Positions 1-64,000 of a stretch of 64,000 nt of DNA are shown here, piece by piece. The stretch covers positions 128,212 to 192,211 of the forward strand of contig JAZOAH010000016.1 of assembly GCA_045595395.1 (NCBI GenBank), read 5' to 3'. The DNA comes from Eubacteriales bacterium (GTDB taxonomy: Bacteria > Bacillota > Clostridia > Oscillospirales > UMGS1783). The position numbers and the translations under genes were made by a program. The first letter of the stretch is position 1; each line of letters begins with the position of its first letter. The notes beneath the pieces are model-generated. The model did no database searches. It was not told the origin of the DNA and was given only the letters and a program-made list of their open reading frames with translations.

Positions 1-292
1 AAGCGGCATAAACACCCCTCATGATCGTCGGCGTGTAGACACCGCCGGGACTGTCGGCCAGCGTGATATCGGTCACACCTCGGCCGTGCAGATAGCGAAC
101 GACGGCCGAAACGAGGGCGGGATGGGTAGTGATCGCCTTGTCGGGCGATGCGCCACGCAACAGGTTTGGCTTGAGCAATACTTTTTTGCCCGGCTGCAAC
201 TCATCCGCACCCATGGCCTCAAAATGGGCGGCTACGGCCCGATCCATGGATTGGGCATCATAGGTCGTATTTATACAGGAAATCTTGTTCAC
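1..292 (-). CDS. DUF362-domain protein, N-terminal part (gene runs off the left edge)
   Basis: Own translation of the minus strand from GTG 292..290 (AGAGGTG just upstream): VNKISCINTTYDAQSMDRAVAAHFEAMGADELQPGKKVLLKPNLL..THPALVSAVVRYLHGRGVTDITLADSPGG. The KPNLL / THP / DSPG pattern is typical of DUF362. Absent from the ORF track because it has no stop inside the window. Confidence 0.6.
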   Translation of the reverse strand, partial: MNKISCINTTYDAQSMDRAVAAHFEAMGADELQPGKKVLLKPNLLRGASPDKAITTHPALVSAVVRYLHGRGVTDITLADSPGGVYTPTIMRGVYAA

Positions 293-328
293 GGTATCAC
301 CTCTTGCGGTAGTATACCACATCCCTTT

Positions 329-1009
329 TCAGCTTTCAAACCCTTTGCGCATTTTTTCAATGGCACGCTTTTCGATACGTGAGATATAAGAGCGGGAGAT
401 GCCGAGGATATCGGCCGTTTCCTGCTGCGAGCGAGGCGGCTTATTATCCAGACCGTAACGCAAGATCAGCACCTTTTGTTCCCGTTCTTCCAGTTGCCCC
501 AAGAGGTGCACCATCTTTTCGATGTTGATCTTTTTTTCCAGGTTTTCGGCGATATTATCCTCGCCCACGATAATATCGACCAGCGTTAGTTCATTGCCCT
601 CTTTGTCGGTATCAATGACATCATTGATCGACTTGTCGCCGGCATTCTTTTTCTGGGAACGGAAATACATGAGAACCTCATTTTCGATACATTTAGCGGC
701 GTAGGTCGAAAACTTGGAGCCCTTCTCCAAAGAATAGGAGTCGACCGCCTTGATCAGCCCGATGGTGCCGATGCTCAGCAGATCATCCTGCACACTTTCG
801 GGTGCATTGTATTTTTTCACGACATGAGCGATGAGCCGTAGATTTCGGCTGATCAGTTTATCACGAGCGTCTTTGTCCCCCGCCGCCATCTGCTGCAAAC
901 AGGCTTTTTCTTCGGCTGCCGACATAGGCTTTTCAAAGGAGCCCTGCAGCCGGATATAGAGCATAAAATAGAAGATCCCCGAGATCGAGGAAAATAACTG
1001 GGAAAACAC
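329..1009 (-). CDS. sigK: Sporulation sigma factor, pro-sigma-K type
   Basis: Sigma-70 regions 2-4 are present (NLRLIAHVVKKY, DLLSIGTIGLIKAV, YAAKCIENEVLMYFR, ISRSYISRIEKRAI). The hydrophobic pro-sequence followed by YIRLQGSFEKPMSAAEEK aligns with B. subtilis pro-SigK YVKNNAFPQPLSSSEEK, and DKEGNE is as in SigK. Start moved to GTG 1009 (AAGGGAGG RBS 7 nt upstream); the track ATG at 1045 has no RBS. No spoIIGA/sigG neighbours, which argues against sigE. Confidence 0.85.
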   Translation of the reverse strand: MFSQLFSSISGIFYFMLYIRLQGSFEKPMSAAEEKACLQQMAAGDKDARDKLISRNLRLIAHVVKKYNAPESVQDDLLSIGTIGLIKAVDSYSLEKGSKFSTYAAKCIENEVLMYFRSQKKNAGDKSINDVIDTDKEGNELTLVDIIVGEDNIAENLEKKINIEKMVHLLGQLEEREQKVLILRYGLDNKPPRSQQETADILGISRSYISRIEKRAIEKMRKGFES

Positions 1010-1074
1010 AACGATCCCTCCCTTTTCTTCTAAGATACGGGGCATGCGTTGTCCCTATTCCCTAAACATTCCAT

Positions 1075-1106
1075 AGAAAAAGCAGCTTAGCTTTTGCTAA
1101 GCTGCT
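1075..1106 (-). terminator. Intrinsic terminator of the antiporter operon
   Basis: An 11-bp stem (agcagcttagc / gctaagctgct) with a tttt loop, followed on the minus strand by a T-run. The antiporter stop codon (1087-1089) lies inside the stem. Confidence 0.7.
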
Positions 1107-2280
1107 TCTTTTTATCGGGCGTGATCTCACCGGCCTTAGTCAGTACGATCTTGGTGATCAGCGGGCCGAACAGTTCATAGATCAAGGTGGCGGTCAGCAC
1201 AACGGCACGCACCTGTGACCCGTATTCGGGGAGCTGCGAGATAACGATCTGCGCCATACCGATGGCCACACCGGCCTGCGGCAACAGGGCAGCACCTAAG
1301 TAGTTACGAATATTTTTATCTGCCTTGACGGCCAAGGCGCCGAAATAGGTACCGAAATATTTACCCAGCGAGCGGGCAACCAGATACAGGACGCCAAGCA
1401 AGCCAACGGCAGGCAGTACGGCCAGGTCAAGCTCGGCACCGGAAATGACGAAAAAGAGCATAAACAAAGGCGGCGTCCAACGGTCTGCCCCGTCAAGAAT
1501 GGACTCGGCGTGTTTTCTGGTGTTGACAAAACCGGCACCGATGCACATGCACAGCAACAACGAAGACAGGCCAAACTGCTCGGCCAGTGCCACCCCCAAA
1601 AAGACGGCGGCCACGCAGATGCACAGGCGATTGGCACGGGAACGGAAAAAGCGAGTGGCCAACGATACCAGTAAACCAATGACGATACCGACAGCCAGCG
1701 ACAGCACGATCTCCAGCAGCGGCTCAACGACCGTATTCATGACCGTGATCTCCTGGCCCGACGAGAGGGACCGAGCAACAGCCAAAGACACGGCAAAAAT
1801 GATCAGGCCAATGGCATCGTCGATGGCAACGACAGGGAGCAAGGTATTGGTGATGGGGCCCTTGGCTCTGTACTGACGCACCACCATAAGAGTGGCCGCC
1901 GGTGCGGTGGCAGTGGCAATAGCGCCCAGCACCAGACACAGCGGCGTATCAAAGCCTGCCACAAGCAAGGTCACATCGACCAAAAGGCAAGCCAACAACG
2001 CCTGGCAGAAGCAGATGATCATGGCGTTTTTGCCGATATGCTTGAGATGGGAAAAGCGAAACTCGTTGCCGATGGAGAAGGCAATAAAACCTAGGGCCAC
2101 CGTCGAGATCGAGCCGACGGCTTCCAGGGCATCGGAGGGAAAGACATTGAGAAGATAAGGCCCGATCAATAATCCGGCGATCAGGTAGCCGGTGACATTG
2201 GGCAAATGCACAAGTTTAACAACGCGGGTCAATAACAGGCCTACGATCATGGCAAATGCCAGACTCAATAGGATATTCAT
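1087..2280 (-). CDS. Cation:proton antiporter (Na+/H+ exchanger family, CPA-type), membrane domain only
   Basis: 397 aa and hydrophobic throughout. The N-terminus MNILLSLAFAMIVGLLLTRVVKLVHLPNVTGYLIAGLLIGP is the conserved start of KefB/NapA-like exchangers. No soluble RCK/KTN domain. Confidence 0.85.
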   Translation of the reverse strand: MNILLSLAFAMIVGLLLTRVVKLVHLPNVTGYLIAGLLIGPYLLNVFPSDALEAVGSISTVALGFIAFSIGNEFRFSHLKHIGKNAMIICFCQALLACLLVDVTLLVAGFDTPLCLVLGAIATATAPAATLMVVRQYRAKGPITNTLLPVVAIDDAIGLIIFAVSLAVARSLSSGQEITVMNTVVEPLLEIVLSLAVGIVIGLLVSLATRFFRSRANRLCICVAAVFLGVALAEQFGLSSLLLCMCIGAGFVNTRKHAESILDGADRWTPPLFMLFFVISGAELDLAVLPAVGLLGVLYLVARSLGKYFGTYFGALAVKADKNIRNYLGAALLPQAGVAIGMAQIVISQLPEYGSQVRAVVLTATLIYELFGPLITKIVLTKAGEITPDKKKQLSKS

Positions 2281-2282
2281 GG

Positions 2283-2627
2283 TTAATCTTCGGCGACTCC
2301 TTCCGAGTAAGCAATAGGCAAGGTAAAGAGAATGCCGGCATTGGGATGATCCAACGGCCCGACCTGTTCATGAATGACCTCTTTGACGATCTCTACCTTT
2401 TTATCGGGCAGCACCAACAGCACGATCTTGCCCTGTGCATGGGCCGGATTGAGAAAATGGCGCAGGGAACCGAAAAGCGGCGGCGGCTCGACGGTGGAAT
2501 CATACAGAGCATGGAGCATGCCCTCACAGGGAATGACGGTGGCGCCGTGAATATCGCGCTCCATCAGTTTAGAGAGCAGCGGTGCGACCACGTCGCTGTC
2601 ACCGGCAATGAAGAATAACAACTGCAT
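2283..2627 (-). CDS. Small soluble P-II-like protein (114 aa), translationally coupled to the antiporter
   Basis: Start set at ATG 2627 (AGGAGG RBS); the track start at 2720 is an unsupported extension. The beta-alpha-beta pattern resembles P-II/GlnB-like proteins (QLLFFIAG..DIHGATVIPCEG..KIVLLVLPDKKVEIVKEVI..AGILFTLPI). The stop lies 2 nt before the antiporter ATG. Confidence 0.5.
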   Translation of the reverse strand: MQLLFFIAGDSDVVAPLLSKLMERDIHGATVIPCEGMLHALYDSTVEPPPLFGSLRHFLNPAHAQGKIVLLVLPDKKVEIVKEVIHEQVGPLDHPNAGILFTLPIAYSEGVAED

Positions 2628-2726
2628 AACATGACCTCCTAAAGGCAAAGCAAAAGGAAGCCATACGACTTCCTTTTGAAATTTCTTATATGTTATACAC
2701 CCTCGGGCATATTTTGTCAAGACTTG

Positions 2727-4571
2727 TCACTGGATTTCGTTGCAGAGTTTTTCAAATTCCGCACCGTCGATCTTTTCCTTGTCAAGCAAGGTCTGGGAGA
2801 CCTTGTCAAGCAGGGCACGGCGGCGGGTCAGGATCTCTTTGGCTCGCTCCATGCCCTTTTCGATAAAGGCCTTGACCTCTTCGTCGATCAAGGATGCGAT
2901 CTGCTCGGAATAGTTGCGAGAGGTGGCAAAATCGCGACCCAGGAAGACCTCTTCATGCTCGCTGCCAAAGACGATGGGGCCGATCTTTTCGCTCATACCG
3001 TACTTAGTGACCATTTTGCGAGCAATCTCGGTGGCACGCTGGATATCGTTGGAGGCACCGGTCGAAACATCGTCCAGCGCAACCATTTCGGCCACACGGC
3101 CGCCCAGCAGCGATACGATCTCATCCTCCATATCGCCCTTAGACTGATAGAACTTATCATCCGAAGGCAGGTGCATGGTATAACCACCGGCCATGCCGCG
3201 GGGAATGATGGAGATCTCATGGACCTTATCATGATTGGGCAGTTCAGCCGCCACGATGGCGTGACCGGCTTCGTGAACGGCCGTCAACTTCTTTTCCTTA
3301 TCGGTGATACGGCGATTCTTCTTCTCGACGCCCATCATGACCTTGACAATAGAATCCTGGATATCCTGCATGCTAATCTTCTTTTTATCTTGGCGGGCAG
3401 CAAGCAAGGCCGCTTCGTTCAAGATGTTTTCCAGATCGGCACCCGAGAAACCGGCGGTGGTACGGGCGATCACACCGAAATCGACATCCTGTTCAAAATG
3501 CTTATTGCGGCCATGGACCTTCAGAATACCCTCTCGACCTTGTACGTCGGGCAGGTTGATGACGATCTGACGGTCAAAACGACCGGGACGCAGCAGGGCA
3601 CGATCGAGAACGTCGGGACGGTTGGTGGCGGCAATGACGATAACACCCTCGTTCTTGGCAAAGCCGTCCATCTCGACCAGCAACTGGTTCAAGGTCTGTT
3701 CACGCTCATCGTGGCCGCCGCCGAGGCCTGCGCCACGCTGACGACCAACGGCATCGATCTCGTCAATAAAGACAATGCAGGGTGCAGCCTTTTTGGCCTG
3801 ATCGAACAGGTCACGAACACGGGAGGCGCCGACACCGACATACAGTTCAACAAAGTCTGAGCCTGTAATGCTAAAGAACGGTACACCGGCTTCACCGGCA
3901 ACGGCACGGGCAAAGAGGGTCTTACCGGTGCCCGGAGGGCCGACCAACATGACACCTTTGGGAATACGGGCACCCAACTCGATGAATTTCTGGGGATTTT
4001 TCAGGAATTCGACGATCTCAGCCAGTTCCTCTTTCTCTTCCTCGGCACCGGCCACATCACCAAATGTGATCTTATTTTTATCGTCAACATGGACACGGGT
4101 CTTGGCCTTTGTAAAGCCGGAAGCCTTGCCGCCACCGCCCGAAAATTGGCTGTACATGAAGTACATCAGCACGCCCATCAGACCGAAGACCAGGATATAA
4201 GGAATAATGGAGGCCCACCAAGGCGTACCGGCTTCACGAACAATGTTGTATTCCAGAGTGCCGTCTTGACGCTGGGCGGTGATAGTATCCCCCACATCCA
4301 GCATGAACAATTCGACACTGTACAGATTGAACGATTTTTCCAGATCGTTCTTATTCTTAGCCGGATCGGCAGGATCATCCTTTAGGGTGTAGGTCAGTTC
4401 CGTGCCGACCAACTCAAAGGCTTCAACCTTTCCCTGCTCAAAATCGCTGACCACCTGCGAATATTTGAGGGTATCCTCACCCAAATTCGCATCAATGATG
4501 TTGGTGGAAAGCAACAGCAGCAGCAAGATCACCGCAATGAAAATAATGTTTCCGAAATTTCTTTTTTTCAA
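2727..4571 (-). CDS. ftsH: ATP-dependent zinc metalloprotease FtsH
   Basis: N-terminal TM helices, Walker A GPPGTGKT, Walker B IVFIDEID, and the zinc site HEAGHA. TTG start with a GGGGGT RBS. Conserved tilS-hpt-ftsH synteny. Confidence 0.97.
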
Positions 4572-4586
4572 AGGATAATACCCCCG

Positions 4587-5126
4587 TTATTTATTGTAAA
4601 CCGATTCCTTAAGCACCCCGATATAGGGCAGGTTCCGGTAGGTCTCAGCATAATCCAGACCGTAGCCGACAACAAACTCGTCCGGCACAACGTATCCTAC
4701 ATAATCCAAAGGCACCTCAACACGGTGACGCTCCGGTTTTTCCAGAAGCGAGCACAGACGCAGCGATGCCGGTTGGCGGCTGCGCAGGATCTCCATGACA
4801 TGGGACAGTGTCACGCCGCTGTCCAGAATATCCTCAACGATCAGCACATGCTTGCCGGCGATATCCACATCCAGATCCTTGAGGATCTTGGCACGGCCTT
4901 GGGTCGATGTTCCCTTCCCGTAGCTGGAAACGCACATAAAGTCGATCGAAACAGGCATGGCGATGGCTCGCATCAAATCGGAGAGAAAGACGCAGGCGCC
5001 TTTGAGAATGCTGACCAATAACAGATCCTTTCCCGCATAATCACGTGTGATCTGCGCACCCAGCTCGGCGATCTTAGCCTTGAGTTGGGCTTCTGAGATC
5101 AATACATGATCGATATCTTTTTTCAT
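4587..5126 (-). CDS. hpt: Hypoxanthine phosphoribosyltransferase
   Basis: 179 aa with the PRPP-binding motif VLIVEDILDSGVTL and a typical Hpt C-terminus (YRNLPYIGVL). Confidence 0.95.
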   Translation of the reverse strand: MKKDIDHVLISEAQLKAKIAELGAQITRDYAGKDLLLVSILKGACVFLSDLMRAIAMPVSIDFMCVSSYGKGTSTQGRAKILKDLDVDIAGKHVLIVEDILDSGVTLSHVMEILRSRQPASLRLCSLLEKPERHRVEVPLDYVGYVVPDEFVVGYGLDYAETYRNLPYIGVLKESVYNK

Positions 5127-6433
5127 CCTTGTGTTTCCTCCACAATGAGATTGATAAAGGGCTCATTTTCGTTGGCCTGGAAGGGTGCGGCAACACCGAC
5201 GCCATAGATCCAGACGACCTGACCGTCCTTGACCAGCATCGGCCAGGAGGGCCTGAGATCACGGGGGATCTTCTTTTCTATATACAGGCGGCGCACCGAC
5301 TTGGTGCCGACACCGGGCAGAGCGTAACTATCACCCTCTTCGGCGGCACGCAGGACAGCACCGTCAAGCACGTCGGCCCGCATACTATAGCGGCGGGAAT
5401 AATGTTCCTTTTCCATACCAATGCGGTATCGGCCAAAACTGACCGTTTTCCCGGTAAAGGGGATCGGATCGGGCGCCGGAGACGGCTCGATCAAACGAAG
5501 AAAACCATAGGAGATCGAGAGGAAGTGAGCGGCATCAACCGGGATCTGCGATACCGATTTGCCGGCCTCGATCTCATCCTGCAGACGGGAGAGCAGATTA
5601 CGGTCGGCCTCTAGCCGCTGATCCTCCAGGAAGGCTCGCAGGGTAGCAAAACGCTGAGATGAAGGATCTTTGGCCAGCGCCGCCACATCTAGACCCTGCG
5701 GTGTCAGCAGCTGATGATATCGCTCCTGGCCCGCCTTGGTTTGCTCGGCATCCAACGAGGCGGCCAGTTTAGCGAAACGATTGATATTATCCAGCGCCGC
5801 ATCGTTGATCATGCACAGCTCGGGCAGAACATGATGCCGAATACGATTGCGGGCATAGGTAACATCGGCATTGGTCGAGTCGTTGACAAATTCCAAATGA
5901 TTGGCATGGCAATATTCCTCAACCTGATCACGGTACTGGTGGATGAGCGGACGGATGACATCGGCCGTTTTGGGTGCGATGCCGGCCATGCCTCGGATGC
6001 CTGTGCCGCGAATCAAATGGAAGAGAACCGTTTCGGCATTGTCATTGGCAGTATGTGCTGTGGCAATGACCGCATTCTTCTTCCCCTTGGCGATCTTACG
6101 CAAAAAATCATAGCGGGCCTGGCGGGCCGCCTCTTCAATGCCGACGCTCTGGTCTTTGGCCAAATGCATGACATCGGCACTGCCTTTAACGAAGGCGATC
6201 TCCCATTTCTTGCACAGTTGCTCGACAAAGTCGGCATCGGCATCGCTTTCACGGCCACGCAGATTGTGGTTAAAATGAGCGCACACCAGTTCAAAACCCT
6301 GCTGCAGGGAGAGCAGTCGCAGCATATCGAGCATGCACACCGAATCGGCACCGCCCGAAACGGCAGCGATCACGGTATGTACGCCATCCAGCATTTTATA
6401 TTGTTCAATGGTTTTTTTAATTTGACTGATCAT
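5123..6433 (-). CDS. tilS: tRNA(Ile)-lysidine synthase
   Basis: PP-loop AAVSGGADS about 26 aa from the start when ATG 6433 (MISQIKK) is used, matching B. subtilis TilS spacing. The track start at 6526 would run through the dnaB 3' end. The 17-nt overlap with dnaB and the 4-nt overlap with hpt indicate an operon. Confidence 0.9.
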   Translation of the reverse strand: MISQIKKTIEQYKMLDGVHTVIAAVSGGADSVCMLDMLRLLSLQQGFELVCAHFNHNLRGRESDADADFVEQLCKKWEIAFVKGSADVMHLAKDQSVGIEEAARQARYDFLRKIAKGKKNAVIATAHTANDNAETVLFHLIRGTGIRGMAGIAPKTADVIRPLIHQYRDQVEEYCHANHLEFVNDSTNADVTYARNRIRHHVLPELCMINDAALDNINRFAKLAASLDAEQTKAGQERYHQLLTPQGLDVAALAKDPSSQRFATLRAFLEDQRLEADRNLLSRLQDEIEAGKSVSQIPVDAAHFLSISYGFLRLIEPSPAPDPIPFTGKTVSFGRYRIGMEKEHYSRRYSMRADVLDGAVLRAAEEGDSYALPGVGTKSVRRLYIEKKIPRDLRPSWPMLVKDGQVVWIYGVGVAAPFQANENEPFINLIVEETQG

Positions 6434-7760
6434 GATGCTTCTTATCCAAATTAAAGAATTTTGTATGTTTGCCGACCCACAACAGGTCTGCACTGCCACA
6501 GCGACCTCGACGGTTTTTACCGACAATGGCTTCGATCACGCATTTGTTTTCGGCATCGCCCGAAGTCTGATTCTCATTGTGCAGAAAGATAACGATATCG
6601 GCATCCTGCTCGATCGAGCCCGATTCACGCAGGTCCGAGAGTTTGGGTTTTCGATCCGGCCCTTGGTCGGCCGCTTTACGGGACAGCTGTGACAAACAGA
6701 TCACCGGCACGTCCAGTTCCTTGGCCATAAGTTTTAAGGCTCGGGTCATTTCACTGACGACCTGGACTCGGTTCTCGTTCTTGCTGCCGGAATTCATCAG
6801 CTGCAGATAGTCAATGACAACCAGGCCAAGATCTTTGACCCTGCGAAGTTTTGCTTTCATCTGAGAAACCGTGACATCACTGGCATCATCAAAATACAAC
6901 GGCGCAACGCTTAAAAACTTGCCGGCGTCGGCGATATCGGACCAATCCTTTTCATTTAATGCACCGGTCATGAGTTTACCGTTATCCACCAATGCCTGGG
7001 AGGCAATGACACGGTCGACCAACTGCGCACTGGACATTTCCAGTGAGAAGAAGACGGTCTTGATCCCATGGCGCACAGCGGCATTTTCGCAGATATTCAG
7101 AGCAAAAGCCGATTTACCGACAGCCGGACGGGCAGCCAGGATGATCAACTCACTTTTGCGCATACCGCCGTTGAGCATACTGTCGATATCGGCAAAGCCG
7201 GTGGGAACACCGAGCAACGCCGTATTGTCCTCTTCGGCCAGTTTCCCGTAGCGGTCGATCGCATCGATATAGCCTTCACTGATGGAGTACAGACCGGTAT
7301 TGACACGGCCGTTGGCGATATCATAGATGGTCTGTTCGGCATGCTCAAGGATCATGGACGATTCCTCGGCTGCCTCCTCGCTGCGAGTGCGGATGGTATC
7401 GGCCGCCGCAATGAGCTGACGCAGCACCGCCTTATCGGCCACGATCTTAGCGTAGTTGACGGCATTCTCGGTCGAGGGAACGACCTGTGTCAACTGCAGC
7501 AGATACTGCTTGCCCTCTTCCTCCGAGAAAACACCGGCCGCCTTGACCTCTTCCAGCAGCGTAACAAAGTCGATCGGCTTATTCGCCACATGCATAGCCA
7601 GCATGATATCGTAGATCCGCTTATGGCTTTGGGCGTAAAAATTATCTGAATTTTTGAGTATGGGGACGATCGAATCGAGTACAGTAGCATCAATGATGAT
7701 AGCCCCCAGTACCGACTGCTCTGCCTCAAAACTAAAAGGCAGCTTTTGTGCGATCTCCAT
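6417..7760 (-). CDS. dnaB: Replicative DNA helicase (DnaB family)
   Basis: 447 aa. N-terminus LPFSFEAEQSVLGAIIID, Walker A ARPAVGKSAF, Walker B VVIDYLQLM, and SRKADQGPDRKPKLSDLRESGSIEQDAD. Confidence 0.96.
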   Translation of the reverse strand: MEIAQKLPFSFEAEQSVLGAIIIDATVLDSIVPILKNSDNFYAQSHKRIYDIMLAMHVANKPIDFVTLLEEVKAAGVFSEEEGKQYLLQLTQVVPSTENAVNYAKIVADKAVLRQLIAAADTIRTRSEEAAEESSMILEHAEQTIYDIANGRVNTGLYSISEGYIDAIDRYGKLAEEDNTALLGVPTGFADIDSMLNGGMRKSELIILAARPAVGKSAFALNICENAAVRHGIKTVFFSLEMSSAQLVDRVIASQALVDNGKLMTGALNEKDWSDIADAGKFLSVAPLYFDDASDVTVSQMKAKLRRVKDLGLVVIDYLQLMNSGSKNENRVQVVSEMTRALKLMAKELDVPVICLSQLSRKAADQGPDRKPKLSDLRESGSIEQDADIVIFLHNENQTSGDAENKCVIEAIVGKNRRGRCGSADLLWVGKHTKFFNLDKKHHDQSN

Positions 7761-7775
7761 ATTCTATCCTCTCTT

Positions 7776-8222
7776 TTATTGTTCTTTTACCGATACATTG
7801 ACCTTTGTCGAAACCGACGGATGCAATTTCACGGTAACCGAATATACACCGGCGCCCTTGATGGGACTTGCCAGGTCTACCTTCTTTTTATCTACGGCAA
7901 CACCGAGATCCTTTTCAATAGCTTCGGCGATCTCTTTTACCGTGATCGAGCCAAACAGTTTGCCGTTCTCCCCCATCTTAGCCGACAGCGTCACCGTTTT
8001 ATCTTTGATCTTATCGGCCAGTTCCTGCGCCGCCTTAAGCGCCATTTCCTTATGGTGTTCCTTGGCTGCGTTCTGGGTGTTCATGGTGTTGACATTAGCA
8101 TTATTCGCCTCAACGGCAAGACCGCGGGGTAATAGAAAATTGCGGGCATAGCCGTCAGACACATTGACCATCTGGCCCTTTTTGCCCTGTCCTTTTACAT
8201 CCTGCTGAAGAATTACTTTCAT
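7776..8222 (-). CDS. rplI: 50S ribosomal protein L9
   Basis: [36 protein letters not shown] is a canonical L9 N-terminus; 148 aa. Confidence 0.97.
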
Positions 8223-9343
8223 TGGTCTTCTCCTTCATCGTTATCATCCTCCTCCGGGATATCCAATTCCTCGGAGGCTTCGGCATCGTTACTCGGCTTC
8301 ATTTCCTGGAAACTGTTCCACTGCTTAAGCCTCTCATTCTCCTGCTGCGACCCATCCTCGCCACGCAATCGGCGGCGCAGATCGGCAATGCTGTCGATGG
8401 CACCGATAAAGACATAGACAACGGCAAGAGAGATCGGTATACCGATGGCTGTCAGTGTGACCAGCACAGCGGTAAGCACCTTGGCACCACGGCTTGCGGC
8501 ATTGCGGGTAAAGAGAGTATATATCGTGAAAGCACCGCACAGCAAAAGCGGGATCTCAAAAGCGGTGATCAGATTGTCCAACACGGCAGCCGGCGTACCG
8601 CCCACAAAGAAGGAAAGGATAAACGAGGCCAAGAAGACAACACCGATACCGGATGGCAGACTCAGTTTCCAAATCGGCTCGATGGCGATACGGTTGCCAT
8701 ATTTTTTGCCCAGCAAAACTTTGGACAACATCTGCGCAGCCCAAGTCAGCACAAACAGCACACTCATGACAAAGCCGGGCAGAACGGCAAATATCGCATC
8801 CAGATAGATATTTTTCGTGGTGAGGATCAAGGTAATATACTGATCGATCTCCTCGGGCGTCATTTGAGTTGTCTGCGCCGCCGTCAGCAACGGATCGTAA
8901 AGGGCATCGTCAATCGCCGCTTTGATCTGAGTCAACGAAGGCATCAGCCCCGAGAAGTCAAGTGCGCCCCGCATGATATACAAATAGGCACACAACACCG
9001 CAACGGCCGCCACGGCAGCAACTAACGCAGGCACGCCAACGGCAGCCGCCAGCGGTCGTTTGGCCCGTATACTGGCACGCATAACCAAAACCACGCTCGC
9101 CAATGCAGCTGCCGCCACAAGGGTGTAAAGCAACGAACCGGTACGAAGATACAGAATCCCGATACCCAGCAACAGCGACAGATAAGTCGGTTTATCCCAC
9201 AGGAGCGACCCGGCCAAGAGAAAGGCCGAGGAAAGAGCGCAGACCAACAGGATCGTGATCGGATCCTTGGCACACAAAAACAAGACGGCAAGACCGGCTA
9301 CGGAATATAAAATTGACGGAAGGATGCACGGTTTTGTTTCCAT
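8219..9343 (-). CDS. DUF2232 (YybS-like) multi-pass membrane protein with an acidic C-terminal tail
   Basis: About 9 hydrophobic segments. It occupies the position upstream of rplI-dnaB that yybS holds in Bacilli. Start set at ATG 9343 (GGAG RBS 6 nt upstream); the ATG at 9370 sits directly on a TATAAT-like box. ATGA overlap with rplI. Confidence 0.6.
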
Positions 9344-9427
9344 AATTACTCCCTGAAAATTCAAGTTCATTATATTATAGCATTACAAGCACCAAGAAAC
9401 AAGTCGTAAACGGTTGAATTTCTTGTG

Positions 9428-9467
9428 AAAATAAAAAAAGTTGCCGATATCGAATGATACCGGCAAC
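9428..9467 (-). terminator. Intrinsic terminator after secG
   Basis: On the minus strand, gttgccggtatc-attc-gatatcggcaac forms a 12-bp stem with a 4-nt loop, followed by tttttttatttt. Confidence 0.8.
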
Positions 9468-9481
9468 GGTTGACCGTCTTT

Positions 9482-9721
9482 TTACCGTGTCAAAACATTA
9501 AGGACAACAGTAAGGATAACGAGCAGAAGCGATACAACGATAGTGATCTTATTATAGATCGAATTCTTTGTATTACCCATGTGACCCTGAAATACGCTTT
9601 CACCGGACAGGGCGCCCAAGCCGGACTGCTTGCTCTGCTGGATCATGATCACAGCAAGCTCGACTACGACCAGAACGATATATACGATTCCCAAAATGTT
9701 TACCCAAATATTATCTGTCAT
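9482..9721 (-). CDS. secG: Preprotein translocase subunit SecG
   Basis: 79 aa with two TM helices flanking QQSKQSGLGALSGES (the SecG Gly-rich loop). GGAGG RBS. Confidence 0.85.
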   Translation of the reverse strand: MTDNIWVNILGIVYIVLVVVELAVIMIQQSKQSGLGALSGESVFQGHMGNTKNSIYNKITIVVSLLLVILTVVLNVLTR

Positions 9722-9806
9722 TTCTTCATTCCTCCATTTGGCATAGAAGCATCATATCATAAGACCTTTGAAAAAGCAAGGAAAACTTTCTTTTTCATTA
9801 AAAAAT

Positions 9807-10295
9807 TTATTTTTCATCCGGATCAATCACCCGTGTACCCGAAACAAGGTCATGCAACATCCGATCGCCTGTGATAAAAAACAAAATACAACCCAGACCG
9901 ACGATGCCGACCGACACCAGCAAAAACACCGCTCGCAGTATCGCCTTGGGATACCCCGGCGCCCGTCCGGTCTTGGTATCGACGACCCGAATCTTCATAC
10001 ACCGCTGCCCAAAGCTGGCGGAACGCACCCCGCCCACGGTTACCGTAAAATAGACCAAAAAGAGGATCGGCAACAGATAAAAGGAGATGCCGTACAAAAA
10101 CTGAAACATGACAAACCATATGCCCAACAATACCAACATGTCTATGGCAAAGGACAGGGCACGGTCACGGAAGGAAACCTCCCGATGGGCGGGCGGCAAC
10201 TCGCCGCCTTCCTGAGTTTGATGGATCGGTGCGCCGCAGACCGGGCAAACCGTATCCCGATCCGATACATCGGCACCGCACTTAAAGCAAAACAT
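9807..10295 (-). CDS. RDD-family membrane protein with an N-terminal zinc ribbon
   Basis: FCFKCGADVSDRDTVCPVCGAP (CxxC..CxxC), then three TM helices with the RDD-type R/D/D positions (FRDRALSFAIDML.., DRMLHDLVSGTRV). Start set at ATG 10295 (GGAGG 7 nt upstream); the track start at 10511 overlaps the divergent gene. Confidence 0.75.
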   Translation of the reverse strand: MFCFKCGADVSDRDTVCPVCGAPIHQTQEGGELPPAHREVSFRDRALSFAIDMLVLLGIWFVMFQFLYGISFYLLPILFLVYFTVTVGGVRSASFGQRCMKIRVVDTKTGRAPGYPKAILRAVFLLVSVGIVGLGCILFFITGDRMLHDLVSGTRVIDPDEK

Positions 10296-10413
10296 CAGCA
10301 TACCTCCGAAAAAGTCTATCTCTATTATATCACCTTTTTCCGTCTTGTAAAGCGTTGACAAGTGTCGGACAAATGAATAAAATAAGAATGATAAGTGAGG
10401 TGAATGATCCGAC

Positions 10414-11214
10414 ATGGCAAAAACAATATCCTTTGGCCGTCGATTAAGACGAGCCCTGCTGATCACCCTGTTTGTGATTTTGGCCGGCTGCCTGGTCGGC
10501 GCTCTGTTCATTGCTGAGCCGTGGGCATCGGATCAAACGGAGCATACCATCGCCCCCAAAACGACCGACATGGGCCGCTTCGAACTGTCCCTGGGCGAAG
10601 AATATATTTTTGATATTAAGTTAGGGGCCAATGAGATCATTTCCTCGATCGACTCGGAGCAGCCCGCCGTCATTGAGCCGATCGGTTACGGCATCCGAGC
10701 CAACGGCGCCCGAACCGAAGTCAAAGTCACCGTGACGACGCGAGAAGCCGTTTTATCGGGACAAAGCAATCGCATCGTCTTTTTCGGGCGTGACTATTCC
10801 GAGCCCTATTATCATTTGCGCCGTGCCCTTCGCTCCATGCTTGGCATCAAGAATACCTATACCCTGCCCAGTGAATTGCGGGTGCTCAACATCTATGATT
10901 ACCGATTCTTTGTGCCCGACTATCCCATCGAGGAGGCCGGCCAACTTAATATGGAGGTCGGCGGTTACACCGATATATCGCCCAAGGGCGTAGGCAGTAA
11001 TATCTACACCCTCATCCAGATCAGCAACACCGACCTGCTTTCAGTCAAGCAACTGGTCACCGACAACGACTACCGCCTGTTCGCTGCCCAATCCGGAAAG
11101 ACCGAGGTTATGGTCATGTACGGATTTTATATCAGCGCAACCGATCAAACCAGCAACAAACCCAATCAATTTGTGCCGATCAAAGCCTCCCTCTACACTG
11201 TCACCATTAAATAA
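10414..11214 (+). CDS. Hypothetical membrane-anchored extracytoplasmic protein (beta-rich, possibly Ig-like repeats)
   Basis: N-terminal basic stretch plus a TM helix (LLITLFVILAGCLVGALFI). The remainder is beta-strand-like, with two segments resembling Big_2-type repeats (..ANGARTEVKVTVTT.. and ..AAQSGKTEVMVMY..). No catalytic motif recognised. Confidence 0.55.
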   Translation: MAKTISFGRRLRRALLITLFVILAGCLVGALFIAEPWASDQTEHTIAPKTTDMGRFELSLGEEYIFDIKLGANEIISSIDSEQPAVIEPIGYGIRANGARTEVKVTVTTREAVLSGQSNRIVFFGRDYSEPYYHLRRALRSMLGIKNTYTLPSELRVLNIYDYRFFVPDYPIEEAGQLNMEVGGYTDISPKGVGSNIYTLIQISNTDLLSVKQLVTDNDYRLFAAQSGKTEVMVMYGFYISATDQTSNKPNQFVPIKASLYTVTIK

Positions 11215-11250
11215 AGAGTCTTCCTGCATGGAAGACTCTTTATTTATTTA
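11213..11250. terminator. Bidirectional terminator between convergent genes
   Basis: aaagagtcttcc-tgcat-ggaagactcttt forms a 12-bp stem with A/T runs on both sides. Confidence 0.75.
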
Positions 11251-11951
11251 TGCATAGCCTGTTTAAGAATATCTACCGCACAAACATAGCCCATCCACGC
11301 CCGGCGATACCACACCACATCCGGATCGGGCAGTTGCTTACCTGCCAGTGTGTCGGCATAATAGTCAAGCAAACCGGGGTTACGCACCAACAACGGCGCA
11401 GCCACTTGGGTTGCCACCAAACCACCCTTACAAATACCCTCCATCGCTCCGACTTTTTTATCGCTGTCGAAGATGATACGCAAAAAGGCCGGTTCCTGTG
11501 TCTGTATCTCCAAAGAACTGTTATAAGCCCCAATGACCTTGTGCTCACAAAACGGGCAATCGGCCAACACTTCGGTATAATGACGCTTGTCATGGATCTT
11601 TGCCTTGCCCTCAACCAACCCCAAGCCCAGTGTTTCCTTGCCATCCGGCCGAATCACGCTCTGCATCGGCAAAGCCGCTGAGGCTCCCACAAAGAGCAAC
11701 TGCTTGCCGGCCTCATAATAGGCCAATAAGGCATCCCGCAACGGCATGAGCTTCTTGGCCGCCGCCAGCATCTTGCTCTCGGTACCGGCACCGAAATAGA
11801 TCAGATCGGCCGAAGATATGGCATCCATCGTCAAAGGTTCAACTGATACCTCTTCCCCGCCCGCCTCGAGATAGGCAGACAGCAAGCGCAGGTCGGCGTC
11901 GCCGCCGTAGAGATTCAGCAGATCAGGAAAAGCGTGTAGAATACGGATCAT
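11244..11951 (-). CDS. gatD: GatD-like CobB/CobQ-type glutamine amidotransferase domain protein (MurT partner), catalytic residues apparently substituted
   Basis: Collinear with S. aureus GatD as I recall it (LNLYGG.., DLIYFGAGTES vs DIFFIGGGSDRE, RPDGKETLGLGL vs TPDGTELEGLGI, LVATQVAAPLLVRN vs LLGTYLHGPILPKN). 4-nt overlap with murT. See findings for the Cys/His substitutions. Confidence 0.75.
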   Translation of the reverse strand: MIRILHAFPDLLNLYGGDADLRLLSAYLEAGGEEVSVEPLTMDAISSADLIYFGAGTESKMLAAAKKLMPLRDALLAYYEAGKQLLFVGASAALPMQSVIRPDGKETLGLGLVEGKAKIHDKRHYTEVLADCPFCEHKVIGAYNSSLEIQTQEPAFLRIIFDSDKKVGAMEGICKGGLVATQVAAPLLVRNPGLLDYYADTLAGKQLPDPDVVWYRRAWMGYVCAVDILKQAMHK

Positions 11952-13285
11952 GCCTGCACCTCCTTGAGTCGGGATGTAAACTTGCCTACATCGGTAAAGC
12001 AGGTCATCACATAAATATCGCCCACAGCATTATCTTTCAGATCAGTCATCATCTTGTCCAGATCCGGCTCGACCGTCAGCCGCTCATCCTTGACACCGGC
12101 AAACGTCAAACGCACCGCCAGATCATAGGCAAACTGCCCCGAAACGATCACACGCTTGACACCCTCGGACGCCGCTGACTCAAAATCAACGTCCCACAGC
12201 CAGGACATATCATTGGCCGCATATTTGCGGCTGAGCTGATCGACAATGAGTACCAGCGTAGCCTCGGTAACGTTGCTCAGTTCACTCAGAGCTGCGTTAT
12301 AGGCCATAGAGTTTTCGTGCTTGGTCAGGGTAAATAAGCCCCGATGTCCCTGCAGAGTAAATTCATGCAGACGGTCGCCGCGAATGACGAAATGATCCAG
12401 TGCTTCAGCCGCCTTTTCCGGCGTAAAGTCAAAAGCCTTCACAAGCGTTGTATAGGCTGCTGCGATATTGTAGGCAAAGTTGCTGTTGCACATCTGCGGT
12501 GTTATCGCATGAGCGCCATCCAGGATAAAAGCACCGTCTTGAATGGCTGTTATCTCGTGATCGACCGTCCCTCTGGCAAAGCCGCAGGATGGACATGTGT
12601 AGTTTCCGACGTGAGAGAACACCCGACTGTTATAGGTCATTTCTTCATAGCAGACCGGGCAATAAGCCCCGTCACGATAGGCGTGGCTTGTCCCCTCTTT
12701 TTCCGAAAAAACAGAAGCCGATACGCCATAGGAGATGGCCTTACGGCCAACAGCCAAACTAGCAGAAATCGGCTCATCGGCATTGATGATCAGGGTGGTA
12801 TCGGCGGGGATTCCCTTGGCCAATTCTTTACGGACAAATTCGCTGTGGCCGTTACGCGTCATCTGATCGCGATAGAGATTGGTGATGACCATGTAATCGG
12901 GCGTAAACTGCTTAAAGGTATACTGGCAAAACCGCTCGTCGCTTTCGATGAGTGCCATATCGGCCTTGACCTTACCGCCAAGGGTGCAATGCTGCAAAAA
13001 CATAGCGGTGACACCTTGGATCTGGTTAGAGCCCTCGGTATTGCAGATCAGGTCGATCCCGGCCTCACGAGCGGCGGCATAGATCATTTGCGTGGTCGTT
13101 GTTTTGCCGTTGGAGCCGGTGACAACTACCGTTTTCGGCGGCAGCTGCATGCGGCGCAGCAGGTCAGGGCACAATTTTAGTGCCAATCCACCGGGAAAAG
13201 ACGATGCGTTACGGCCGAGCATTTTGATGGCCAGCCTGGTCAATTTTCCCGCTATGATGGCAAAACTCATGCGAATATCCATCAA
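11948..13285 (-). CDS. murT: Mur-ligase-family lipid II isoglutaminyl synthase subunit MurT
   Basis: P-loop TGSNGKTTTT, a Cys4 ribbon (CPVCYEE..CPSCGF) characteristic of MurT, and a C-terminal DUF1727-like segment (NDMSWLWDVDFE). Confidence 0.85.
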   Translation of the reverse strand: MMDIRMSFAIIAGKLTRLAIKMLGRNASSFPGGLALKLCPDLLRRMQLPPKTVVVTGSNGKTTTTQMIYAAAREAGIDLICNTEGSNQIQGVTAMFLQHCTLGGKVKADMALIESDERFCQYTFKQFTPDYMVITNLYRDQMTRNGHSEFVRKELAKGIPADTTLIINADEPISASLAVGRKAISYGVSASVFSEKEGTSHAYRDGAYCPVCYEEMTYNSRVFSHVGNYTCPSCGFARGTVDHEITAIQDGAFILDGAHAITPQMCNSNFAYNIAAAYTTLVKAFDFTPEKAAEALDHFVIRGDRLHEFTLQGHRGLFTLTKHENSMAYNAALSELSNVTEATLVLIVDQLSRKYAANDMSWLWDVDFESAASEGVKRVIVSGQFAYDLAVRLTFAGVKDERLTVEPDLDKMMTDLKDNAVGDIYVMTCFTDVGKFTSRLKEVQA

Positions 13286-13401
13286 CTTCCTCCAAGAAAT
13301 TACTGTAATTTATATTATATCTTTCTGTTTGGATTGTCAACACTTGCATTTCCAAATGTTTTAAGGTAGAATATACCTACATATCGAAAGGAGTGGCCTA
13401 T

Positions 13402-14166
13402 ATGATCCTGACCATTGATGTGGGAAACAGCAATATCGTAGTCGGTGCCTTTGACGGCGACACCCTCGCCTTTTCGGCTCGGCTCAATACAGAGAAGAAG
13501 CGGCTGAGCGATGAGTATGCCATCGACTTGCGCAACATCTTTGCTCTGTACGGCGCCAACCGCACGGTGGAAGGGGCCATTCTTTCTTCGGTCGTACCGG
13601 GTCTGACACCGGTGCTGCGCCGTGCTGTTAAGCTGGTTTTTGATCTGGACTGTCTGGTCGTCGGCCCCGGCATTAAGACGGGCATGAACATCCGCATCGA
13701 CAACCCCTCGCAGCTGGGCAGTGACATTCTGGCCGATGCCGTCGGTGCCTACACCCAATACCCCGGCCCTATCGTCATCTTTGACCTGGGCACGGCATCT
13801 ACCATTTCGGTTACCGATGAAACGGGAAGCATCCTCGGCGGTGCCATTTTGCCGGGCGTGACCCTCTCTCTCAATGCGCTGTCACAAATGGCAGCACAGC
13901 TGCCCGAGATCAGCATGGAGCCGCCCAAAGACATTATCGGCACAAACACCATTGATTCCATGCGTTCGGGCATCCTCTTTGGCAATGCATCTATGATCGA
14001 CGGCATGATCGACCGACTGACCGAGCGGCTGGGCAAAGAGCCGACTGTGGTCGCCACCGGCGGCATTGCCGAAACGATCGTGCCCCACTGCCGCCACAAC
14101 ATTATTTTGGATCCGGCCCTGCAGCTCAAAGGCCTGCTCCATCTTTACCGCAAGAACCGCTCCTAA
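13402..14166 (+). CDS. coaX: Type III pantothenate kinase
   Basis: MILTIDVGNSNIVVGAF.., GSDILADAVGA.., FDLGTASTI.., ATGGIAE (the ASKHA fold motifs of CoaX). Start set at ATG 13402 (AAAGGAG 8 nt upstream) rather than GTG 13393. Confidence 0.9.
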   Translation: MILTIDVGNSNIVVGAFDGDTLAFSARLNTEKKRLSDEYAIDLRNIFALYGANRTVEGAILSSVVPGLTPVLRRAVKLVFDLDCLVVGPGIKTGMNIRIDNPSQLGSDILADAVGAYTQYPGPIVIFDLGTASTISVTDETGSILGGAILPGVTLSLNALSQMAAQLPEISMEPPKDIIGTNTIDSMRSGILFGNASMIDGMIDRLTERLGKEPTVVATGGIAETIVPHCRHNIILDPALQLKGLLHLYRKNRS

Positions 14167-14228
14167 CGGGCGTTCTCAAATAAATATGCGCTGCATCCGC
14201 AAACGGAGCAGCAGCAGGAGGTATTCAT

Positions 14229-14849
14229 ATGAGCACAAAAACAAGACACGACTGGCTGTTATGGCTGGTACAAGTAGCCATTCTGGCGACAATTGTAGCG
14301 GTAATGAACTTTACACCGCTTGGCATGCTTCGACTGGGCGTGGTTGAGATCACCTTTATGATGATCCCGGTCATCATCGGAGCTATTGTATGCGGCCCGG
14401 GGGCCGGCGCTTTACTGGGCGCTGAATTCGGTTTCTTCAGTTTTTGGACCTGCATTGATGCCAGCAGTGTTTTTGGCGCCACCCTTTTGGGAATCAACCC
14501 ATGGTTTACTGCTTTGGTCTGCTTTGCCCCTCGTATTTTTATGGGCTGGGCCTGCGGCATGATCTTCCGTGGATTATACCGCAACCACGTCCCGAAATTC
14601 TGGAGTTTTTCCCTCTCAGGGCTGAGCGGCGCACTGCTTAACACCCTTGGGTTTACCGGACTTCTTGTTCTCTTCTTTTGGAATAGTGGATACATTCAAA
14701 GCCTGGCCGCCGGCAAAAACATTTTCGGGTTCCTCATTGCCTTTGTCGGTCTCAACGGACTTGTTGAAGCCGTTGTCTGCACGATATTGGCCGCCACTAT
14801 CAGCCGAGCCCTTCTCCCCTTCATTAAAATCACACCAAAAGAAAAATAA
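14229..14849 (+). CDS. ECF-transporter S component (substrate unknown; pantothenate is plausible from the coaX adjacency)
   Basis: 206 aa with about 6 TM helices. The N-terminal pattern ..LVQVAILATIVAVMNF..LGVVEITFMMIPVIIGAIVCGPGAG is typical of ECF S components. No riboswitch seen upstream. Confidence 0.65.
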   Translation: MSTKTRHDWLLWLVQVAILATIVAVMNFTPLGMLRLGVVEITFMMIPVIIGAIVCGPGAGALLGAEFGFFSFWTCIDASSVFGATLLGINPWFTALVCFAPRIFMGWACGMIFRGLYRNHVPKFWSFSLSGLSGALLNTLGFTGLLVLFFWNSGYIQSLAAGKNIFGFLIAFVGLNGLVEAVVCTILAATISRALLPFIKITPKEK

Positions 14850-14879
14850 TGTGTTGCTTTCGCTCTTAGGATTTTGCAA

Positions 14880-14911
14880 AAGACCCGACATATCATGTCG
14901 GGTCTTTTTTG
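14880..14911 (+). terminator. Intrinsic terminator of the S-component gene
   Basis: gacccgacat-atc-atgtcgggtc forms a 10-12 bp stem followed by tttttt. Confidence 0.85.
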
Positions 14912-14912
14912 C

Positions 14913-14945
14913 AAAAAAAACGCCGCTACGAATTTCGTAGCGGCG
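14913..14945 (-). terminator. Intrinsic terminator of the tRNA-Trp/tRNA-Thr unit
   Basis: cgccgctacga-att-tcgtagcggcg forms an 11-bp stem directly after the tRNA-Thr CCA end, followed on the minus strand by tttttttt. Confidence 0.85.
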
Positions 14946-15021
14946 TGGAGCTGATAACCAGATTCGAACTGGTGACCTCATCCTTACCAAGGATGTGCTC
15001 TACCTACTGAGCTATATCAGC
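14946..15021 (-). tRNA. tRNA-Thr (anticodon GGU)
   Basis: Hand-folded cloverleaf: acceptor gctgata/tatcagc, D arm gctc..gagc, anticodon arm catcc-ttGGTaa-ggatg, T arm accag-ttcgaat-ctggt. CCA is encoded. Confidence 0.95.
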
Positions 15022-15056
15022 AAGTCGGAGACCTACTAGATTTCGGCCCCCACAAA

Positions 15057-15132
15057 TGGCAGGGGCAGAAGGGATCGAACCCTCGGCACTCGGTTTTGGA
15101 GACCGATGCTCTACCAGCTGAGCTATACCCCT
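15057..15132 (-). tRNA. tRNA-Trp (anticodon CCA)
   Basis: Hand-folded: acceptor aggggta/tgcccct (one G-U pair), anticodon arm tcggt-ctCCAaa-accga, T arm with ggttcgatcc. CCA is encoded. Confidence 0.95.
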
Positions 15133-15159
15133 GTATAGCATCTCTCTTGACGCTCGTTT

Positions 15160-15188
15160 ATTATACAATATGCGATTGGGCTTGTCAA
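15160..15188 (-). promoter_or_regulatory. Sigma-A promoter for tRNA-Trp/Thr
   Basis: On the minus strand, TTGACA-N17-TATAAT (perfect consensus, with TG at the extended -10 position), about 28 nt upstream of the tRNA-Trp 5' end. Confidence 0.75.
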
Positions 15189-15229
15189 TAGATTTTTGTC
15201 AAAAAAGAGGGCGTTTTGCCCTCTTTTTT

Positions 15230-16528
15230 TTACTTATTTTTCAGTTGTTTGACCTTTTCCAGAATCGGATCGGGCGGCACATCTTCAACATTACCCATAT
15301 CCTTAGTGCTGCTGTGCGGAATGGTCTTCCATTCGGTTTTCGGGCACAAAATAGCGCTCACGGCGATGAAGCATGTGGGCAGGATGAATATCGGGAAAGC
15401 CAAAATACTGCGCCACATACGCCATACGGGCTTCTTATCGGCCGCCAATCCAAAGGCCGCAAGGGCGGCGATGCCCAGTACGGCCACAACCGGAATAGCC
15501 AGCATCAGACACAGTACCTTGTCGGGCACACCCGACAGGATCAGCAATCCGGCATAAGGAATAAAGGAAAACAGCATAGCCGTCTGCGAGATAGGCAGCA
15601 TCAGAAAGCAGAGAATATCAAACCCATCAACAAAGTTGGTCTTCATGCGTTGACATGCTTGTTTCCACAATTTGGAGAAGCACTGCACCCCGCCGACCTC
15701 CCAGCGTCGGAACTGCGAGAAGAAAAAGCGAGCTTTCGTAGGCTGCTCATCATAAAATTTGGCATCCTGCAGCAGGCCGATCTTGTAGCCTTTCATGCGT
15801 GCCAGACAGGAGAATTCCCCATCCTCGGTCATGGTTGAGGTCTGCCAACCGTTCTTGAGTATCTCACTTCGCACGGCAAAGCCTGTGCCGTAGATCATAC
15901 AAGACATGCCGTTGCTGCAACGCACCCCGTTATACATCCGCATGACCAGCGACCAAAAAATATCATAACAACCGCTGACCACCGAGTCAAAGGGGTTCTT
16001 GGCGGTGCGCCAACCGCTCACGACATCCAGCCCGCTGTTAAAGCCATCGCTGAACTTTTGCATGAAATCGGGCGGCAGCAGATTATCGGCATCAATGACC
16101 AAATAGGCATCAAACATGTCGGCATAGGCGGTGTTGATATGGGCGGTGAGCATTTCCAGAGCAAAGCCTTTGCCCTTTCTTACCTCATCAAAACGCTCCA
16201 GCACCTCACAACCCTTGGCTCGTGCTACTCCTGCCGTATCGTCGGTACAGTTGTCAGCAACGCAAAATATTTTATATTTGTCCTGCGGATATTGCTGTGC
16301 ATGAATAGAATCGAGCAGTTTGCCGATGACCTCAGCCTCATTACGGGCGCAGATAAGCACGGCGAAGGAATGATCCTTGCCCTCTTTTCTTTTCGGCTTG
16401 CGAAGCGGCAAAAAACCACGAACACCATGAATGACCTGCCAAGCCATAGTCGGCACCCAAAGGACTGCGAACAGCCCTATCATTACAACACAGATTACCG
16501 GGAGCACTTGATACAGAAAAATTTCCAT
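15230..16528 (-). CDS. Membrane-embedded processive family-2 glycosyltransferase (beta-glycan synthase type)
   Basis: N-terminal TM, then a GT-A domain (VLICARNEAEVI, DNCTDDT, VIDADN) and the processive-synthase motif QFRRW, followed by C-terminal TM helices. Start set at ATG 16528 (AAGGGGGA RBS). Confidence 0.8.
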   Translation of the reverse strand: MEIFLYQVLPVICVVMIGLFAVLWVPTMAWQVIHGVRGFLPLRKPKRKEGKDHSFAVLICARNEAEVIGKLLDSIHAQQYPQDKYKIFCVADNCTDDTAGVARAKGCEVLERFDEVRKGKGFALEMLTAHINTAYADMFDAYLVIDADNLLPPDFMQKFSDGFNSGLDVVSGWRTAKNPFDSVVSGCYDIFWSLVMRMYNGVRCSNGMSCMIYGTGFAVRSEILKNGWQTSTMTEDGEFSCLARMKGYKIGLLQDAKFYDEQPTKARFFFSQFRRWEVGGVQCFSKLWKQACQRMKTNFVDGFDILCFLMLPISQTAMLFSFIPYAGLLILSGVPDKVLCLMLAIPVVAVLGIAALAAFGLAADKKPVWRMWRSILAFPIFILPTCFIAVSAILCPKTEWKTIPHSSTKDMGNVEDVPPDPILEKVKQLKNK

Positions 16529-16644
16529 ATGCGTTTCCCCCTTTCCTTTATATAGTAAGTATACCATCAAACGCATGATTTGTCGAGCCGTTTTTTGGAT
16601 AGTTTGCCTAAATCGAGCAAAAACTATCCATCGAGGTGATATAT

Positions 16645-16803
16645 ATGCCAAAGAAAAAGCAGATCAAACTTCCTCCCCGAGAACAGGCCTACGAGACCTA
16701 TGCCTTGGCCGATCAAAAAAGGCTCACGCCTTGGGGAACGTCCATTCCCACCGAGAGCGGCGTTGAGCAAATGCGTGAGTGGAATGAGGAAAACAAGCTA
16801 TAA
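16645..16803 (+). CDS. Small hypothetical protein (52 aa), below the ORF-track length cutoff
   Basis: GAGGTGA RBS 5 nt before ATG 16645. Translation: MPKKKQIKLPPREQAYETYALADQKRLTPWGTSIPTESGVEQMREWNEENKL. It ends immediately before a strong terminator. It resembles small clostridial DUF3787-type proteins (from memory only). Confidence 0.5.
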   Translation: MPKKKQIKLPPREQAYETYALADQKRLTPWGTSIPTESGVEQMREWNEENKL

Positions 16804-16833
16804 AAAAGGGATGCCGTCAGGCATCCCTTTTCC
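16802..16833. terminator. Bidirectional terminator
   Basis: aagggatgcc-gtca-ggcatccctt, flanked by an A-run and a T-run, between convergent genes. Confidence 0.8.
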
Positions 16834-16836
16834 TAT

Positions 16837-18345
16837 TTACTGAACTTCGAGAGCGCTGATCAGATCATTCTCGATCTGTACCGAGGTCGCCTTTTTCAGT
16901 TCCTCATACTTAGCCTCATAGGCCTCCGACAAGAGCGTAGAGCGAACATTGGTCTGCCATCTGGGCAGATCATCGCCTACAAAATACATCACATGAGTAC
17001 CGTATTCGGTATCGACCAGGCCGGTATCCCCGCTCTGACGAGCCTCATCAAAGCACCAGTCGTTGAAGGTCTCGACCATCTGACCGGCATATACGCCCTG
17101 ATACAGTCCGCCGTTGTAGTAGTTGCTGTCCTCGGTATGAAGCATAGCCAGTTCGGCAAAGGCCTGCTCGGTCTTGTCGCCCTTGAGCCACTGATCGTAA
17201 TAACCCTGAGCCACATCATGAGCCTGTTGCGCCGTGACCGATCCCTCAACAACACTGACCAACAGATGACGGACCGAAACCGTTTCTTCTTGCTGGAGAT
17301 ATTTCGCCTTATCCAAGACATAGACACTATAGGTGTTTGCCTCTTCGTCGTGGAACATCTTCACCGCACCGACGGCCGTGCTATCGGCGAAGATCCACTT
17401 GATGGCTTCGCTGTCCTTGTTGTAAGCGGCAGCTGTCGCCTTGTAGGTATCGACGCTCGTATGGTCCCCATCTTCGTGGCCTTCGTGATCGGCATGGGTC
17501 GCCTTCAGGTAGGCATCCAGTTTGGTTTTGAAATCTTCCACACCGGTAGCGGCAGCCAACTTGTCAGCCTCAGCCTTGGCAGCCGACTGCGTTACGGCGC
17601 CTTCTGCCAATTTTTCTCCCTCTTTGGCTTCCTGATAGGAGAAGGTAAAACTATAATAATCCGCCTTCAGAACATTGAGCGGATCTTTATCATAGTAGGC
17701 CTGGATCTCTTCGACCGTCGGTGTTAATTCACCTTCCAGCACCAACTGATACTTGGTGGCAAGCATAGACAGCGTTACACAATCGATCACATCTTGTTTT
17801 TTCACACCCTGTGCATACTGACCGACGTTAGTGTAAGACTGTTCGGCACGATCATCAGCGGCTTTCTTTTCGACATCGGTCAATGCCACGCCGTTAGCAT
17901 TGGCATCTTCGCACAAAACCAAGAGCTTTTCCGCATCTTCTTTGGCCGCATCGGCAAAATACTCAAACCAAGTGATGGTATTGTTTTCCGAATCGGTGGT
18001 GTACTGATCCTTCAGAGCCTTAGCGGTATCCAGCCCCGTATAGGACAGATAGTCACCATAGGTGTTGAGATAGTTGGCGTATTGACTAAAGATGAAATAA
18101 CTCATCATGCTGCCGTTTACCTCAAAATTGTCGGTCTTCATCACGATCTGTGCACGTTGGGCAGCACCCGAGTTGCGATAAACATTGATCCCAACCAAGG
18201 TACCGATTCCTGCCAACAGTGCGACAACAACGGCCAGCGAGATGATCAGATTGATTTTTTGCTGTTTTTTCTTTGCCTGCTCACGCTCGAGCGCAGCGGC
18301 TTTCTTTTCCGCATAATTAATGCGGCTTCTTGCACCTTTTCCCAT
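16837..18345 (-). CDS. Membrane-anchored parvulin-type peptidyl-prolyl isomerase (PrsA/SurA-like)
   Basis: N-terminal basic stretch plus a TM helix, a long helical chaperone-like region, and a C-terminal PpiC domain (VSVRHLLV.., GGLYQGVYAGQMVETFNDWCF.., TEYGTHVMYF). Confidence 0.8.
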   Translation of the reverse strand: MGKGARSRINYAEKKAAALEREQAKKKQQKINLIISLAVVVALLAGIGTLVGINVYRNSGAAQRAQIVMKTDNFEVNGSMMSYFIFSQYANYLNTYGDYLSYTGLDTAKALKDQYTTDSENNTITWFEYFADAAKEDAEKLLVLCEDANANGVALTDVEKKAADDRAEQSYTNVGQYAQGVKKQDVIDCVTLSMLATKYQLVLEGELTPTVEEIQAYYDKDPLNVLKADYYSFTFSYQEAKEGEKLAEGAVTQSAAKAEADKLAAATGVEDFKTKLDAYLKATHADHEGHEDGDHTSVDTYKATAAAYNKDSEAIKWIFADSTAVGAVKMFHDEEANTYSVYVLDKAKYLQQEETVSVRHLLVSVVEGSVTAQQAHDVAQGYYDQWLKGDKTEQAFAELAMLHTEDSNYYNGGLYQGVYAGQMVETFNDWCFDEARQSGDTGLVDTEYGTHVMYFVGDDLPRWQTNVRSTLLSEAYEAKYEELKKATSVQIENDLISALEVQ

Positions 18346-18420
18346 GATAGTAATTCCTTTCTCTTTTGGGTGATTTCATTATATAAGATTGTATCACGCT
18401 TTGTGTGACGGGTTTCTGAA

Positions 18421-20595
18421 TTATTCGAGTTTGAGCTGTTGCGCCGTATCATTTTCACCTAAAAGTTTGGGAGCCGCAGGCAATGTCTTAGATCGATACA
18501 GATGCTCTTTGTTTAATCTTCCCTTTTCATACTCCTCTATCGCCACAATCTCCTGCTTCTTGCCCAAGGTGATGACATTGGTCCCCTGAGAGGAACGGGA
18601 CTGCTTATACGGCATAAGGGCCGTGTTGACCACAATACCGCGGTCGGCATCGGTGATGACCAGATACTCGGCATCGGCTTTGGGGGTAAAGAAGGCAATA
18701 GGCGTCAACTTATCGCAATAGGCCTTGAGCAGCTTCTTGCGGTTGGTCTTGGTGGCAAAGGAGGCCAGGTCGGTTTTTACCGCACGGCCGCCGGCATAGA
18801 AGATGATGAGTTTTTCCGAATAGTCATAGGTGACGGCGGTATAGACCACCTTTTCGTCCGGCTCCATACCCAGCACGCCCGGCAAATAATCTCCCAGTAC
18901 GCTGGCCTTGCTGTCGTTAAAGTCATAGACATGCGCCTTATAGGCCTGGCACTTATCGGTAAAGACGATCAGGTCGGCCTTATTGGATGCCTCGACCGAG
19001 CGCTGAAGTCCGTCGCCCTCCTTGAATTTCTGCTCACCGCCCATACGCAGCGACAAGGGCGTGATCTTCTTGAAATATCCCTCTTTACTAAAGAAGAGAG
19101 TAACGGGATAGTCCTCGATCTCCTTGTTCTCCACATACTGCTCGATCTCATCCTCAAACAGGATGGTAGAACGGCGGGGACGGCCGTATTTGTCGGCAAT
19201 ACGGTTGAGATCCTTGACCAGCATGCGGCGGAATTTGGTCTTGCTGGCAAGCAAACTTTCGATCTCGGCGATCTCCTTTTGCAGCGACTCGACCTCTTGG
19301 AGTTTATTGAGGATATATTCACGGTTTAAGTGACGCAATTTGATCTCAGCAATAAATTCTGCCTGTACCTTGTCGATGCCGAACTCGATCATCAAATTGG
19401 GGATGACCTCGCCTTCCGACTCGGTCTGGCGGATGATGCGGATGACCTCATCAATATCAAGCAGGATCTTCTTCATGGCCTCCAGCAGATGCAGGCGATC
19501 CTTCTTGGCATTCATATCAAAGTAGAGCCGACGCTTGACACACTCGGTGCGATAGGCCGTCCACTCGTCCAGGATCTCACGCACACCCATGACACGGGGC
19601 ATGCCGGCAATCAGGATGTTGAAATTACAGCCGAAACTGTCCTCCAGCGGCGTCAATTTATACAACTTGGTCATCAGCTGATCGGGGTCGGTACCTCGAC
19701 GCAGCTCGATCTGGATCTTAAGACCGTTTTTATCGGTCAGATCCTTGATGTCGGAGATCTCCTTGAGCTTGCCCGCCTTGTACAGTTCAGCAACTTTATC
19801 CACGATCAACTCAACCGAGGTCGTGTACGGAATCTCTGTGATTTCAATGACTCCGCGTTTTTTATCGTAACTGTACTTGGCACGGATCTTGAAAGAGCCG
19901 CGGCCGGTATCGTAGATGTTACGCATCTGCTCATGGGAGAGGATGATCTGACCGCCGGTTGAAAAGTCGGGGGCTAAGAGGGTGGTCATGATATCATGCT
20001 CGGGATTCTCAATGAGCGCCGCCGTGGTACGGCAGACCTCAGCGAGGTTAAAGGAGCAGATATTGCTGGCCATACCGACGGCGATACCCATATTGGCATT
20101 GACCAGGACATTGGGGAAGGTCGTCGGAAAAAGGGTCGGCTCTTGCATCTGGCCGTCATAGCTGTCGACAAAATCAACGGTATCCTTGTCCATGTCGGCA
20201 AACAACTCGGCGCAGAAGGGATCAAGCTTGCACTCGGTGTAACGGGAGGCGGCATAGGCCATATCCCTTGAATAGTGCTTACCGAAGTTACCCTTGGATT
20301 CGATAAAGGGATAAAGCAGCGCTTCATGGCCTCGTGAGAGACGCACCAGCGTATCGTAAATGGCCTGATCGCCGTGAGGGTTGAGCTTCATGGTCTGACC
20401 TACGACATTGGCCGATTTGGTCAATTCCCCTTTGAGCAATCCCATCTTATACATGGTATAGAGCAGTTTGCGATGGGAGGGCTTAAAGCCGTCGATCTCG
20501 GGGATGGCACGGGAGATAATGACGCTCATGGCGTAGGGCATATAGTTTTCACGCAGGGTATCGGTGATTCTCTGTTCCAAATAATTGTGTTCCAT
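18421..20595 (-). CDS. parC: Type IIA DNA topoisomerase subunit A (ParC-like, short C-terminal domain)
   Basis: ENYMPYAMSVIISRAIPEIDGFKPSHRKLLYTMY (winged-helix/active-site Tyr region), 724 aa, AGGAGG RBS. Lies immediately downstream of the B subunit gene. Confidence 0.8.
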   Translation of the reverse strand: MEHNYLEQRITDTLRENYMPYAMSVIISRAIPEIDGFKPSHRKLLYTMYKMGLLKGELTKSANVVGQTMKLNPHGDQAIYDTLVRLSRGHEALLYPFIESKGNFGKHYSRDMAYAASRYTECKLDPFCAELFADMDKDTVDFVDSYDGQMQEPTLFPTTFPNVLVNANMGIAVGMASNICSFNLAEVCRTTAALIENPEHDIMTTLLAPDFSTGGQIILSHEQMRNIYDTGRGSFKIRAKYSYDKKRGVIEITEIPYTTSVELIVDKVAELYKAGKLKEISDIKDLTDKNGLKIQIELRRGTDPDQLMTKLYKLTPLEDSFGCNFNILIAGMPRVMGVREILDEWTAYRTECVKRRLYFDMNAKKDRLHLLEAMKKILLDIDEVIRIIRQTESEGEVIPNLMIEFGIDKVQAEFIAEIKLRHLNREYILNKLQEVESLQKEIAEIESLLASKTKFRRMLVKDLNRIADKYGRPRRSTILFEDEIEQYVENKEIEDYPVTLFFSKEGYFKKITPLSLRMGGEQKFKEGDGLQRSVEASNKADLIVFTDKCQAYKAHVYDFNDSKASVLGDYLPGVLGMEPDEKVVYTAVTYDYSEKLIIFYAGGRAVKTDLASFATKTNRKKLLKAYCDKLTPIAFFTPKADAEYLVITDADRGIVVNTALMPYKQSRSSQGTNVITLGKKQEIVAIEEYEKGRLNKEHLYRSKTLPAAPKLLGENDTAQQLKLE

Positions 20596-20606
20596 GATAC
20601 CCTCCT

Positions 20607-22589
20607 TTACGAAAGATCGGCCAGATCGACATAGAGCGAGCCGTATTCTTTAATATAATCCTTACGCCCGGCCAGGTCATCACCCAGCAGCACATCGAAC
20701 ATACGAGCCGTTTCGGCAGCGTCGGCAGCGGTCACACGGATGAGCCGACGAGTTTCGGGGTTCATGGTAGTCTGCCACATCATTTCGGGCTCGTTCTCGC
20801 CAAGACCCTTGGATCGCTGGATCTTAACCTTTTTGCCGTCGAGTTTTTGCAGCAACTCGGCCTTGGCCTTATCGTCAAAGGCGAAATAGGTGTCCTTGCC
20901 GCAGGTGATCTCATACAGCGGCGTTTCGGCAATATAGACATAGCCCTCACGAATCAGGGTGGGCATCAGACGATAGATCATGGTTAGGATCAGGGTGCGG
21001 ATCTGATAGCCGTCGACGTCGGCGTCGGTACATATAATGATACGTTTATAGCGCAGGGCGTTCAGGTCAAACAAAGACATATCCTTGCCGGCCTTGCCCT
21101 TGATCTCAACGCCGCAGCCCATGACCTTGATCAGATCGGTGATGATCTCGCTTTTGAATATCTTATCCAGATCGGTCTTTAAGCAGTTTAATATCTTGCC
21201 ACGCACCGGCATGATGGCCTGGAAACGGGCATCTCTTCCCTGCTTACAGGAGCCCAATGCCGAGTCACCCTCCACGATGTAGAGTTCACGCTCTTCCGGT
21301 TTTTTGGAAGCGCAGTCGACAAACTTGGCGATACGGTTGGTCATATCCACCGTGCCCTGCACCTTCTTTTTATAGTCGGTACGGGCATGGTCGGCCTTTT
21401 CACGGGAGCGTTTGTTGATGAGTACCTGATCGGCAATGCGATCGGCCTGGGCTTTATTTTCAACAAAATAAATCTGCAGGGCCGATTTCAGATACTCGGT
21501 CATGGCCTCCTGGATAAACTTGTTATTGATGGCCTTTTTGGTCTGGTTTTCATAGGAGGTCAAGGTCGAGAAACAGTTAGACACGAGAGCCAGGCAATCC
21601 TGGACATCGACAAACTTGATCTGACTTTCGTTCTTATTATATTTACCCTGTTGCTTTAGATAGGCGTTGATGGCCGAAACAAAAGCGCTCTGCACCGCCT
21701 TGTCGGGCGCACCGCCGTGCTCCAGGTAAGAGCTGTTATGATAATACTCTAATTTCTGCTTGAGGGCCGAGAAAGCGAATACAACTTGTATTTTCAGTTT
21801 GTATTCGGGCTTGTCCTCACGGTCGCGCCCCACACGGTCGGCAGTGAAATTCTGCACCTCGGTGATGTTAGCATCACCCAAAAACTCGGTCATGTAATCG
21901 ACCGGGCCGTTGGGATAGCAGAATTCCTGTTCGGAGAACGAGCCGTTCTCCTCCTGCCAGCGCAGGACAAAATGCACACCGGCATTGGTGACGGCCTGGC
22001 GCCGCATCGTTTCCTCGAAGAAAGAGCGAGGAATAACAATATCGGTAAAAACCTTATTGTCGGGCTTAAAACGGGTCTTGGTTCCGGTGGAACGGTATCG
22101 CTTCGGCTCTTTTTTCAGACCACCGACATTTTTGCCGGCCTCAAAATGCAGGCTGTACTCAAACCCGTCGCGATGGACGGTGACATCCATATATTCGCTG
22201 GCATACTGGGTGGCACAGGCACCAAGGCCGTTAAGGCCCAGGGAATATTCATAATTCTCGCCCGAGGCGGTATCGTACTTGCCGCCGGCGTAGAGTTCAC
22301 AGTAGACCAGTTCCCAGTTAAAACGTTTTTCTTTTTCGTTAAAATCGACGGGACAGCCGCGGCCAAAGTCCTCGATCTCGATGGAATGGTCGCCGTAATA
22401 GGTCAGAACGATGCGGTCGCCATGCCCTTCACGGGCCTCGTCGATGGAGTTGGAGAGGATCTCGAAGGCGGCATGCTGACAGCCCTCCAGTCCGTCCGAC
22501 CCGAACATGACGCCGGGGCGTTTACGGACACGTTCCTCATCCTTAAGCATCGATATGCTTTCGTTGCCGTATTCTTTCTTTTTAGCCAT
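20607..22589 (-). CDS. parE: Type IIA DNA topoisomerase subunit B (ParE-like)
   Basis: GHKL ATPase N-terminus (LKDEERVRKRPGVMFGS, EILSNSIDEA), Toprim EGDSA and PVRGKILN, and DADVDG. Start set at the second ATG, 22589 (better RBS spacing). Confidence 0.85.
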   Translation of the reverse strand: MAKKKEYGNESISMLKDEERVRKRPGVMFGSDGLEGCQHAAFEILSNSIDEAREGHGDRIVLTYYGDHSIEIEDFGRGCPVDFNEKEKRFNWELVYCELYAGGKYDTASGENYEYSLGLNGLGACATQYASEYMDVTVHRDGFEYSLHFEAGKNVGGLKKEPKRYRSTGTKTRFKPDNKVFTDIVIPRSFFEETMRRQAVTNAGVHFVLRWQEENGSFSEQEFCYPNGPVDYMTEFLGDANITEVQNFTADRVGRDREDKPEYKLKIQVVFAFSALKQKLEYYHNSSYLEHGGAPDKAVQSAFVSAINAYLKQQGKYNKNESQIKFVDVQDCLALVSNCFSTLTSYENQTKKAINNKFIQEAMTEYLKSALQIYFVENKAQADRIADQVLINKRSREKADHARTDYKKKVQGTVDMTNRIAKFVDCASKKPEERELYIVEGDSALGSCKQGRDARFQAIMPVRGKILNCLKTDLDKIFKSEIITDLIKVMGCGVEIKGKAGKDMSLFDLNALRYKRIIICTDADVDGYQIRTLILTMIYRLMPTLIREGYVYIAETPLYEITCGKDTYFAFDDKAKAELLQKLDGKKVKIQRSKGLGENEPEMMWQTTMNPETRRLIRVTAADAAETARMFDVLLGDDLAGRKDYIKEYGSLYVDLADLS

Positions 22590-22671
22590 ATCCATTTCCT
22601 TTTCTTCACAGATATATCTATTATATAATTATTTTCCTATAAATACAAGGTATATTTTTTTACAAAAACCA

Positions 22672-22700
22672 TTGCATATATACACAAAGAGTGATAAAAT
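22672..22700 (+). promoter_or_regulatory. Candidate sigma-A promoter of the PFOR gene
   Basis: TTGCAT-N17-TAAAAT with TG at the extended -10 position, about 50 nt upstream of the ATG. Confidence 0.45.
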
Positions 22701-22749
22701 CTATACTGTATGATTAAGTCATAATAATTTCTACATAGGAGGATTCCCA

Positions 22750-26289
<3,540 letters not shown>

Positions 26290-26308
26290 CAGATGAATAT
26301 TAACTGAA

Positions 26309-26339
26309 GAAAGGGACGGCATCTTGCCGTCCCTTTTTC
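26309..26339 (+). terminator. Intrinsic terminator of nifJ
   Basis: gggacggca-tct-tgccgtccc followed by ttttt. Confidence 0.85.
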
Positions 26340-26373
26340 TTTATGGTATAATAGTCCTGTAAAGGAGATGTCT

Positions 26374-27033
26374 ATGGAACAGGAAATGATCGCCCTATCG
26401 GAGCAGGATATTGAATATTTGATCGAAACGACCCGCCCCTTCGCCGAGCTAATGATGCGCTATCGCTGCGCCATCAAAGAAGTTCAGACGAAATTTGAGG
26501 TGCTCAACGAAGAGTTTTCCATCCGCTATAACCGCAACCCCGTCGAAGCCATCAAAACCAGACTAAAATCCCCTCGCAGTATCTTCGGCAAGATGCAGAA
26601 GAACGATCTGCCCATTACGGTGGAAAATATCCGTGAACATCTTTCGGACATTGCCGGTATCCGCATCATCTGCTCCTATCCCGAAGATATTTACACGCTG
26701 TGCGATATGTTTTTGCGGCAGGATGATGTACGGCTGATTCGCAAGAAAGATTACATAGCCAATCCTAAGGAGAACGGATACCGCAGCTTACACCTGATCG
26801 TGGAGATTCCCATTTTCCTGACCGATGCTAAGGAATATGTACGGGCCGAAGTGCAATTTCCCACCATTGCCATGGATTTTTGGGCATCCCTGGAACATAA
26901 ACTTAAATATAAAAAGGATATTCCCTTTGCCGATGAGGTGGCGCAAGAGTTAAAGGATTGCGCCGAACAGATCGCTTTTTTAGATCGCCGCATGGAGGCC
27001 ATCCATCGTCATATTGAAGACCTGACAAAATAA
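26374..27033 (+). CDS. Small alarmone synthetase (RelA/SpoT-domain GTP pyrophosphokinase, RelQ/RelP type)
   Basis: About 219 aa, synthetase-only. Motifs: RLKSPRSIFGKM, DIAGIRIICSY, NGYRSLHLIV, EVQFPTIAMDFWASLEHKLKYK. Start set at the second ATG (GGAG spacing). Confidence 0.88.
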   Translation: MEQEMIALSEQDIEYLIETTRPFAELMMRYRCAIKEVQTKFEVLNEEFSIRYNRNPVEAIKTRLKSPRSIFGKMQKNDLPITVENIREHLSDIAGIRIICSYPEDIYTLCDMFLRQDDVRLIRKKDYIANPKENGYRSLHLIVEIPIFLTDAKEYVRAEVQFPTIAMDFWASLEHKLKYKKDIPFADEVAQELKDCAEQIAFLDRRMEAIHRHIEDLTK

Positions 27034-27062
27034 GAAGGACGCTTATGCGTCCTTCTTTTTTC
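27032..27062. terminator. Bidirectional terminator shared by the alarmone synthetase gene and plsY
   Basis: aagaaggacgc-ttat-gcgtccttctt forms an 11-bp stem. The plsY stop codon lies in the loop. Confidence 0.8.
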
Positions 27063-27684
27063 CTAATCTATTTTCCGTTCCGTTTAGTAATCGTTTGATA
27101 TTTTCCCGGTGGGTAAAGACCAGAAGCAAACCGAAGAAAAATACCGTTCCCACATACATCCACACCTGATCCCACGCCAGCGCATCAACATAGCGACGCA
27201 GGATAAAGGCCGAGAGCGGACCGGTGATGGTGGTGGACAGGCTGGCAATGGACATATACTTGGTGGTGACCAAAAGAATGATAAACACCGCCAGCATGCA
27301 AAGGAACATGCGCCAGTCAAGCAAAATGAGCATACCGCCGATGGTAGCCACGCCCTTGCCGCCCCGAAACCCGAAGATGGCCGGATAGATATGACCAATA
27401 GCCGCAGCCAGACCCGATAGTCCAATGACAAGCAGATTGCTTGGCTCTCCTACGATAAGAAAGGCACCCAGGTAGCAGGCCAGCACGCCCTTACCAATAT
27501 CGAAGAGCATGACGGTGGTACCGAAGGGCCAGCCAAAAACACGGAAGGCGTTGGTGGTGCCGGCATTACAACTGCCGTAACTGCGAATGTCTTTTTTGAA
27601 GATCAGATTAGAGCCGATGATGGCAATATTGATATTGCCCAAACAATAGGCCACGACCATGGCCAGAATATATTTTCCTATCAT
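27043..27684 (-). CDS. plsY: Glycerol-3-phosphate acyltransferase PlsY
   Basis: AYCLGNI..SYGSCNAGTTNAFRVFG..GKGVA motifs; about 6 TM helices. Start set at ATG 27684 (MIGKYIL; AGGTGA RBS), consistent with PlsY N-terminal length. Confidence 0.9.
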   Translation of the reverse strand: MIGKYILAMVVAYCLGNINIAIIGSNLIFKKDIRSYGSCNAGTTNAFRVFGWPFGTTVMLFDIGKGVLACYLGAFLIVGEPSNLLVIGLSGLAAAIGHIYPAIFGFRGGKGVATIGGMLILLDWRMFLCMLAVFIILLVTTKYMSIASLSTTITGPLSAFILRRYVDALAWDQVWMYVGTVFFFGLLLVFTHRENIKRLLNGTENRLGKKKDA

Positions 27685-27688
27685 GCCC

Positions 27689-29011
27689 TCACCTATTATC
27701 CTTTTCATCACGCTCACGCACCATGGTGCGAATGGGCGTACCGGTCAACCCAAAGGTCTCACGGATGCAATTTTCAATATAACGCTTATACGAGAAATGG
27801 AACAGCCGTTTATCGTTAACAAAGACGACAAATGTCGGCGGACGGACGCTGGCCTGGGTAATATAATACAAGCGCAGACGGCGGCCCTTATCCGAGGGCG
27901 GCTGGACTTTGGTAACGGCATCGGCCAGCATAGAATTCAAGCGTCCGGTCGGGATGCGCATACAGTTTTGAGCATTGACAGCATGGATCAGCGGGAAAAG
28001 TTTGTCCACACGCTGTCCCGTCATCGCAGAAATAAACTCGATCGGTGCATAGTCCATAAAGGCCAGGCGACGCTTAATATCCTTTTTAAGCTTTTCCATC
28101 GTGCCTGTTTCTTTATCCACATCATCCCACTTATTGGCAACCACGACACAGGCCTTACCCAGATCGTCGGCGTAACCGGCAATTTTAGTGTCCTGCTCGG
28201 TCACACCCTCACGGGCATCGATGAGCACCAACACAACATCGGCACGTTCTACGGCCATATAGGAGCGTAAAACGCTGTATTTCTCGATATTCTCATCCAC
28301 CTTGCTCTTGCGGCGCAGTCCTGCCGTATCAATGAGCATATATTTGCCGTGCTCATTTTCATAATAGGCGTCGATGGCATCACGGGTGGTGCCGGCGATA
28401 TTGGAAACGATCGAGCGCTCTTTTCCTAAAATGCAGTTGAGCAGCGAAGATTTACCGACATTCGGCTTGCCTATGATGGCCACCTTAATGACATCGGAGT
28501 CTTCCTCGTCGTTTTCCTCGGGCAACAGGTCGCAGACACGGTCGAGAACATCGCCGGTACCGTGGCCATGGACGGCCGAAACTGAAAAGACATCCTCAAA
28601 GCCGAGATTGTAAAACTCATAAAATTCAGGGGGTTCAGCCCCGACACTGTCACACTTATTCACGCAGACCAGCACAGGCTTATTGCTGTGGCGCAGCATT
28701 TGAGCCACCGCCTCGTCGGTAGCGGTGACGCCGGTGGTGATATCGCAGATAAAGAGCACGACATCAGCGCCGTCGATGGCCAACTGAGCCTGCTCACGAA
28801 TCTTAGACAGGATGACATCCCCGGTATCGGGCTCGATACCGCCGGTGTCGATCAAAGTAAAGCTACGATCGAGCCAGGTGCACGAGGCATGCAGCCGATC
28901 GCGGGTAACGCCGGGGACATTGTCCACAATGGACAGACGCTGACCGGCTAATTTATTGAATAAGGTCGACTTTCCCACATTGGGACGGCCGACGACAGCA
29001 ACTACTGCCAT
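27689..29011 (-). CDS. der: Ribosome-biogenesis GTPase Der (EngA)
   Basis: Tandem G domains (GRPNVGKST..DTGG and GKPNVGKSS..DTAG..NKWD) plus a KH-like C-terminus; 440 aa. Confidence 0.96.
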   Translation of the reverse strand: MAVVAVVGRPNVGKSTLFNKLAGQRLSIVDNVPGVTRDRLHASCTWLDRSFTLIDTGGIEPDTGDVILSKIREQAQLAIDGADVVLFICDITTGVTATDEAVAQMLRHSNKPVLVCVNKCDSVGAEPPEFYEFYNLGFEDVFSVSAVHGHGTGDVLDRVCDLLPEENDEEDSDVIKVAIIGKPNVGKSSLLNCILGKERSIVSNIAGTTRDAIDAYYENEHGKYMLIDTAGLRRKSKVDENIEKYSVLRSYMAVERADVVLVLIDAREGVTEQDTKIAGYADDLGKACVVVANKWDDVDKETGTMEKLKKDIKRRLAFMDYAPIEFISAMTGQRVDKLFPLIHAVNAQNCMRIPTGRLNSMLADAVTKVQPPSDKGRRLRLYYITQASVRPPTFVVFVNDKRLFHFSYKRYIENCIRETFGLTGTPIRTMVRERDEKDNR

Positions 29012-29028
29012 GCCCTACCTCCTTTGAT

Positions 29029-29063
29029 AAAAAAAGAGAAGGAAACTCATCGTCGCCTTCTCT
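29029..29063 (-). terminator. Hairpin/terminator between rpmF and der
   Basis: agagaagg / ccttctct forms an 8-bp stem with a 13-nt loop, followed on the minus strand by a T-run. It ends about 10 nt before the der RBS (GGAGG). Confidence 0.55.
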
Positions 29064-29068
29064 GTTTT

Positions 29069-29254
29069 TTACGCCTCTTCCTTTTTCACGACCAGATTAC
29101 CGTCATAGTAACCGCAATTATCGCACACTCTGTGGGGAGCGATCAGCTCGCCGCACTGCTTGCACTTCGTGAGCGCCGGAGCGTCCAGCTTCCAGACGTT
29201 GGATCGACGCAGGTCTCTTCTGGATTTCGATGTTTTTCTCTTGGGAACCGCCAT
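29069..29254 (-). CDS. rpmF: 50S ribosomal protein L32
   Basis: MAVPKRKTSKSRRDLRR.. with a Cys4 zinc ribbon (CKQCG..CDNCG); 61 aa. Confidence 0.96.
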   Translation of the reverse strand: MAVPKRKTSKSRRDLRRSNVWKLDAPALTKCKQCGELIAPHRVCDNCGYYDGNLVVKKEEA

Positions 29255-29288
29255 CTATGACACCTCCTTAACCGGGTTTTATAACTTA

Positions 29289-29732
29289 TCAAGCCGTATG
29301 GTCGCAACTGCCGTGATTGAGATCCTGACCACAGACGGGGCATAACCCCTTGCACTCAGGCGAACAGAGAAGCTTGGACGGATATTCGTCAAACAAGGCT
29401 TCCTCAACAGCCGTGCTCAGATCAATGATGTGGCCGCCTTCCAGGCTGACCAGATCATCACCACCCCCATCGGGGCCGATAAAGCATTCGAGGGGCACAT
29501 TCACATCAAAGGCCACATCGCCAAGACAGCGTGCGCAGGGCGCAACTGCATGAGCGGAGATGGCAGCCTCGATGGCAATGCCCTGATATCGGTTACGCAC
29601 CGTACCTTTGACATGTACCATGCTGAAGGGACGGACCCCATCCCCCATTTCAAGGGATGAAAAATCCTTCTCACATTCAAACGATAGCACAAATTTTTCA
29701 CTGGCCAGTACTTGACCGATGTTCAGTTTCAT
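29289..29732 (-). CDS. yceD: YceD/DUF177 family protein (large-subunit rRNA accumulation protein)
   Basis: Conserved position upstream of rpmF, and the C-terminal CSPECKGLCPVCGQDLN motif typical of DUF177. Confidence 0.85.
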   Translation of the reverse strand: MKLNIGQVLASEKFVLSFECEKDFSSLEMGDGVRPFSMVHVKGTVRNRYQGIAIEAAISAHAVAPCARCLGDVAFDVNVPLECFIGPDGGGDDLVSLEGGHIIDLSTAVEEALFDEYPSKLLCSPECKGLCPVCGQDLNHGSCDHTA

Positions 29733-29807
29733 ACTATTACCTCGATACGCATATTACATTATACATATTTGACCGTTGTATGTCAAGTAATTTCTTAATA
29801 TTTCCCA

Positions 29808-30689
29808 CTAATGTTTAGGAATATACCGACCACGATGAAATGACGGCAAAAGAGCCATCCCCGTCCCAGCGTGACGGCGCCCGGCAACAGGCGTAACCTG
29901 AGCCGAATATCCGCAAGACAGGGCAAATCCCATCAACGCAAGGTCGCACAACTGCGTCGTTATCCCAAACAATCCCTGGTAGACAGGCACCCGCAACATT
30001 GCCAATACCGTGGCCGCTACGGCTGATAGCGCCAGCAATACCACCGACGCAGATGAAACTGCCAAAAAGCTACTTTTCCCACTGCCATCCAGGAGAACAC
30101 GCCCCAACTGCGACAAAAACAGCAACGCAACCCCACAGGATAAAAGTCGGATGGCATAGGTATCGACCGACGGATTGGTGGTAATGGTCATAAAATCATC
30201 GATCAAACGAAGGATATACAATCCGATCGGGCCCAGGATGAGCGTCAAACTGATAGCCGAGGGTAATTGCGGGCCTTTCCAACACAACAAAAAGAAGAAG
30301 CCTACCGACAAGATTGCAAATAATACCTTACCGATAGCCAACCACGGGATCTCCAGTCGATACATCAGCAGAGCGCCCGAAAATTCCTTCCACAGCGCCA
30401 CCAGCGACACAATCAGCTGTGTTGCAAAAACTACGGCGGCGATTGCGGCCATGATGCGAAACACCTTGCCATCCCCCATCGACACCCGGCCGTTACCCCA
30501 AAGGCTCGGCAGCGCAGCCAGGAGCAATACGAAAACGCAAAGCACAACCTGCAGCACCGTCCAAACATCCGATATACTGTAACCGTTGATCCGATCGGTA
30601 CCAAGCAGCAACACAAGCATGCGTACCACGCATAGCAGCGCTGCTCCCGCCATGGTAAATATCATGCGATTTTTTCTTAAAAATTCCAC
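29808..30689 (-). CDS. Hypothetical polytopic membrane protein
   Basis: 293 aa with about 8 hydrophobic helices and no recognisable motif. It has its own transcription unit, with terminators on both sides. Confidence 0.5.
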   Translation of the reverse strand: MEFLRKNRMIFTMAGAALLCVVRMLVLLLGTDRINGYSISDVWTVLQVVLCVFVLLLAALPSLWGNGRVSMGDGKVFRIMAAIAAVVFATQLIVSLVALWKEFSGALLMYRLEIPWLAIGKVLFAILSVGFFFLLCWKGPQLPSAISLTLILGPIGLYILRLIDDFMTITTNPSVDTYAIRLLSCGVALLFLSQLGRVLLDGSGKSSFLAVSSASVVLLALSAVAATVLAMLRVPVYQGLFGITTQLCDLALMGFALSCGYSAQVTPVAGRRHAGTGMALLPSFHRGRYIPKH

Positions 30690-30767
30690 TGCCGCTTCAC
30701 CTCTCTTGCTATTTTACCGCATTTTACCTCAAATTCCAATAGTTCAATCAAAAATTCTTTGTAAATA

Positions 30768-30801
30768 ATTAAAATAGGCAGCGCAGATAACTGCGCTGCC
30801 T
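30768..30801 (-). terminator. Intrinsic terminator ending the GRE-activase-GH3 operon
   Basis: aggcagcgcag-ataa-ctgcgctgcct forms an 11-bp stem directly after the GH3 stop, with a U-rich tail on the minus strand. Confidence 0.7.
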
Positions 30802-30805
30802 AAGC

Positions 30806-32350
30806 TTATTCAATCACAAAGGGCAACTTACCTTTAGCCTGACGGCGACCGGACAGCACTTCAAAGGCATATCCCTGAGAGTCCTCCATCATGTAGCCAT
30901 AAATACGACGCTTCTGCGGCGTCAAATACTTCAAAGCAAAGGGGTTACCAAAATGCACCACAGCCGCAACCTTGCCCGAACGCGACAGAGCATTGATCAC
31001 CACCTCGGTGCGACGGGTCAGACCGTCGGTTCCCAGATAGCTGGTGGTGGTGCAGAAGGTTACAAACACCGCCTGATTATATCCGGTGGCAGCCGTCAGC
31101 ACACGGTCATGATCACGCTGCATGCTGAATTCCGGCAAAAACTCAATATCGGCGTTGGGAAATTCACGATGAATAGCCTCAACAACACGATCGGGATTAT
31201 ACCATTTACCCGTCTGGATCTCATGGTTATCCGTCGGATCGTAATTGTTTTCGGTCAGAACGATGAACAAGGTCTTTTCGTTCTTGTCAATGGCCACATC
31301 GACACCGTCGGTGATAGCCGTAATGCAATCGGCGGCAAGGCCACGAAGCTTTTTCTCATCCTCGGCACTAAACGGGCAAATACCCTGCTGCTGTCCCACA
31401 AATGCCTGAGCCGCCTGTACACGGCGTACTGCCTCATTCAAACGCTCATCACTGATCATGCCGTCTTCATAATTCTTTTTGAGCATTTCAAAGCATTCAC
31501 GCGAAGAGCTGCGGAAGTTGGGCAGTACAATATCGTTACCGGCGGCAATCGCCATACCGTAAACATTCTCCTCACCAAACTTCTGCAAAATACCCATCAT
31601 GGCAAACGAATCGGTATAACACAGACCGTCAAAGCCCATGTTGCGGATAATATCAAGCACCTTTTTGGAGAGCGACGCCGGATAGTCAGGGTCAATATTA
31701 ACATATTTGGTATGGTTGACCATGATGGACGGCAATAATCCCTTGCTCATCAGATACTGATAGGGAATCAGGTCGAACTCCTTAAGCTCCTTCTCCGTCA
31801 GGTAGGATTCGCCTTCAGCCATATGGGTATCCATCGGGTCTTCACATGAGCCGGGATAATGCTTGGCACAGGGCATGAAATGATGCTTCATCATTTCGGT
31901 ATACATTACTTCCAGCTTGCGCGACACCTTGTGCGGATCATCGGAAAGCTTGCGATAAACGCTGCACGGCGCATCGCCACGGCAAATATCGGCGATTTGA
32001 CCCCATGTCGCATTCAAGCCGGCCTTCTGCGACTCACTGACAACACCACGCACATAGGCGAGCAACGACTCGTCATCTTCGCAAGCACCCAGCGTCATCA
32101 GCTGCGTTTTGGGCAGCTCAGACGGCGGCCAGCCCTGCTCGGTATCGTTAACAATGATAATCGGATAATCGGCCGCTTCCTTGATTCTCTGAGCGATCGT
32201 CAGGTCATTATAGGGAACCTGAACGGCACCTACTGCGTGCTTTTTGACCATTTCCAGTGCAAAATCCACGTCATCCTGGCGCTGCGCCACCAATCGATAA
32301 CAGAGCACATGCCCCAGCTTTTGTTCGATTGTCATCTCTTCAATCTTCAT
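30806..32350 (-). CDS. Cytoplasmic glycoside hydrolase family 3 protein (NagZ/beta-glucosidase-like)
   Basis: No signal peptide. AKHYPGSCEDPMDTH matches the GH3 KH(F/Y)PG..D.H motif, and MGFDGLCYTDSFAMMG matches the nucleophile-Asp motif (GFxGxxxSD/TD). Its start overlaps the activase 3' end by 11 nt. Confidence 0.8.
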   Translation of the reverse strand: MKIEEMTIEQKLGHVLCYRLVAQRQDDVDFALEMVKKHAVGAVQVPYNDLTIAQRIKEAADYPIIIVNDTEQGWPPSELPKTQLMTLGACEDDESLLAYVRGVVSESQKAGLNATWGQIADICRGDAPCSVYRKLSDDPHKVSRKLEVMYTEMMKHHFMPCAKHYPGSCEDPMDTHMAEGESYLTEKELKEFDLIPYQYLMSKGLLPSIMVNHTKYVNIDPDYPASLSKKVLDIIRNMGFDGLCYTDSFAMMGILQKFGEENVYGMAIAAGNDIVLPNFRSSSRECFEMLKKNYEDGMISDERLNEAVRRVQAAQAFVGQQQGICPFSAEDEKKLRGLAADCITAITDGVDVAIDKNEKTLFIVLTENNYDPTDNHEIQTGKWYNPDRVVEAIHREFPNADIEFLPEFSMQRDHDRVLTAATGYNQAVFVTFCTTTSYLGTDGLTRRTEVVINALSRSGKVAAVVHFGNPFALKYLTPQKRRIYGYMMEDSQGYAFEVLSGRRQAKGKLPFVIE

Positions 32351-33128
32351 GATCTTCTCCTGATTGATTTATTTTTTGGTAGATCCGAGCCAAAAGATCA
32401 GCATCGGGCACCTGAAATTCTTCCTGCGGCGCAAGACCCAGTCGTTCCGCCTTGGACAATCCCGTCCGATGATAGGGCATCAACTGCACCCGCATCTTGG
32501 GATATTTCTTTTTAAGATCGGCGATCTTTTGAATGAAATCATCATCCAGATTACCCCCGGGCACAATGGGACATCGCAAGACAATGTCAGCCCCCAGGTT
32601 GTATAATACATCTAAATTTTTCAGGATCAGGGTATCCTCTACCCCCGTCAATTCCTTATGCCGAGCGGTAGAGGCCTTGCAGTCGAAGAGGAAGCAGTCG
32701 CACAGCGGTGCGATCTTCTCATAATGCTCGGTCTTGGCATGGCCGCAGGTCTCCATCATAAAGGAGATCCCTTCGGCCTTTGCTGCCTGCGCCAGCCCAT
32801 AACACAGATCAAACTGCGCCATTGGCTCGCCGCCGCTGACCGTCAGCCCGCCGTCTTCCCCATAAAAAGGCTTATCCCGACGAACTGTCTGCATGATCTG
32901 CTCGACAGTCATTTCCTCACCGACCACGTGCCGTGCCCCGGTGGGACAGCCTTCCTTGCACCGACCGCAGCCGATGCACAGCTCACTATGGAATTCTTCC
33001 TGCGCTTGGAAGGACAAGGATTCGATATTATGGCACCATTTACAGCGCAAGGGACAGCCCTTGAAAAAGACGCAGGTGCGAATGCCCGCTCCGTCGTCGG
33101 TGCAATACCGTTGAATATTAAATATCAT
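32340..33128 (-). CDS. Glycyl-radical enzyme activating protein (radical SAM)
   Basis: IQRYCTDDGAGIRTCVFFKGCPLRCKWCHN (the CX3CX2C radical-SAM cluster) and one ferredoxin-like insert (CIGCGRCKEGCP). Start ATG 33128 lies 1 nt after the GRE stop. Confidence 0.9.
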   Translation of the reverse strand: MIFNIQRYCTDDGAGIRTCVFFKGCPLRCKWCHNIESLSFQAQEEFHSELCIGCGRCKEGCPTGARHVVGEEMTVEQIMQTVRRDKPFYGEDGGLTVSGGEPMAQFDLCYGLAQAAKAEGISFMMETCGHAKTEHYEKIAPLCDCFLFDCKASTARHKELTGVEDTLILKNLDVLYNLGADIVLRCPIVPGGNLDDDFIQKIADLKKKYPKMRVQLMPYHRTGLSKAERLGLAPQEEFQVPDADLLARIYQKINQSGEDHED

Positions 33129-33129
33129 C

Positions 33130-35322
33130 TTAATACTCGGTCCGATCAATGATCTCCTGCTGCAAGGTCGGGGTCAATCGCACAAAATAGTCGCTGTATC
33201 CGCCGATGCGCACGATCAGATCGCCATGCTGTTCCGGATTCTCTTTGGCGTCGATGAGTGTCTGTCGATCAACGACATTGACCTGCATTTCCAAACCGCC
33301 CCGTTCTACAAAGGTGCGGACCAACTGCACGAATTTCTTCTGATTCTCGCCTCTGAGATTGTCTTTACCGAATTTGATATTGACCACCATGCCGCCCAAA
33401 AACTCTTTCTGATCCCAAGAGCTCAGCGACAAGATCATAGCCGTCGGTCCGTGGGTATCTCTACCCTGTACCGGCGAACAACCGTCAGAGTAAGAATAGA
33501 ACGCCTTTCTTCCATCGAAGGTGGCGCCCATCTTCGAGCCACGGATGGCATGACCGATATAGGAGAAGGAACCCGGCTGCATACGGCTGCCGCCCAGCAT
33601 CGGCTCGTGGAAGATACGCTTGATGCCCTCCGCCAATACCTCAGCTACGCAGTCGGCCGACTCGTCGTCATTACCGTAGTGCGGCAGATGATTGATGATG
33701 GTTTGACGCAGCACCTCTTCATCCTCAAAATTCTTGCTGATTATATCATAGAATTGAGAGAGCGTCAATGTGTTATTCTTATATACCAATTCCCGAATCG
33801 CCACCAAAGAATCGACGGCATTGGAGAAGCCCAGGAAGACCGGCTGCAAGAACATATACCGCTCGCCGCCCTCGACGATACTGCGTCCACGCCCGATGCA
33901 ATCCTCCACCAAGCAGCATACACGCATCGGGTCATTGCTGTTACGGCTGGCTTCGAGCATGCGTGAGAAATAGGCAAACGGCTTGCTCTTTACATCCTTT
34001 TTCAGCGCCTGGATATACAACTCCTCTAATTGATGATAGTCGGCACAGTCGAGGTTGGCCGCAACCGTCTCCACCAGGATGCGGGGCAGGTCGATCGAAA
34101 AGGCCGTCGAATGGGCACGGGAACGTCCCACTACGCTGATCTCGGCGCAGGTGGTATGAATATAATTGACCGAATCCTCAACCGACACCCCATAGTCACG
34201 CAACGACTGCACAATGCTCTCATCGTTATAGAAGGCCGGATGGGTCACGCCGTGAGAAAGAACTTCGGCGGCATACAGCAGAAGATCCTCGCTCGTCTGC
34301 TTGTTGACCGCCAAGGCACCGTTGGGGTCAGGCTGACGAATATGGTCAAGCGCCGTAATAAACATATAGGTCAGGTCGTTTTCGACCAGATTTCCGTCCT
34401 TATCCTGTCCACCTACGATAAAGCCGCTGGCCGAACGGGAGAAGACACGGGTCGATACACCCAGACACAGGCTGTCAACCATATCCTGCGCCTCTTGCTT
34501 GGTGAGTCTGCCCTCTTCCATATCCTTCTTATAGAAAGGATAGAGATAACGGTCGGGGCGGCCCAAGGGATAGAGACCGAACAGATTGCTTAAGAAGAAA
34601 TGTACGCTTTGGATGGCTTCATGGAAGGTGGTGGCAGGCTCGGCAGGCACCTTCTGCATCACCGCCGCTATACGAAGCAGCTCCGATTTTCTCGGCTCGG
34701 CTGCCGTTTCGGCCAACTCGGCCGCCTTCTTGGCATAGCGAGAAGCCAGATCGAGCACAGCATCCAACTCGATCAGACAGCAACGATAGAATTCATCCTT
34801 TCGAACCACCTCAAACTCCGGGTAGACATCCACATCGTCATAGTCCAATTTATCCATCTGCGCCTGGATCTCAGCCTTGAGCCCATTGATGCCCAAACGT
34901 AACAACTTCTCCAGATCCAATGATAAATGAGTATTGCGCAGACCGAACATCTCAAGCGTCGACGAGGACATGATAAACATATCGCACAACTCATCGTAGC
35001 GCTTTTGTTCCTCCTCGGTATACTCAGGCAGATACAACTGGCCAACCAGCAACTCATCGTCGATAATGATGGGCTGGGCAGCATACAACTCGGCCGCCTC
35101 GGCATAGGAGCGACGCAGACGCGAGGTATAGGCATCGTAATGCTTGAGATATCCCTCCAAAAAGGCCAGGGTTATCCAGCGATCGCCGGTGCAAAAATGG
35201 CGGTACTTTTTATCAATATAAGGATTCGTCTCCTGCGGAACGGGCAGCTTGGCATATTCCACCTTCAGCTTTTGCAGGCGATCACTGATCGGTAATGGTT
35301 GATACGTCATGATACGATTCAT
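33130..35322 (-). CDS. Glycyl radical enzyme, PFL2/dehydratase-like, substrate unknown
   Basis: C-terminal glycyl-radical motif VRIGGYSDYFVRL (Gly708), a candidate thiyl loop HTTCAEISV (Cys392-x-Glu394; the Cys-to-Gly distance matches PFL), and HYGNDD and THGPTA motifs. 730 aa. An alternative start at ATG 35310 is possible. Confidence 0.9.
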   Translation of the reverse strand: MNRIMTYQPLPISDRLQKLKVEYAKLPVPQETNPYIDKKYRHFCTGDRWITLAFLEGYLKHYDAYTSRLRRSYAEAAELYAAQPIIIDDELLVGQLYLPEYTEEEQKRYDELCDMFIMSSSTLEMFGLRNTHLSLDLEKLLRLGINGLKAEIQAQMDKLDYDDVDVYPEFEVVRKDEFYRCCLIELDAVLDLASRYAKKAAELAETAAEPRKSELLRIAAVMQKVPAEPATTFHEAIQSVHFFLSNLFGLYPLGRPDRYLYPFYKKDMEEGRLTKQEAQDMVDSLCLGVSTRVFSRSASGFIVGGQDKDGNLVENDLTYMFITALDHIRQPDPNGALAVNKQTSEDLLLYAAEVLSHGVTHPAFYNDESIVQSLRDYGVSVEDSVNYIHTTCAEISVVGRSRAHSTAFSIDLPRILVETVAANLDCADYHQLEELYIQALKKDVKSKPFAYFSRMLEASRNSNDPMRVCCLVEDCIGRGRSIVEGGERYMFLQPVFLGFSNAVDSLVAIRELVYKNNTLTLSQFYDIISKNFEDEEVLRQTIINHLPHYGNDDESADCVAEVLAEGIKRIFHEPMLGGSRMQPGSFSYIGHAIRGSKMGATFDGRKAFYSYSDGCSPVQGRDTHGPTAMILSLSSWDQKEFLGGMVVNIKFGKDNLRGENQKKFVQLVRTFVERGGLEMQVNVVDRQTLIDAKENPEQHGDLIVRIGGYSDYFVRLTPTLQQEIIDRTEY

Positions 35323-35430
35323 CCTTTCTATTCCGTAGTAAAGATTCTTAATACATTCACAGTATACGCTATAAAAGTTCTTTTGTATAGGATTAAATTA
35401 CGAAAAATAGGAAATTTATAAACTAAATTT

Positions 35431-35462
35431 AAAAAATGGCAGAGAGTTTCACCTCTCTGCCA
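35431..35462 (-). terminator. Intrinsic terminator after the GH36-like gene
   Basis: tggcagagag-tttcac-ctctctgcca forms a 10-bp stem followed on the minus strand by tttttt. It separates the GH36 gene from the GRE operon. Confidence 0.85.
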
Positions 35463-35468
35463 CTTTCT

Positions 35469-38400
35469 TTATTTTGCCGTGTAATAGATCAGATACGACG
35501 TACCGGCATTCTGATAGGAAACCGATATACCGTCAGTCATCAGCTCTTCTCCCGTCCTGGTCCACGTATCGCCCGTATCGGCGTTCGTCACATCATACTC
35601 GCTGTTGGGATTGAGGCCGCGCAGACAATAGGTATCAGTCAATGTCGTTCCTTCCAACGGACAGAAGGTCATCACATAACCTGCGTCCTTCTCCGGCGCA
35701 TAGAACTGGTAGGCGGCATTTTTTTCATCCATATTCTGTTCCCAGTCATCTGCATAGCCGCAGTTACTCGAATAACCAATATCATCGTGAATACCGTAGG
35801 AAAGCATATAATAATCGCCTAACATATATTCCTGATAATCCTCGTATTGATCAAGGATCGGCACCAACCACTCGGCACTATTGATAAGTCCGCCGCTTAC
35901 CGGGTGTACTGCACCCATAACAGAACGCATGTTGTAGGCCTTGTCGTTATACTGCCCGCCTTGACCATCACCGTCCGGATCGCCATCTCCATACCACGGA
36001 TAACCGCCGGCGTGGATGGGCAGCCACCAGGTCAGATTGAAGTTGATCGAACGCTTACCGTCAACGATACTGTGTGCCGGATCATTCGGGTGATCGATGC
36101 AATCGGTTCGCCACAGCGGCACCGACCGCTTCATCATTTCAATATCCAGACGACGACCGCCCGAAGCGCAGTTATCAATGAACAGACCCGGATTGCGCTC
36201 GACCAGCTCATCAAAGAAACGATACAAGTTGGTAATGTACATGATCTCGGTCATGCCTGGGTCACGACTCATCTTTTCATCCTGAGCAGTCCAATACGCA
36301 TTCGGACTGATGTTGAAGTCGTGTCGATACCAGGTGATGTTATTCTCCTGAATAAAATTACTGATAAAAGTGATCATGAACTCGCAGGCATCGTCGTTGG
36401 AGAAATCAAAAAGAAGATCGTTAGACCCCTCAATGGAAATGAAGAAATCATCCGAACACTGCTCGGTAATCCACGAGCCGTTCTTGGCACGTTCCGGCTC
36501 AAACCAAAGCAGCAGCTCCATATCATTCTCTTTCAGATAGTTGCTTACCTCCGATAAGCCATTGGGGAAGCGTGTGTCGTTGAAATACCAGTTGCCGACT
36601 TCATTCTCCCAATCACCGCTCAACCAATCGGTACTCGTATCTATATTTCCAAACCACGAGGCGTCGATCCACAGTCCCTCAACGTCCAATCCGGCTGTTT
36701 TGGCTTGCTCAAGCGCTTCAATAATTTCGTCCTCGTTGTCCTCACCATTCAACGAAATAAAGTTCGGAACCTCGACGATTTGGCCATTCTCGTCTTTGGG
36801 AGTATAGGATTTGAGCATCAAATCACGGAAATTGTTATGACCGGTATCGCTATCCCCATTAAAGAATTGGAGGGTAATGCTGGGCGTGCGGATCTCTTCA
36901 CCGTCATTGAGTGTAATTATTGTGTCGTCCTTAAATCCGGCCGACAGATCGACCGTGCCGTTGGCGTAGGTAAAGTCAGCCTGCCAGTTACCCGTCCATC
37001 CGATGGCACCCATCACACCCTTCGTACCGTTGGAAATTTCAAAATACGGGAAAGCCACATCGGAGGAGCGTCCATCCGGCTCTTTAGGATTATCCGGGTG
37101 ATTTGCACCTTCGGGCAAACTGAAACTTCCCTTTTCCGCCAGATCAATGAAGATCGGCTGAAAATCAGTTATGGCGGCCTTCGAGCCATATGCCGTGATC
37201 AACTGCGCATCCGAGATGTCCAGCGAACTGTTCAATGGTTTGATATTGATAAAGGAAGGATTTGGATGAGTTCCGCTACTCTCTTTCTTGATATGTACCG
37301 TCCAAGAAAGGGCAGCCATCTCTTCGTCTAAGGTAATATCGGCCCATACTATAAACTTACCACTCTCGTTGGCCTCTTGATCCGTTTCGTATCTGAGAGT
37401 CCACTCGGTGTCACTGGGAGTCTCAATCGTTTTCTTCCAGCGGGAGAGGGTATCAATGTTGAGATCAGTGCAGAAGAGGGAAAACAGCGTGTCTTCTTCA
37501 ATCTGCGCTTCCAGCCAGGCTCTGGCATCGGCTGCCGCAGCGCTGTTATTATAATAGGTCTTCACATCGCCGATAGCCTCCACGCCGGTCCCGGAAACAA
37601 ATTTCGGCTTAGCGGCAAGCGAAACAAAGTTGGTCACATTTTCAAAGCCATAGACCCGCAACACGATGACATAATTTCTCGTAGCATCTGCCTGCATTGC
37701 TTCGGCATAGGTCGTAAGGATCGAGGAAGGAATGCCCACCGGGATCGTTTTCTGATGGTTGAGCGTAAGATCCATGGTCATGGTAATGTCGGCATTCTCC
37801 GCATCAGCCAACAGCTCATAGCCCTTCAGTGAATCAAATTTCAGATGGACACCGAATTTTACCTCATAGGCATCCGGATCGGGCTTCATGGCATGCTTGA
37901 TCGTATACGAGAATAGGCGATATCCGCCAAAATCTGTATCATATAGGGGCATCGCCTGATTACCGGATTGCAGAACCAGATGATTCTCGCCCGGCTGATT
38001 CTTTTCTATGACAATACCACCCTTGGCTTCGGCCGTGTCCGTGACCTGGCCAAACGAGATCATATCACCCAAAACCGTAAGCGTGTGACCGTTAAGATCC
38101 AGGGTAGCACCAGCCATGACATAAAGATTGTTAACGCTCTTAGTCTCATCCAGCGTAACATTCGCACTATATGTCGTCCATGCTTCAGTTGCACGGCCAT
38201 CGGTCAGCGTAACAAGCGCTTCATCATTATCATCTGTCTGCGTATCTCGATGCTTATTGGCACTGAGCAGCTTATTATCTTTACCGATAACAACCGAACT
38301 GTCGATCGTGGAGTCACATAGTTCGTGGCAACTGGCGCCGGCCACACCCTGATCGGTCAGCCAAATAAACGTACCGTCAGGAACCGAGTAAGGCGCTTCT

Positions 38401-38852
38401 CCCCACGGCTCATCATGCATATGGTTTGAGGTATTGGCCTCGGGGCAGCGATTAAAAACAGCAAACCAAAGATCGCTATACCCCTCGGTATCCGCTTTCG
38501 CAGCCATCAACTCAGCAGCACCGTACAACTGCCAATACTTGCCTGAGTCGTGGTCGCAAGGACCGTTAGGCCAGTTATTGGCTATGACGATCTTCTGCTT
38601 ATTTTTGATCATGACCGGATAGGAGAATTCCAACGCTACTGTAACCTGAGTGTCCGTGATCTCTGTCACGGTTCCGCTTTCGAGCGAAACTAAGTCTTCC
38701 GAATCATGCCAATACTGAACATCAAAACTGGTGTCTAAACTGACCCCGGTCGTTGCCGTATCGGTAGCACTGGCCGCATAAGACAGCCCAAACAGCATAC
38801 ATACTACCAGAACTAACAGCAAAATCTTTTTAGCCGATCTTATCTTTTTCAT
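35469..38852 (-). CDS. Large secreted protein with a C-terminal GH36-like (clan GH-D, alpha-galactosidase family) catalytic region
   Basis: Signal peptide MKKIRSAKKILLLVLVVCMLFGLSYAASA (start set at ATG 38852). The C-terminal half carries WIDASWFG, WFEPERA, WYRHDFN and NCASGGRRLD, resembling the GH36 KWDMN / CSGGGGR motifs. The N-terminal ~560 aa has no recognised domain. Confidence 0.7.
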   Translation of the reverse strand: MKKIRSAKKILLLVLVVCMLFGLSYAASATDTATTGVSLDTSFDVQYWHDSEDLVSLESGTVTEITDTQVTVALEFSYPVMIKNKQKIVIANNWPNGPCDHDSGKYWQLYGAAELMAAKADTEGYSDLWFAVFNRCPEANTSNHMHDEPWGEAPYSVPDGTFIWLTDQGVAGASCHELCDSTIDSSVVIGKDNKLLSANKHRDTQTDDNDEALVTLTDGRATEAWTTYSANVTLDETKSVNNLYVMAGATLDLNGHTLTVLGDMISFGQVTDTAEAKGGIVIEKNQPGENHLVLQSGNQAMPLYDTDFGGYRLFSYTIKHAMKPDPDAYEVKFGVHLKFDSLKGYELLADAENADITMTMDLTLNHQKTIPVGIPSSILTTYAEAMQADATRNYVIVLRVYGFENVTNFVSLAAKPKFVSGTGVEAIGDVKTYYNNSAAAADARAWLEAQIEEDTLFSLFCTDLNIDTLSRWKKTIETPSDTEWTLRYETDQEANESGKFIVWADITLDEEMAALSWTVHIKKESSGTHPNPSFINIKPLNSSLDISDAQLITAYGSKAAITDFQPIFIDLAEKGSFSLPEGANHPDNPKEPDGRSSDVAFPYFEISNGTKGVMGAIGWTGNWQADFTYANGTVDLSAGFKDDTIITLNDGEEIRTPSITLQFFNGDSDTGHNNFRDLMLKSYTPKDENGQIVEVPNFISLNGEDNEDEIIEALEQAKTAGLDVEGLWIDASWFGNIDTSTDWLSGDWENEVGNWYFNDTRFPNGLSEVSNYLKENDMELLLWFEPERAKNGSWITEQCSDDFFISIEGSNDLLFDFSNDDACEFMITFISNFIQENNITWYRHDFNISPNAYWTAQDEKMSRDPGMTEIMYITNLYRFFDELVERNPGLFIDNCASGGRRLDIEMMKRSVPLWRTDCIDHPNDPAHSIVDGKRSINFNLTWWLPIHAGGYPWYGDGDPDGDGQGGQYNDKAYNMRSVMGAVHPVSGGLINSAEWLVPILDQYEDYQEYMLGDYYMLSYGIHDDIGYSSNCGYADDWEQNMDEKNAAYQFYAPEKDAGYVMTFCPLEGTTLTDTYCLRGLNPNSEYDVTNADTGDTWTRTGEELMTDGISVSYQNAGTSYLIYYTAK

Positions 38853-39042
38853 GCAATCATACCTCTGTTCTTGCATTTATTCGAATATTTGTAATCATAT
38901 TCAGTTTTATTATACATAACATCCGGCCATTCGTCAACAACTTTTTCCTCGACATATTCTAAACGGCTCGTCACATAGTAAATGCGTCAAAAGCCATTTT
39001 GCTCGTTGCTTCAATACGCCGGCGTTACCCCCTCTGTTCTTG

Positions 39043-39071
39043 TGTTATTTCCCCTTCCCGGCGCATAGACT
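39043..39071 (+). promoter_or_regulatory. Candidate sigma-E-type sporulation promoter of spoIIID
   Basis: TGTTATT-N14-CATAGACT compared with the remembered sigma-E consensus kmATATT-N14-CATACAhT. It ends about 30 nt before the spoIIID ATG. Confidence 0.35.
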
Positions 39072-39101
39072 GTAGCAAAACCCGTCTATGGGAGGTTTTC
39101 A

Positions 39102-39392
39102 ATGAAAGGACAGCCGGAGGACAGGGCGGTCGAGCTCGCCCATTACATAATCGAGAACGGGGCGACGGTGCGTGCCGCCGCCAAAAGGCACGGCATATCA
39201 AAAAGCACCGTCCATAAGGACATTACCGAACGCCTGCCCCGCATCAGCGGCAGCCTGGCCGAGCAAGTCAAGCAAGTGCTCAATTATAACAAAGCGCAGC
39301 GCCATCTGCGTGGCGGTGAGGCAACCAGACAAAAATATGAGCAGATCGCCATCGTAAAAAAAACACGCACTAAAAAAACGGAATCGTTATGA
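39102..39392 (+). CDS. spoIIID: Sporulation transcriptional regulator SpoIIID
   Basis: TVRAAAKRHGISKSTVHKDITERLP..LNYNKAQRHLRGGEATRQKYE aligns almost residue for residue with B. subtilis SpoIIID (TVRVIAKEFGVSKSTVHKDLTERLP..HLRGGEATKLKY). Confidence 0.93.
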   Translation: MKGQPEDRAVELAHYIIENGATVRAAAKRHGISKSTVHKDITERLPRISGSLAEQVKQVLNYNKAQRHLRGGEATRQKYEQIAIVKKTRTKKTESL

Positions 39393-39404
39393 TTCCGTTT
39401 TTTT
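39372..39404. terminator. Bidirectional terminator formed by the overlapping 3' ends of spoIIID and the AraC gene
   Basis: aaaaaaacggaatc-gttat-gattccgttttttt forms a 14-bp stem. Both stop codons (TGA 39390-92, TAA 39389-87) lie in the loop. Confidence 0.8.
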
Positions 39405-40232
39405 ATAGGCTCTGGGCGTAACACCCTTATAGCGTTTGAATACCTTACAGAAATAACTCAAGTCATTAAACCCGCTGTCATAAGCGGCACGGGTGATGGA
39501 GATCCCCTTGACCGAAATCTCATAAGCGGCGTTATCGATACGAAGCTCATTGATATAGTCGATGACCGTTTTGCCGGTATACTCCTTAAAAATGCGGCAC
39601 AGATACTTGGCACTCAGCCCCGACACCTCCGCCAGCATCTCAAGGGTAATGGGGTCGGCAAAATTCTCCTCGATCCAGTCCAGTAGCCCTGTCACCGTCT
39701 TGGCCTGTTGGTTGTGCTGTAACCGTTGCAAGGGGCGTATATAACCACCGCTGTACAGTTGCGACATAAGCCGAAACAGCAACCCACACACCGCCATCTC
39801 GTAATAAGGCGCCCCTTCCTTCATGGCAGCAAACAGTGCACGGCAGGTCTCCGCCACCTCACCATCCGCCAACGGCCGATCCAGCATCACGGCAGCATTG
39901 ATCAGCGGCGCAATATAGGTTTCCACCACATCCTTTCGCCCTCGCCTGAGCAGACTCAGATCAAAAACCAAACACTCGTAATAACACCCCTGCGGCTCCC
40001 CGCCATGCAGACTACCGCCCGGCACCAGCAGAATATCCCCCTTCTCCAAACGCATCTCGGTACTGTTGAGATAGATGGGAAACACCCCCTCCAGCACTCG
40101 AATGATCTCAAACTCCTTATGCCAATGCGGCACCATAATGTACTGCGGATGGCTGCTGTCCAAATTATAATATTGTATAGGAAAATCGGGCGCACCGTGC
40201 CGTTTTCGCTCAATATAATCGATGTATTTCAT
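39387..40232 (-). CDS. AraC-family transcriptional regulator (cupin sensor plus HTH)
   Basis: N-terminal cupin (HWHKEFEIIRV..GDILLVPGGSLHGG) and a C-terminal double HTH (LAEVSGLSAKYLCRIFKEYTG..AAYDSGFNDLSYFCKVFKRYKGVTPRAY). Divergent from fucI. Confidence 0.88.
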   Translation of the reverse strand: MKYIDYIERKRHGAPDFPIQYYNLDSSHPQYIMVPHWHKEFEIIRVLEGVFPIYLNSTEMRLEKGDILLVPGGSLHGGEPQGCYYECLVFDLSLLRRGRKDVVETYIAPLINAAVMLDRPLADGEVAETCRALFAAMKEGAPYYEMAVCGLLFRLMSQLYSGGYIRPLQRLQHNQQAKTVTGLLDWIEENFADPITLEMLAEVSGLSAKYLCRIFKEYTGKTVIDYINELRIDNAAYEISVKGISITRAAYDSGFNDLSYFCKVFKRYKGVTPRAYKKTES

Positions 40233-40345
40233 AAAAATCCCCCAAATAGTGAATATCGTTATAGTTTTTCCTGGTAATTATACAAGTATTATAACGATAT
40301 TCATACTATAATGCAATTAGAAAATAATTTTCGGAGGTAAAAATT

Positions 40346-42127
40346 ATGGCAAAATCAAGACTGATCGGCGATTACCCGGTCATTGGCATCCGCCCGACCA
40401 TCGACGGCCGTCGCGGCGCACTGGGTGTTCGTGAATCGCTGGAAGACCAGACCATGAACATGGCCAAGGCCGCCGCCAAGTTGTTTGAGGAAAACCTGAA
40501 ATACTCCAACGGTGAGCCGGTCAAGGTCGTCATTGCCGACACCACCATCGGCCGTGTGGCCGAAGCGGCCGCCTGCGCCGACAAATTCCGCAAGGCCGGT
40601 GTCGACATCACCCTGACCGTTACCCCCTGCTGGTGCTACGGTGCCGAAACCATGGATATGGACAAGGACACCATTAAGGCCGTTTGGGGCTTTAACGGTA
40701 CCGAGCGCCCCGGCGCTGTCTATCTGGCCTCGGTGCTGGCCACCCATGCCCAGAAAGGCCTGCCCGCCTTTGGCATCTACGGTCACGAAGTACAGGATCT
40801 GGACGATACCTCGATCCCCGATGACGTGCGTGAGAAGCTGCTGCGCTTCGGCCGTGCCGCTGTCGCCGCCGCCACCATGCGCGGCAAGTCCTATCTCCAG
40901 ATCGGCTCGATCTGCATGGGCATCGGCGGCTCGATCATCGACCCCAACTTTATTGAAGATTACTTAGGCATGCGTGTCGAATCGGTCGACGAGATCGAGA
41001 TCATCCGTCGCATGACCGAGGGCATCTATGATGAAGCCGAATTCCAAAAGGCTCTCAAATGGGCCAAGGAAAACTGCATCGAAAGCTTCGATAAGAACCC
41101 CGAGCACCTGCAGAAGACCCGTGAGCAGAAAGACGCCGATTGGGAGTTCGTTGTCAAGATGATGGTCATCATCAAGGATCTCATGAACGGCAACAACAAT
41201 CTGCCCAAGGGCTGCGAGGAAGAAATGGTCGGCCACAACGCCATCGCCGCCGGCTTCCAGGGGCAGCGTCAGTGGACCGACTTCTACCCCAACTGCGACT
41301 TCCCCGAGGCGATGCTCAACACCTCTTTTGACTGGAACGGCGCTCGTGAGCCCTACATTCTGGCCACCGAAAACGATGTTCTCAACGGTATCGGCATGCT
41401 CTTCGGCAAACTGCTGACCAACCGTGCCCAGATGTTCGCCGATGTCCGCACCTACTGGAGCGGCGACGCCATCAAGCGTGTGACCGGCTACGACATCGAA
41501 GGCAAGGCCAAGGACAGCGACGGTGTCATCCACCTGATCAACTCCGGTGCCTGCTGCCTGGATGCCAACGGCGCCGCCGACGGCCAGATCAAGCCCTGGT
41601 ATGAAGTAACCGAAGCCGATCAGAAGGCCATTATGGAAAACAGCACCTGGAACTATGCCGACCTCGGCTATTTCCGCGGCGGCGGCTATTCCTCCCGCTT
41701 TGAAACCAAGTGCGAGATGCCTGCCACCATGATCCGTCTTAATCTCGTCAAGGGCCTCGGCCCTGTCCTGCAGATCGCCGAAGGTTGGACGGTCGCCCTG
41801 CCCGAGCAGGTTTCCGACACCCTGTGGAAGCGTACCGACTATACCTGGCCCTGCACCTGGTTTGCCCCGCGCTGCACCGGCGAAGGCAACTTCAAGAGCG
41901 CCTATGATGTCATGAACTGCTGGGGTGCCAACCATGGCGCCATCTCGTATGGCCACATCGGCGCTGACCTGATCACCCTGTGCTCGATGCTGCGCATCCC
42001 CGTTTGCATGCACAACGTACCCGAGGATAAGATCTTCCGTCCCGCCGCCTGGAACGCCTTTGGCATGGATAAGGAAGCGGCCGATTACCGTGCCTGCGAA
42101 AACTTCGGACCCTGCTTTAAGAAATAA
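40346..42127 (+). CDS. fucI: L-fucose isomerase
   Basis: 593 aa and collinear with E. coli FucI as I recall it ([83 protein letters not shown]). Confidence 0.95.
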
Positions 42128-42138
42128 GGAGAATAGCA

Positions 42139-42822
42139 ATGACTTACATGGATATTCGTGAGCAGATATGCGATGTCTGCCACAAAATGTGGCAACTCGG
42201 CTGGGTTGCCGCCAACGACGGTAATGTGTCGGTCAAACTGCCCGACGGAAACTTTATGGCCACCCCCACCGGCATCTCCAAGAGTTTTATCACGCCCGAT
42301 AAGCTGGTCATCATCAACGATAAGGGCGAGGTCGTCGAAGGCAACGAAGGCTATAAGCCCTCTTCCGAGATCAAGATGCACCTGCGCTGCTATCAGGAGC
42401 GTGAAGATGTCGGCGCTGTGGTACATGCCCATCCGCCCACAGCAACCGGCTATGCCGTTGCCGGCAAAGCCATGGACGAGTATTCGATGATCGAAACGGT
42501 CATCGCCATCGGCTCGATCCCTCTGACCCCCTACGGCACGCCCAGCACCAACGAAGTGCCCGAGGCCATCACCCCCTACCTGAAGGAGCATGATGTCTTC
42601 CTGCTTCAGAACCACGGTGCCCTGGCGGTCGGCTGCGATCTGATCACAGCCTATTACCGTATGGAAACGCTGGAACTGTTTGCCAAGATCTCTCTCACCG
42701 CCCACCTGCTCGGCGGCGCTCAGGAGATCGAAAAGCCGCAGATCGACAAGCTGCTCTATCTGCGCGACAACTATTACAAAGTCACCGGCAAACATCCCGG
42801 CTACAAGCGCTACAACAAATAA
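42139..42822 (+). CDS. fucA: Class II aldolase, probably L-fuculose-1-phosphate aldolase
   Basis: GNVSVKL, TPTGISK, PSSEIKMH, AVVHAHPP and LLQNHGALAVG are the class II aldolase/adducin motifs; the context is directly after fucI. Confidence 0.8.
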   Translation: MTYMDIREQICDVCHKMWQLGWVAANDGNVSVKLPDGNFMATPTGISKSFITPDKLVIINDKGEVVEGNEGYKPSSEIKMHLRCYQEREDVGAVVHAHPPTATGYAVAGKAMDEYSMIETVIAIGSIPLTPYGTPSTNEVPEAITPYLKEHDVFLLQNHGALAVGCDLITAYYRMETLELFAKISLTAHLLGGAQEIEKPQIDKLLYLRDNYYKVTGKHPGYKRYNK

Positions 42823-42827
42823 TGCAA

Positions 42828-42858
42828 AAGAGGAATTGCCACGCAATTCCTCTTTTTC
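42828..42858 (+). terminator. Hairpin/terminator between fucA and the kinase gene
   Basis: aagaggaattgc-cac-gcaattcctctt forms a 12-bp stem followed by ttttt. It ends about 10 nt before the kinase RBS. Confidence 0.7.
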
Positions 42859-42880
42859 TAACTATTCGGAGGTATGATAT

Positions 42881-44395
42881 ATGACTGCTTATTTGGGTGT
42901 CGAACTGGGCTCGACCCGCATTAAGGCCGTGGCCATTGATGCCAACCATGCCCCGCTCAGCTCGGGCAGCTACCAATGGGCATCCCGCTATGAGAACAAC
43001 ATCTGGACCTATGATCTGGCTCAGGTTTGGGATGGGCTGAAATCCGCCCTAACCGACATTCAATATCGGGACAAGGTGTCCATGATGGGTATATCGGGCA
43101 TGATGCACGGTTACCTGGCCTTTGATGAGGATTGGAATCTGCTGGTCCCCTTCCGCACCTGGCAAAACACCATAACGGCGCAAGCGGCGGCAGAACTGAC
43201 CAATCTGTTCGGCTTCACCATCCCCCAGCGCTGGAGCATTGCCCATTTGTATCAGGCTATTCTTAATAAGGAAGACCATATAGGCAAAGTCGCTCATATT
43301 ACCACGCTGGCCGGTTATATCCATTATAAACTGACCGGTGTCAACGCCGTCGGCATCGGCGAGGCCTCGGGCATCTTCCCCATCGACAGCGCAACCCTGA
43401 CCTATGATGCGACCATGTTGGATCAGTTTGATAAGATCTCCGGCCTGTCGGTATCGGTACGCGAGCTGCTGCCCAAGGTGTTGGTAGCAGGCGAAACCGC
43501 CGGATCCTTGACCGAGGAGGGTGCCGCCCTGCTGGACGGTCTTCTCTCACCCGGCATCCCCTTTGCTCCGCCCGAGGGTGACGCAGGCACCGGCATGACG
43601 GCCACCAACGCCGTCGCCCCCCGCACCGGCAATGTGTCAGCCGGTACCTCGATCTTCTCCATGATCGTGCTGGAGCGGCCGCTGCGTCGAAATTATCCCG
43701 AGATCAGCCCCGTCACCACGCCGACCGGTGCGCCGGTAGCCATGGTCCATTGCACCAACGGTACCAACGATTCCAACGCCTGGTTCTCCCTGCTGGATGA
43801 AGCCGCCCGTCTGTTCGGTGCCCATCCCGGCGATGAACTTTATCCGAAACTCTATGAGAAGTCCCTGGAAGGAGATGCCGACTGCGGTCAGGTGCTGGTA
43901 TGCAACTATCTGTCCGGCGAATCGGTCACCCATGTCAACGCCGGCCGCCCGATGGTGGTGCGCCGTCCCGACAGCCGCTTTACCCTGGCCAATTTCCTGC
44001 GTGCCACCCTTTACAGCACCATGGCAACACTCAAGATCGGCATGGATATTTTGGCCGATGAGGGAGTGGCCATCGATTCACTGACCGGCCATGGCGGCCT
44101 GTTCAAAACGCCGGTGGTTGGTCAAAAATTCCTGGCCGCCGCCTGCAACGCACCCGTCACCTGTATGCAAACGGCCGGCGAAGGCGGCCCCTACGGCATG
44201 GCCCTGCTTGCCGCCTACGCCGCTCAAAAGAATGCGGGCGAACGCCTGGAGGACTATCTGAATGACCGTGTCTTTGGCAACACGCCGGGCAGCACCGTAA
44301 CGCCCGACCCGGCGGATGTGGCTGGATTTTCCGCCTATGTGCAACAGTTCCACCGCCTGCTTGAGGTAGAAAAGGAAGCCATAGACAAAATATAA
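42881..44395 (+). CDS. FGGY-family carbohydrate kinase (putative L-fuculokinase by context)
   Basis: An ASKHA kinase. N-terminus [17 protein letters not shown], and a C-terminal GHGGLF motif; 504 aa. Substrate is inferred only from the fucI-fucA neighbourhood. The sequence looks more xylulokinase-like than E. coli FucK-like. Confidence 0.7.
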
Positions 44396-44411
44396 TAACA
44401 CCATAACAAAA

Positions 44412-44440
44412 GTGGAGTGAGATCACTCCGCTTTTCTTTT
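44412..44440 (+). terminator. Intrinsic terminator of the fuc operon (overlaps the luxS 3' end)
   Basis: gtggagtg-agat-cactccgc followed by ttttctttt. Confidence 0.6.
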
Positions 44441-44902
44441 TGGATAGGTGAAATTTTTATCTTGGATGAGCGCCTTTTTGTATTTGGCGATGTAGTATTT
44501 GGCCATGGCCAGATTCTGCTCCGACCAGTTGCCGCACTCAACGGCGCTGGCGCCGGGGATATCCCCCTCATAATTCAGAATAAAATCGCACATCTGCAGG
44601 ACTCTGTCATAAACATCGGCCGAAGACAGATCCCCGAACATGACCAGGTAGCAGCCGGTACGGCAACCCATGGGACCGAAATAGACGACATCCTCCTTGT
44701 CGGGACAATTTCTCAGATAGGTAGCCCCCAAATGCTCCATGGTATGCAGCGCCGGCATATCCATGACCGGCTCTCGGTTGGGTGCGCATAGGCGCAGATC
44801 AAAGGTGGTGACGGTACAGTCCCCTTTCCGATCACGGCGAGATACATACAGCCCCGGCTGTAGTTGCAGATGATCAATGGTAAAACTGGCAATTCGTTCC
44901 AT
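44423..44902 (-). CDS. luxS: S-ribosylhomocysteine lyase
   Basis: FTIDHLQLQPGLYVSR.., metal site HTMEHL, GPMGCRTG; 159 aa. Confidence 0.95.
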   Translation of the reverse strand: MERIASFTIDHLQLQPGLYVSRRDRKGDCTVTTFDLRLCAPNREPVMDMPALHTMEHLGATYLRNCPDKEDVVYFGPMGCRTGCYLVMFGDLSSADVYDRVLQMCDFILNYEGDIPGASAVECGNWSEQNLAMAKYYIAKYKKALIQDKNFTYPKRKAE

Positions 44903-44952
44903 CGTTGCTTCCTCCTTTTAGTCACAGTATAGCACAAGGACCGTGAAAAGTA

Positions 44953-44988
44953 AAATAAAAAAGCGAGGTGAATATCACCTCGCTTTTT
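44953..44988 (-). terminator. Intrinsic terminator after the Zn-ADH gene
   Basis: gcgaggtga-ata-tcacctcgc forms a 9-11 bp stem with T-runs on both strands. Confidence 0.8.
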
Positions 44989-44997
44989 GTTGCTTGT

Positions 44998-46131
44998 TTA
45001 TTCCATTACGATGGCAATCTTAACGCCGGTAAGAGAAATGTTCTTCTCCATAGCATCAACATATTGCTCGAGCGGATAATGATCGGTAACCAGTTTGGAA
45101 ACAGGAATGGACATCTCACGAGCCTTCTTCAGGAAACCGAGAGTTTCGATATACTCATTAGCCGAGTACACCCAAGAGCCGACCAGCGTGATCTCCTTAT
45201 TGCACAGATCAAAGTGGGGGTTCATGGTGCATTCGCCGGCATTGACGAAGAAGCCCATCTCGCAGTAGCCGCCGCCGCGACGCACATACTTGTAAGCATC
45301 AGCAGCCGCCTGAGGAACACCGGTGCACTGGAAGACAAAGTCAGCACCGAAGCCGCCGGTCAATTCCTTCACCTTGGCTACTCGTTCTTCAATGGTCTTG
45401 AGTTCTCTGAAATTGATAACGGCGGTAGCGCCCATTTCCTTGGCAAGCGCCAAACGGGAATCTACTCCGTCAACCGCAATGATATTGACCACACCGGCCG
45501 CCTTGAGAACAGCGATCTGCATCAGGCCGATGGGGCCGCAGCCCTGCACCAATACGGTAGAGCCGAAATTGATGAGGTTAGTCGAGTTGGCACGGTTCCA
45601 AGCATGTACGCAAACGCAGGCCGGTTCGATGAGCATTCTCTCATCCACGCTCATGCCGTTGACTACGAAAATGGAGGAATTCTTGCGAACCAAAATATGC
45701 TCAGCAAACCAACCGTTGTTGTGATGCTCCTCATCATCTTCGATCAAGCCGTACACGCCCAGGCCTTCGCACAGGTTGGGCAATTCGGGATAGCGGCGGC
45801 AGTAATCACACTCACCGCAGAGCAGAACAGAGGTAACAACCTTGTCACCCACCTTAATGGGATCACCCTTGGTATCGACGGTAACGCCTTCACCGATGGC
45901 AACGACCTCACCTGTTCCCTCGTGACCGAGAACGATCTCCTTATAGCCGAACGGATTGTAACGATATTCATGGACGTCGGTGCCGCAAATGCCGCACCCC
46001 TCCACCTTAACAAGAATCTCACCCGGACCGGGAGTGGGGATTTCCACATCTCTGAGTTCGACGATAGCCTCACCTTCTACACCGTCAACAATTTTGGGCT
46101 TAACCAGATACGCTACTTTTGAGGTTGCCAT
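44998..46131 (-). CDS. Zinc-dependent medium-chain alcohol/polyol dehydrogenase
   Basis: CGICGTDVHEY, GHEGTGEVVAIGEGV, the structural zinc site CGECDYCRR, and the Rossmann motif VLVQGCGPIGL. Substrate not assignable. Confidence 0.85.
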   Translation of the reverse strand: MATSKVAYLVKPKIVDGVEGEAIVELRDVEIPTPGPGEILVKVEGCGICGTDVHEYRYNPFGYKEIVLGHEGTGEVVAIGEGVTVDTKGDPIKVGDKVVTSVLLCGECDYCRRYPELPNLCEGLGVYGLIEDDEEHHNNGWFAEHILVRKNSSIFVVNGMSVDERMLIEPACVCVHAWNRANSTNLINFGSTVLVQGCGPIGLMQIAVLKAAGVVNIIAVDGVDSRLALAKEMGATAVINFRELKTIEERVAKVKELTGGFGADFVFQCTGVPQAAADAYKYVRRGGGYCEMGFFVNAGECTMNPHFDLCNKEITLVGSWVYSANEYIETLGFLKKAREMSIPVSKLVTDHYPLEQYVDAMEKNISLTGVKIAIVME

Positions 46132-46217
46132 AGTTCATACGCTCCTTTTTCTTGTGATTTTAGCATATAGCTATTAATATTATACCAGCCATCAAGCCTA
46201 TTGTCAATTTCTTAACA

Positions 46218-46250
46218 CAAAAAAGCGGCAGACAACTGCGTGTCTGCCGT
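46218..46250 (-). terminator. Intrinsic terminator after divIC/ftsB
   Basis: gcggcagaca-actgcg-tgtctgccgt followed on the minus strand by tttttt. Confidence 0.8.
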
Positions 46251-46254
46251 ATTG

Positions 46255-46539
46255 TTATTTGCCTGTAATATTCACATAAACCTTTTCATCGCTTTCACCG
46301 TAACCCAACTGATCACGGGCGATGCCGGCGGCATACTCATCAATATCGCCGCTGTTGATAACATCCTTCAACTCCGCATTCTCATCGGTCTGCTGCTGAA
46401 TCATCTGCTCATACTGCTTGATCTGATCCAGTATTTTCTGCTGGCTGATATGAGAAGAAACAATGCCGACCACCAAAACCAGACAAGCCAAAAGGATAAC
46501 GCAGGTGCCGACAAATCGACCGTTGAGTTTTTTAATCAT
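46255..46539 (-). CDS. divIC: Septum formation initiator family protein (FtsB/DivIC)
   Basis: 94 aa with one TM helix, then a coiled coil (QQKILDQIKQYEQMIQQQTDENAELK) and the ..IARDQLGY.. motif. Conserved yabP-yabQ-divIC order. Confidence 0.8.
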   Translation of the reverse strand: MIKKLNGRFVGTCVILLACLVLVVGIVSSHISQQKILDQIKQYEQMIQQQTDENAELKDVINSGDIDEYAAGIARDQLGYGESDEKVYVNITGK

Positions 46540-47050
46540 GGCGCTTGTTCTTCCTTTCTATTTGCACATAAGCATATTTTGACCCTTCTATTATAGTATA
46601 TTTTTTGCGAAAATGGAAGAGTTTTTTGCGATTTTTTTGCCTTTTTTCCTTCTTTTTTTCGCCTTTTTGAGCCATTTTTTCACGAAATTTTGACCATATC
46701 CTGCGCAGCGGCGCCGATAATACCGCAAATGCCCGCCGGATCTTATCGGCCACCCTGCGCCATAGCCGGTAGAAAACACGCCCGAGTGTCATGTACCACA
46801 GTGCGGCACCGGCCGCCGCACAGCCAAAAATGTAGAGCCGGAGCACACCTGAATGAAAGGTAAACAGGAAGATGCTCATCAACAGTGCCGTAATGGAAAA
46901 GAAGAGCAGATCCTCAACAAAAACGGCCGCAACCGTTGGCCGAAAGAGCAGCCGCAGTACTCGGAACAGGTCATATAAGACCCCTACGGCCACGCCAAAC
47001 AGAGCCGCATAGCCCATGACGGCCAGTTCTTCTGTCAGCAGTTGCTCCAT
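46532..47050 (-). CDS. yabQ: Spore cortex biosynthesis protein YabQ (with a Lys/Arg-rich C-terminal extension)
   Basis: Four TM helices with the GVAVGVLYDLFRVLR motif typical of YabQ, directly after yabP. Confidence 0.8.
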   Translation of the reverse strand: MEQLLTEELAVMGYAALFGVAVGVLYDLFRVLRLLFRPTVAAVFVEDLLFFSITALLMSIFLFTFHSGVLRLYIFGCAAAGAALWYMTLGRVFYRLWRRVADKIRRAFAVLSAPLRRIWSKFREKMAQKGEKKKEKRQKNRKKLFHFRKKYTIIEGSKYAYVQIERKNKRHD

Positions 47051-47053
47051 ACC

Positions 47054-47338
47054 TTACCGAAACACCTTTGAGAAAAAGCCGCCGGCCTTCTTGCCTATGT
47101 CATCGGTATAGGACAGCGAGTAGATGTTGCCCTCCAGCGTCAATTCGCCCGAGTCGATGGAAAATTTATTGATATGCAGCTGTTCCCCGCGTATGGTCAG
47201 CATGCCCATCGCAGTAAAGATACACACCGTATTTTCATCAAAGCTATCCACATCCTCTACACCCGACGCCGAAAGCGCCGTGCGTCCTTCTAAAATGATG
47301 TTATGCAGTTTTGCAGGTCTGTTTTGTTCTTCATTCAC
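47054..47338 (-). CDS. yabP: Sporulation protein YabP
   Basis: HNIILEGRTALSASGVEDVDSFDENTVCIFTAMGMLTIRGEQLHINKFSIDSGELTLEGNIYSLSY matches the YabP family pattern; 94 aa. Confidence 0.9.
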   Translation of the reverse strand: MNEEQNRPAKLHNIILEGRTALSASGVEDVDSFDENTVCIFTAMGMLTIRGEQLHINKFSIDSGELTLEGNIYSLSYTDDIGKKAGGFFSKVFR

Positions 47339-47441
47339 CGTCTCCGCCTCCTTTCAATTTATAATATTCTTTACAAAAGGGGTTTATGCCGAGAACTTTT
47401 TGTGTTATACTGTTGAAAAGATCACTTTTACGGAGACTGGT

Positions 47442-48398
47442 ATGAATCTGACCGTAGGCGAATGCACCGAGAATCGGCTGAGCGATGCTCTGATCCTGGC
47501 TCGGCGCTGCTTTCAAAAAACAGAAGCACCCCTGCAGTCTCGGCGCGGCCGAGACACCTTTCTGCGCAGCATTTTGGGAGATAAGACCTGGCATGCGCAG
47601 GTCGAGCGGGGTGAGATGCGTCTGTTTGGCGCCTTTGACGGCGAGCACCTGTGCGGCTGCTGTTTGATGAAACAATCGCATATCCTGCATCTGTGCATCG
47701 AAAGCCGTTACCGCCGCAGCGACGCCGGGCCGTTGCTGCTGGATTATCTGCGCACCATCTGCCCCGACATGACCGCTTCCGTTTTGCTGACCGAAGCCGA
47801 ACTCTTCCGCACCTGCGGCTTTATTGAGGAGAAAACCGAAGAAGAAAACGGACTCAAGCGCATCCTCATGCGCAGCCAACCGACGGCCCTGACCCATGAG
47901 ATCTGGGATCTGCGTGACGAGGTCGGCGAGCCGACCGGCCGCTATGCCAGCCGTGACCAATACCGATCCTTACGTTCAGGCGAATATATGCTGGCGGTAC
48001 ATATCTTTCTCCACACCCCCGACGGCCGATTTTTGATCCAGAAACGGTCGATGAAAAAGGATGTTCTCCCAGGCATATGGGATATTACCGGCGGCGCCGC
48101 CAAGGTCGGCGAGGACGGCCGACAGGCCGCCATCCGTGAAACGAAGGAAGAGGTGGGGTTGTCCCTCTCCCCTGACCATCTGCACCTGGCCGCCCGACTT
48201 AAGCGTAAGCGCAGTTTTGTGGAACTATGGTTTGCCCGTCTTCCCATTGACCCCCGCACCTGTGTTCTGCAGGAGGGCGAGGTTGACGCCGTCAAGTTGG
48301 TCAGCAAGCGGGAGATGCTGAATCTGATCCAAAAAGCCAAGCATCGTGACGCCATCTACAAGCAGGCGGTCGCCAAAGTCATGAACGAGATAAAATAA
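47442..48398 (+). CDS. Two-domain protein: N-terminal GNAT-like acetyltransferase domain fused to a C-terminal NUDIX hydrolase
   Basis: Start set at ATG 47442 (GGAGA RBS); the track ORF from 47124 is antisense to yabP. The Nudix box is GGAAKVGEDGRQAAIRETKEEVGL (Gx5Ex7REUxEExGU). The N-terminal ~150 aa has a GNAT-like layout (..LHLCIESRYRRSDAGPLLLDYL..). Confidence 0.75.
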   Translation: MNLTVGECTENRLSDALILARRCFQKTEAPLQSRRGRDTFLRSILGDKTWHAQVERGEMRLFGAFDGEHLCGCCLMKQSHILHLCIESRYRRSDAGPLLLDYLRTICPDMTASVLLTEAELFRTCGFIEEKTEEENGLKRILMRSQPTALTHEIWDLRDEVGEPTGRYASRDQYRSLRSGEYMLAVHIFLHTPDGRFLIQKRSMKKDVLPGIWDITGGAAKVGEDGRQAAIRETKEEVGLSLSPDHLHLAARLKRKRSFVELWFARLPIDPRTCVLQEGEVDAVKLVSKREMLNLIQKAKHRDAIYKQAVAKVMNEIK

Positions 48399-48424
48399 AG
48401 GCATCCTTGCAGATGCCTTTTTTG
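48397..48424 (+). terminator. Intrinsic terminator
   Basis: aaggcatc-cttgca-gatgcctt followed by ttttt. Confidence 0.8.
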
Positions 48425-48460
48425 CTTATATGAGAATCGTGAAAAAAAGTGAATCAATAC

Positions 48461-48489
48461 TTGACAACCCCCCCATGATTTGCTATACT
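48461..48489 (+). promoter_or_regulatory. Sigma-A promoter of tRNA-Lys
   Basis: TTGACA-N17-TATACT with an extended -10 TG; the tRNA begins 15 nt downstream. Confidence 0.7.
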
Positions 48490-48503
48490 ATTTAGGCGCA
48501 AAT

Positions 48504-48579
48504 GACTCACTAGCTCAGGTGGTAGAGCATTTGACTTTTAATCAAAGGGTCCGGGGTTCGAGTCCCCGGTGAGTCACCA
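48504..48579 (+). tRNA. tRNA-Lys (anticodon UUU)
   Basis: Hand-folded: acceptor gactcac/gtgagtc, anticodon arm tttga-ctTTTaa-tcaaa, T arm cgggg-ttcgagt-ccccg. CCA is encoded. Confidence 0.95.
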
Positions 48580-48582
48580 AAA

Positions 48583-48618
48583 ATCGGCAAGTGTGTTTCA
48601 CGCTTGTCGATTTTTATT
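48583..48618 (+). terminator. Hairpin/terminator between tRNA-Lys and pcrA
   Basis: atcggcaagtgtg-ttt-cacgcttgtcgat forms a 13-bp stem (2 G-U pairs) followed by ttttatt. It ends 5 nt before the pcrA RBS (GGAGGAG). Confidence 0.65.
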
Positions 48619-48632
48619 CCCCGGAGGAGATT

Positions 48633-50996
48633 ATGAAAGAAAAGTTTCTCAAGCTAAAACAGCAGATACTGGAACGCGAATACGGATTTCTCAATCCCGA
48701 ACAGCGGCGGGCCGTTTTTGCCGCCGACGGCCCTTTGCTGATCCTGGCCGGTGCCGGATCGGGCAAAACGACCGTTATCGTTTCTCGCATCGAATATCTC
48801 ATCCGCTACGGCAACACCTATTCCTATGAGGGCGTCCCGTCCGATCTGACGCAGGACGATCTGATGATCATGGCTCGCTTTGCCGCCGCCCCCGATCCCG
48901 AGTTGCGTGAACGAGTGACCAAACTCATCAGCCATAACAAGATCAAACCCCATCGTATCCTGGCCATCACCTTTACCAATAAAGCGGCCGCCGAGCTCAA
49001 ATCACGTTTGGAGCAGAAATTGGGCAGTGCCGGCATGGATATTTGGGCGGCCACCTTCCACAGTGCCTGTGTGCGCATCCTGCGCCAGGAGATCGAAAAA
49101 CTCGGTTACAGCCGCTCCTTCACCATCTATGACACGACCGATTCACGGCGTGTCATGAAAGACTGCATCTCCAAATACGGACTGGATGAAAAATTGTTTG
49201 CCCCTAAGAATGTGCTGTCCATCATCAGCAATGCCAAAAACTCGGGGGTCACGCCCGACGAGATGCGCCAGCAATATGAAGCCGTACCCCGCATGAAGCA
49301 GATCGCCAAGCTCTACCAATCCTACTGTGAGGCTCTGAAAAAAGCCAATGCGCTCGACTTTGACGATATCATTCTGCTGACGGCACGCATCTTGCAGGAT
49401 TTTCCCGAGACCCGACAGATGTGGATGAATCGGTTTGATCATGTATTGGTCGACGAGTATCAGGACACCAACCCGCTCCAATACCGCCTGGTTGCGCTGC
49501 TGCGCAAGAAGGACGGAAATCTGTGCGTGGTGGGTGATGACGACCAGAGCATCTACCGCTTCCGTGGCGCTACCATTGAAAATATTTTGCTCTTTGAAGA
49601 GCGTTTTGACAAGGCTACCGTCATTAAACTTGAGCGCAATTATCGCTCGACCCAGACCATTCTTGACGCCGCCAACCATGTGATCGCCAACAATGTCGGA
49701 CGCAAGAGCAAGTCGCTTTGGACCGAAAACGGGCAAGGGCAAAAGATCAAGGTCTGCTGTGCCTATGACGAAGGCAACGAGGCCGACACCATTGCCGGCG
49801 CCATTCAAAAATTACATATGCAAGAGGGCGTGCCCTACAACGAGTTTGCCGTTCTTTACCGCACCAACGCCCAGAGCCGAGCCATTGAAGCCTCGATGCG
49901 AGCCCATCGCATCCCGGCTCGGGTCATTGGCGGACAGAGCTTCTTTGACCGCAAAGAGGTCAAGGATATCATGTCCTATCTGTGCCTGATCGTCAACCCG
50001 ACCGACGATCTGCGTCTGCGCCGCATCATCAATGAGCCCAAGCGAGCCATCGGCGATACCACCGTTGCCACCCTGGCCGCCGCTGCCGAGGCCTCCGGCA
50101 TTTCCATGCTGGAAGCCTGCCGCCGTGCCGACGAGTTCCCTACCCTGTCCCGTGCCAAGGAAAAGCTGAAGGCCTTTGCCATGATGATGGTCGATCTGAT
50201 CAACTACAACGAGTGCAATCCGCTCAACACCCTCATCGACGAGGTGCTGGATCGCACCGGCTATGCCGAAGCACTTAAGAGCGATGAAAGTTATGAGGAT
50301 CGCATTGAAAACATCAGCGAACTCAACTCGGCCATCGTCCGCTATATGCAGAGCGAGGAATATCCGACCCTCTTCGGATTTTTGGAGCGCACCTCCTTGC
50401 TGAGCGATGCCGATGATTACGAAGAGGCCGACAAGAGTGTGGCCATGATGACCATGCACACCGCCAAGGGATTGGAATTTAATCATGTCTTTATCCCCGG
50501 CATGGAAGAAGGGCTCTTCCCCTCCTCCATGTCCTTAGATGAGGATGGCGGCATTGAAGAGGAGCGGCGTCTGTGCTATGTCGGCATCACACGTGCCAAA
50601 AAGACGCTGACGATGCTGTATACCCGTATGCGTATGCTTTACGGTACGACCCTGTATCCGCAGATGTCACGGTTTATTGACGAGATCCCGCAAACGCTGT
50701 ATACCAAGGGCGGCGCACCCGAGGGTGAGCGTCAGGCCGAGCAGCGAGCCCGCAGTTTCAGTTCGCAGAACACCCCCGCCTTTACCCTGCGACAGGCAGC
50801 CGCCACACGACCGGCCGCCAAGACTGCGACGCCTCAGATTGCCTATACCGTGGGTGAGCAGGTCAAGCATCGTGTCTTTGGTGTCGGTACTATTTTGGCC
50901 GTGACACCCATGAGCAACGACTGCATGTTGGAGATCGATTTTGAGAAAGGGCGTAAAAAAGTTATGGCCAATTACGCTAATCTGCAAAAAATATAA
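48633..50996 (+). CDS. pcrA: ATP-dependent DNA helicase PcrA (UvrD/Rep family)
   Basis: LNPEQRRAV, Walker A AGAGSGKTT, motif II VDEYQDTN, YRSTQTIL, MTMHTAKGLEF, and CYVGITRAK. Start set at ATG 48633 (GGAGGAG RBS). Confidence 0.93.
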   Translation: MKEKFLKLKQQILEREYGFLNPEQRRAVFAADGPLLILAGAGSGKTTVIVSRIEYLIRYGNTYSYEGVPSDLTQDDLMIMARFAAAPDPELRERVTKLISHNKIKPHRILAITFTNKAAAELKSRLEQKLGSAGMDIWAATFHSACVRILRQEIEKLGYSRSFTIYDTTDSRRVMKDCISKYGLDEKLFAPKNVLSIISNAKNSGVTPDEMRQQYEAVPRMKQIAKLYQSYCEALKKANALDFDDIILLTARILQDFPETRQMWMNRFDHVLVDEYQDTNPLQYRLVALLRKKDGNLCVVGDDDQSIYRFRGATIENILLFEERFDKATVIKLERNYRSTQTILDAANHVIANNVGRKSKSLWTENGQGQKIKVCCAYDEGNEADTIAGAIQKLHMQEGVPYNEFAVLYRTNAQSRAIEASMRAHRIPARVIGGQSFFDRKEVKDIMSYLCLIVNPTDDLRLRRIINEPKRAIGDTTVATLAAAAEASGISMLEACRRADEFPTLSRAKEKLKAFAMMMVDLINYNECNPLNTLIDEVLDRTGYAEALKSDESYEDRIENISELNSAIVRYMQSEEYPTLFGFLERTSLLSDADDYEEADKSVAMMTMHTAKGLEFNHVFIPGMEEGLFPSSMSLDEDGGIEEERRLCYVGITRAKKTLTMLYTRMRMLYGTTLYPQMSRFIDEIPQTLYTKGGAPEGERQAEQRARSFSSQNTPAFTLRQAAATRPAAKTATPQIAYTVGEQVKHRVFGVGTILAVTPMSNDCMLEIDFEKGRKKVMANYANLQKI

Positions 50997-51005
50997 AATT
51001 ACCTA

Positions 51006-51034
51006 TTGCGAAAATGAAAATAATACCTTATAAT
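51006..51034 (+). promoter_or_regulatory. Sigma-A promoter of tRNA-Leu
   Basis: TTGCGA-N17-TATAAT; the tRNA begins 15 nt downstream. Confidence 0.65.
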
Positions 51035-51049
51035 AGTAGGGTATTATCC

Positions 51050-51136
51050 GCCGGTGTGATGGAATTGGTAGACGTGACGGACTCAAAATCCGTTGGTGGT
51101 GACATCGTGTGGGTTCGAGTCCCACCACCGGCACCA
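51050..51136 (+). tRNA. tRNA-Leu (anticodon CAA), long variable arm
   Basis: Hand-folded: acceptor gccggtg/caccggc, anticodon arm acgga-ctCAAaa-tccgt, long extra arm, T arm with ggttcgagtcc. CCA is encoded. Confidence 0.93.
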
Positions 51137-51140
51137 GAAA

Positions 51141-51172
51141 AAAGGCACCTGCTATGCAGGTGCTTTTACTTT
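51141..51172 (+). terminator. Hairpin/terminator between tRNA-Leu and the yhcH-like gene
   Basis: ggcacctgc-tat-gcaggtgct followed by tttactttt. It ends immediately before the AAGGAGG RBS of the next CDS. Confidence 0.7.
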
Positions 51173-51187
51173 TAAGGAGGCATCGCT

Positions 51188-51625
51188 ATGATTTACGACA
51201 GTTTGAAAAATATTGAAGCCTACAAAGGCCTTGCCGTTTATCCGGCACTTAAGTTCTTTGCCGAGAACGACCTGGCCAATGTCGCACCCGGCAAGTACAC
51301 GCTGGAAGGTGAGGATTTTTACAGCGTATCGGAATATGAAACCAAAGCCAAGACCCGCAGTGAGGCGCACAAGGAGTATATTGACATCCAGATACTGCTT
51401 TCGGGCGAGGAGTACATCGGCGTAGCGCCGCTGACCGAGGATATGGTGCCGGTCGACAGCAAAGACGGCGGCGACTGCTGGTTTTATGATTGCCCGGTTG
51501 ACCGCGTCACCATGAAGCCTGGCATGTTTATGGTGCTCTATCCGCAGGACGTGCATCTGCCTGGTGATATGAAAGACACGCCGACCGCCTGCAAGAAGGT
51601 TGTGGCCAAGATCAAGGTAAGATAA
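51188..51625 (+). CDS. YhcH/YjgK/YiaL-family protein (DUF386, cupin-like sugar anomerase/isomerase family)
   Basis: MIYDSLKNIE.Y.GL...L..F........G.Y.LEGEDFY..V.EY.TK......EAHKEYIDIQILLSGEE.IG is the characteristic family pattern; 145 aa. Confidence 0.8.
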   Translation: MIYDSLKNIEAYKGLAVYPALKFFAENDLANVAPGKYTLEGEDFYSVSEYETKAKTRSEAHKEYIDIQILLSGEEYIGVAPLTEDMVPVDSKDGGDCWFYDCPVDRVTMKPGMFMVLYPQDVHLPGDMKDTPTACKKVVAKIKVR

Positions 51626-51626
51626 G

Positions 51627-52634
51627 ATGAACAAAATCTACATTCCCGAGGGCTACGCCCCGGTATTGGATGTATATGATACCCAGCGTGCCATTTCCTA
51701 TATCAAAGAGACCTTTCAGGAGGAGTTTTCGGCGGCGCTCAATCTCAAACGGGTGTCAGCACCCCTGTTTGTTACCGAGGATTCGGGCTTAAACGATAAC
51801 CTAAACGGGTATGAGCGTCCGGTGTCCTTTGACATCCCTGCCGTCGGCACCGATGCGCAAGTGGTACATTCGCTGGCCAAGTGGAAGCGCCTGGCGCTCA
51901 AGCGCTATCATTTCGGCATCGGCAACGGTCTGTATACCGACATGAACGCCATTCGGCGTGATGAGGAATTGGACAACATCCACTCCATCTATGTCGACCA
52001 GTGGGATTGGGAAAAGGTCATTACCAAAGAAAACCGCAATCTAGATTATCTCAAGCTCATCGTGCGTGCCATTGTGCGGGCCATTTGCGACACCAACGAC
52101 CGACTGCATGTACGATATCCGCAGTTGCAGGTTGAGTTGGAGCGAGAGGTTTCCTTTGTGACGACACAGGAGTTGGAGGATATGTATCCCGACCTGACCG
52201 GATCGCAGAGGGAAAACGCCTACGCCAAGGAGCACCGCACCGCCTGTGTCATGCAGATCGGCGGCGCCCTGCGTTCGGGCAAGCCGCATGACGGCCGTGC
52301 CCCCGACTACGATGACTGGTCGCTCAACTGCGACATCTTTTTCTGGAATGATGTGTTGGGTCGTGCCTTAGAGATCTCCTCGATGGGTATCCGTGTGGAT
52401 GCCGATGCACTTGACCGACAGCTGCGCATCGCTGAGTGTGATGAGCGGCGGGAGTTACCCTTCCACAAAATGCTGCTCAACAACGAATTGCCGCTGACCA
52501 TCGGCGGCGGTATCGGTCAATCACGACTGAGCATGCTGATGATGGGCTGCGCCCATATCGGTGAAGTCCAGTCGAGCATCTGGGATAAGGAAACGATGGC
52601 CGCCTGCGAGCGGGCCGGTATTCGGTTGTTATAA
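51627..52634 (+). CDS. asnA: Aspartate--ammonia ligase
   Basis: 335 aa. YDTQRAISYIKETF, RVSAPLFV, IYVDQWDWEKVI, and GGGIGQSRLSMLML-type C-terminus (IGGGIGQSRLSMLMMG). Confidence 0.95.
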   Translation: MNKIYIPEGYAPVLDVYDTQRAISYIKETFQEEFSAALNLKRVSAPLFVTEDSGLNDNLNGYERPVSFDIPAVGTDAQVVHSLAKWKRLALKRYHFGIGNGLYTDMNAIRRDEELDNIHSIYVDQWDWEKVITKENRNLDYLKLIVRAIVRAICDTNDRLHVRYPQLQVELEREVSFVTTQELEDMYPDLTGSQRENAYAKEHRTACVMQIGGALRSGKPHDGRAPDYDDWSLNCDIFFWNDVLGRALEISSMGIRVDADALDRQLRIAECDERRELPFHKMLLNNELPLTIGGGIGQSRLSMLMMGCAHIGEVQSSIWDKETMAACERAGIRLL

Positions 52635-52635
52635 T

Positions 52636-52679
52636 GCAAACAAAAAAACACCGTCCAATGGACGGTGTTTTTTGTTTGC
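52636..52679 (+). terminator. Strong intrinsic terminator of asnA
   Basis: gcaaacaaaaaaacaccgtcc-aat-ggacggtgttttttgtttgc forms a long, nearly perfect palindrome with a T-run. Confidence 0.9.
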
Positions 52680-52694
52680 TGGTCCGAGTGGCGG
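52680..52694 (-). repeat. 15-nt exact copy of the 3' end (T-arm to CCA) of tRNA-Pro; putative att core
   Basis: tggtccgagtggcgg occurs at 52680-52694 and again at 52969-52983, the real tRNA-Pro 3' end. The two copies are direct repeats. Confidence 0.75.
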
Positions 52695-52968
52695 CAACCT
52701 GCATAAATACTGGGTTTTTCGTAGCCGAAAATAGTATATATCCTCTAGATTATTGTGTTTGTTTAATTCAAGTAAAAGAAAATATGGCGTAATTAACTTT
52801 AAGATTAATTACTTGAAAGTTAATTATTCATTATTCATCAGCGAAGCGATTTCATCATTCATTATTCATTACGAAAATCCGTTTTAATGAATGATGAATA
52901 TTGAACAATGAAAAATGAATAGTACAAAATCAAAAATCCGCCGATTTTCATCAGCGGATTTCCGATTT
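52695..52968. mobile_element. 274-bp AT-rich non-coding insert bracketed by the tRNA-Pro 3'-end repeats (possible remnant of an integrated element)
   Basis: Visibly much more AT-rich than all flanking DNA. It has no credible ORF and contains internal direct and inverted repeats (attcattattcat x2; tcatcattcatt / aatgaatgatga; gtaattaa / ttaattac). Confidence 0.35.
52925..52960 (-). terminator. Candidate terminator downstream of tRNA-Pro
   Basis: On the minus strand, aatccgc-(12-nt loop)-gcggatt followed by tttttgatttt. The large loop lowers confidence. Confidence 0.45.
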
Positions 52969-53045
52969 TGGTCCGAGTGGCGGGACTTGAACCCACGGCC
53001 TCTACCACCCCAAGGTAGCGCGCTACCAAACTGCGCCACACCCGG
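52969..53045 (-). tRNA. tRNA-Pro (anticodon GGG)
   Basis: Hand-folded: acceptor ccgggtg/cactcgg with the bacterial tRNA-Pro C1:G72 pair, D arm gcgc..gcgc, anticodon arm ctacc-ttGGGgt-ggtag, T arm with ggttcaagtcc. CCA is encoded. Confidence 0.93.
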
Positions 53046-53061
53046 ATATGCAACGTGTGGA

Positions 53062-53090
53062 ATTATAACACATAATCCCACAAATTGCAA
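53062..53090 (-). promoter_or_regulatory. Sigma-A promoter of tRNA-Pro
   Basis: On the minus strand, TTGCAA-N17-TATAAT, 16 nt upstream of the tRNA 5' end. Confidence 0.65.
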
Positions 53091-53115
53091 TACTAAAAAA
53101 CAATTTTTTTTAAAA

Positions 53116-53853
53116 TTATTCGATATCGTCGTTGTCGCAGTTATGGTAGACTTCCTGGACGTCGTCATTATCGTTGAGGGCGTCGAGCAGTTTCTGCATA
53201 TTCTTGATGCTATCCTCGCCGGTGAGGGTGATATAAGTGTCGGGGATCATCTCGACCTGGGCCGACAAAATGGTGTACTTGGCGGGGGCCTGGATACCCT
53301 CCAGCACCGTTGAGAAATCGGCGGGATCGGTGTAGACCTCGAAGACCTCGCCTTCGTTGGAGATATCGTCAGCACCGGCTTCCAGCGCCACTTCCATCAA
53401 TTCGTCCTCGTCCACATCCTCAGCTTCAATGACGATCAGACCCTTGGACTTAAACTGCCAGGATACCGAGCCGCTTTGGCCGAGGTTGCCGCCGAACTTA
53501 TCAAAATAGTGGCGCAGATCACCGGCGGTACGGTTGCGGTTATCGGTCAGGGTCTTGACGATCACGGCCGTGCCGTTGGGGCCGTAGCCTTCATAGGTGA
53601 TGTCCTCATAGTTGCTGGCATCGCCCTCGCCGGCCGCCTTCTTGATGATACGCTCGATATTGTCGTTGGGCACATTGTTGGCCTTGGCCTTGGCAATAAT
53701 ATCTTTGAGTTTGGTGTTCATAGTAGGATCGGGGCCGCCCTGCTTGACGCAAACGGCGATCTCACGGCCGACCTTGGTAAAGATCTTGCCTCTTTGGGCA
53801 TCGGTCTTTTCTTTTTTATGTTTGATGTTGTTCCATTTGGAATGTCCGGACAT
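53116..53853 (-). CDS. yebC: YebC/PmpR-family DNA-binding transcriptional regulator
   Basis: [27 protein letters not shown].. is the canonical family N-terminus. Start set at ATG 53853 (GGAGGAAAAAAT RBS). Confidence 0.93.
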
Positions 53854-53921
53854 ATTTTTTCCTCCGACTTTTATTAACCTATATATTATATACTCATCTT
53901 TTTCATTTTTCAAGATGCAGT

Positions 53922-55175
53922 TTATTTTTCTTGGTCCAATATCTGCACCATTGCCGTTGTTGCACCGTCCGGGTCGGACTTTAGATGCTGATAGCGGAAA
54001 AACAGGCTGCCGCCGTACTGCTCGCTTTGGGTCACATATTCAAGCTGGCGCACCGTTTGTCGGGCATCCTCCCAACCGGGCTGATCGGTGCCCTGTTTAT
54101 AAAAAGCATGACCGACCAGCAGATCCACATCGGTATCGGCCACGCAAGCCTCCCACCAGTCAAAGACGGTATCAAAGGGAGCCGGCTCTTGTTCAAACGA
54201 CCAGTAGATCTGGGGGCAGATATAGTCGATCATTTCCTCTTTAACCCAGCGGCGGGTATCGGCATAGAGATCGGAATAGGTTTCCACGCCGGCCGTGGTG
54301 GCACTGCCCAGCGCATCGGACGAGGCATTTTGCCATACAGCAAAGGGGGAAACGCCAAAGTTGATCTCCTTGCCCGTGTCAGATATCGCCGTATGTACCC
54401 GAGATATGATATCGGTGATGTTATCCCGCCGCCAATCCTCCAGCGTCTTGCCCTCGCCATAGGCTTGATAGGAAGTGCCATCGTCAAAGGTAGCGCCCTC
54501 GACCGGGTAGGGATAGAAGTAATCATCAAAATGGATGCCGTCCACCTCATAGTTGTTGACGATCTCCATCACTCCGTCAACCACCAGCTGCCGCACCTCG
54601 GGCTGACCGGCATCCAGATACAGCCGTCCGTCGGCATAGGCCACCACCCACTCGGGATGCTGACGTGCCGGGCTGTTTTCAGGCAAATCCTCGATATTCT
54701 GCTGCGGCGCATCGGCCGTTCCTGTCGTGACCCGCAGCGGATTGATCCAGGCCTGCAGCTCGATATCCTGCGCATGCGCCGCCTCTACGGCATAGGCCAG
54801 CACATCAAAACCGTCGGGCAGGTTACCTGTCGTGCTGATGGCGGTGGAGACGGGAAACAGCTGGGAGGCATACAAAGCGTCGCAGGCCGGGCGCACCTGG
54901 AAGATGACCGTGTTCATTCCCCATTCTTTCGCATCCTGCAAAATCGTGTCGATCTCGGTTTTCAGTTGCTCAGCCGACAGATCGGGGGCTGACGGAAAAT
55001 CCAGGCGGTTGGTCGTGGCCACCCAAAGACCGTTGACCCTCTTGTCTTCGACCGCCACGATCGGCACAGAACTGTCCGACGGTGCCGGAACGATCGGCGT
55101 GAGAGCCGCCCAGATCATCAAGCCGCACACCACCAAGCCCAGCAACATACCGCCTATGGTATTTTTTTTATTCAT
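53922..55175 (-). CDS. Secreted/membrane-anchored glycoside-hydrolase-like protein (YddW / UPF0748, GHL10 family)
   Basis: N-terminal anchor [25 protein letters not shown], then [31 protein letters not shown], and [15 protein letters not shown], as in YddW-type TIM-barrel proteins. Confidence 0.7.
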
Positions 55176-55247
55176 GCCGGTTCCCCCTCCTTTTTCCCTT
55201 CCATTATACGGACAAACTCAAAAAAAATGATAAATTTCCCAAAAAAC

Positions 55248-55276
55248 TTGAAAAGTATACGCTCAAAGTATATAAT
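55248..55276 (+). promoter_or_regulatory. Sigma-A promoter of copA
   Basis: TTGAAA-N17-TATAAT. The spacer contains tatac-N7-gtata dyad symmetry. The RBS AGAGGTGA and the ATG follow 19 nt later. Confidence 0.7.
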
Positions 55277-55294
55277 ATTGTCAGAGGTGATAGC

Positions 55295-57514
55295 ATGAAA
55301 ACCGTACGGTTAAAGATCGGCGGCATGCATTGCGCCGCCTGTTCGGCAGCACTGCAGCGCGCCTTAAATAAAAAAGAGGGCATTGAGAAGGCCACCGTCA
55401 ATATTGCGACCGAGATCGCCGTAGTTGACTATGATGAAAAGCAAGTCAACATGGGGTTGATCGAAACAACGGTCAAGAAATGCGGCTTTTACATTGCCCG
55501 CAACGAGAGCGATATCGCACGTGAGCGCAAGATGCTACGGCTGCGGCTGATCGTCAGCGCCTGCATCACCCTGCCTTTGTTCTATATTGCCATGGGACCG
55601 ATGCTCATCCCCGATGCGCCGTTGCCCGGCTTTTTGAAGCATGACCTGATCATGGCCATCACCCAGGCAGTACTGGCGCTGGCCTCCATGATCGTCGGCG
55701 CCCATTTTTATCGCAACGGCACCCGAGCCCTGCTGCGGGGTGCGCCCAATATGGACAGCCTGATCACCGTCAGCACGGTGGCCGCCTTTTTGTATAGCCT
55801 GTATTCGACCGTGACCATTGCCATGGGGGATGCGCACGGTGCGCACCGTCTTTATTTTGAGAGCTGCGGCATGATCATCACCCTGATCCTGCTGGGCAAG
55901 AATCTCGAGGCCTCGGCCAAGGATAAGACGGCTGACGCCATTCGGCGGCTGACCGATCTATCGCCCAAGACCGCCACCTTGATCGAAGGTGACACCGAAC
56001 GAGTGATCCCGGTCGAGGAGCTGCGGGTAGGCGATATCGTGCTGGTCCGTCCGGGCGAGCAGATCCCGGTCGACGGTGTGGTTATTTCGGGGGAGACCTC
56101 GGTCGATGAATCGATGCTGACGGGAGAAAGCATCCCCGTTGATAAGGCGGTGGGCGATACCCTGTCGGGCGCCACCATCAACAAAAACGGCACGGTGCGT
56201 ATGCGGGCCGAGAAGGTAGGGCGAGATACGGCGCTGGCCCAGATCATTACTCTCATCGAGAACGCCCAAAATACCAAAGCGCCCATTGCCCGCCTGGCCG
56301 ACAAGATATCGGGCATTTTCGTGCCGACGGTGCTGGTCATCGGCCTTTTGGCGGCCATCGCCTGGGGCCTTGGCGGCAAGGACATCTCCTTCTGCATCAA
56401 TGTATTCGTATCGGTGTTGGTCATTGCCTGCCCCTGTGCGCTGGGGCTTGCCACACCGACCTCCATCATGGTCGGAACAGGCAAGGCGGCACGCAACGGC
56501 ATCCTTTTCAAGAATGCCCAAGCCATAGAGCGCATCCATGATGTGAAACATATCGTTTTTGACAAGACAGGCACGCTGACCGAGGGCAAACCCCGTGTCA
56601 TTGCCGTGCATGCTTTAGGAAACGAGCAAGAAGCGGTGGCGCTGGCGGCGGCGGCCGAATCCTTATCCGAGCATCCGCTGGCACGTGCTGTGGTCGAATA
56701 TGCGCACGGCTTGGCATGGCCCGACGTGCAAGGCTTTGAAGCTGTGACCGGTAGCGGCATCAAGGCCAACGCTGACGGTAAGAGCCTGCTCATCGGCAAG
56801 GCCGAGTATCTGATCGACAACGACATTGACATTTCGGCTCTGTCTGACAACGCTACCGCCTGCGAGGCCGAGGGTAGCACCGTCATTTATCTGGCGGTGG
56901 ACGGCCAGGCCTGCGCTCTTTTTGCCATTGCCGACACCCTGCGACCCGACAGCGCTCCTGCGTTAGCCTTGTTGCAGGATAAGGGCATTGACTGCTACAT
57001 GCTCACCGGTGACAGCGAGCCGACCGCTCGTGCTTTGGCCAAGCAGGCGGGTCTCAAGCCTGACCATGTGATTGCCCGTGCCCTGCCGGCTGACAAGGCC
57101 GCCACGGTAGAAAAACTGCGGCAGCTGGGCGTTACCCTAATGGTGGGTGACGGCATCAACGATGCACCCGCTCTGACGGCGGCTGATGTCGGCATTGCCA
57201 TTGGCGGCGGCACCGATGTGGCGGTGGAATCGGCCGATGTGGTGTTGGTCAAAAACAGTTTGTATGATGTAGTGCGTGCCGTCAATATCGGCAAAGCCAC
57301 CATCCGCAATGTCCGTCAAAACCTCTTCTGGGCGTTCATTTATAACACCATCGGCATTCCCATTGCCGCTGGTGCTCTCTATCTCTTCGGCGGCCCGCTG
57401 CTCTCCCCCATGATCGCGGCGGCGGCCATGAGCCTGTCCTCGGTGTCGGTGGTCACCAACGCCCTGCGGCTCAATATCGTCAATACCGAAAAAAGGATCA
57501 AGCCTAACGCTTGA
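55295..57514 (+). CDS. copA: Copper-translocating P1B-type ATPase
   Basis: One HMA domain (GMHCAACS), the TM metal site [10 protein letters not shown], the phosphorylation site DKTGTLT, and the hinge [10 protein letters not shown]. Confidence 0.93.
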
Positions 57515-57524
57515 TCCTTTTTTA
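57491..57524 (+). terminator. Intrinsic terminator of copA
   Basis: aaggatcaagc-ctaac-gcttgatcctt forms an 11-bp stem followed by tttt, overlapping the stop codon. Confidence 0.85.
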
Positions 57525-57698
57525 TGGCCAATAATAGGTTTGGCCAAAGACGGTCACGCCCGTTTGGTCAATGGCAAACAGCGTCTGACCCGAAAAATAG
57601 GGGGCAGCAGCGGCCGACCGCTGTTCGACCACAAACAACATCGAAACAAAGGAAAAAAGGGTGAGAACGCACAAAAAACCAACCAGAAACAGTTGCAC
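57522..57698 (-). CDS. Possible small membrane protein (58 aa) downstream of spoIIP
   Basis: GTG 57698 lies 3 nt after the spoIIP stop. VQLFLVGFLCVLTLFSFVSMLFVV is one TM helix followed by a short tail. It occupies the position of yqxA after spoIIP in B. subtilis. No clear RBS. Confidence 0.3.
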   Translation of the reverse strand: MQLFLVGFLCVLTLFSFVSMLFVVEQRSAAAAPYFSGQTLFAIDQTGVTVFGQTYYWP

Positions 57699-57700
57699 TC

Positions 57701-58795
57701 TTATCCGAGGACCTGACACAGGGCCAGGCCGATATAGTAGGCGCTTCGTTTGGCTTCGGTCAAGGTGTTGCCGGTGGTGCCGACCTCGATGAGCAGTGCG
57801 CCTTTGGAGCGGTTTTGATTGTAGGTTGAGGTACGCACCAACATGGCGCGGCTGATACCGGGGCAAACCTTTTCCACCTCGCTTTGCAGGGTAAGACCGA
57901 ACCGAATATTATCCCGCCAATGCGGATTGACCTTATCCGCATCGTTGCCGACTCCGGCGATCATCATGATCTGCGCCACATCCATGCCGTCCTTTTCGAC
58001 GACGGGGCGGTATTTCCCGCCACCCGAGGTATATACGGCGTCACGATGCAGATCCAGCACGACACGAATGCTCGGATATTGCTCCAGGATCGCTGCGACG
58101 GCCGCATCGGAGCGGGAATAGGCGCCGGTGTATGTAGTATCAAAAACGTCGGTGCAATGGATGACCTCGACCCCGCCGGCCCTAAGTGTCTGCGCCAACA
58201 CATCGCCTACCGCCACCACACTTTTTCCGATATCATTGACATGTGTCACCTCGGGCGAGGCAAAGACCTCGCCGGTATTGTTATAGGATTCACGGGAATG
58301 GGTATGAAAGATCAACACCTGCGGTCCATCCCTCTCCTGCCCCAGATCCAGCGGCTGCTGCATGAGCGTCTGCACATCATAGCTCATCGTGCTTTTGTTG
58401 CGAATATAGCCGCCGCCCCAGCCGTCATAGCCCGCCGATTCGTTGGGATGCAGATCGGTGCGCACCACCGAGTACAGTGGCTCACCCGACTGCTCCGGGA
58501 ACACCTCATCCTGCGCCAGCGTTTCCAGGATGTCATCGGCTTGCACCTGCTTTTCAAAAAAGGATTCCCAAAAGGTGCCGGTAAAGATGGGAGCGTGCCC
58601 TTTACTGCCAATGAAATTGGGCATCATCAGCGTCACAAAGGCATCGGCACGGATGCTGCTGCCGCTATCAAGCGTAGGCAGTCCGATGCCCAGCGCCAAA
58701 CGGCCGCCCAGTTTTCCACTCATCCCGATAGCCGTTACCAAGATCGTGCATAGGCAAAGCAATGCTGCCGCCGCCTGTCCCCATCGTCTGTTCAT
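57701..58795 (-). CDS. spoIIP: Stage II sporulation protein P
   Basis: Signal anchor, VLIFHTHSRESY (SpoIIP HTH..ES motif), VVLDLHRD, and ALLIEVGTTGNTL. Start set at the second ATG, 58795 (AGGTGA spacing). Confidence 0.9.
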   Translation of the reverse strand: MNRRWGQAAAALLCLCTILVTAIGMSGKLGGRLALGIGLPTLDSGSSIRADAFVTLMMPNFIGSKGHAPIFTGTFWESFFEKQVQADDILETLAQDEVFPEQSGEPLYSVVRTDLHPNESAGYDGWGGGYIRNKSTMSYDVQTLMQQPLDLGQERDGPQVLIFHTHSRESYNNTGEVFASPEVTHVNDIGKSVVAVGDVLAQTLRAGGVEVIHCTDVFDTTYTGAYSRSDAAVAAILEQYPSIRVVLDLHRDAVYTSGGGKYRPVVEKDGMDVAQIMMIAGVGNDADKVNPHWRDNIRFGLTLQSEVEKVCPGISRAMLVRTSTYNQNRSKGALLIEVGTTGNTLTEAKRSAYYIGLALCQVLG

Positions 58796-58837
58796 AGTCA
58801 TTCACCTCTGCCCTATCCTATGAACGATGGGGGGAAC

Positions 58838-59677
58838 CTATGACAGCAAACTATCCATATCCTCCACGCTCATGCCGTTGTGCGCATAGTGATTGATGGC
58901 ATAGCCAAGCAAGCGTGCCGCACGGCCGATGAGAAGGTCGATGCTTTTGGGGGTTACGATCAGGTCATCCTCGCCTTGTCCGGCCAGTGCGGCGGCGGTG
59001 ATGACCATGGGGATCCCGACGGCAATGACCGGCACGCCCATGGTTTGTTTGGAAAGCTCAAAGCGACGGTTACCGATGCCGCTGCCGGGGGTGATGCCGG
59101 TGTCGGACAACTGCACGGTGGAGCACAGACGATTACGATCCATGGCCGCCAGTGAATCAATGACGATCAACGCCGAGGGCTTAACTATTTGGCTGACCGC
59201 TCGGATGATATCGGCGCTCTCCACCCCGGTCTGACCCAATACGCCCGGCGCAATGGCCGCCACCTCGCCCAGCTTCATTTGTTTATACATATCAGGTAGG
59301 CTGGTTTTGACATGGCGGGACACGATCACATGCGCTACTGTGCGTGGCCCCAGCGCATCGGGGGTGACCGAGCCATTGCCCAGGCCCGCCACCATTATGC
59401 GGGAACTATCGTCGACCAAATGCCTGATCTCCCCTGCCACGGCACGGATCATGGAGAGCAACGTTTGCCCATCGGCATGCTCAAGTCCCTGACATTCAAG
59501 CGTATGATAATGTCCGGGATGGCGGCCGATCTGCCGGGCCTGATTCTCATCCAGGGAAATTCTGCGAATTTTTACACCAAAAACTTCAGTTTGACTTGAC
59601 ATCGGCTCTTTTGTCGAGTATAATTCAGGATGTGCATCAATAAGCTCGCAAACAAGGTCGGTACGAAGGTCGGTCAT
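58838..59677 (-). CDS. gpr: Germination protease (GPR endopeptidase)
   Basis: RTDLVCE.., VAGLGNGSVTPDALGP, IAPGVLGQTGVES, VIDSLAA, VQLSDTGITPGSGIGN, and GVPVIAVGIP align along B. subtilis Gpr. Start set at ATG 59677; the track start GTG lies inside the AGGTGA RBS. Confidence 0.92.
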   Translation of the reverse strand: MTDLRTDLVCELIDAHPELYSTKEPMSSQTEVFGVKIRRISLDENQARQIGRHPGHYHTLECQGLEHADGQTLLSMIRAVAGEIRHLVDDSSRIMVAGLGNGSVTPDALGPRTVAHVIVSRHVKTSLPDMYKQMKLGEVAAIAPGVLGQTGVESADIIRAVSQIVKPSALIVIDSLAAMDRNRLCSTVQLSDTGITPGSGIGNRRFELSKQTMGVPVIAVGIPMVITAAALAGQGEDDLIVTPKSIDLLIGRAARLLGYAINHYAHNGMSVEDMDSLLS

Positions 59678-59742
59678 GTTATTCACCTCTCAGATAATAT
59701 GTCCGATTGCGTAATTTTTTATTCCTCTTCGTCAAAAAACTC

Positions 59743-59772
59743 TTGACTTTGCGTGGTTATTATGATTATAAT
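59743..59772 (+). promoter_or_regulatory. Candidate sigma-A promoter of rpsT
   Basis: TTGACT-N18-TATAAT, about 36 nt upstream of the TTG start. Confidence 0.5.
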
Positions 59773-59808
59773 ATTTAGAATGAAAAAATGTAAGAGAGGT
59801 GCTTAGTT

Positions 59809-60075
59809 TTGCCGAACATCAAGTCTGCCAAGAAGAGAGTAAAGACCACCGAGGCCAGAACTCTTCGCAATAAAATGATCAAATCCGATATGAAGACCGC
59901 CATCAAAAAGCTCGATGCCGCTATCGTCGAGGGCAACAAGGATGCGATCGATACCACCTTCCGTGCCGCCGTCAAGACGGTTGACCAGGCTACGGCTAAG
60001 GGCGTTCTCAAGAAGAACACCGCTTCCCGCAAGAAGGCTCAGATGGCTATTAAGGTCAACAAGGCCAACGCATAA
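59809..60075 (+). CDS. rpsT: 30S ribosomal protein S20
   Basis: (M)PNIKSAKKRVKTTEARTLRNK.. is the canonical S20 N-terminus. TTG start with a GAGAGGTG RBS. Confidence 0.95.
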   Translation: MPNIKSAKKRVKTTEARTLRNKMIKSDMKTAIKKLDAAIVEGNKDAIDTTFRAAVKTVDQATAKGVLKKNTASRKKAQMAIKVNKANA

Positions 60076-60085
60076 GTACAAACAA

Positions 60086-60120
60086 AAAGGGCTCAGCCAA
60101 TCGGCTGAGCCTTTTCTTTT
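60086..60120. terminator. Bidirectional terminator (rpsT / nadC)
   Basis: aagggctcagcc-aatc-ggctgagcctt with T-runs on both strands. Confidence 0.85.
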
Positions 60121-60953
60121 TATTCCCGAAATTCCAGTGAGATGTCCATGGCCGCAACCGAATGGGTCAGACCGCCGATGGAGATGATGTCCACACCGCA
60201 GGCCGCCACCTCACGGATGTCCCGCTTGTGCATGTTGCCGCTGGCCTCCACAATGGCACGGCCATTGATAAACTGCACCGCCTGGGTCATCTGCTCGGGG
60301 GTCATATTGTCGAGCATGATGATATCAGCGCCGGCCTCGACCGATTCCTTGACCTGTTCGAGGGTGTCGCACTCAATCTCGATCTTAAGCACAAAGGGCA
60401 CATTGGTGCGGGCTGCCCGGATCGCCGCCGTCACACCGCCGGCCGCCTTGATATGGTTATCCTTAATGAGCACGCCATCGGACAGGCAGAAGCGATGATT
60501 GCCGCAGCCGCCGGTCTTGACGGCGTATTTCTCCAGCGCACGCAGACCCGGCGTGGTTTTGCGGGTATCGACCACGGTGGCCGGATAGTCCTTGACCAGA
60601 TCCTTGTAATAGGCCGAGATGGTAGCAATGGCGCACATGCGCTGCATCATATTCAGCGCCGTGCGTTCGGCCGTCAAGATGCTGCGGGCGTTGCCCGAAA
60701 CAGTGGCAATGCTCTCCCCTGCCTTGACACGCTCTCCCTCTTTTTTGATGGGGGTGAAAACGATGGAGCTATCCACCAGTTCAAAGCAGCGAGCGGCGAC
60801 AAAGGTGCCGCAGACGACGCCGTCGACACGGCTGATAAAGTCACCGGTGATCACGGCATCGGCCGCAATGGTCGATTCGGTGGTGATATCTCCCGTACCG
60901 ATATCCTCTCGCAGAGCCAATTTCAGAATGTCATCGTAAACAGAAGTCAACAT
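60120..60953 (-). CDS. nadC: Nicotinate-nucleotide diphosphorylase (carboxylating)
   Basis: ALREDIGTGDITT, TRKTTPGLR..EKYAV..GG, IMLDNM, and EASGN. Start set at ATG 60953 (GGAGG 9 nt upstream, inside the nadB 3' end). Confidence 0.92.
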   Translation of the reverse strand: MLTSVYDDILKLALREDIGTGDITTESTIAADAVITGDFISRVDGVVCGTFVAARCFELVDSSIVFTPIKKEGERVKAGESIATVSGNARSILTAERTALNMMQRMCAIATISAYYKDLVKDYPATVVDTRKTTPGLRALEKYAVKTGGCGNHRFCLSDGVLIKDNHIKAAGGVTAAIRAARTNVPFVLKIEIECDTLEQVKESVEAGADIIMLDNMTPEQMTQAVQFINGRAIVEASGNMHKRDIREVAACGVDIISIGGLTHSVAAMDISLEFRE

Positions 60954-60954
60954 G

Positions 60955-62490
60955 TTATTCATCCTCCCTATAATGTCCGCCGACGCTTTCCTTGCGGGCC
61001 AAAGCCCCTTCCAGCACGGCACGGCCGACACAGGCCATATTATATGCTTCCACATGGGACAGTTTTTCTAATTTCCGGTCTTCCAGTTCTTCCACGATAT
61101 GATTGAGCGTCTTGATCCCTCGTTGCATATCCTTAGCATTGCGGATGATGCCGCCATCCTCCATCATGGTGCGGCGGATGCGCTCCCGATAGTCGCTGAC
61201 TCGTTCCCGATCCTCGCGGTAAGCCATTGGCTCGATCTGCGGCAATATCGAAGTTAAGGTACGACCGCAATCGGCTATGTACCGGGCGCAGCGACGGCCA
61301 AAGACCAAGCATTCCAGCAGCGAGTTGGAGGCCAGGCGGTTGGCGCCGTGTACCCCGGTGCAGGACGATTCACCCACGCAGTACAGACCCTCGATGTTAG
61401 TTCCGGCATACAGATCGGTCACGATACCACCCATGAAATAATGTTGGGTGGGCAGCACAGGGATGCGCTGTTTGGTGATATCGATTCCATGCTTTAAACA
61501 TGACTCATAGATGGTCGGGAATCGCTTGGCGGCAAAGTCGGCGCCCTTATAGGCGATATCCAGATAGGCTTTGTCGGTCCCGGTTGCTCGCAGGTGCTTG
61601 TAAATGGCACGGGCCACAATATCACGTGGTGCCAGGTCTTCCAGTTCATGCTTGCCCTTCATGATCCGCTCGCCGTACTCGTCGTAGAGCAGGCCGCCGT
61701 CTCCTCGCACCGCTTCGGATATCAGAAAGACCTGACCGTGAACATCGGGCAGTGCCAGACCGGTGGGATGGAACTGGACAAACTCCATGTTTTTCAGTAC
61801 CGCACCGGCACGGGCTGCAGCGGCAATGCCGTCGCCCGTAGAAGCTGCGGGATTGGTGGTGTATTTATAGATACGGCCGATACCGCCGGTACACAGCACC
61901 ACATGCGCACTGGCAACAAAGATCGGCTCACGGTCTTGCAGAATCACGCCGCACACACCGGCATCGTCGGTCACGACATCGGTCATTACCACGTTCTCCC
62001 ACACCGTAATGTTGGGCTGATCCTCCATCTGTCGGCCAAGGCTTTGCACCAACACACGGCCGGTGGCATCTCCGCCGCAATGGACGATACGGTGGGCGCT
62101 GTGTCCGCCCTCTCGGCCGCAGGCAAGATTGCCGTCGGCGTCCCGATCAAAGGGCACGCCAAGATCGGCCAGATGTGCGATCGCCTGCGGTCCTTCATTC
62201 ACCAGAGTGCGTACCGCCTCCTCGTCGCACAGGCCTGCGCCGGCTACCAGCGTATCCTGCAGATGAGCCTGACAGGTATCGCCCGGCAGCGTTACCGCCG
62301 CCACGCCGCCCTGGGCATGCCAGGAACTGGACACCTGCTCGTCTTTTTTTCTTACGACCAGGATCTGCAGGGACTCAGGCAGGGACAGCGCCGTATAGAT
62401 CCCGGCCAGTCCGCCGCCGATGATAACCACATCGTACCGCTCCTGCTTGATCGATCGCAGATCATTATGATAAATATAGCGTCTCACCAA
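60955..62490 (-). CDS. nadB: L-aspartate oxidase
   Basis: FAD motif YDVVIIGGGLAGIY, then SSWHAQGG, FVQFHPT, GLYCVGESSCTGVHGANRLASNSLLE, and ESVGGHYRED. Confidence 0.93.
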   Translation of the reverse strand: MVRRYIYHNDLRSIKQERYDVVIIGGGLAGIYTALSLPESLQILVVRKKDEQVSSSWHAQGGVAAVTLPGDTCQAHLQDTLVAGAGLCDEEAVRTLVNEGPQAIAHLADLGVPFDRDADGNLACGREGGHSAHRIVHCGGDATGRVLVQSLGRQMEDQPNITVWENVVMTDVVTDDAGVCGVILQDREPIFVASAHVVLCTGGIGRIYKYTTNPAASTGDGIAAAARAGAVLKNMEFVQFHPTGLALPDVHGQVFLISEAVRGDGGLLYDEYGERIMKGKHELEDLAPRDIVARAIYKHLRATGTDKAYLDIAYKGADFAAKRFPTIYESCLKHGIDITKQRIPVLPTQHYFMGGIVTDLYAGTNIEGLYCVGESSCTGVHGANRLASNSLLECLVFGRRCARYIADCGRTLTSILPQIEPMAYREDRERVSDYRERIRRTMMEDGGIIRNAKDMQRGIKTLNHIVEELEDRKLEKLSHVEAYNMACVGRAVLEGALARKESVGGHYREDE

Positions 62491-62504
62491 ACCATCTCTC
62501 CTGA

Positions 62505-62966
62505 TTATTTTTGTTGTCGAGCACGCCGCAAAGAGGCAAAAAATTCACTCAGCAAGGCCGAACATTCCTCGGCACAGATGCCGCCTTGGCTCTGTACTCG
62601 GAAGATTTCGGGCAGTTCAAACAAGTTGATCAATGACCCGACGGCGCCGCCTTTGGGGTCGCTGGCCCCAAAATAGACGGTACGGATACGGGAATTGATG
62701 ATCGCCCCGGCACACATGGGACAGGGCTCTAAGGTGACATACAGGTCGCAATCGCACAGCCGCCAGCTGCCAACCGTTTTACAGGCTGCGTCGATAGCCT
62801 CGATCTCAGCATGGCACAGCGAATTTTGCAGGGCTTCCCGCCGATTGCGGCCTTCACCGACGATCTGATCGTTATAGACGATCACGGCACCGACCGGCAC
62901 CTCACCCTCGGCCGCCGCCTCACTTGCCAGTTCCATGGCACGGCGCATATACCGCTCATCCATCAT
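62505..62966 (-). CDS. tadA: tRNA adenosine(34) deaminase
   Basis: Zinc motifs CHAEIEAI and PCPMCAGAI, plus VPVGAVIV. Start set at ATG 62966 (ATGA overlap with the upstream stop). Confidence 0.92.
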   Translation of the reverse strand: MMDERYMRRAMELASEAAAEGEVPVGAVIVYNDQIVGEGRNRREALQNSLCHAEIEAIDAACKTVGSWRLCDCDLYVTLEPCPMCAGAIINSRIRTVYFGASDPKGGAVGSLINLFELPEIFRVQSQGGICAEECSALLSEFFASLRRARQQK

Positions 62967-63928
62967 AACAGCGGCACCGTCAGCACCGTGGCCGCTAAGG
63001 CCAGTGAGCAGCATACAATAAAGAGCGGACTAGTCAGCGAAGCGGCCATAGCCCGACCGCCAGACAGAGGTGTCGGCACATCGGCCTCCTTATGGGACAG
63101 CCCAAGCACGACCAGGGCCGTCAAGCCGATCACAAACAATGCTGCCCAGCCGAGCATATACATGCGCTGCATCTCCATTGCGCCGTCATAGCGATAATAC
63201 AAATATTCACTGAAATAGGCAAAGCCGTTATTGACGGCATGAATGAGTACACTGCTCCAGATCGAGCCGGTGCGCAGATAGACATAGCCCATCAGCAGCC
63301 CAGCCGCAAAGGCAAAGGGGATCTGATCCACCGTCATGTGCATGAGAGAAAACAGGATGGACGAGAGAATGACCGCCGCCGTGCGGTTATACTGTGCCAA
63401 GCGGCCGCAGATGACGCCACGGAAACAAAACTCTTCCAAAACGGCCGGCGCGATCACCAGGATCACAAAATAAAGGATATTGGATACCGCATCCTCGCCA
63501 AAGCTCAACCATTCTGCAGCATCGGCCAGTACGCCGACACGGGCAAAGATCAGGCTTCCGGCATCGGATAGAATGGCACATACATAGTTGACAGCCAGGA
63601 CACCGAAGCAACCCAACAGGGCTACACCCAACTTCGGGCCTCGATCGATATAGAAATAGTCAGTCACCCGATCTTGGCTTCTTACCAGAAAGAAAATACC
63701 AAGAGGCGCAGCAAACATCAAAATATAGGTACCCAGATAGGCCAGCAGCATCAGCCGGTCGGCATGGATATTCGTGACGGTGCTTCCCGCTGCGGCCTCC
63801 ATGCCAAGAAGGGTGAGTACACCGCCGGCCAACCCGTTTACGACCGAGTAAAGCATAAAGATCAGACACAAGACCGTGACCTCTCGGCGCATGGCTGTAT
63901 GATGATCGATTTCTGCTATCGGCTGCAT
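62963..63928 (-). CDS. CPBP-family intramembrane glutamic endopeptidase (CAAX protease/Abi family)
   Basis: Polytopic membrane protein with the three CPBP motifs EEFCFRG, FSLMHM and HAVNN. Confidence 0.8.
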   Translation of the reverse strand: MQPIAEIDHHTAMRREVTVLCLIFMLYSVVNGLAGGVLTLLGMEAAAGSTVTNIHADRLMLLAYLGTYILMFAAPLGIFFLVRSQDRVTDYFYIDRGPKLGVALLGCFGVLAVNYVCAILSDAGSLIFARVGVLADAAEWLSFGEDAVSNILYFVILVIAPAVLEEFCFRGVICGRLAQYNRTAAVILSSILFSLMHMTVDQIPFAFAAGLLMGYVYLRTGSIWSSVLIHAVNNGFAYFSEYLYYRYDGAMEMQRMYMLGWAALFVIGLTALVVLGLSHKEADVPTPLSGGRAMAASLTSPLFIVCCSLALAATVLTVPLL

Positions 63929-64000
63929 AACACCGCCCCTTTCCTATAATTAGAAATATTATAACATACTGCTTTACAAAAATCAATTCTTTTCCCGACA

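Follow-up and report, generated by a model that had tools for sequence, protein, structure and literature searches.

A short glycyl radical enzyme of an uncharacterised family encoded in one operon with its activase and a GH3 protein

In Clostridium butyricum, a glycyl radical enzyme (GRE), its activase and an alcohol dehydrogenase are encoded in one operon. To our knowledge, YbiW and PflD alone among characterised GREs use substrates derived from carbohydrates, and the known YbiW/PflD pathway acts on 6-phosphates. GRE eliminases and isomerases are recognised by a CXE motif together with a His residue, and in glycerol dehydratase the leaving hydroxyl is proposed to receive its proton from His164 (PMC13450708). 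Here we describe a locus from an uncultured gut bacterium that encodes a GRE of this type, within a stretch of 64,000 nucleotides (the window).

A three-gene operon on the minus strand

The locus comprises minus-strand genes for a GRE (33130..35322, 730 aa), a GRE-activating radical-SAM enzyme (activase; 32340..33128, 262 aa) and a NagZ-like GH3 protein (30806..32350, 514 aa). Only the single base 33129 separates the GRE stop codon (TAA, 33132-33130) from the ATG of the activase gene (33128). The stop codon of the latter (TGA, 32342-32340) lies downstream of the GH3 ATG at 32350, which results in an overlap of 11 nt, and a ribosome binding site (GGAGAAG) precedes this ATG. Both junctions, as described in the initial annotation, could be read in the sequence.

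The upstream boundary is a hairpin with a 16-bp stem followed by TTTTTT (35468-35431, minus strand). It is located immediately 3′ of the stop codon (35471-35469) of a gene for a GH36-like protein, and therefore terminates this gene. Downstream, a terminator-like hairpin with a 12-bp stem, eight GC pairs and a T-run (30802-30775, minus strand) follows the GH3 gene. This confirms the earlier view of a tight unit between terminators: GRE, activase and GH3 form a real three-gene operon. A promoter-like match is found in a promoter/operator block, CCTATACAA...GTATACTGTGA (35357..35391, minus strand), with TATACA as -35-like (35389-35384) and TATACT as -10-like element (35366-35361). The block is kept in the AraC-GRE intergenic regions of five related loci (L059, L053, L051, L024, L081). 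Translation of the GRE probably begins at the second ATG (35310; M5; 726 aa), because the only RBS-like stretch (AAAGGA) directly abuts the first ATG and because the checked orthologues start at the M5 position.

The secreted GH36-like protein encoded immediately upstream (1135 aa) has the Pfam domains Melibiase and GH36C, and a fucI-fucA-fucK cluster is present at 40346-44395, so that the surroundings reported before were recovered.

Motifs, predicted fold and family of the GRE

The GRE matched the Pfam families PFL-like (1.8e-96) and Gly_radical (1.2e-26, 93.7 bits). Its glycyl radical motif R705-I-G-G708-Y-S (33193..33210, minus strand; Gly708 codon 33201-33199) aligns with RVAGYS of glycerol dehydratase. 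The loop T-T-C392-A-E394 (34141..34155, minus strand; Cys392 codon 34149-34147), which holds the predicted thiyl-radical Cys and the Glu of the CXE motif, aligns with G-C433-V-E435 and is invariant across the family. Both motifs and their spacing of 316 aa are present as initially annotated. His132 (codon 34927..34929, minus strand) corresponds to His164 of glycerol dehydratase in the pairwise alignment, and is invariant in the family and also in a wider radiation of short GREs. This is an intact GRE of the Cys-x-Glu (eliminase/isomerase) type. A shortened N-terminal region had also been proposed; about 36 residues are indeed missing there compared to glycerol dehydratase, but this is modest, and the rest of the length difference is due to small internal deletions.

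An AlphaFold2 model of the GRE (pLDDT 83.6, pTM 0.86) gave 1,2-propanediol dehydratases (9rco, 5i2g) and glycerol dehydratase (1r8w) as best Foldseek matches, with TMq values of 0.86-0.88. Model confidence is lowest (pLDDT <50) in the active-site loops at 295-298 and 391-399.

The activase exceeded the cut-off of NCBIfam TIGR02494 (PFLE_PFLC; 251 versus 174 bits) and has the Pfam domains Radical_SAM and Fer4. Translation and motif scan revealed the radical-SAM cluster motif C25-x3-C29-x2-C32 (33033..33056, minus strand). An alignment of 17 activases revealed a single ferredoxin-type motif, C51-IG-C-GR-C-KEG-C-P (32943..32978, minus strand), in which a deletion of 31 residues has joined the two motifs of more distant relatives into one (for background on these motifs see PMC13450708, section 2.1). 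Considering the intact ORFs and motifs, we predict that the GRE is a functional enzyme with a dedicated activase.

Comparisons to curated models, solved structures and cluster representatives all place the GRE outside every characterised clade, as had been suspected. It scored under every curated NCBIfam cut-off (377 bits versus 678 for the PFL2-3 subfamily) and reached about one third of every equivalog cut-off. The closest solved GRE scored 298 bits, with an identity of at most about 30%, while higher scores than for any solved GRE (310-871 bits) were reached by dozens of cluster representatives that are uncharacterised and mostly 690-740 aa long. By these scores, the family is part of a larger radiation of short GREs that is likewise uncharacterised, and its motifs assign it to the Cys-x-Glu branch, the home of 1,2-eliminases and isomerases. 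Its members (49-100% identity, about 726 aa) stem from gut metagenome-assembled genomes (MAGs) only. More than 120 homologues with 55-87% identity are all 717-751 aa long, except for one outlier of 824 aa; they are unnamed or "hypothetical", and some sources list them as "formate C-acetyltransferase" or "pyruvate-formate lyase". Candidate pocket positions are almost invariant over the whole identity range, and the family, which comprises uncultured gut Clostridia and Victivallales, is probably isofunctional. The main enzyme of the operon belongs to a widespread, oxygen-sensitive, uncharacterised radical-enzyme family of uncultured gut bacteria.

Gene context in the family and the GH3 link

To get an overview of the genomic context we surveyed about 45 family loci. 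A gene for an AraC-family regulator was found near the GRE gene in 27 of the 34 loci of the first survey, mostly directly upstream and divergent. The activase gene adjoins the GRE gene in about two thirds of the family loci and is not adjacent in about one third. Seven loci carry a gene for a short-chain dehydrogenase (SDR) directly after the GRE gene; most loci have none. In a Pfam census that covered 143 ORFs of the family neighbourhoods, neither a recurrent glycosidase nor a dedicated transporter was found, and neighbouring families each recurred in at most five ORFs. Microcompartment shell genes were found neither in the window nor in any family locus, while the positive control (L014) was detected. 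The evolutionary unit is therefore AraC-GRE-(SDR)-activase, although a search of the window for the cognate AraC gene did not find one. Genes for GH38, GH39, DUF4832, CE4, GDSL and fucose isomerase lie near several family members; given these carbohydrate-active and esterase neighbours, the substrate may derive from a sugar instead of being a simple diol.

The third gene product matched the N-terminal domain of Glyco_hydro_3 (Pfam, 3.4e-34). Its best solved relatives are the beta-N-acetylglucosaminidases 3wo8 and 5bza; the GH3 phosphorylase 5vqd also matches. No hydrophobic stretch was seen by eye in the N-terminus (MKIEEMTIEQKLGHV), and the protein is predicted to be cytoplasmic. With Thermotoga 3WO8 (NagZ/NagA-type GH3) it shares this localisation, the GH3 N-terminal domain, a two-domain architecture of about 500 aa, the KH-x-PG...D-[ST]-H region and the nucleophile Asp. 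The motif K163-HYPGSCEDPMD-T-H176 (31823..31864, minus strand), the NagZ-type Asp-His dyad region, aligned with KHFPGHGKAREDSH of 3wo8, and the putative nucleophile Asp247 (31612-31610, minus strand) with ISDAMEM. However, the E-value is only 6e-22, H-G of the motif is changed to S-C, and the score for NCBIfam NagZ is 65 bits at a cut-off of 207.

The initial annotation had suggested that the GRE acts on what the GH3 protein releases, with GH3 as the defining part of the system. As a general rule this does not hold: the GH3 gene follows the activase gene in only 3 of about 45 loci, namely the window, the 95%-identical L003/L004, and L059, and the census showed no recurrent glycosidase. At this position it is not found in L001, L024, L053, L051, L080 and L081. 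In the MAGs of L001 and L024, a GH3 orthologue with 80% identity is encoded on a separate contig, where it occupies the same backbone position as in the window (GH36-like, GH3, membrane protein, YceD, Der). The membrane protein (29808..30689, minus strand, 293 aa) is predicted, has no Pfam or NCBIfam match and is the downstream partner of GH3; in the window it forms a separate transcription unit. The pair is kept in L004, L057, L058, L077 and L079, with or without GRE and activase upstream. In the L024 MAG it is L077 that retains the partner, and L076 ends before this position. The large family of GH3 proteins of about 520 aa mostly occurs without a GRE. The link to GH3 is lineage-specific and not family-wide.

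The trio does recur beyond this genome, even if it is rare in the family. L059 encodes a GRE with 76% and a GH3 protein with 66% identity to those of the window, and this locus has its own divergent AraC gene and different flanking genes. In a neighbour-joining tree, the GH3-linked loci form two non-sister lineages. Both trios share the identical 11-nt overlap, which argues against a purely accidental juxtaposition, and since the overlap is the same although the flanks differ, GRE and GH3 may be functionally linked inside these lineages. In a full-text literature search, no publication on an operon of GRE and GH3 genes was found, in agreement with the earlier statement that no characterised GRE is known to be co-transcribed with a GH3 gene.

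Candidate reactions and comparison with known systems

We favour the view, with a probability of roughly 65%, that the locus encodes a self-contained C-O eliminase (dehydratase-type) module for some hydroxylated substrate, with a GH3 link restricted to certain lineages. The activase would put the radical on Gly708, from where it would move to Cys392. The Cys392 thiyl radical would take a hydrogen atom from the carbinol carbon of the substrate, Glu394 would deprotonate the hydroxyl on this carbon, and the group leaving from the adjacent carbon, which is most likely a hydroxyl, would be protonated by His132. The carbonyl-product radical would then regain the hydrogen atom from Cys392. In many relatives the SDR encoded between GRE and activase may reduce the aldehyde or ketone product, so that the cassette would be a small NADH-consuming sink or a catabolic entry step. 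The AraC-GRE-(SDR)-activase unit is expected to function with neither a microcompartment nor a dedicated transporter. In the window, the cassette retains the promoter, but the cognate AraC gene has been lost; the cassette lies between the secreted GH36-like gene and the GH3-membrane protein pair, and GH3 has become translationally coupled to the activase.

GH3 and GRE may also act in one pathway, with GH3 cleaving an imported glycoside and so freeing an aglycone or a sugar (GlcNAc or a different beta-linked residue), and the GRE dehydrating or cleaving the product. Translational coupling by overlap and RBS, the same trio with other flanks in L059, a CE4 polysaccharide deacetylase gene directly after the activase gene in L080 and frequent glycosidases in the wider neighbourhoods are consistent with this. 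We nevertheless regard such a pathway as unlikely: candidate pocket residues are invariant with or without a linked GH3, in addition to the few, non-sister linked loci, the separate contigs in the L001 and L024 MAGs and the many GH3 proteins of this size without a GRE. Equally doubtful is a microcompartment-free diol dehydratase that converts (S)-1,2-propanediol (from fucose) or glycerol and, together with an SDR or alcohol dehydrogenase, yields an alcohol as electron sink. Propanediol and glycerol dehydratases are the nearest solved structures and sequences, the fucose cluster and a Zn-dependent alcohol dehydrogenase gene are 5-11 kb away, a fucose isomerase gene is near the GRE in L016 and L037, the operon logic resembles that of C. 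butyricum, and a transporter-free, self-contained cassette suits a small diffusible substrate. However, identity is just 25-30%, the score is far under the PFL2-3 subfamily cut-off, and fucose isomerase is close in two independent lineages only. Moreover, the residues that we take to contact glycerol in glycerol dehydratase are all replaced (S282 by G249, Y339 by A298, D447 by S405, Y640 by F586), and by the same alignment logic there are also differences at the corresponding positions of propanediol dehydratase (Ser, Phe344, Asp, Val). This comparison, based on pairwise sequence alignment to glycerol dehydratase and not on coordinates, suggests a pocket that is roomier and differently lined than that of either dehydratase, and the polar residues R296, Y588, H591 and R/Y at 292, which are specific to the family and invariant in it, suggest a larger polar ligand.

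It appears quite improbable that the enzyme, like YbiW and PflD, is an isomerase that cleaves a C-O bond by radical chemistry and so opens a cyclic ether, for instance an anhydro-sugar, with no net elimination. GRE isomerases also retain the CXE motif (PMC13450708), the close structural matches include YbiW (8id7; TMq 0.87), and carbohydrate genes are abundant in the neighbourhoods. In the Pfam census, however, kinase, PTS and aldolase genes were not consistently adjacent. The score for NCBIfam NF007437 (named formate C-acetyltransferase), presumably the PflD-type model, was 280 bits at a cut-off of 1109. That the protein is a pyruvate or 2-ketobutyrate formate-lyase, as some database names imply, or a decayed inactive copy can hardly be maintained. 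The loop is Cys-Ala-Glu and not Cys-Cys as in PFL, the PFL equivalog scored 96 bits at a cut-off of 994, and PFOR for pyruvate oxidation is encoded in the window; the invariance of all catalytic motifs over 49-100% identity and the intact ORFs argue against decay.

As to the C-O eliminase module that we favour, glycerol dehydratase DhaB1/DhaB2 of C. butyricum (1R8W/1R9D) is the best solved sequence match (298 bits, E 1e-87; TMq 0.86). Common features are the Cys-x-Glu loop, the His164 equivalent, the RxxGY radical motif, an activase encoded directly downstream and no association with a microcompartment. In contrast to DhaB1, the window GRE is about 60 residues shorter (726 versus 787 aa), about 25-30% identical, altered at the presumed glycerol-hydroxyl-binding residues (S282G, Y339A, D447S, Y640F in the alignment) and below the PFL2-3 subfamily cut-off; its relatives carry a divergent AraC regulator, and if a partner reductase is encoded, it is an SDR instead of an iron-type alcohol dehydrogenase. 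The 1,2-propanediol dehydratases (Roseburia inulinivorans 5I2A/5I2G; 9RCO series) are the top Foldseek matches (TMq 0.86-0.88) and second-best by sequence (292 bits), share CXE and His, and recall the nearby fucose catabolic cluster. They differ by an identity of 26-28%, by the pocket positions and by the loop bearing Phe344, which is about 9-10 residues shorter in the window GRE; shell genes are absent from the window and all family loci, and aldehyde dehydrogenase and phosphotransacylase genes do not recur near family GREs. YbiW and PflD (1,5-anhydro-hexitol-6-phosphate C-O cleavage; 8ID7, 8ID0) share the CXE motif and the fold (TMq 0.84-0.87), but are only 24-25% identical (233-248 bits), and sugar-phosphate pathway genes are not consistently adjacent to family GREs. 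Choline TMA-lyase (CutC) and hydroxyproline dehydratase (HypD), eliminases that are prevalent in gut microbiomes, share the Cys-x-Glu loop and a dedicated activase with the window GRE. The equivalog scores of the window GRE are far lower (CutC 309 bits versus 1050, HypD 320 versus 1100), the substrate-specific acidic residues of CutC and HypD are not evident in it, and the gene contexts differ.

Organization of the cassette and its surroundings

Three consecutive genes on the minus strand encode the glycyl radical enzyme (GRE), its radical-SAM activase and a NagZ-like GH3 protein. The six-frame ORF list places them at 33130..35322 (730 aa), 32340..33149 (first ATG at 33128) and 30806..32350 (514 aa), respectively. 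The initial annotation had described these genes as translationally coupled and flanked by terminators, and both points were borne out. The GRE stop codon TAA (33132-33130) is separated by one base from the ATG of the activase gene, which begins 1 nt past this stop, and the GH3 ATG (32350), preceded by GGAGAAG, lies upstream of the activase stop TGA (32342-32340), resulting in an 11-nt overlap. A consensus scan returned strong hairpin-plus-T-run sites on the minus strand on both sides, one directly after the stop codon of the GH36-like gene (35468-35431), the other directly after that of the GH3 gene (30802-30775). The positions of the catalytic motifs proved exact as well, R705-I-G-G708-Y-S being encoded at 33210-33193 and T-T-C392-A-E394 at 34155-34141. 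The proposed length of 730 aa holds for the ORF, but probably not for the protein. The sole RBS-like stretch (AAAGGA) leaves no spacing to the first ATG (35322) and lies 11 nt upstream of ATG 35310, and the GRE orthologues that were checked begin at the equivalent of ATG 35310. The enzyme therefore most likely starts at ATG 35310 and comprises 726 aa.

The third protein has a GH3 N-terminal domain (Pfam PF00933, 119 bits). Its best solved relatives are the two-domain beta-N-acetylglucosaminidases 3wo8 (E 6e-22) and 5bza, and the GH3 phosphorylase 5vqd was also matched. A NagZ-type region is present (K163-HYPGSCEDPMD-T-H176), and the D174-T-H176 dyad and the putative nucleophile Asp247 aligned with 3wo8. 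The score against the NCBIfam NagZ equivalog was 65 bits, below the cut-off of 207, and there is no hydrophobic signal-like stretch at the N-terminus of the protein.

Upstream of the cassette, a 1135-aa Melibiase/GH36-like protein is encoded, the N-terminus of which appears signal-peptide-like by eye. Beyond it follow spoIIID, an AraC-family gene divergent from fucI-fucA-fucK, and a Zn-ADH gene. The genes downstream of GH3 encode a 293-aa membrane protein, YceD, Der, PlsY, a small RelA/SpoT-domain protein and pyruvate:ferredoxin oxidoreductase (PFOR). The 293-aa multi-pass membrane protein (29808-30689, minus strand) has no Pfam or NCBIfam match. Its gene is also kept downstream of the gene for the GH3 of about 515 aa in five compared loci (L004, L057, L058, L077, L079), and a role of the protein in transport of the GH3 substrate is conceivable. 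A 1202-aa minus-strand ORF without domain match (22714-26322) was rejected as a gene; it is spurious, an antisense shadow of the overlapping plus-strand gene for the 1179-aa PFOR (22750-26289). An Rfam search of positions 29000-41000 for riboswitches gave sub-threshold chance matches only.

Relationship of the GRE and its activase to characterized enzymes

Pfam assigns the GRE to the PFL-like (E 1.8e-96) and Gly_radical (E 1.2e-26; 93.7 bits versus a cut-off of 22.2) families. The radical motif R705-I-G-G708-Y aligned with RVAGYS of 1r8w and fits the RVxG[FWY] type. Cys392, about 315 residues upstream of the radical glycine, is invariant in the family, i.e., the window GRE and the 49-100% identical short GREs from gut MAGs. 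Its loop, T-T-C-A-E, has no adjacent Cys-Cys pair of the PFL type, and C392-A-E394 conforms to the Cys-x-Glu of eliminases and isomerases. According to a 2026 review, the CXE motif is kept in all C-O, C-N and C-S eliminases and in the three isomerases, and in glycerol dehydratase the Glu serves as base and His164 as acid (PMC13450708). In the alignment with glycerol dehydratase, Cys392, Glu394 and Gly708 fall on Cys433, Glu435 and its radical glycine, and His132 falls on His164 (equivalent to His160 of HypD). His132 is invariant in the family, and throughout the wider short-GRE radiation it is kept with one exception, protein cluster P0299.

An AlphaFold2 model derived from 22 family sequences (pLDDT 83.6, pTM 0.86) has the predicted ten-stranded beta/alpha barrel fold of GREs. 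In a Foldseek comparison, the TMq to the 50 best-matching solved GRE chains was 0.79-0.88. The best matches were the propanediol dehydratases 9rco and 5i2g and glycerol dehydratase (TMq 0.86-0.88, 25-28% identity), with CutC, YbiW and HypD close behind. Among all PDB sequences, B12-independent glycerol dehydratase was likewise the best match (298 bits), followed by propanediol dehydratase (292 bits), CutC (about 281 bits), 9rco, a 1,2-propanediol dehydratase by name (280 bits), HypD (255 bits), PflD and YbiW (233-248 bits), IslA (240 bits) and HplG (207 bits); BSS (125 bits) and PFL (85 bits) scored much lower. In the profile search the GRE stayed under every curated NCBIfam threshold. It reached 377 bits versus a cut-off of 678 for TIGR01774, the broad PFL2-3 model (formate C-acetyltransferase/glycerol dehydratase subfamily), and 96-320 bits versus cut-offs of 994-1150 for the HypD, HpsG, CutC, HpfG, PflD-type, IAD, HPAD and PFL equivalogs.

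The residues of glycerol dehydratase that contact glycerol, which we take to be S282, Y339, D447 and Y640, were reportedly described by O'Brien et al. in 2004. By alignment, all four are replaced in the GRE (S282 by G249, Y339 by A298, D447 by S405, Y640 by F586), and the corresponding residues of propanediol dehydratase are not matched either. The family has invariant polar residues of its own: R296, Y588, H591, and R or Y at position 292. Since these contacts are replaced and family-specific polar residues are present, the sequence alignment suggests a roomier, differently lined pocket; the active-site loops of the model are of low confidence. The earlier proposal that the GRE is distinct from the characterized clades is thus upheld, both by scores below all NCBIfam cut-offs and by the aligned pocket residues. 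We place the GRE in the eliminase/isomerase branch, outside all of its characterized clades.

The activase scored 251 bits versus a cut-off of 174 on TIGR02494, the GRE-activase subfamily model, and has the CX3CX2C motif (C25-x3-C29-x2-C32). A 31-residue deletion is seen in four aligned copies (the window and loci L004, L001 and L024). Through it, the two CX2CX2CX3C ferredoxin motifs that ordinary GRE activases possess have become one (CIGCGRCKEGCP, 32943-32978, minus strand). Within the sub-clade of at least 73% identity the activases have 257-262 aa, and those of L051, L053, L059, L080 and L081 were grouped with the short form by length. Relatives of at most 63% identity have activases of 295-323 aa and keep both ferredoxin motifs; two motifs are likewise present in the activase encoded with GRE cluster P0026. 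With regard to the 8 extra Cys of typical activases, all of which PFL-AE lacks, the fused form is intermediate, and it amounts to a natural experiment on auxiliary clusters that are poorly understood in GRE activases.

The short-GRE family and its gene context

A word-indexed search returned more than 120 homologues with 55-100% identity to the GRE, which are unnamed, labelled "hypothetical protein" or loosely tagged as PFL; cluster-name look-ups gave no informative annotation. Exact-sequence look-ups found neither the window GRE nor its GH3 among recorded proteins. Their lengths are 717-751 aa, the sole exception being protein cluster P0102 (824 aa). The most abundant family member, the 90%-identity cluster P0026, comprises 832 sequences, and those of its contigs that were read stem from human-gut metagenome assemblies. 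Among species-representative genomes, 29 loci of the family were recorded, every one in a MAG, from unclassified Eubacteriales, Clostridia, Oscillospiraceae, Acutalibacteraceae, Christensenellaceae and Victivallales of human, ruminant and rabbit gut. Across the alignment of the 49-100% identical members, the candidate pocket positions hardly vary, which suggests one function. Two sub-groups can be told apart (R292/H404/S245 versus Y292/Y404/F245).

An exhaustive search of 50%-identity representatives gave one full-length family member (54% identity, 871 bits) and then dozens of graded clusters, mostly of 690-740 aa and 310-561 bits, all above the best characterized GRE. Nearly all of the wider clusters that were aligned keep His132, Cys-x-Glu, Phe586 and His591, while the other candidate pocket positions vary. 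These distant short GREs are essentially restricted to MAGs, and the genome scan revealed no cultured organism among relatives of more than about 33% identity. A single-protein scan of metagenome contigs, the patterns of which were too specific, yielded one fragment and otherwise little but distant GREs of about 30% identity. The radiation (protein clusters P0242-P0299, loci L082-L111) consists mostly of GREs of 690-740 aa that are 32-43% identical to the window GRE. It extends over MAGs of Clostridia, Limnochordia, Planctomycetota, Chloroflexota, Lentisphaeria, Treponema and others, and in gut Clostridia an AraC gene is often located divergently upstream and an activase gene downstream. It has no characterized member, and no cultured host among the closer ones.

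A comparison by tblastn and ORF clustering covered about 45 loci of the family, taken from genomes and metagenome contigs. Of the first 34 loci, 27 have an AraC-family gene in the neighbourhood of the GRE, mostly directly upstream and divergent, and the activase gene directly follows the GRE gene in about two thirds of the loci. In seven loci (L025, L029, L031, L043, L045, L046, L080) a 240-aa classical short-chain dehydrogenase (SDR) without a specific equivalog is encoded right behind the GRE, in five of them between GRE and activase. The SDR of L080 consists of two ORFs (107 and 132 aa), probably as the result of a frameshift. When 143 further ORFs lying within 6 kb of the GRE in 24 loci were searched with Pfam, no recurrent pathway partner emerged in more than about five ORFs; the most frequent families were EamA (5 ORFs), xylose-isomerase-like TIM barrels (3 ORFs) and components of ABC transporters. 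Occasional neighbours are GH38, GH39, a 652-aa protein, DUF4832, a CE4 deacetylase, GDSL and BD-FAE esterases and ABC sugar transporters; a fucose isomerase lies near the GRE in two independent lineages. A tblastn search with PduA located microcompartment shell genes neither in the window nor in any of the family loci; it did detect the positive control, GRE locus L014. Since only AraC, GRE, SDR and activase recur, we consider AraC-GRE-(SDR)-activase as the evolutionary unit, which is often situated within carbohydrate-utilization regions without a fixed partner there.

The promoter/operator block CCTATACAA...GTATACTGTGA (window 35391-35357) is also conserved in the AraC-linked relatives, where it occupies the interval from the divergent AraC gene to the GRE gene. 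No orthologue of this cognate AraC is present within the 64-kb window. The AraC gene at 39387-40232 was rejected as regulator of the cassette: it is divergent from fucI and its product is 24-29% identical to the cognate AraCs, and it is therefore assigned to the fucose cluster. The spoIIID gene (39102-39392, plus strand) is located between this AraC gene and the GH36-like gene. In loci L053 and L054 spoIIID is directly adjacent to the cognate AraC-GRE-activase cassette, and we therefore take it to mark the ancestral position of the cassette in these spore-formers.

Loci L018-L023, human gut metagenome contigs carrying P0026, share a DUF4832-AraC-GRE-activase block. IS genes (HTH_28 and rve integrase) adjoin it downstream in L020-L022 and upstream in L023, and in L019 the GRE is present as a tandem duplicate. 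The adjoining IS genes and the duplication suggest that the block is a mobile cassette under selection. Three loci harbour a further AraC-associated GRE beside the family member (L016, 11145-13376; L040, 19237-21483; L034, 6591-8705), two with a Cys-Trp-Asp loop and one with Cys-Asn-Glu. As substrate-variant paralogues they were dismissed, since they are only 22-28% identical and belong to different uncharacterized families.

The initial annotation had left open whether the trio with GH3 is conserved or exclusive to this genome. It is not exclusive: GH3 follows the activase also in a 95%-identical relative (L003/L004) and in L059. In the latter, GRE and GH3 are 76% and 66% identical, a divergent AraC gene is present, the 11-nt activase/GH3 overlap is identical and the downstream gene differs. 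Conservation across the family was not observed. GH3 does not follow the activase in L001, L024, L051 and L053 (80-84% identity), in L080 and L081 (73-77%), or in any locus of at most 63% identity, and the two GH3-linked lineages are non-sister in a neighbour-joining tree. In the MAGs of L001 and L024, other contigs (L076, L077) carry a GH3 orthologue with 80% identity. Behind GH3 in L077, L057 and L079 comes the gene for the 293-aa membrane protein seen in the window, two ORFs beyond it in L077 (149 and 440 aa) match YceD and Der of the window in size and order, and in L077 and L057 the gene before GH3 has local similarity to the window's GH36-like protein. From this shared order we derive a backbone of GH36-like protein, GH3, membrane protein, YceD and Der, and the window reads as this backbone with GRE-activase placed between the GH36-like gene and GH3. 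The GH3 linkage is thus real and not unique to the window genome, yet patchy, and it cannot define the function of the family.

Possible reaction and comparison with known systems

The GRE module would be best described as a dehydratase-type C-O eliminase acting on a hydroxylated substrate, a reading drawn by analogy to which we assign a probability of roughly 0.65. As in other GRE eliminases, the activase would generate the Gly708 radical, and the Cys392 thiyl radical would abstract a hydrogen atom from the carbinol carbon. Glu394 may then deprotonate the hydroxyl group to give a ketyl-type radical, from which a vicinal leaving group, probably hydroxyl, would depart with the help of His132. 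The product radical would take a hydrogen atom back from Cys392, yielding an aldehyde or ketone that the SDR, where present, could reduce. Because the cassette is self-contained, without transporter and microcompartment, a small, diffusible or internally generated hydroxylated compound is favoured; the pocket replacements, the cupin-type AraC partners and the carbohydrate-rich surroundings favour a compound larger and more polar than glycerol or propanediol.

A plain diol dehydratase would agree with the top-scoring sequence and structure matches, and the replaced contact residues speak for a different pocket; we regard this model as unlikely. An isomerase-type reaction, for which the CXE motif shared with isomerases speaks, appears quite improbable. 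PFL-like chemistry or a decayed enzyme is hardly credible: the catalytic motifs are invariant in the family, and the Cys loop and the low score on the PFL equivalog set the protein apart from PFL.

That the GH3 product is the GRE substrate would agree with the translational coupling, and since the trio has apparently been inherited or transferred as a unit, a lineage-specific functional link of GH3 and GRE is conceivable. The linkage is restricted to few lineages. We consider this model doubtful, and the distinct GRE-glycosidase catabolic system that had been proposed is not sustained on present evidence. It is a long shot that the family comprises the first GREs acting directly on an unphosphorylated carbohydrate or glycoside-derived product. 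Such a reaction, radical C-O cleavage or dehydration of a sugar, amino-sugar or aglycone that the coupled GH3 would release in the cytoplasm, is a similarly distant prospect. If true, the MAG-only, AraC-controlled short GREs would be hidden radical carbohydrate-processing enzymes of gut anaerobes.

GREs perform chemically difficult anaerobic reactions and thereby shape metabolite pools of the gut such as those of TMA, H2S precursors, p-cresol, skatole and propionate. The family escapes annotation pipelines and appears as "hypothetical protein" where named at all. Since the cassette is compact (regulator, enzyme, optional reductase and activase), it is tractable for heterologous reconstitution, and the family is a good target for enzyme discovery. 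Identification of the substrate would provide a new reaction in gut anaerobic metabolism and a foothold in the larger short-GRE radiation.

A GRE with its activase is a well-known kind of system. The window clade and the larger short-GRE radiation have no characterized member, and uncharacterized GRE clades such as this one are listed as open (PMC13450708). A full-text literature search turned up no paper joining a GRE and a GH3 in one operon. The cassette departs from the known pattern by a shorter enzyme, by its AraC-controlled, microcompartment-free organization, by the single fused ferredoxin motif in the activase of the sub-clade and by the occasional translational coupling to GH3.
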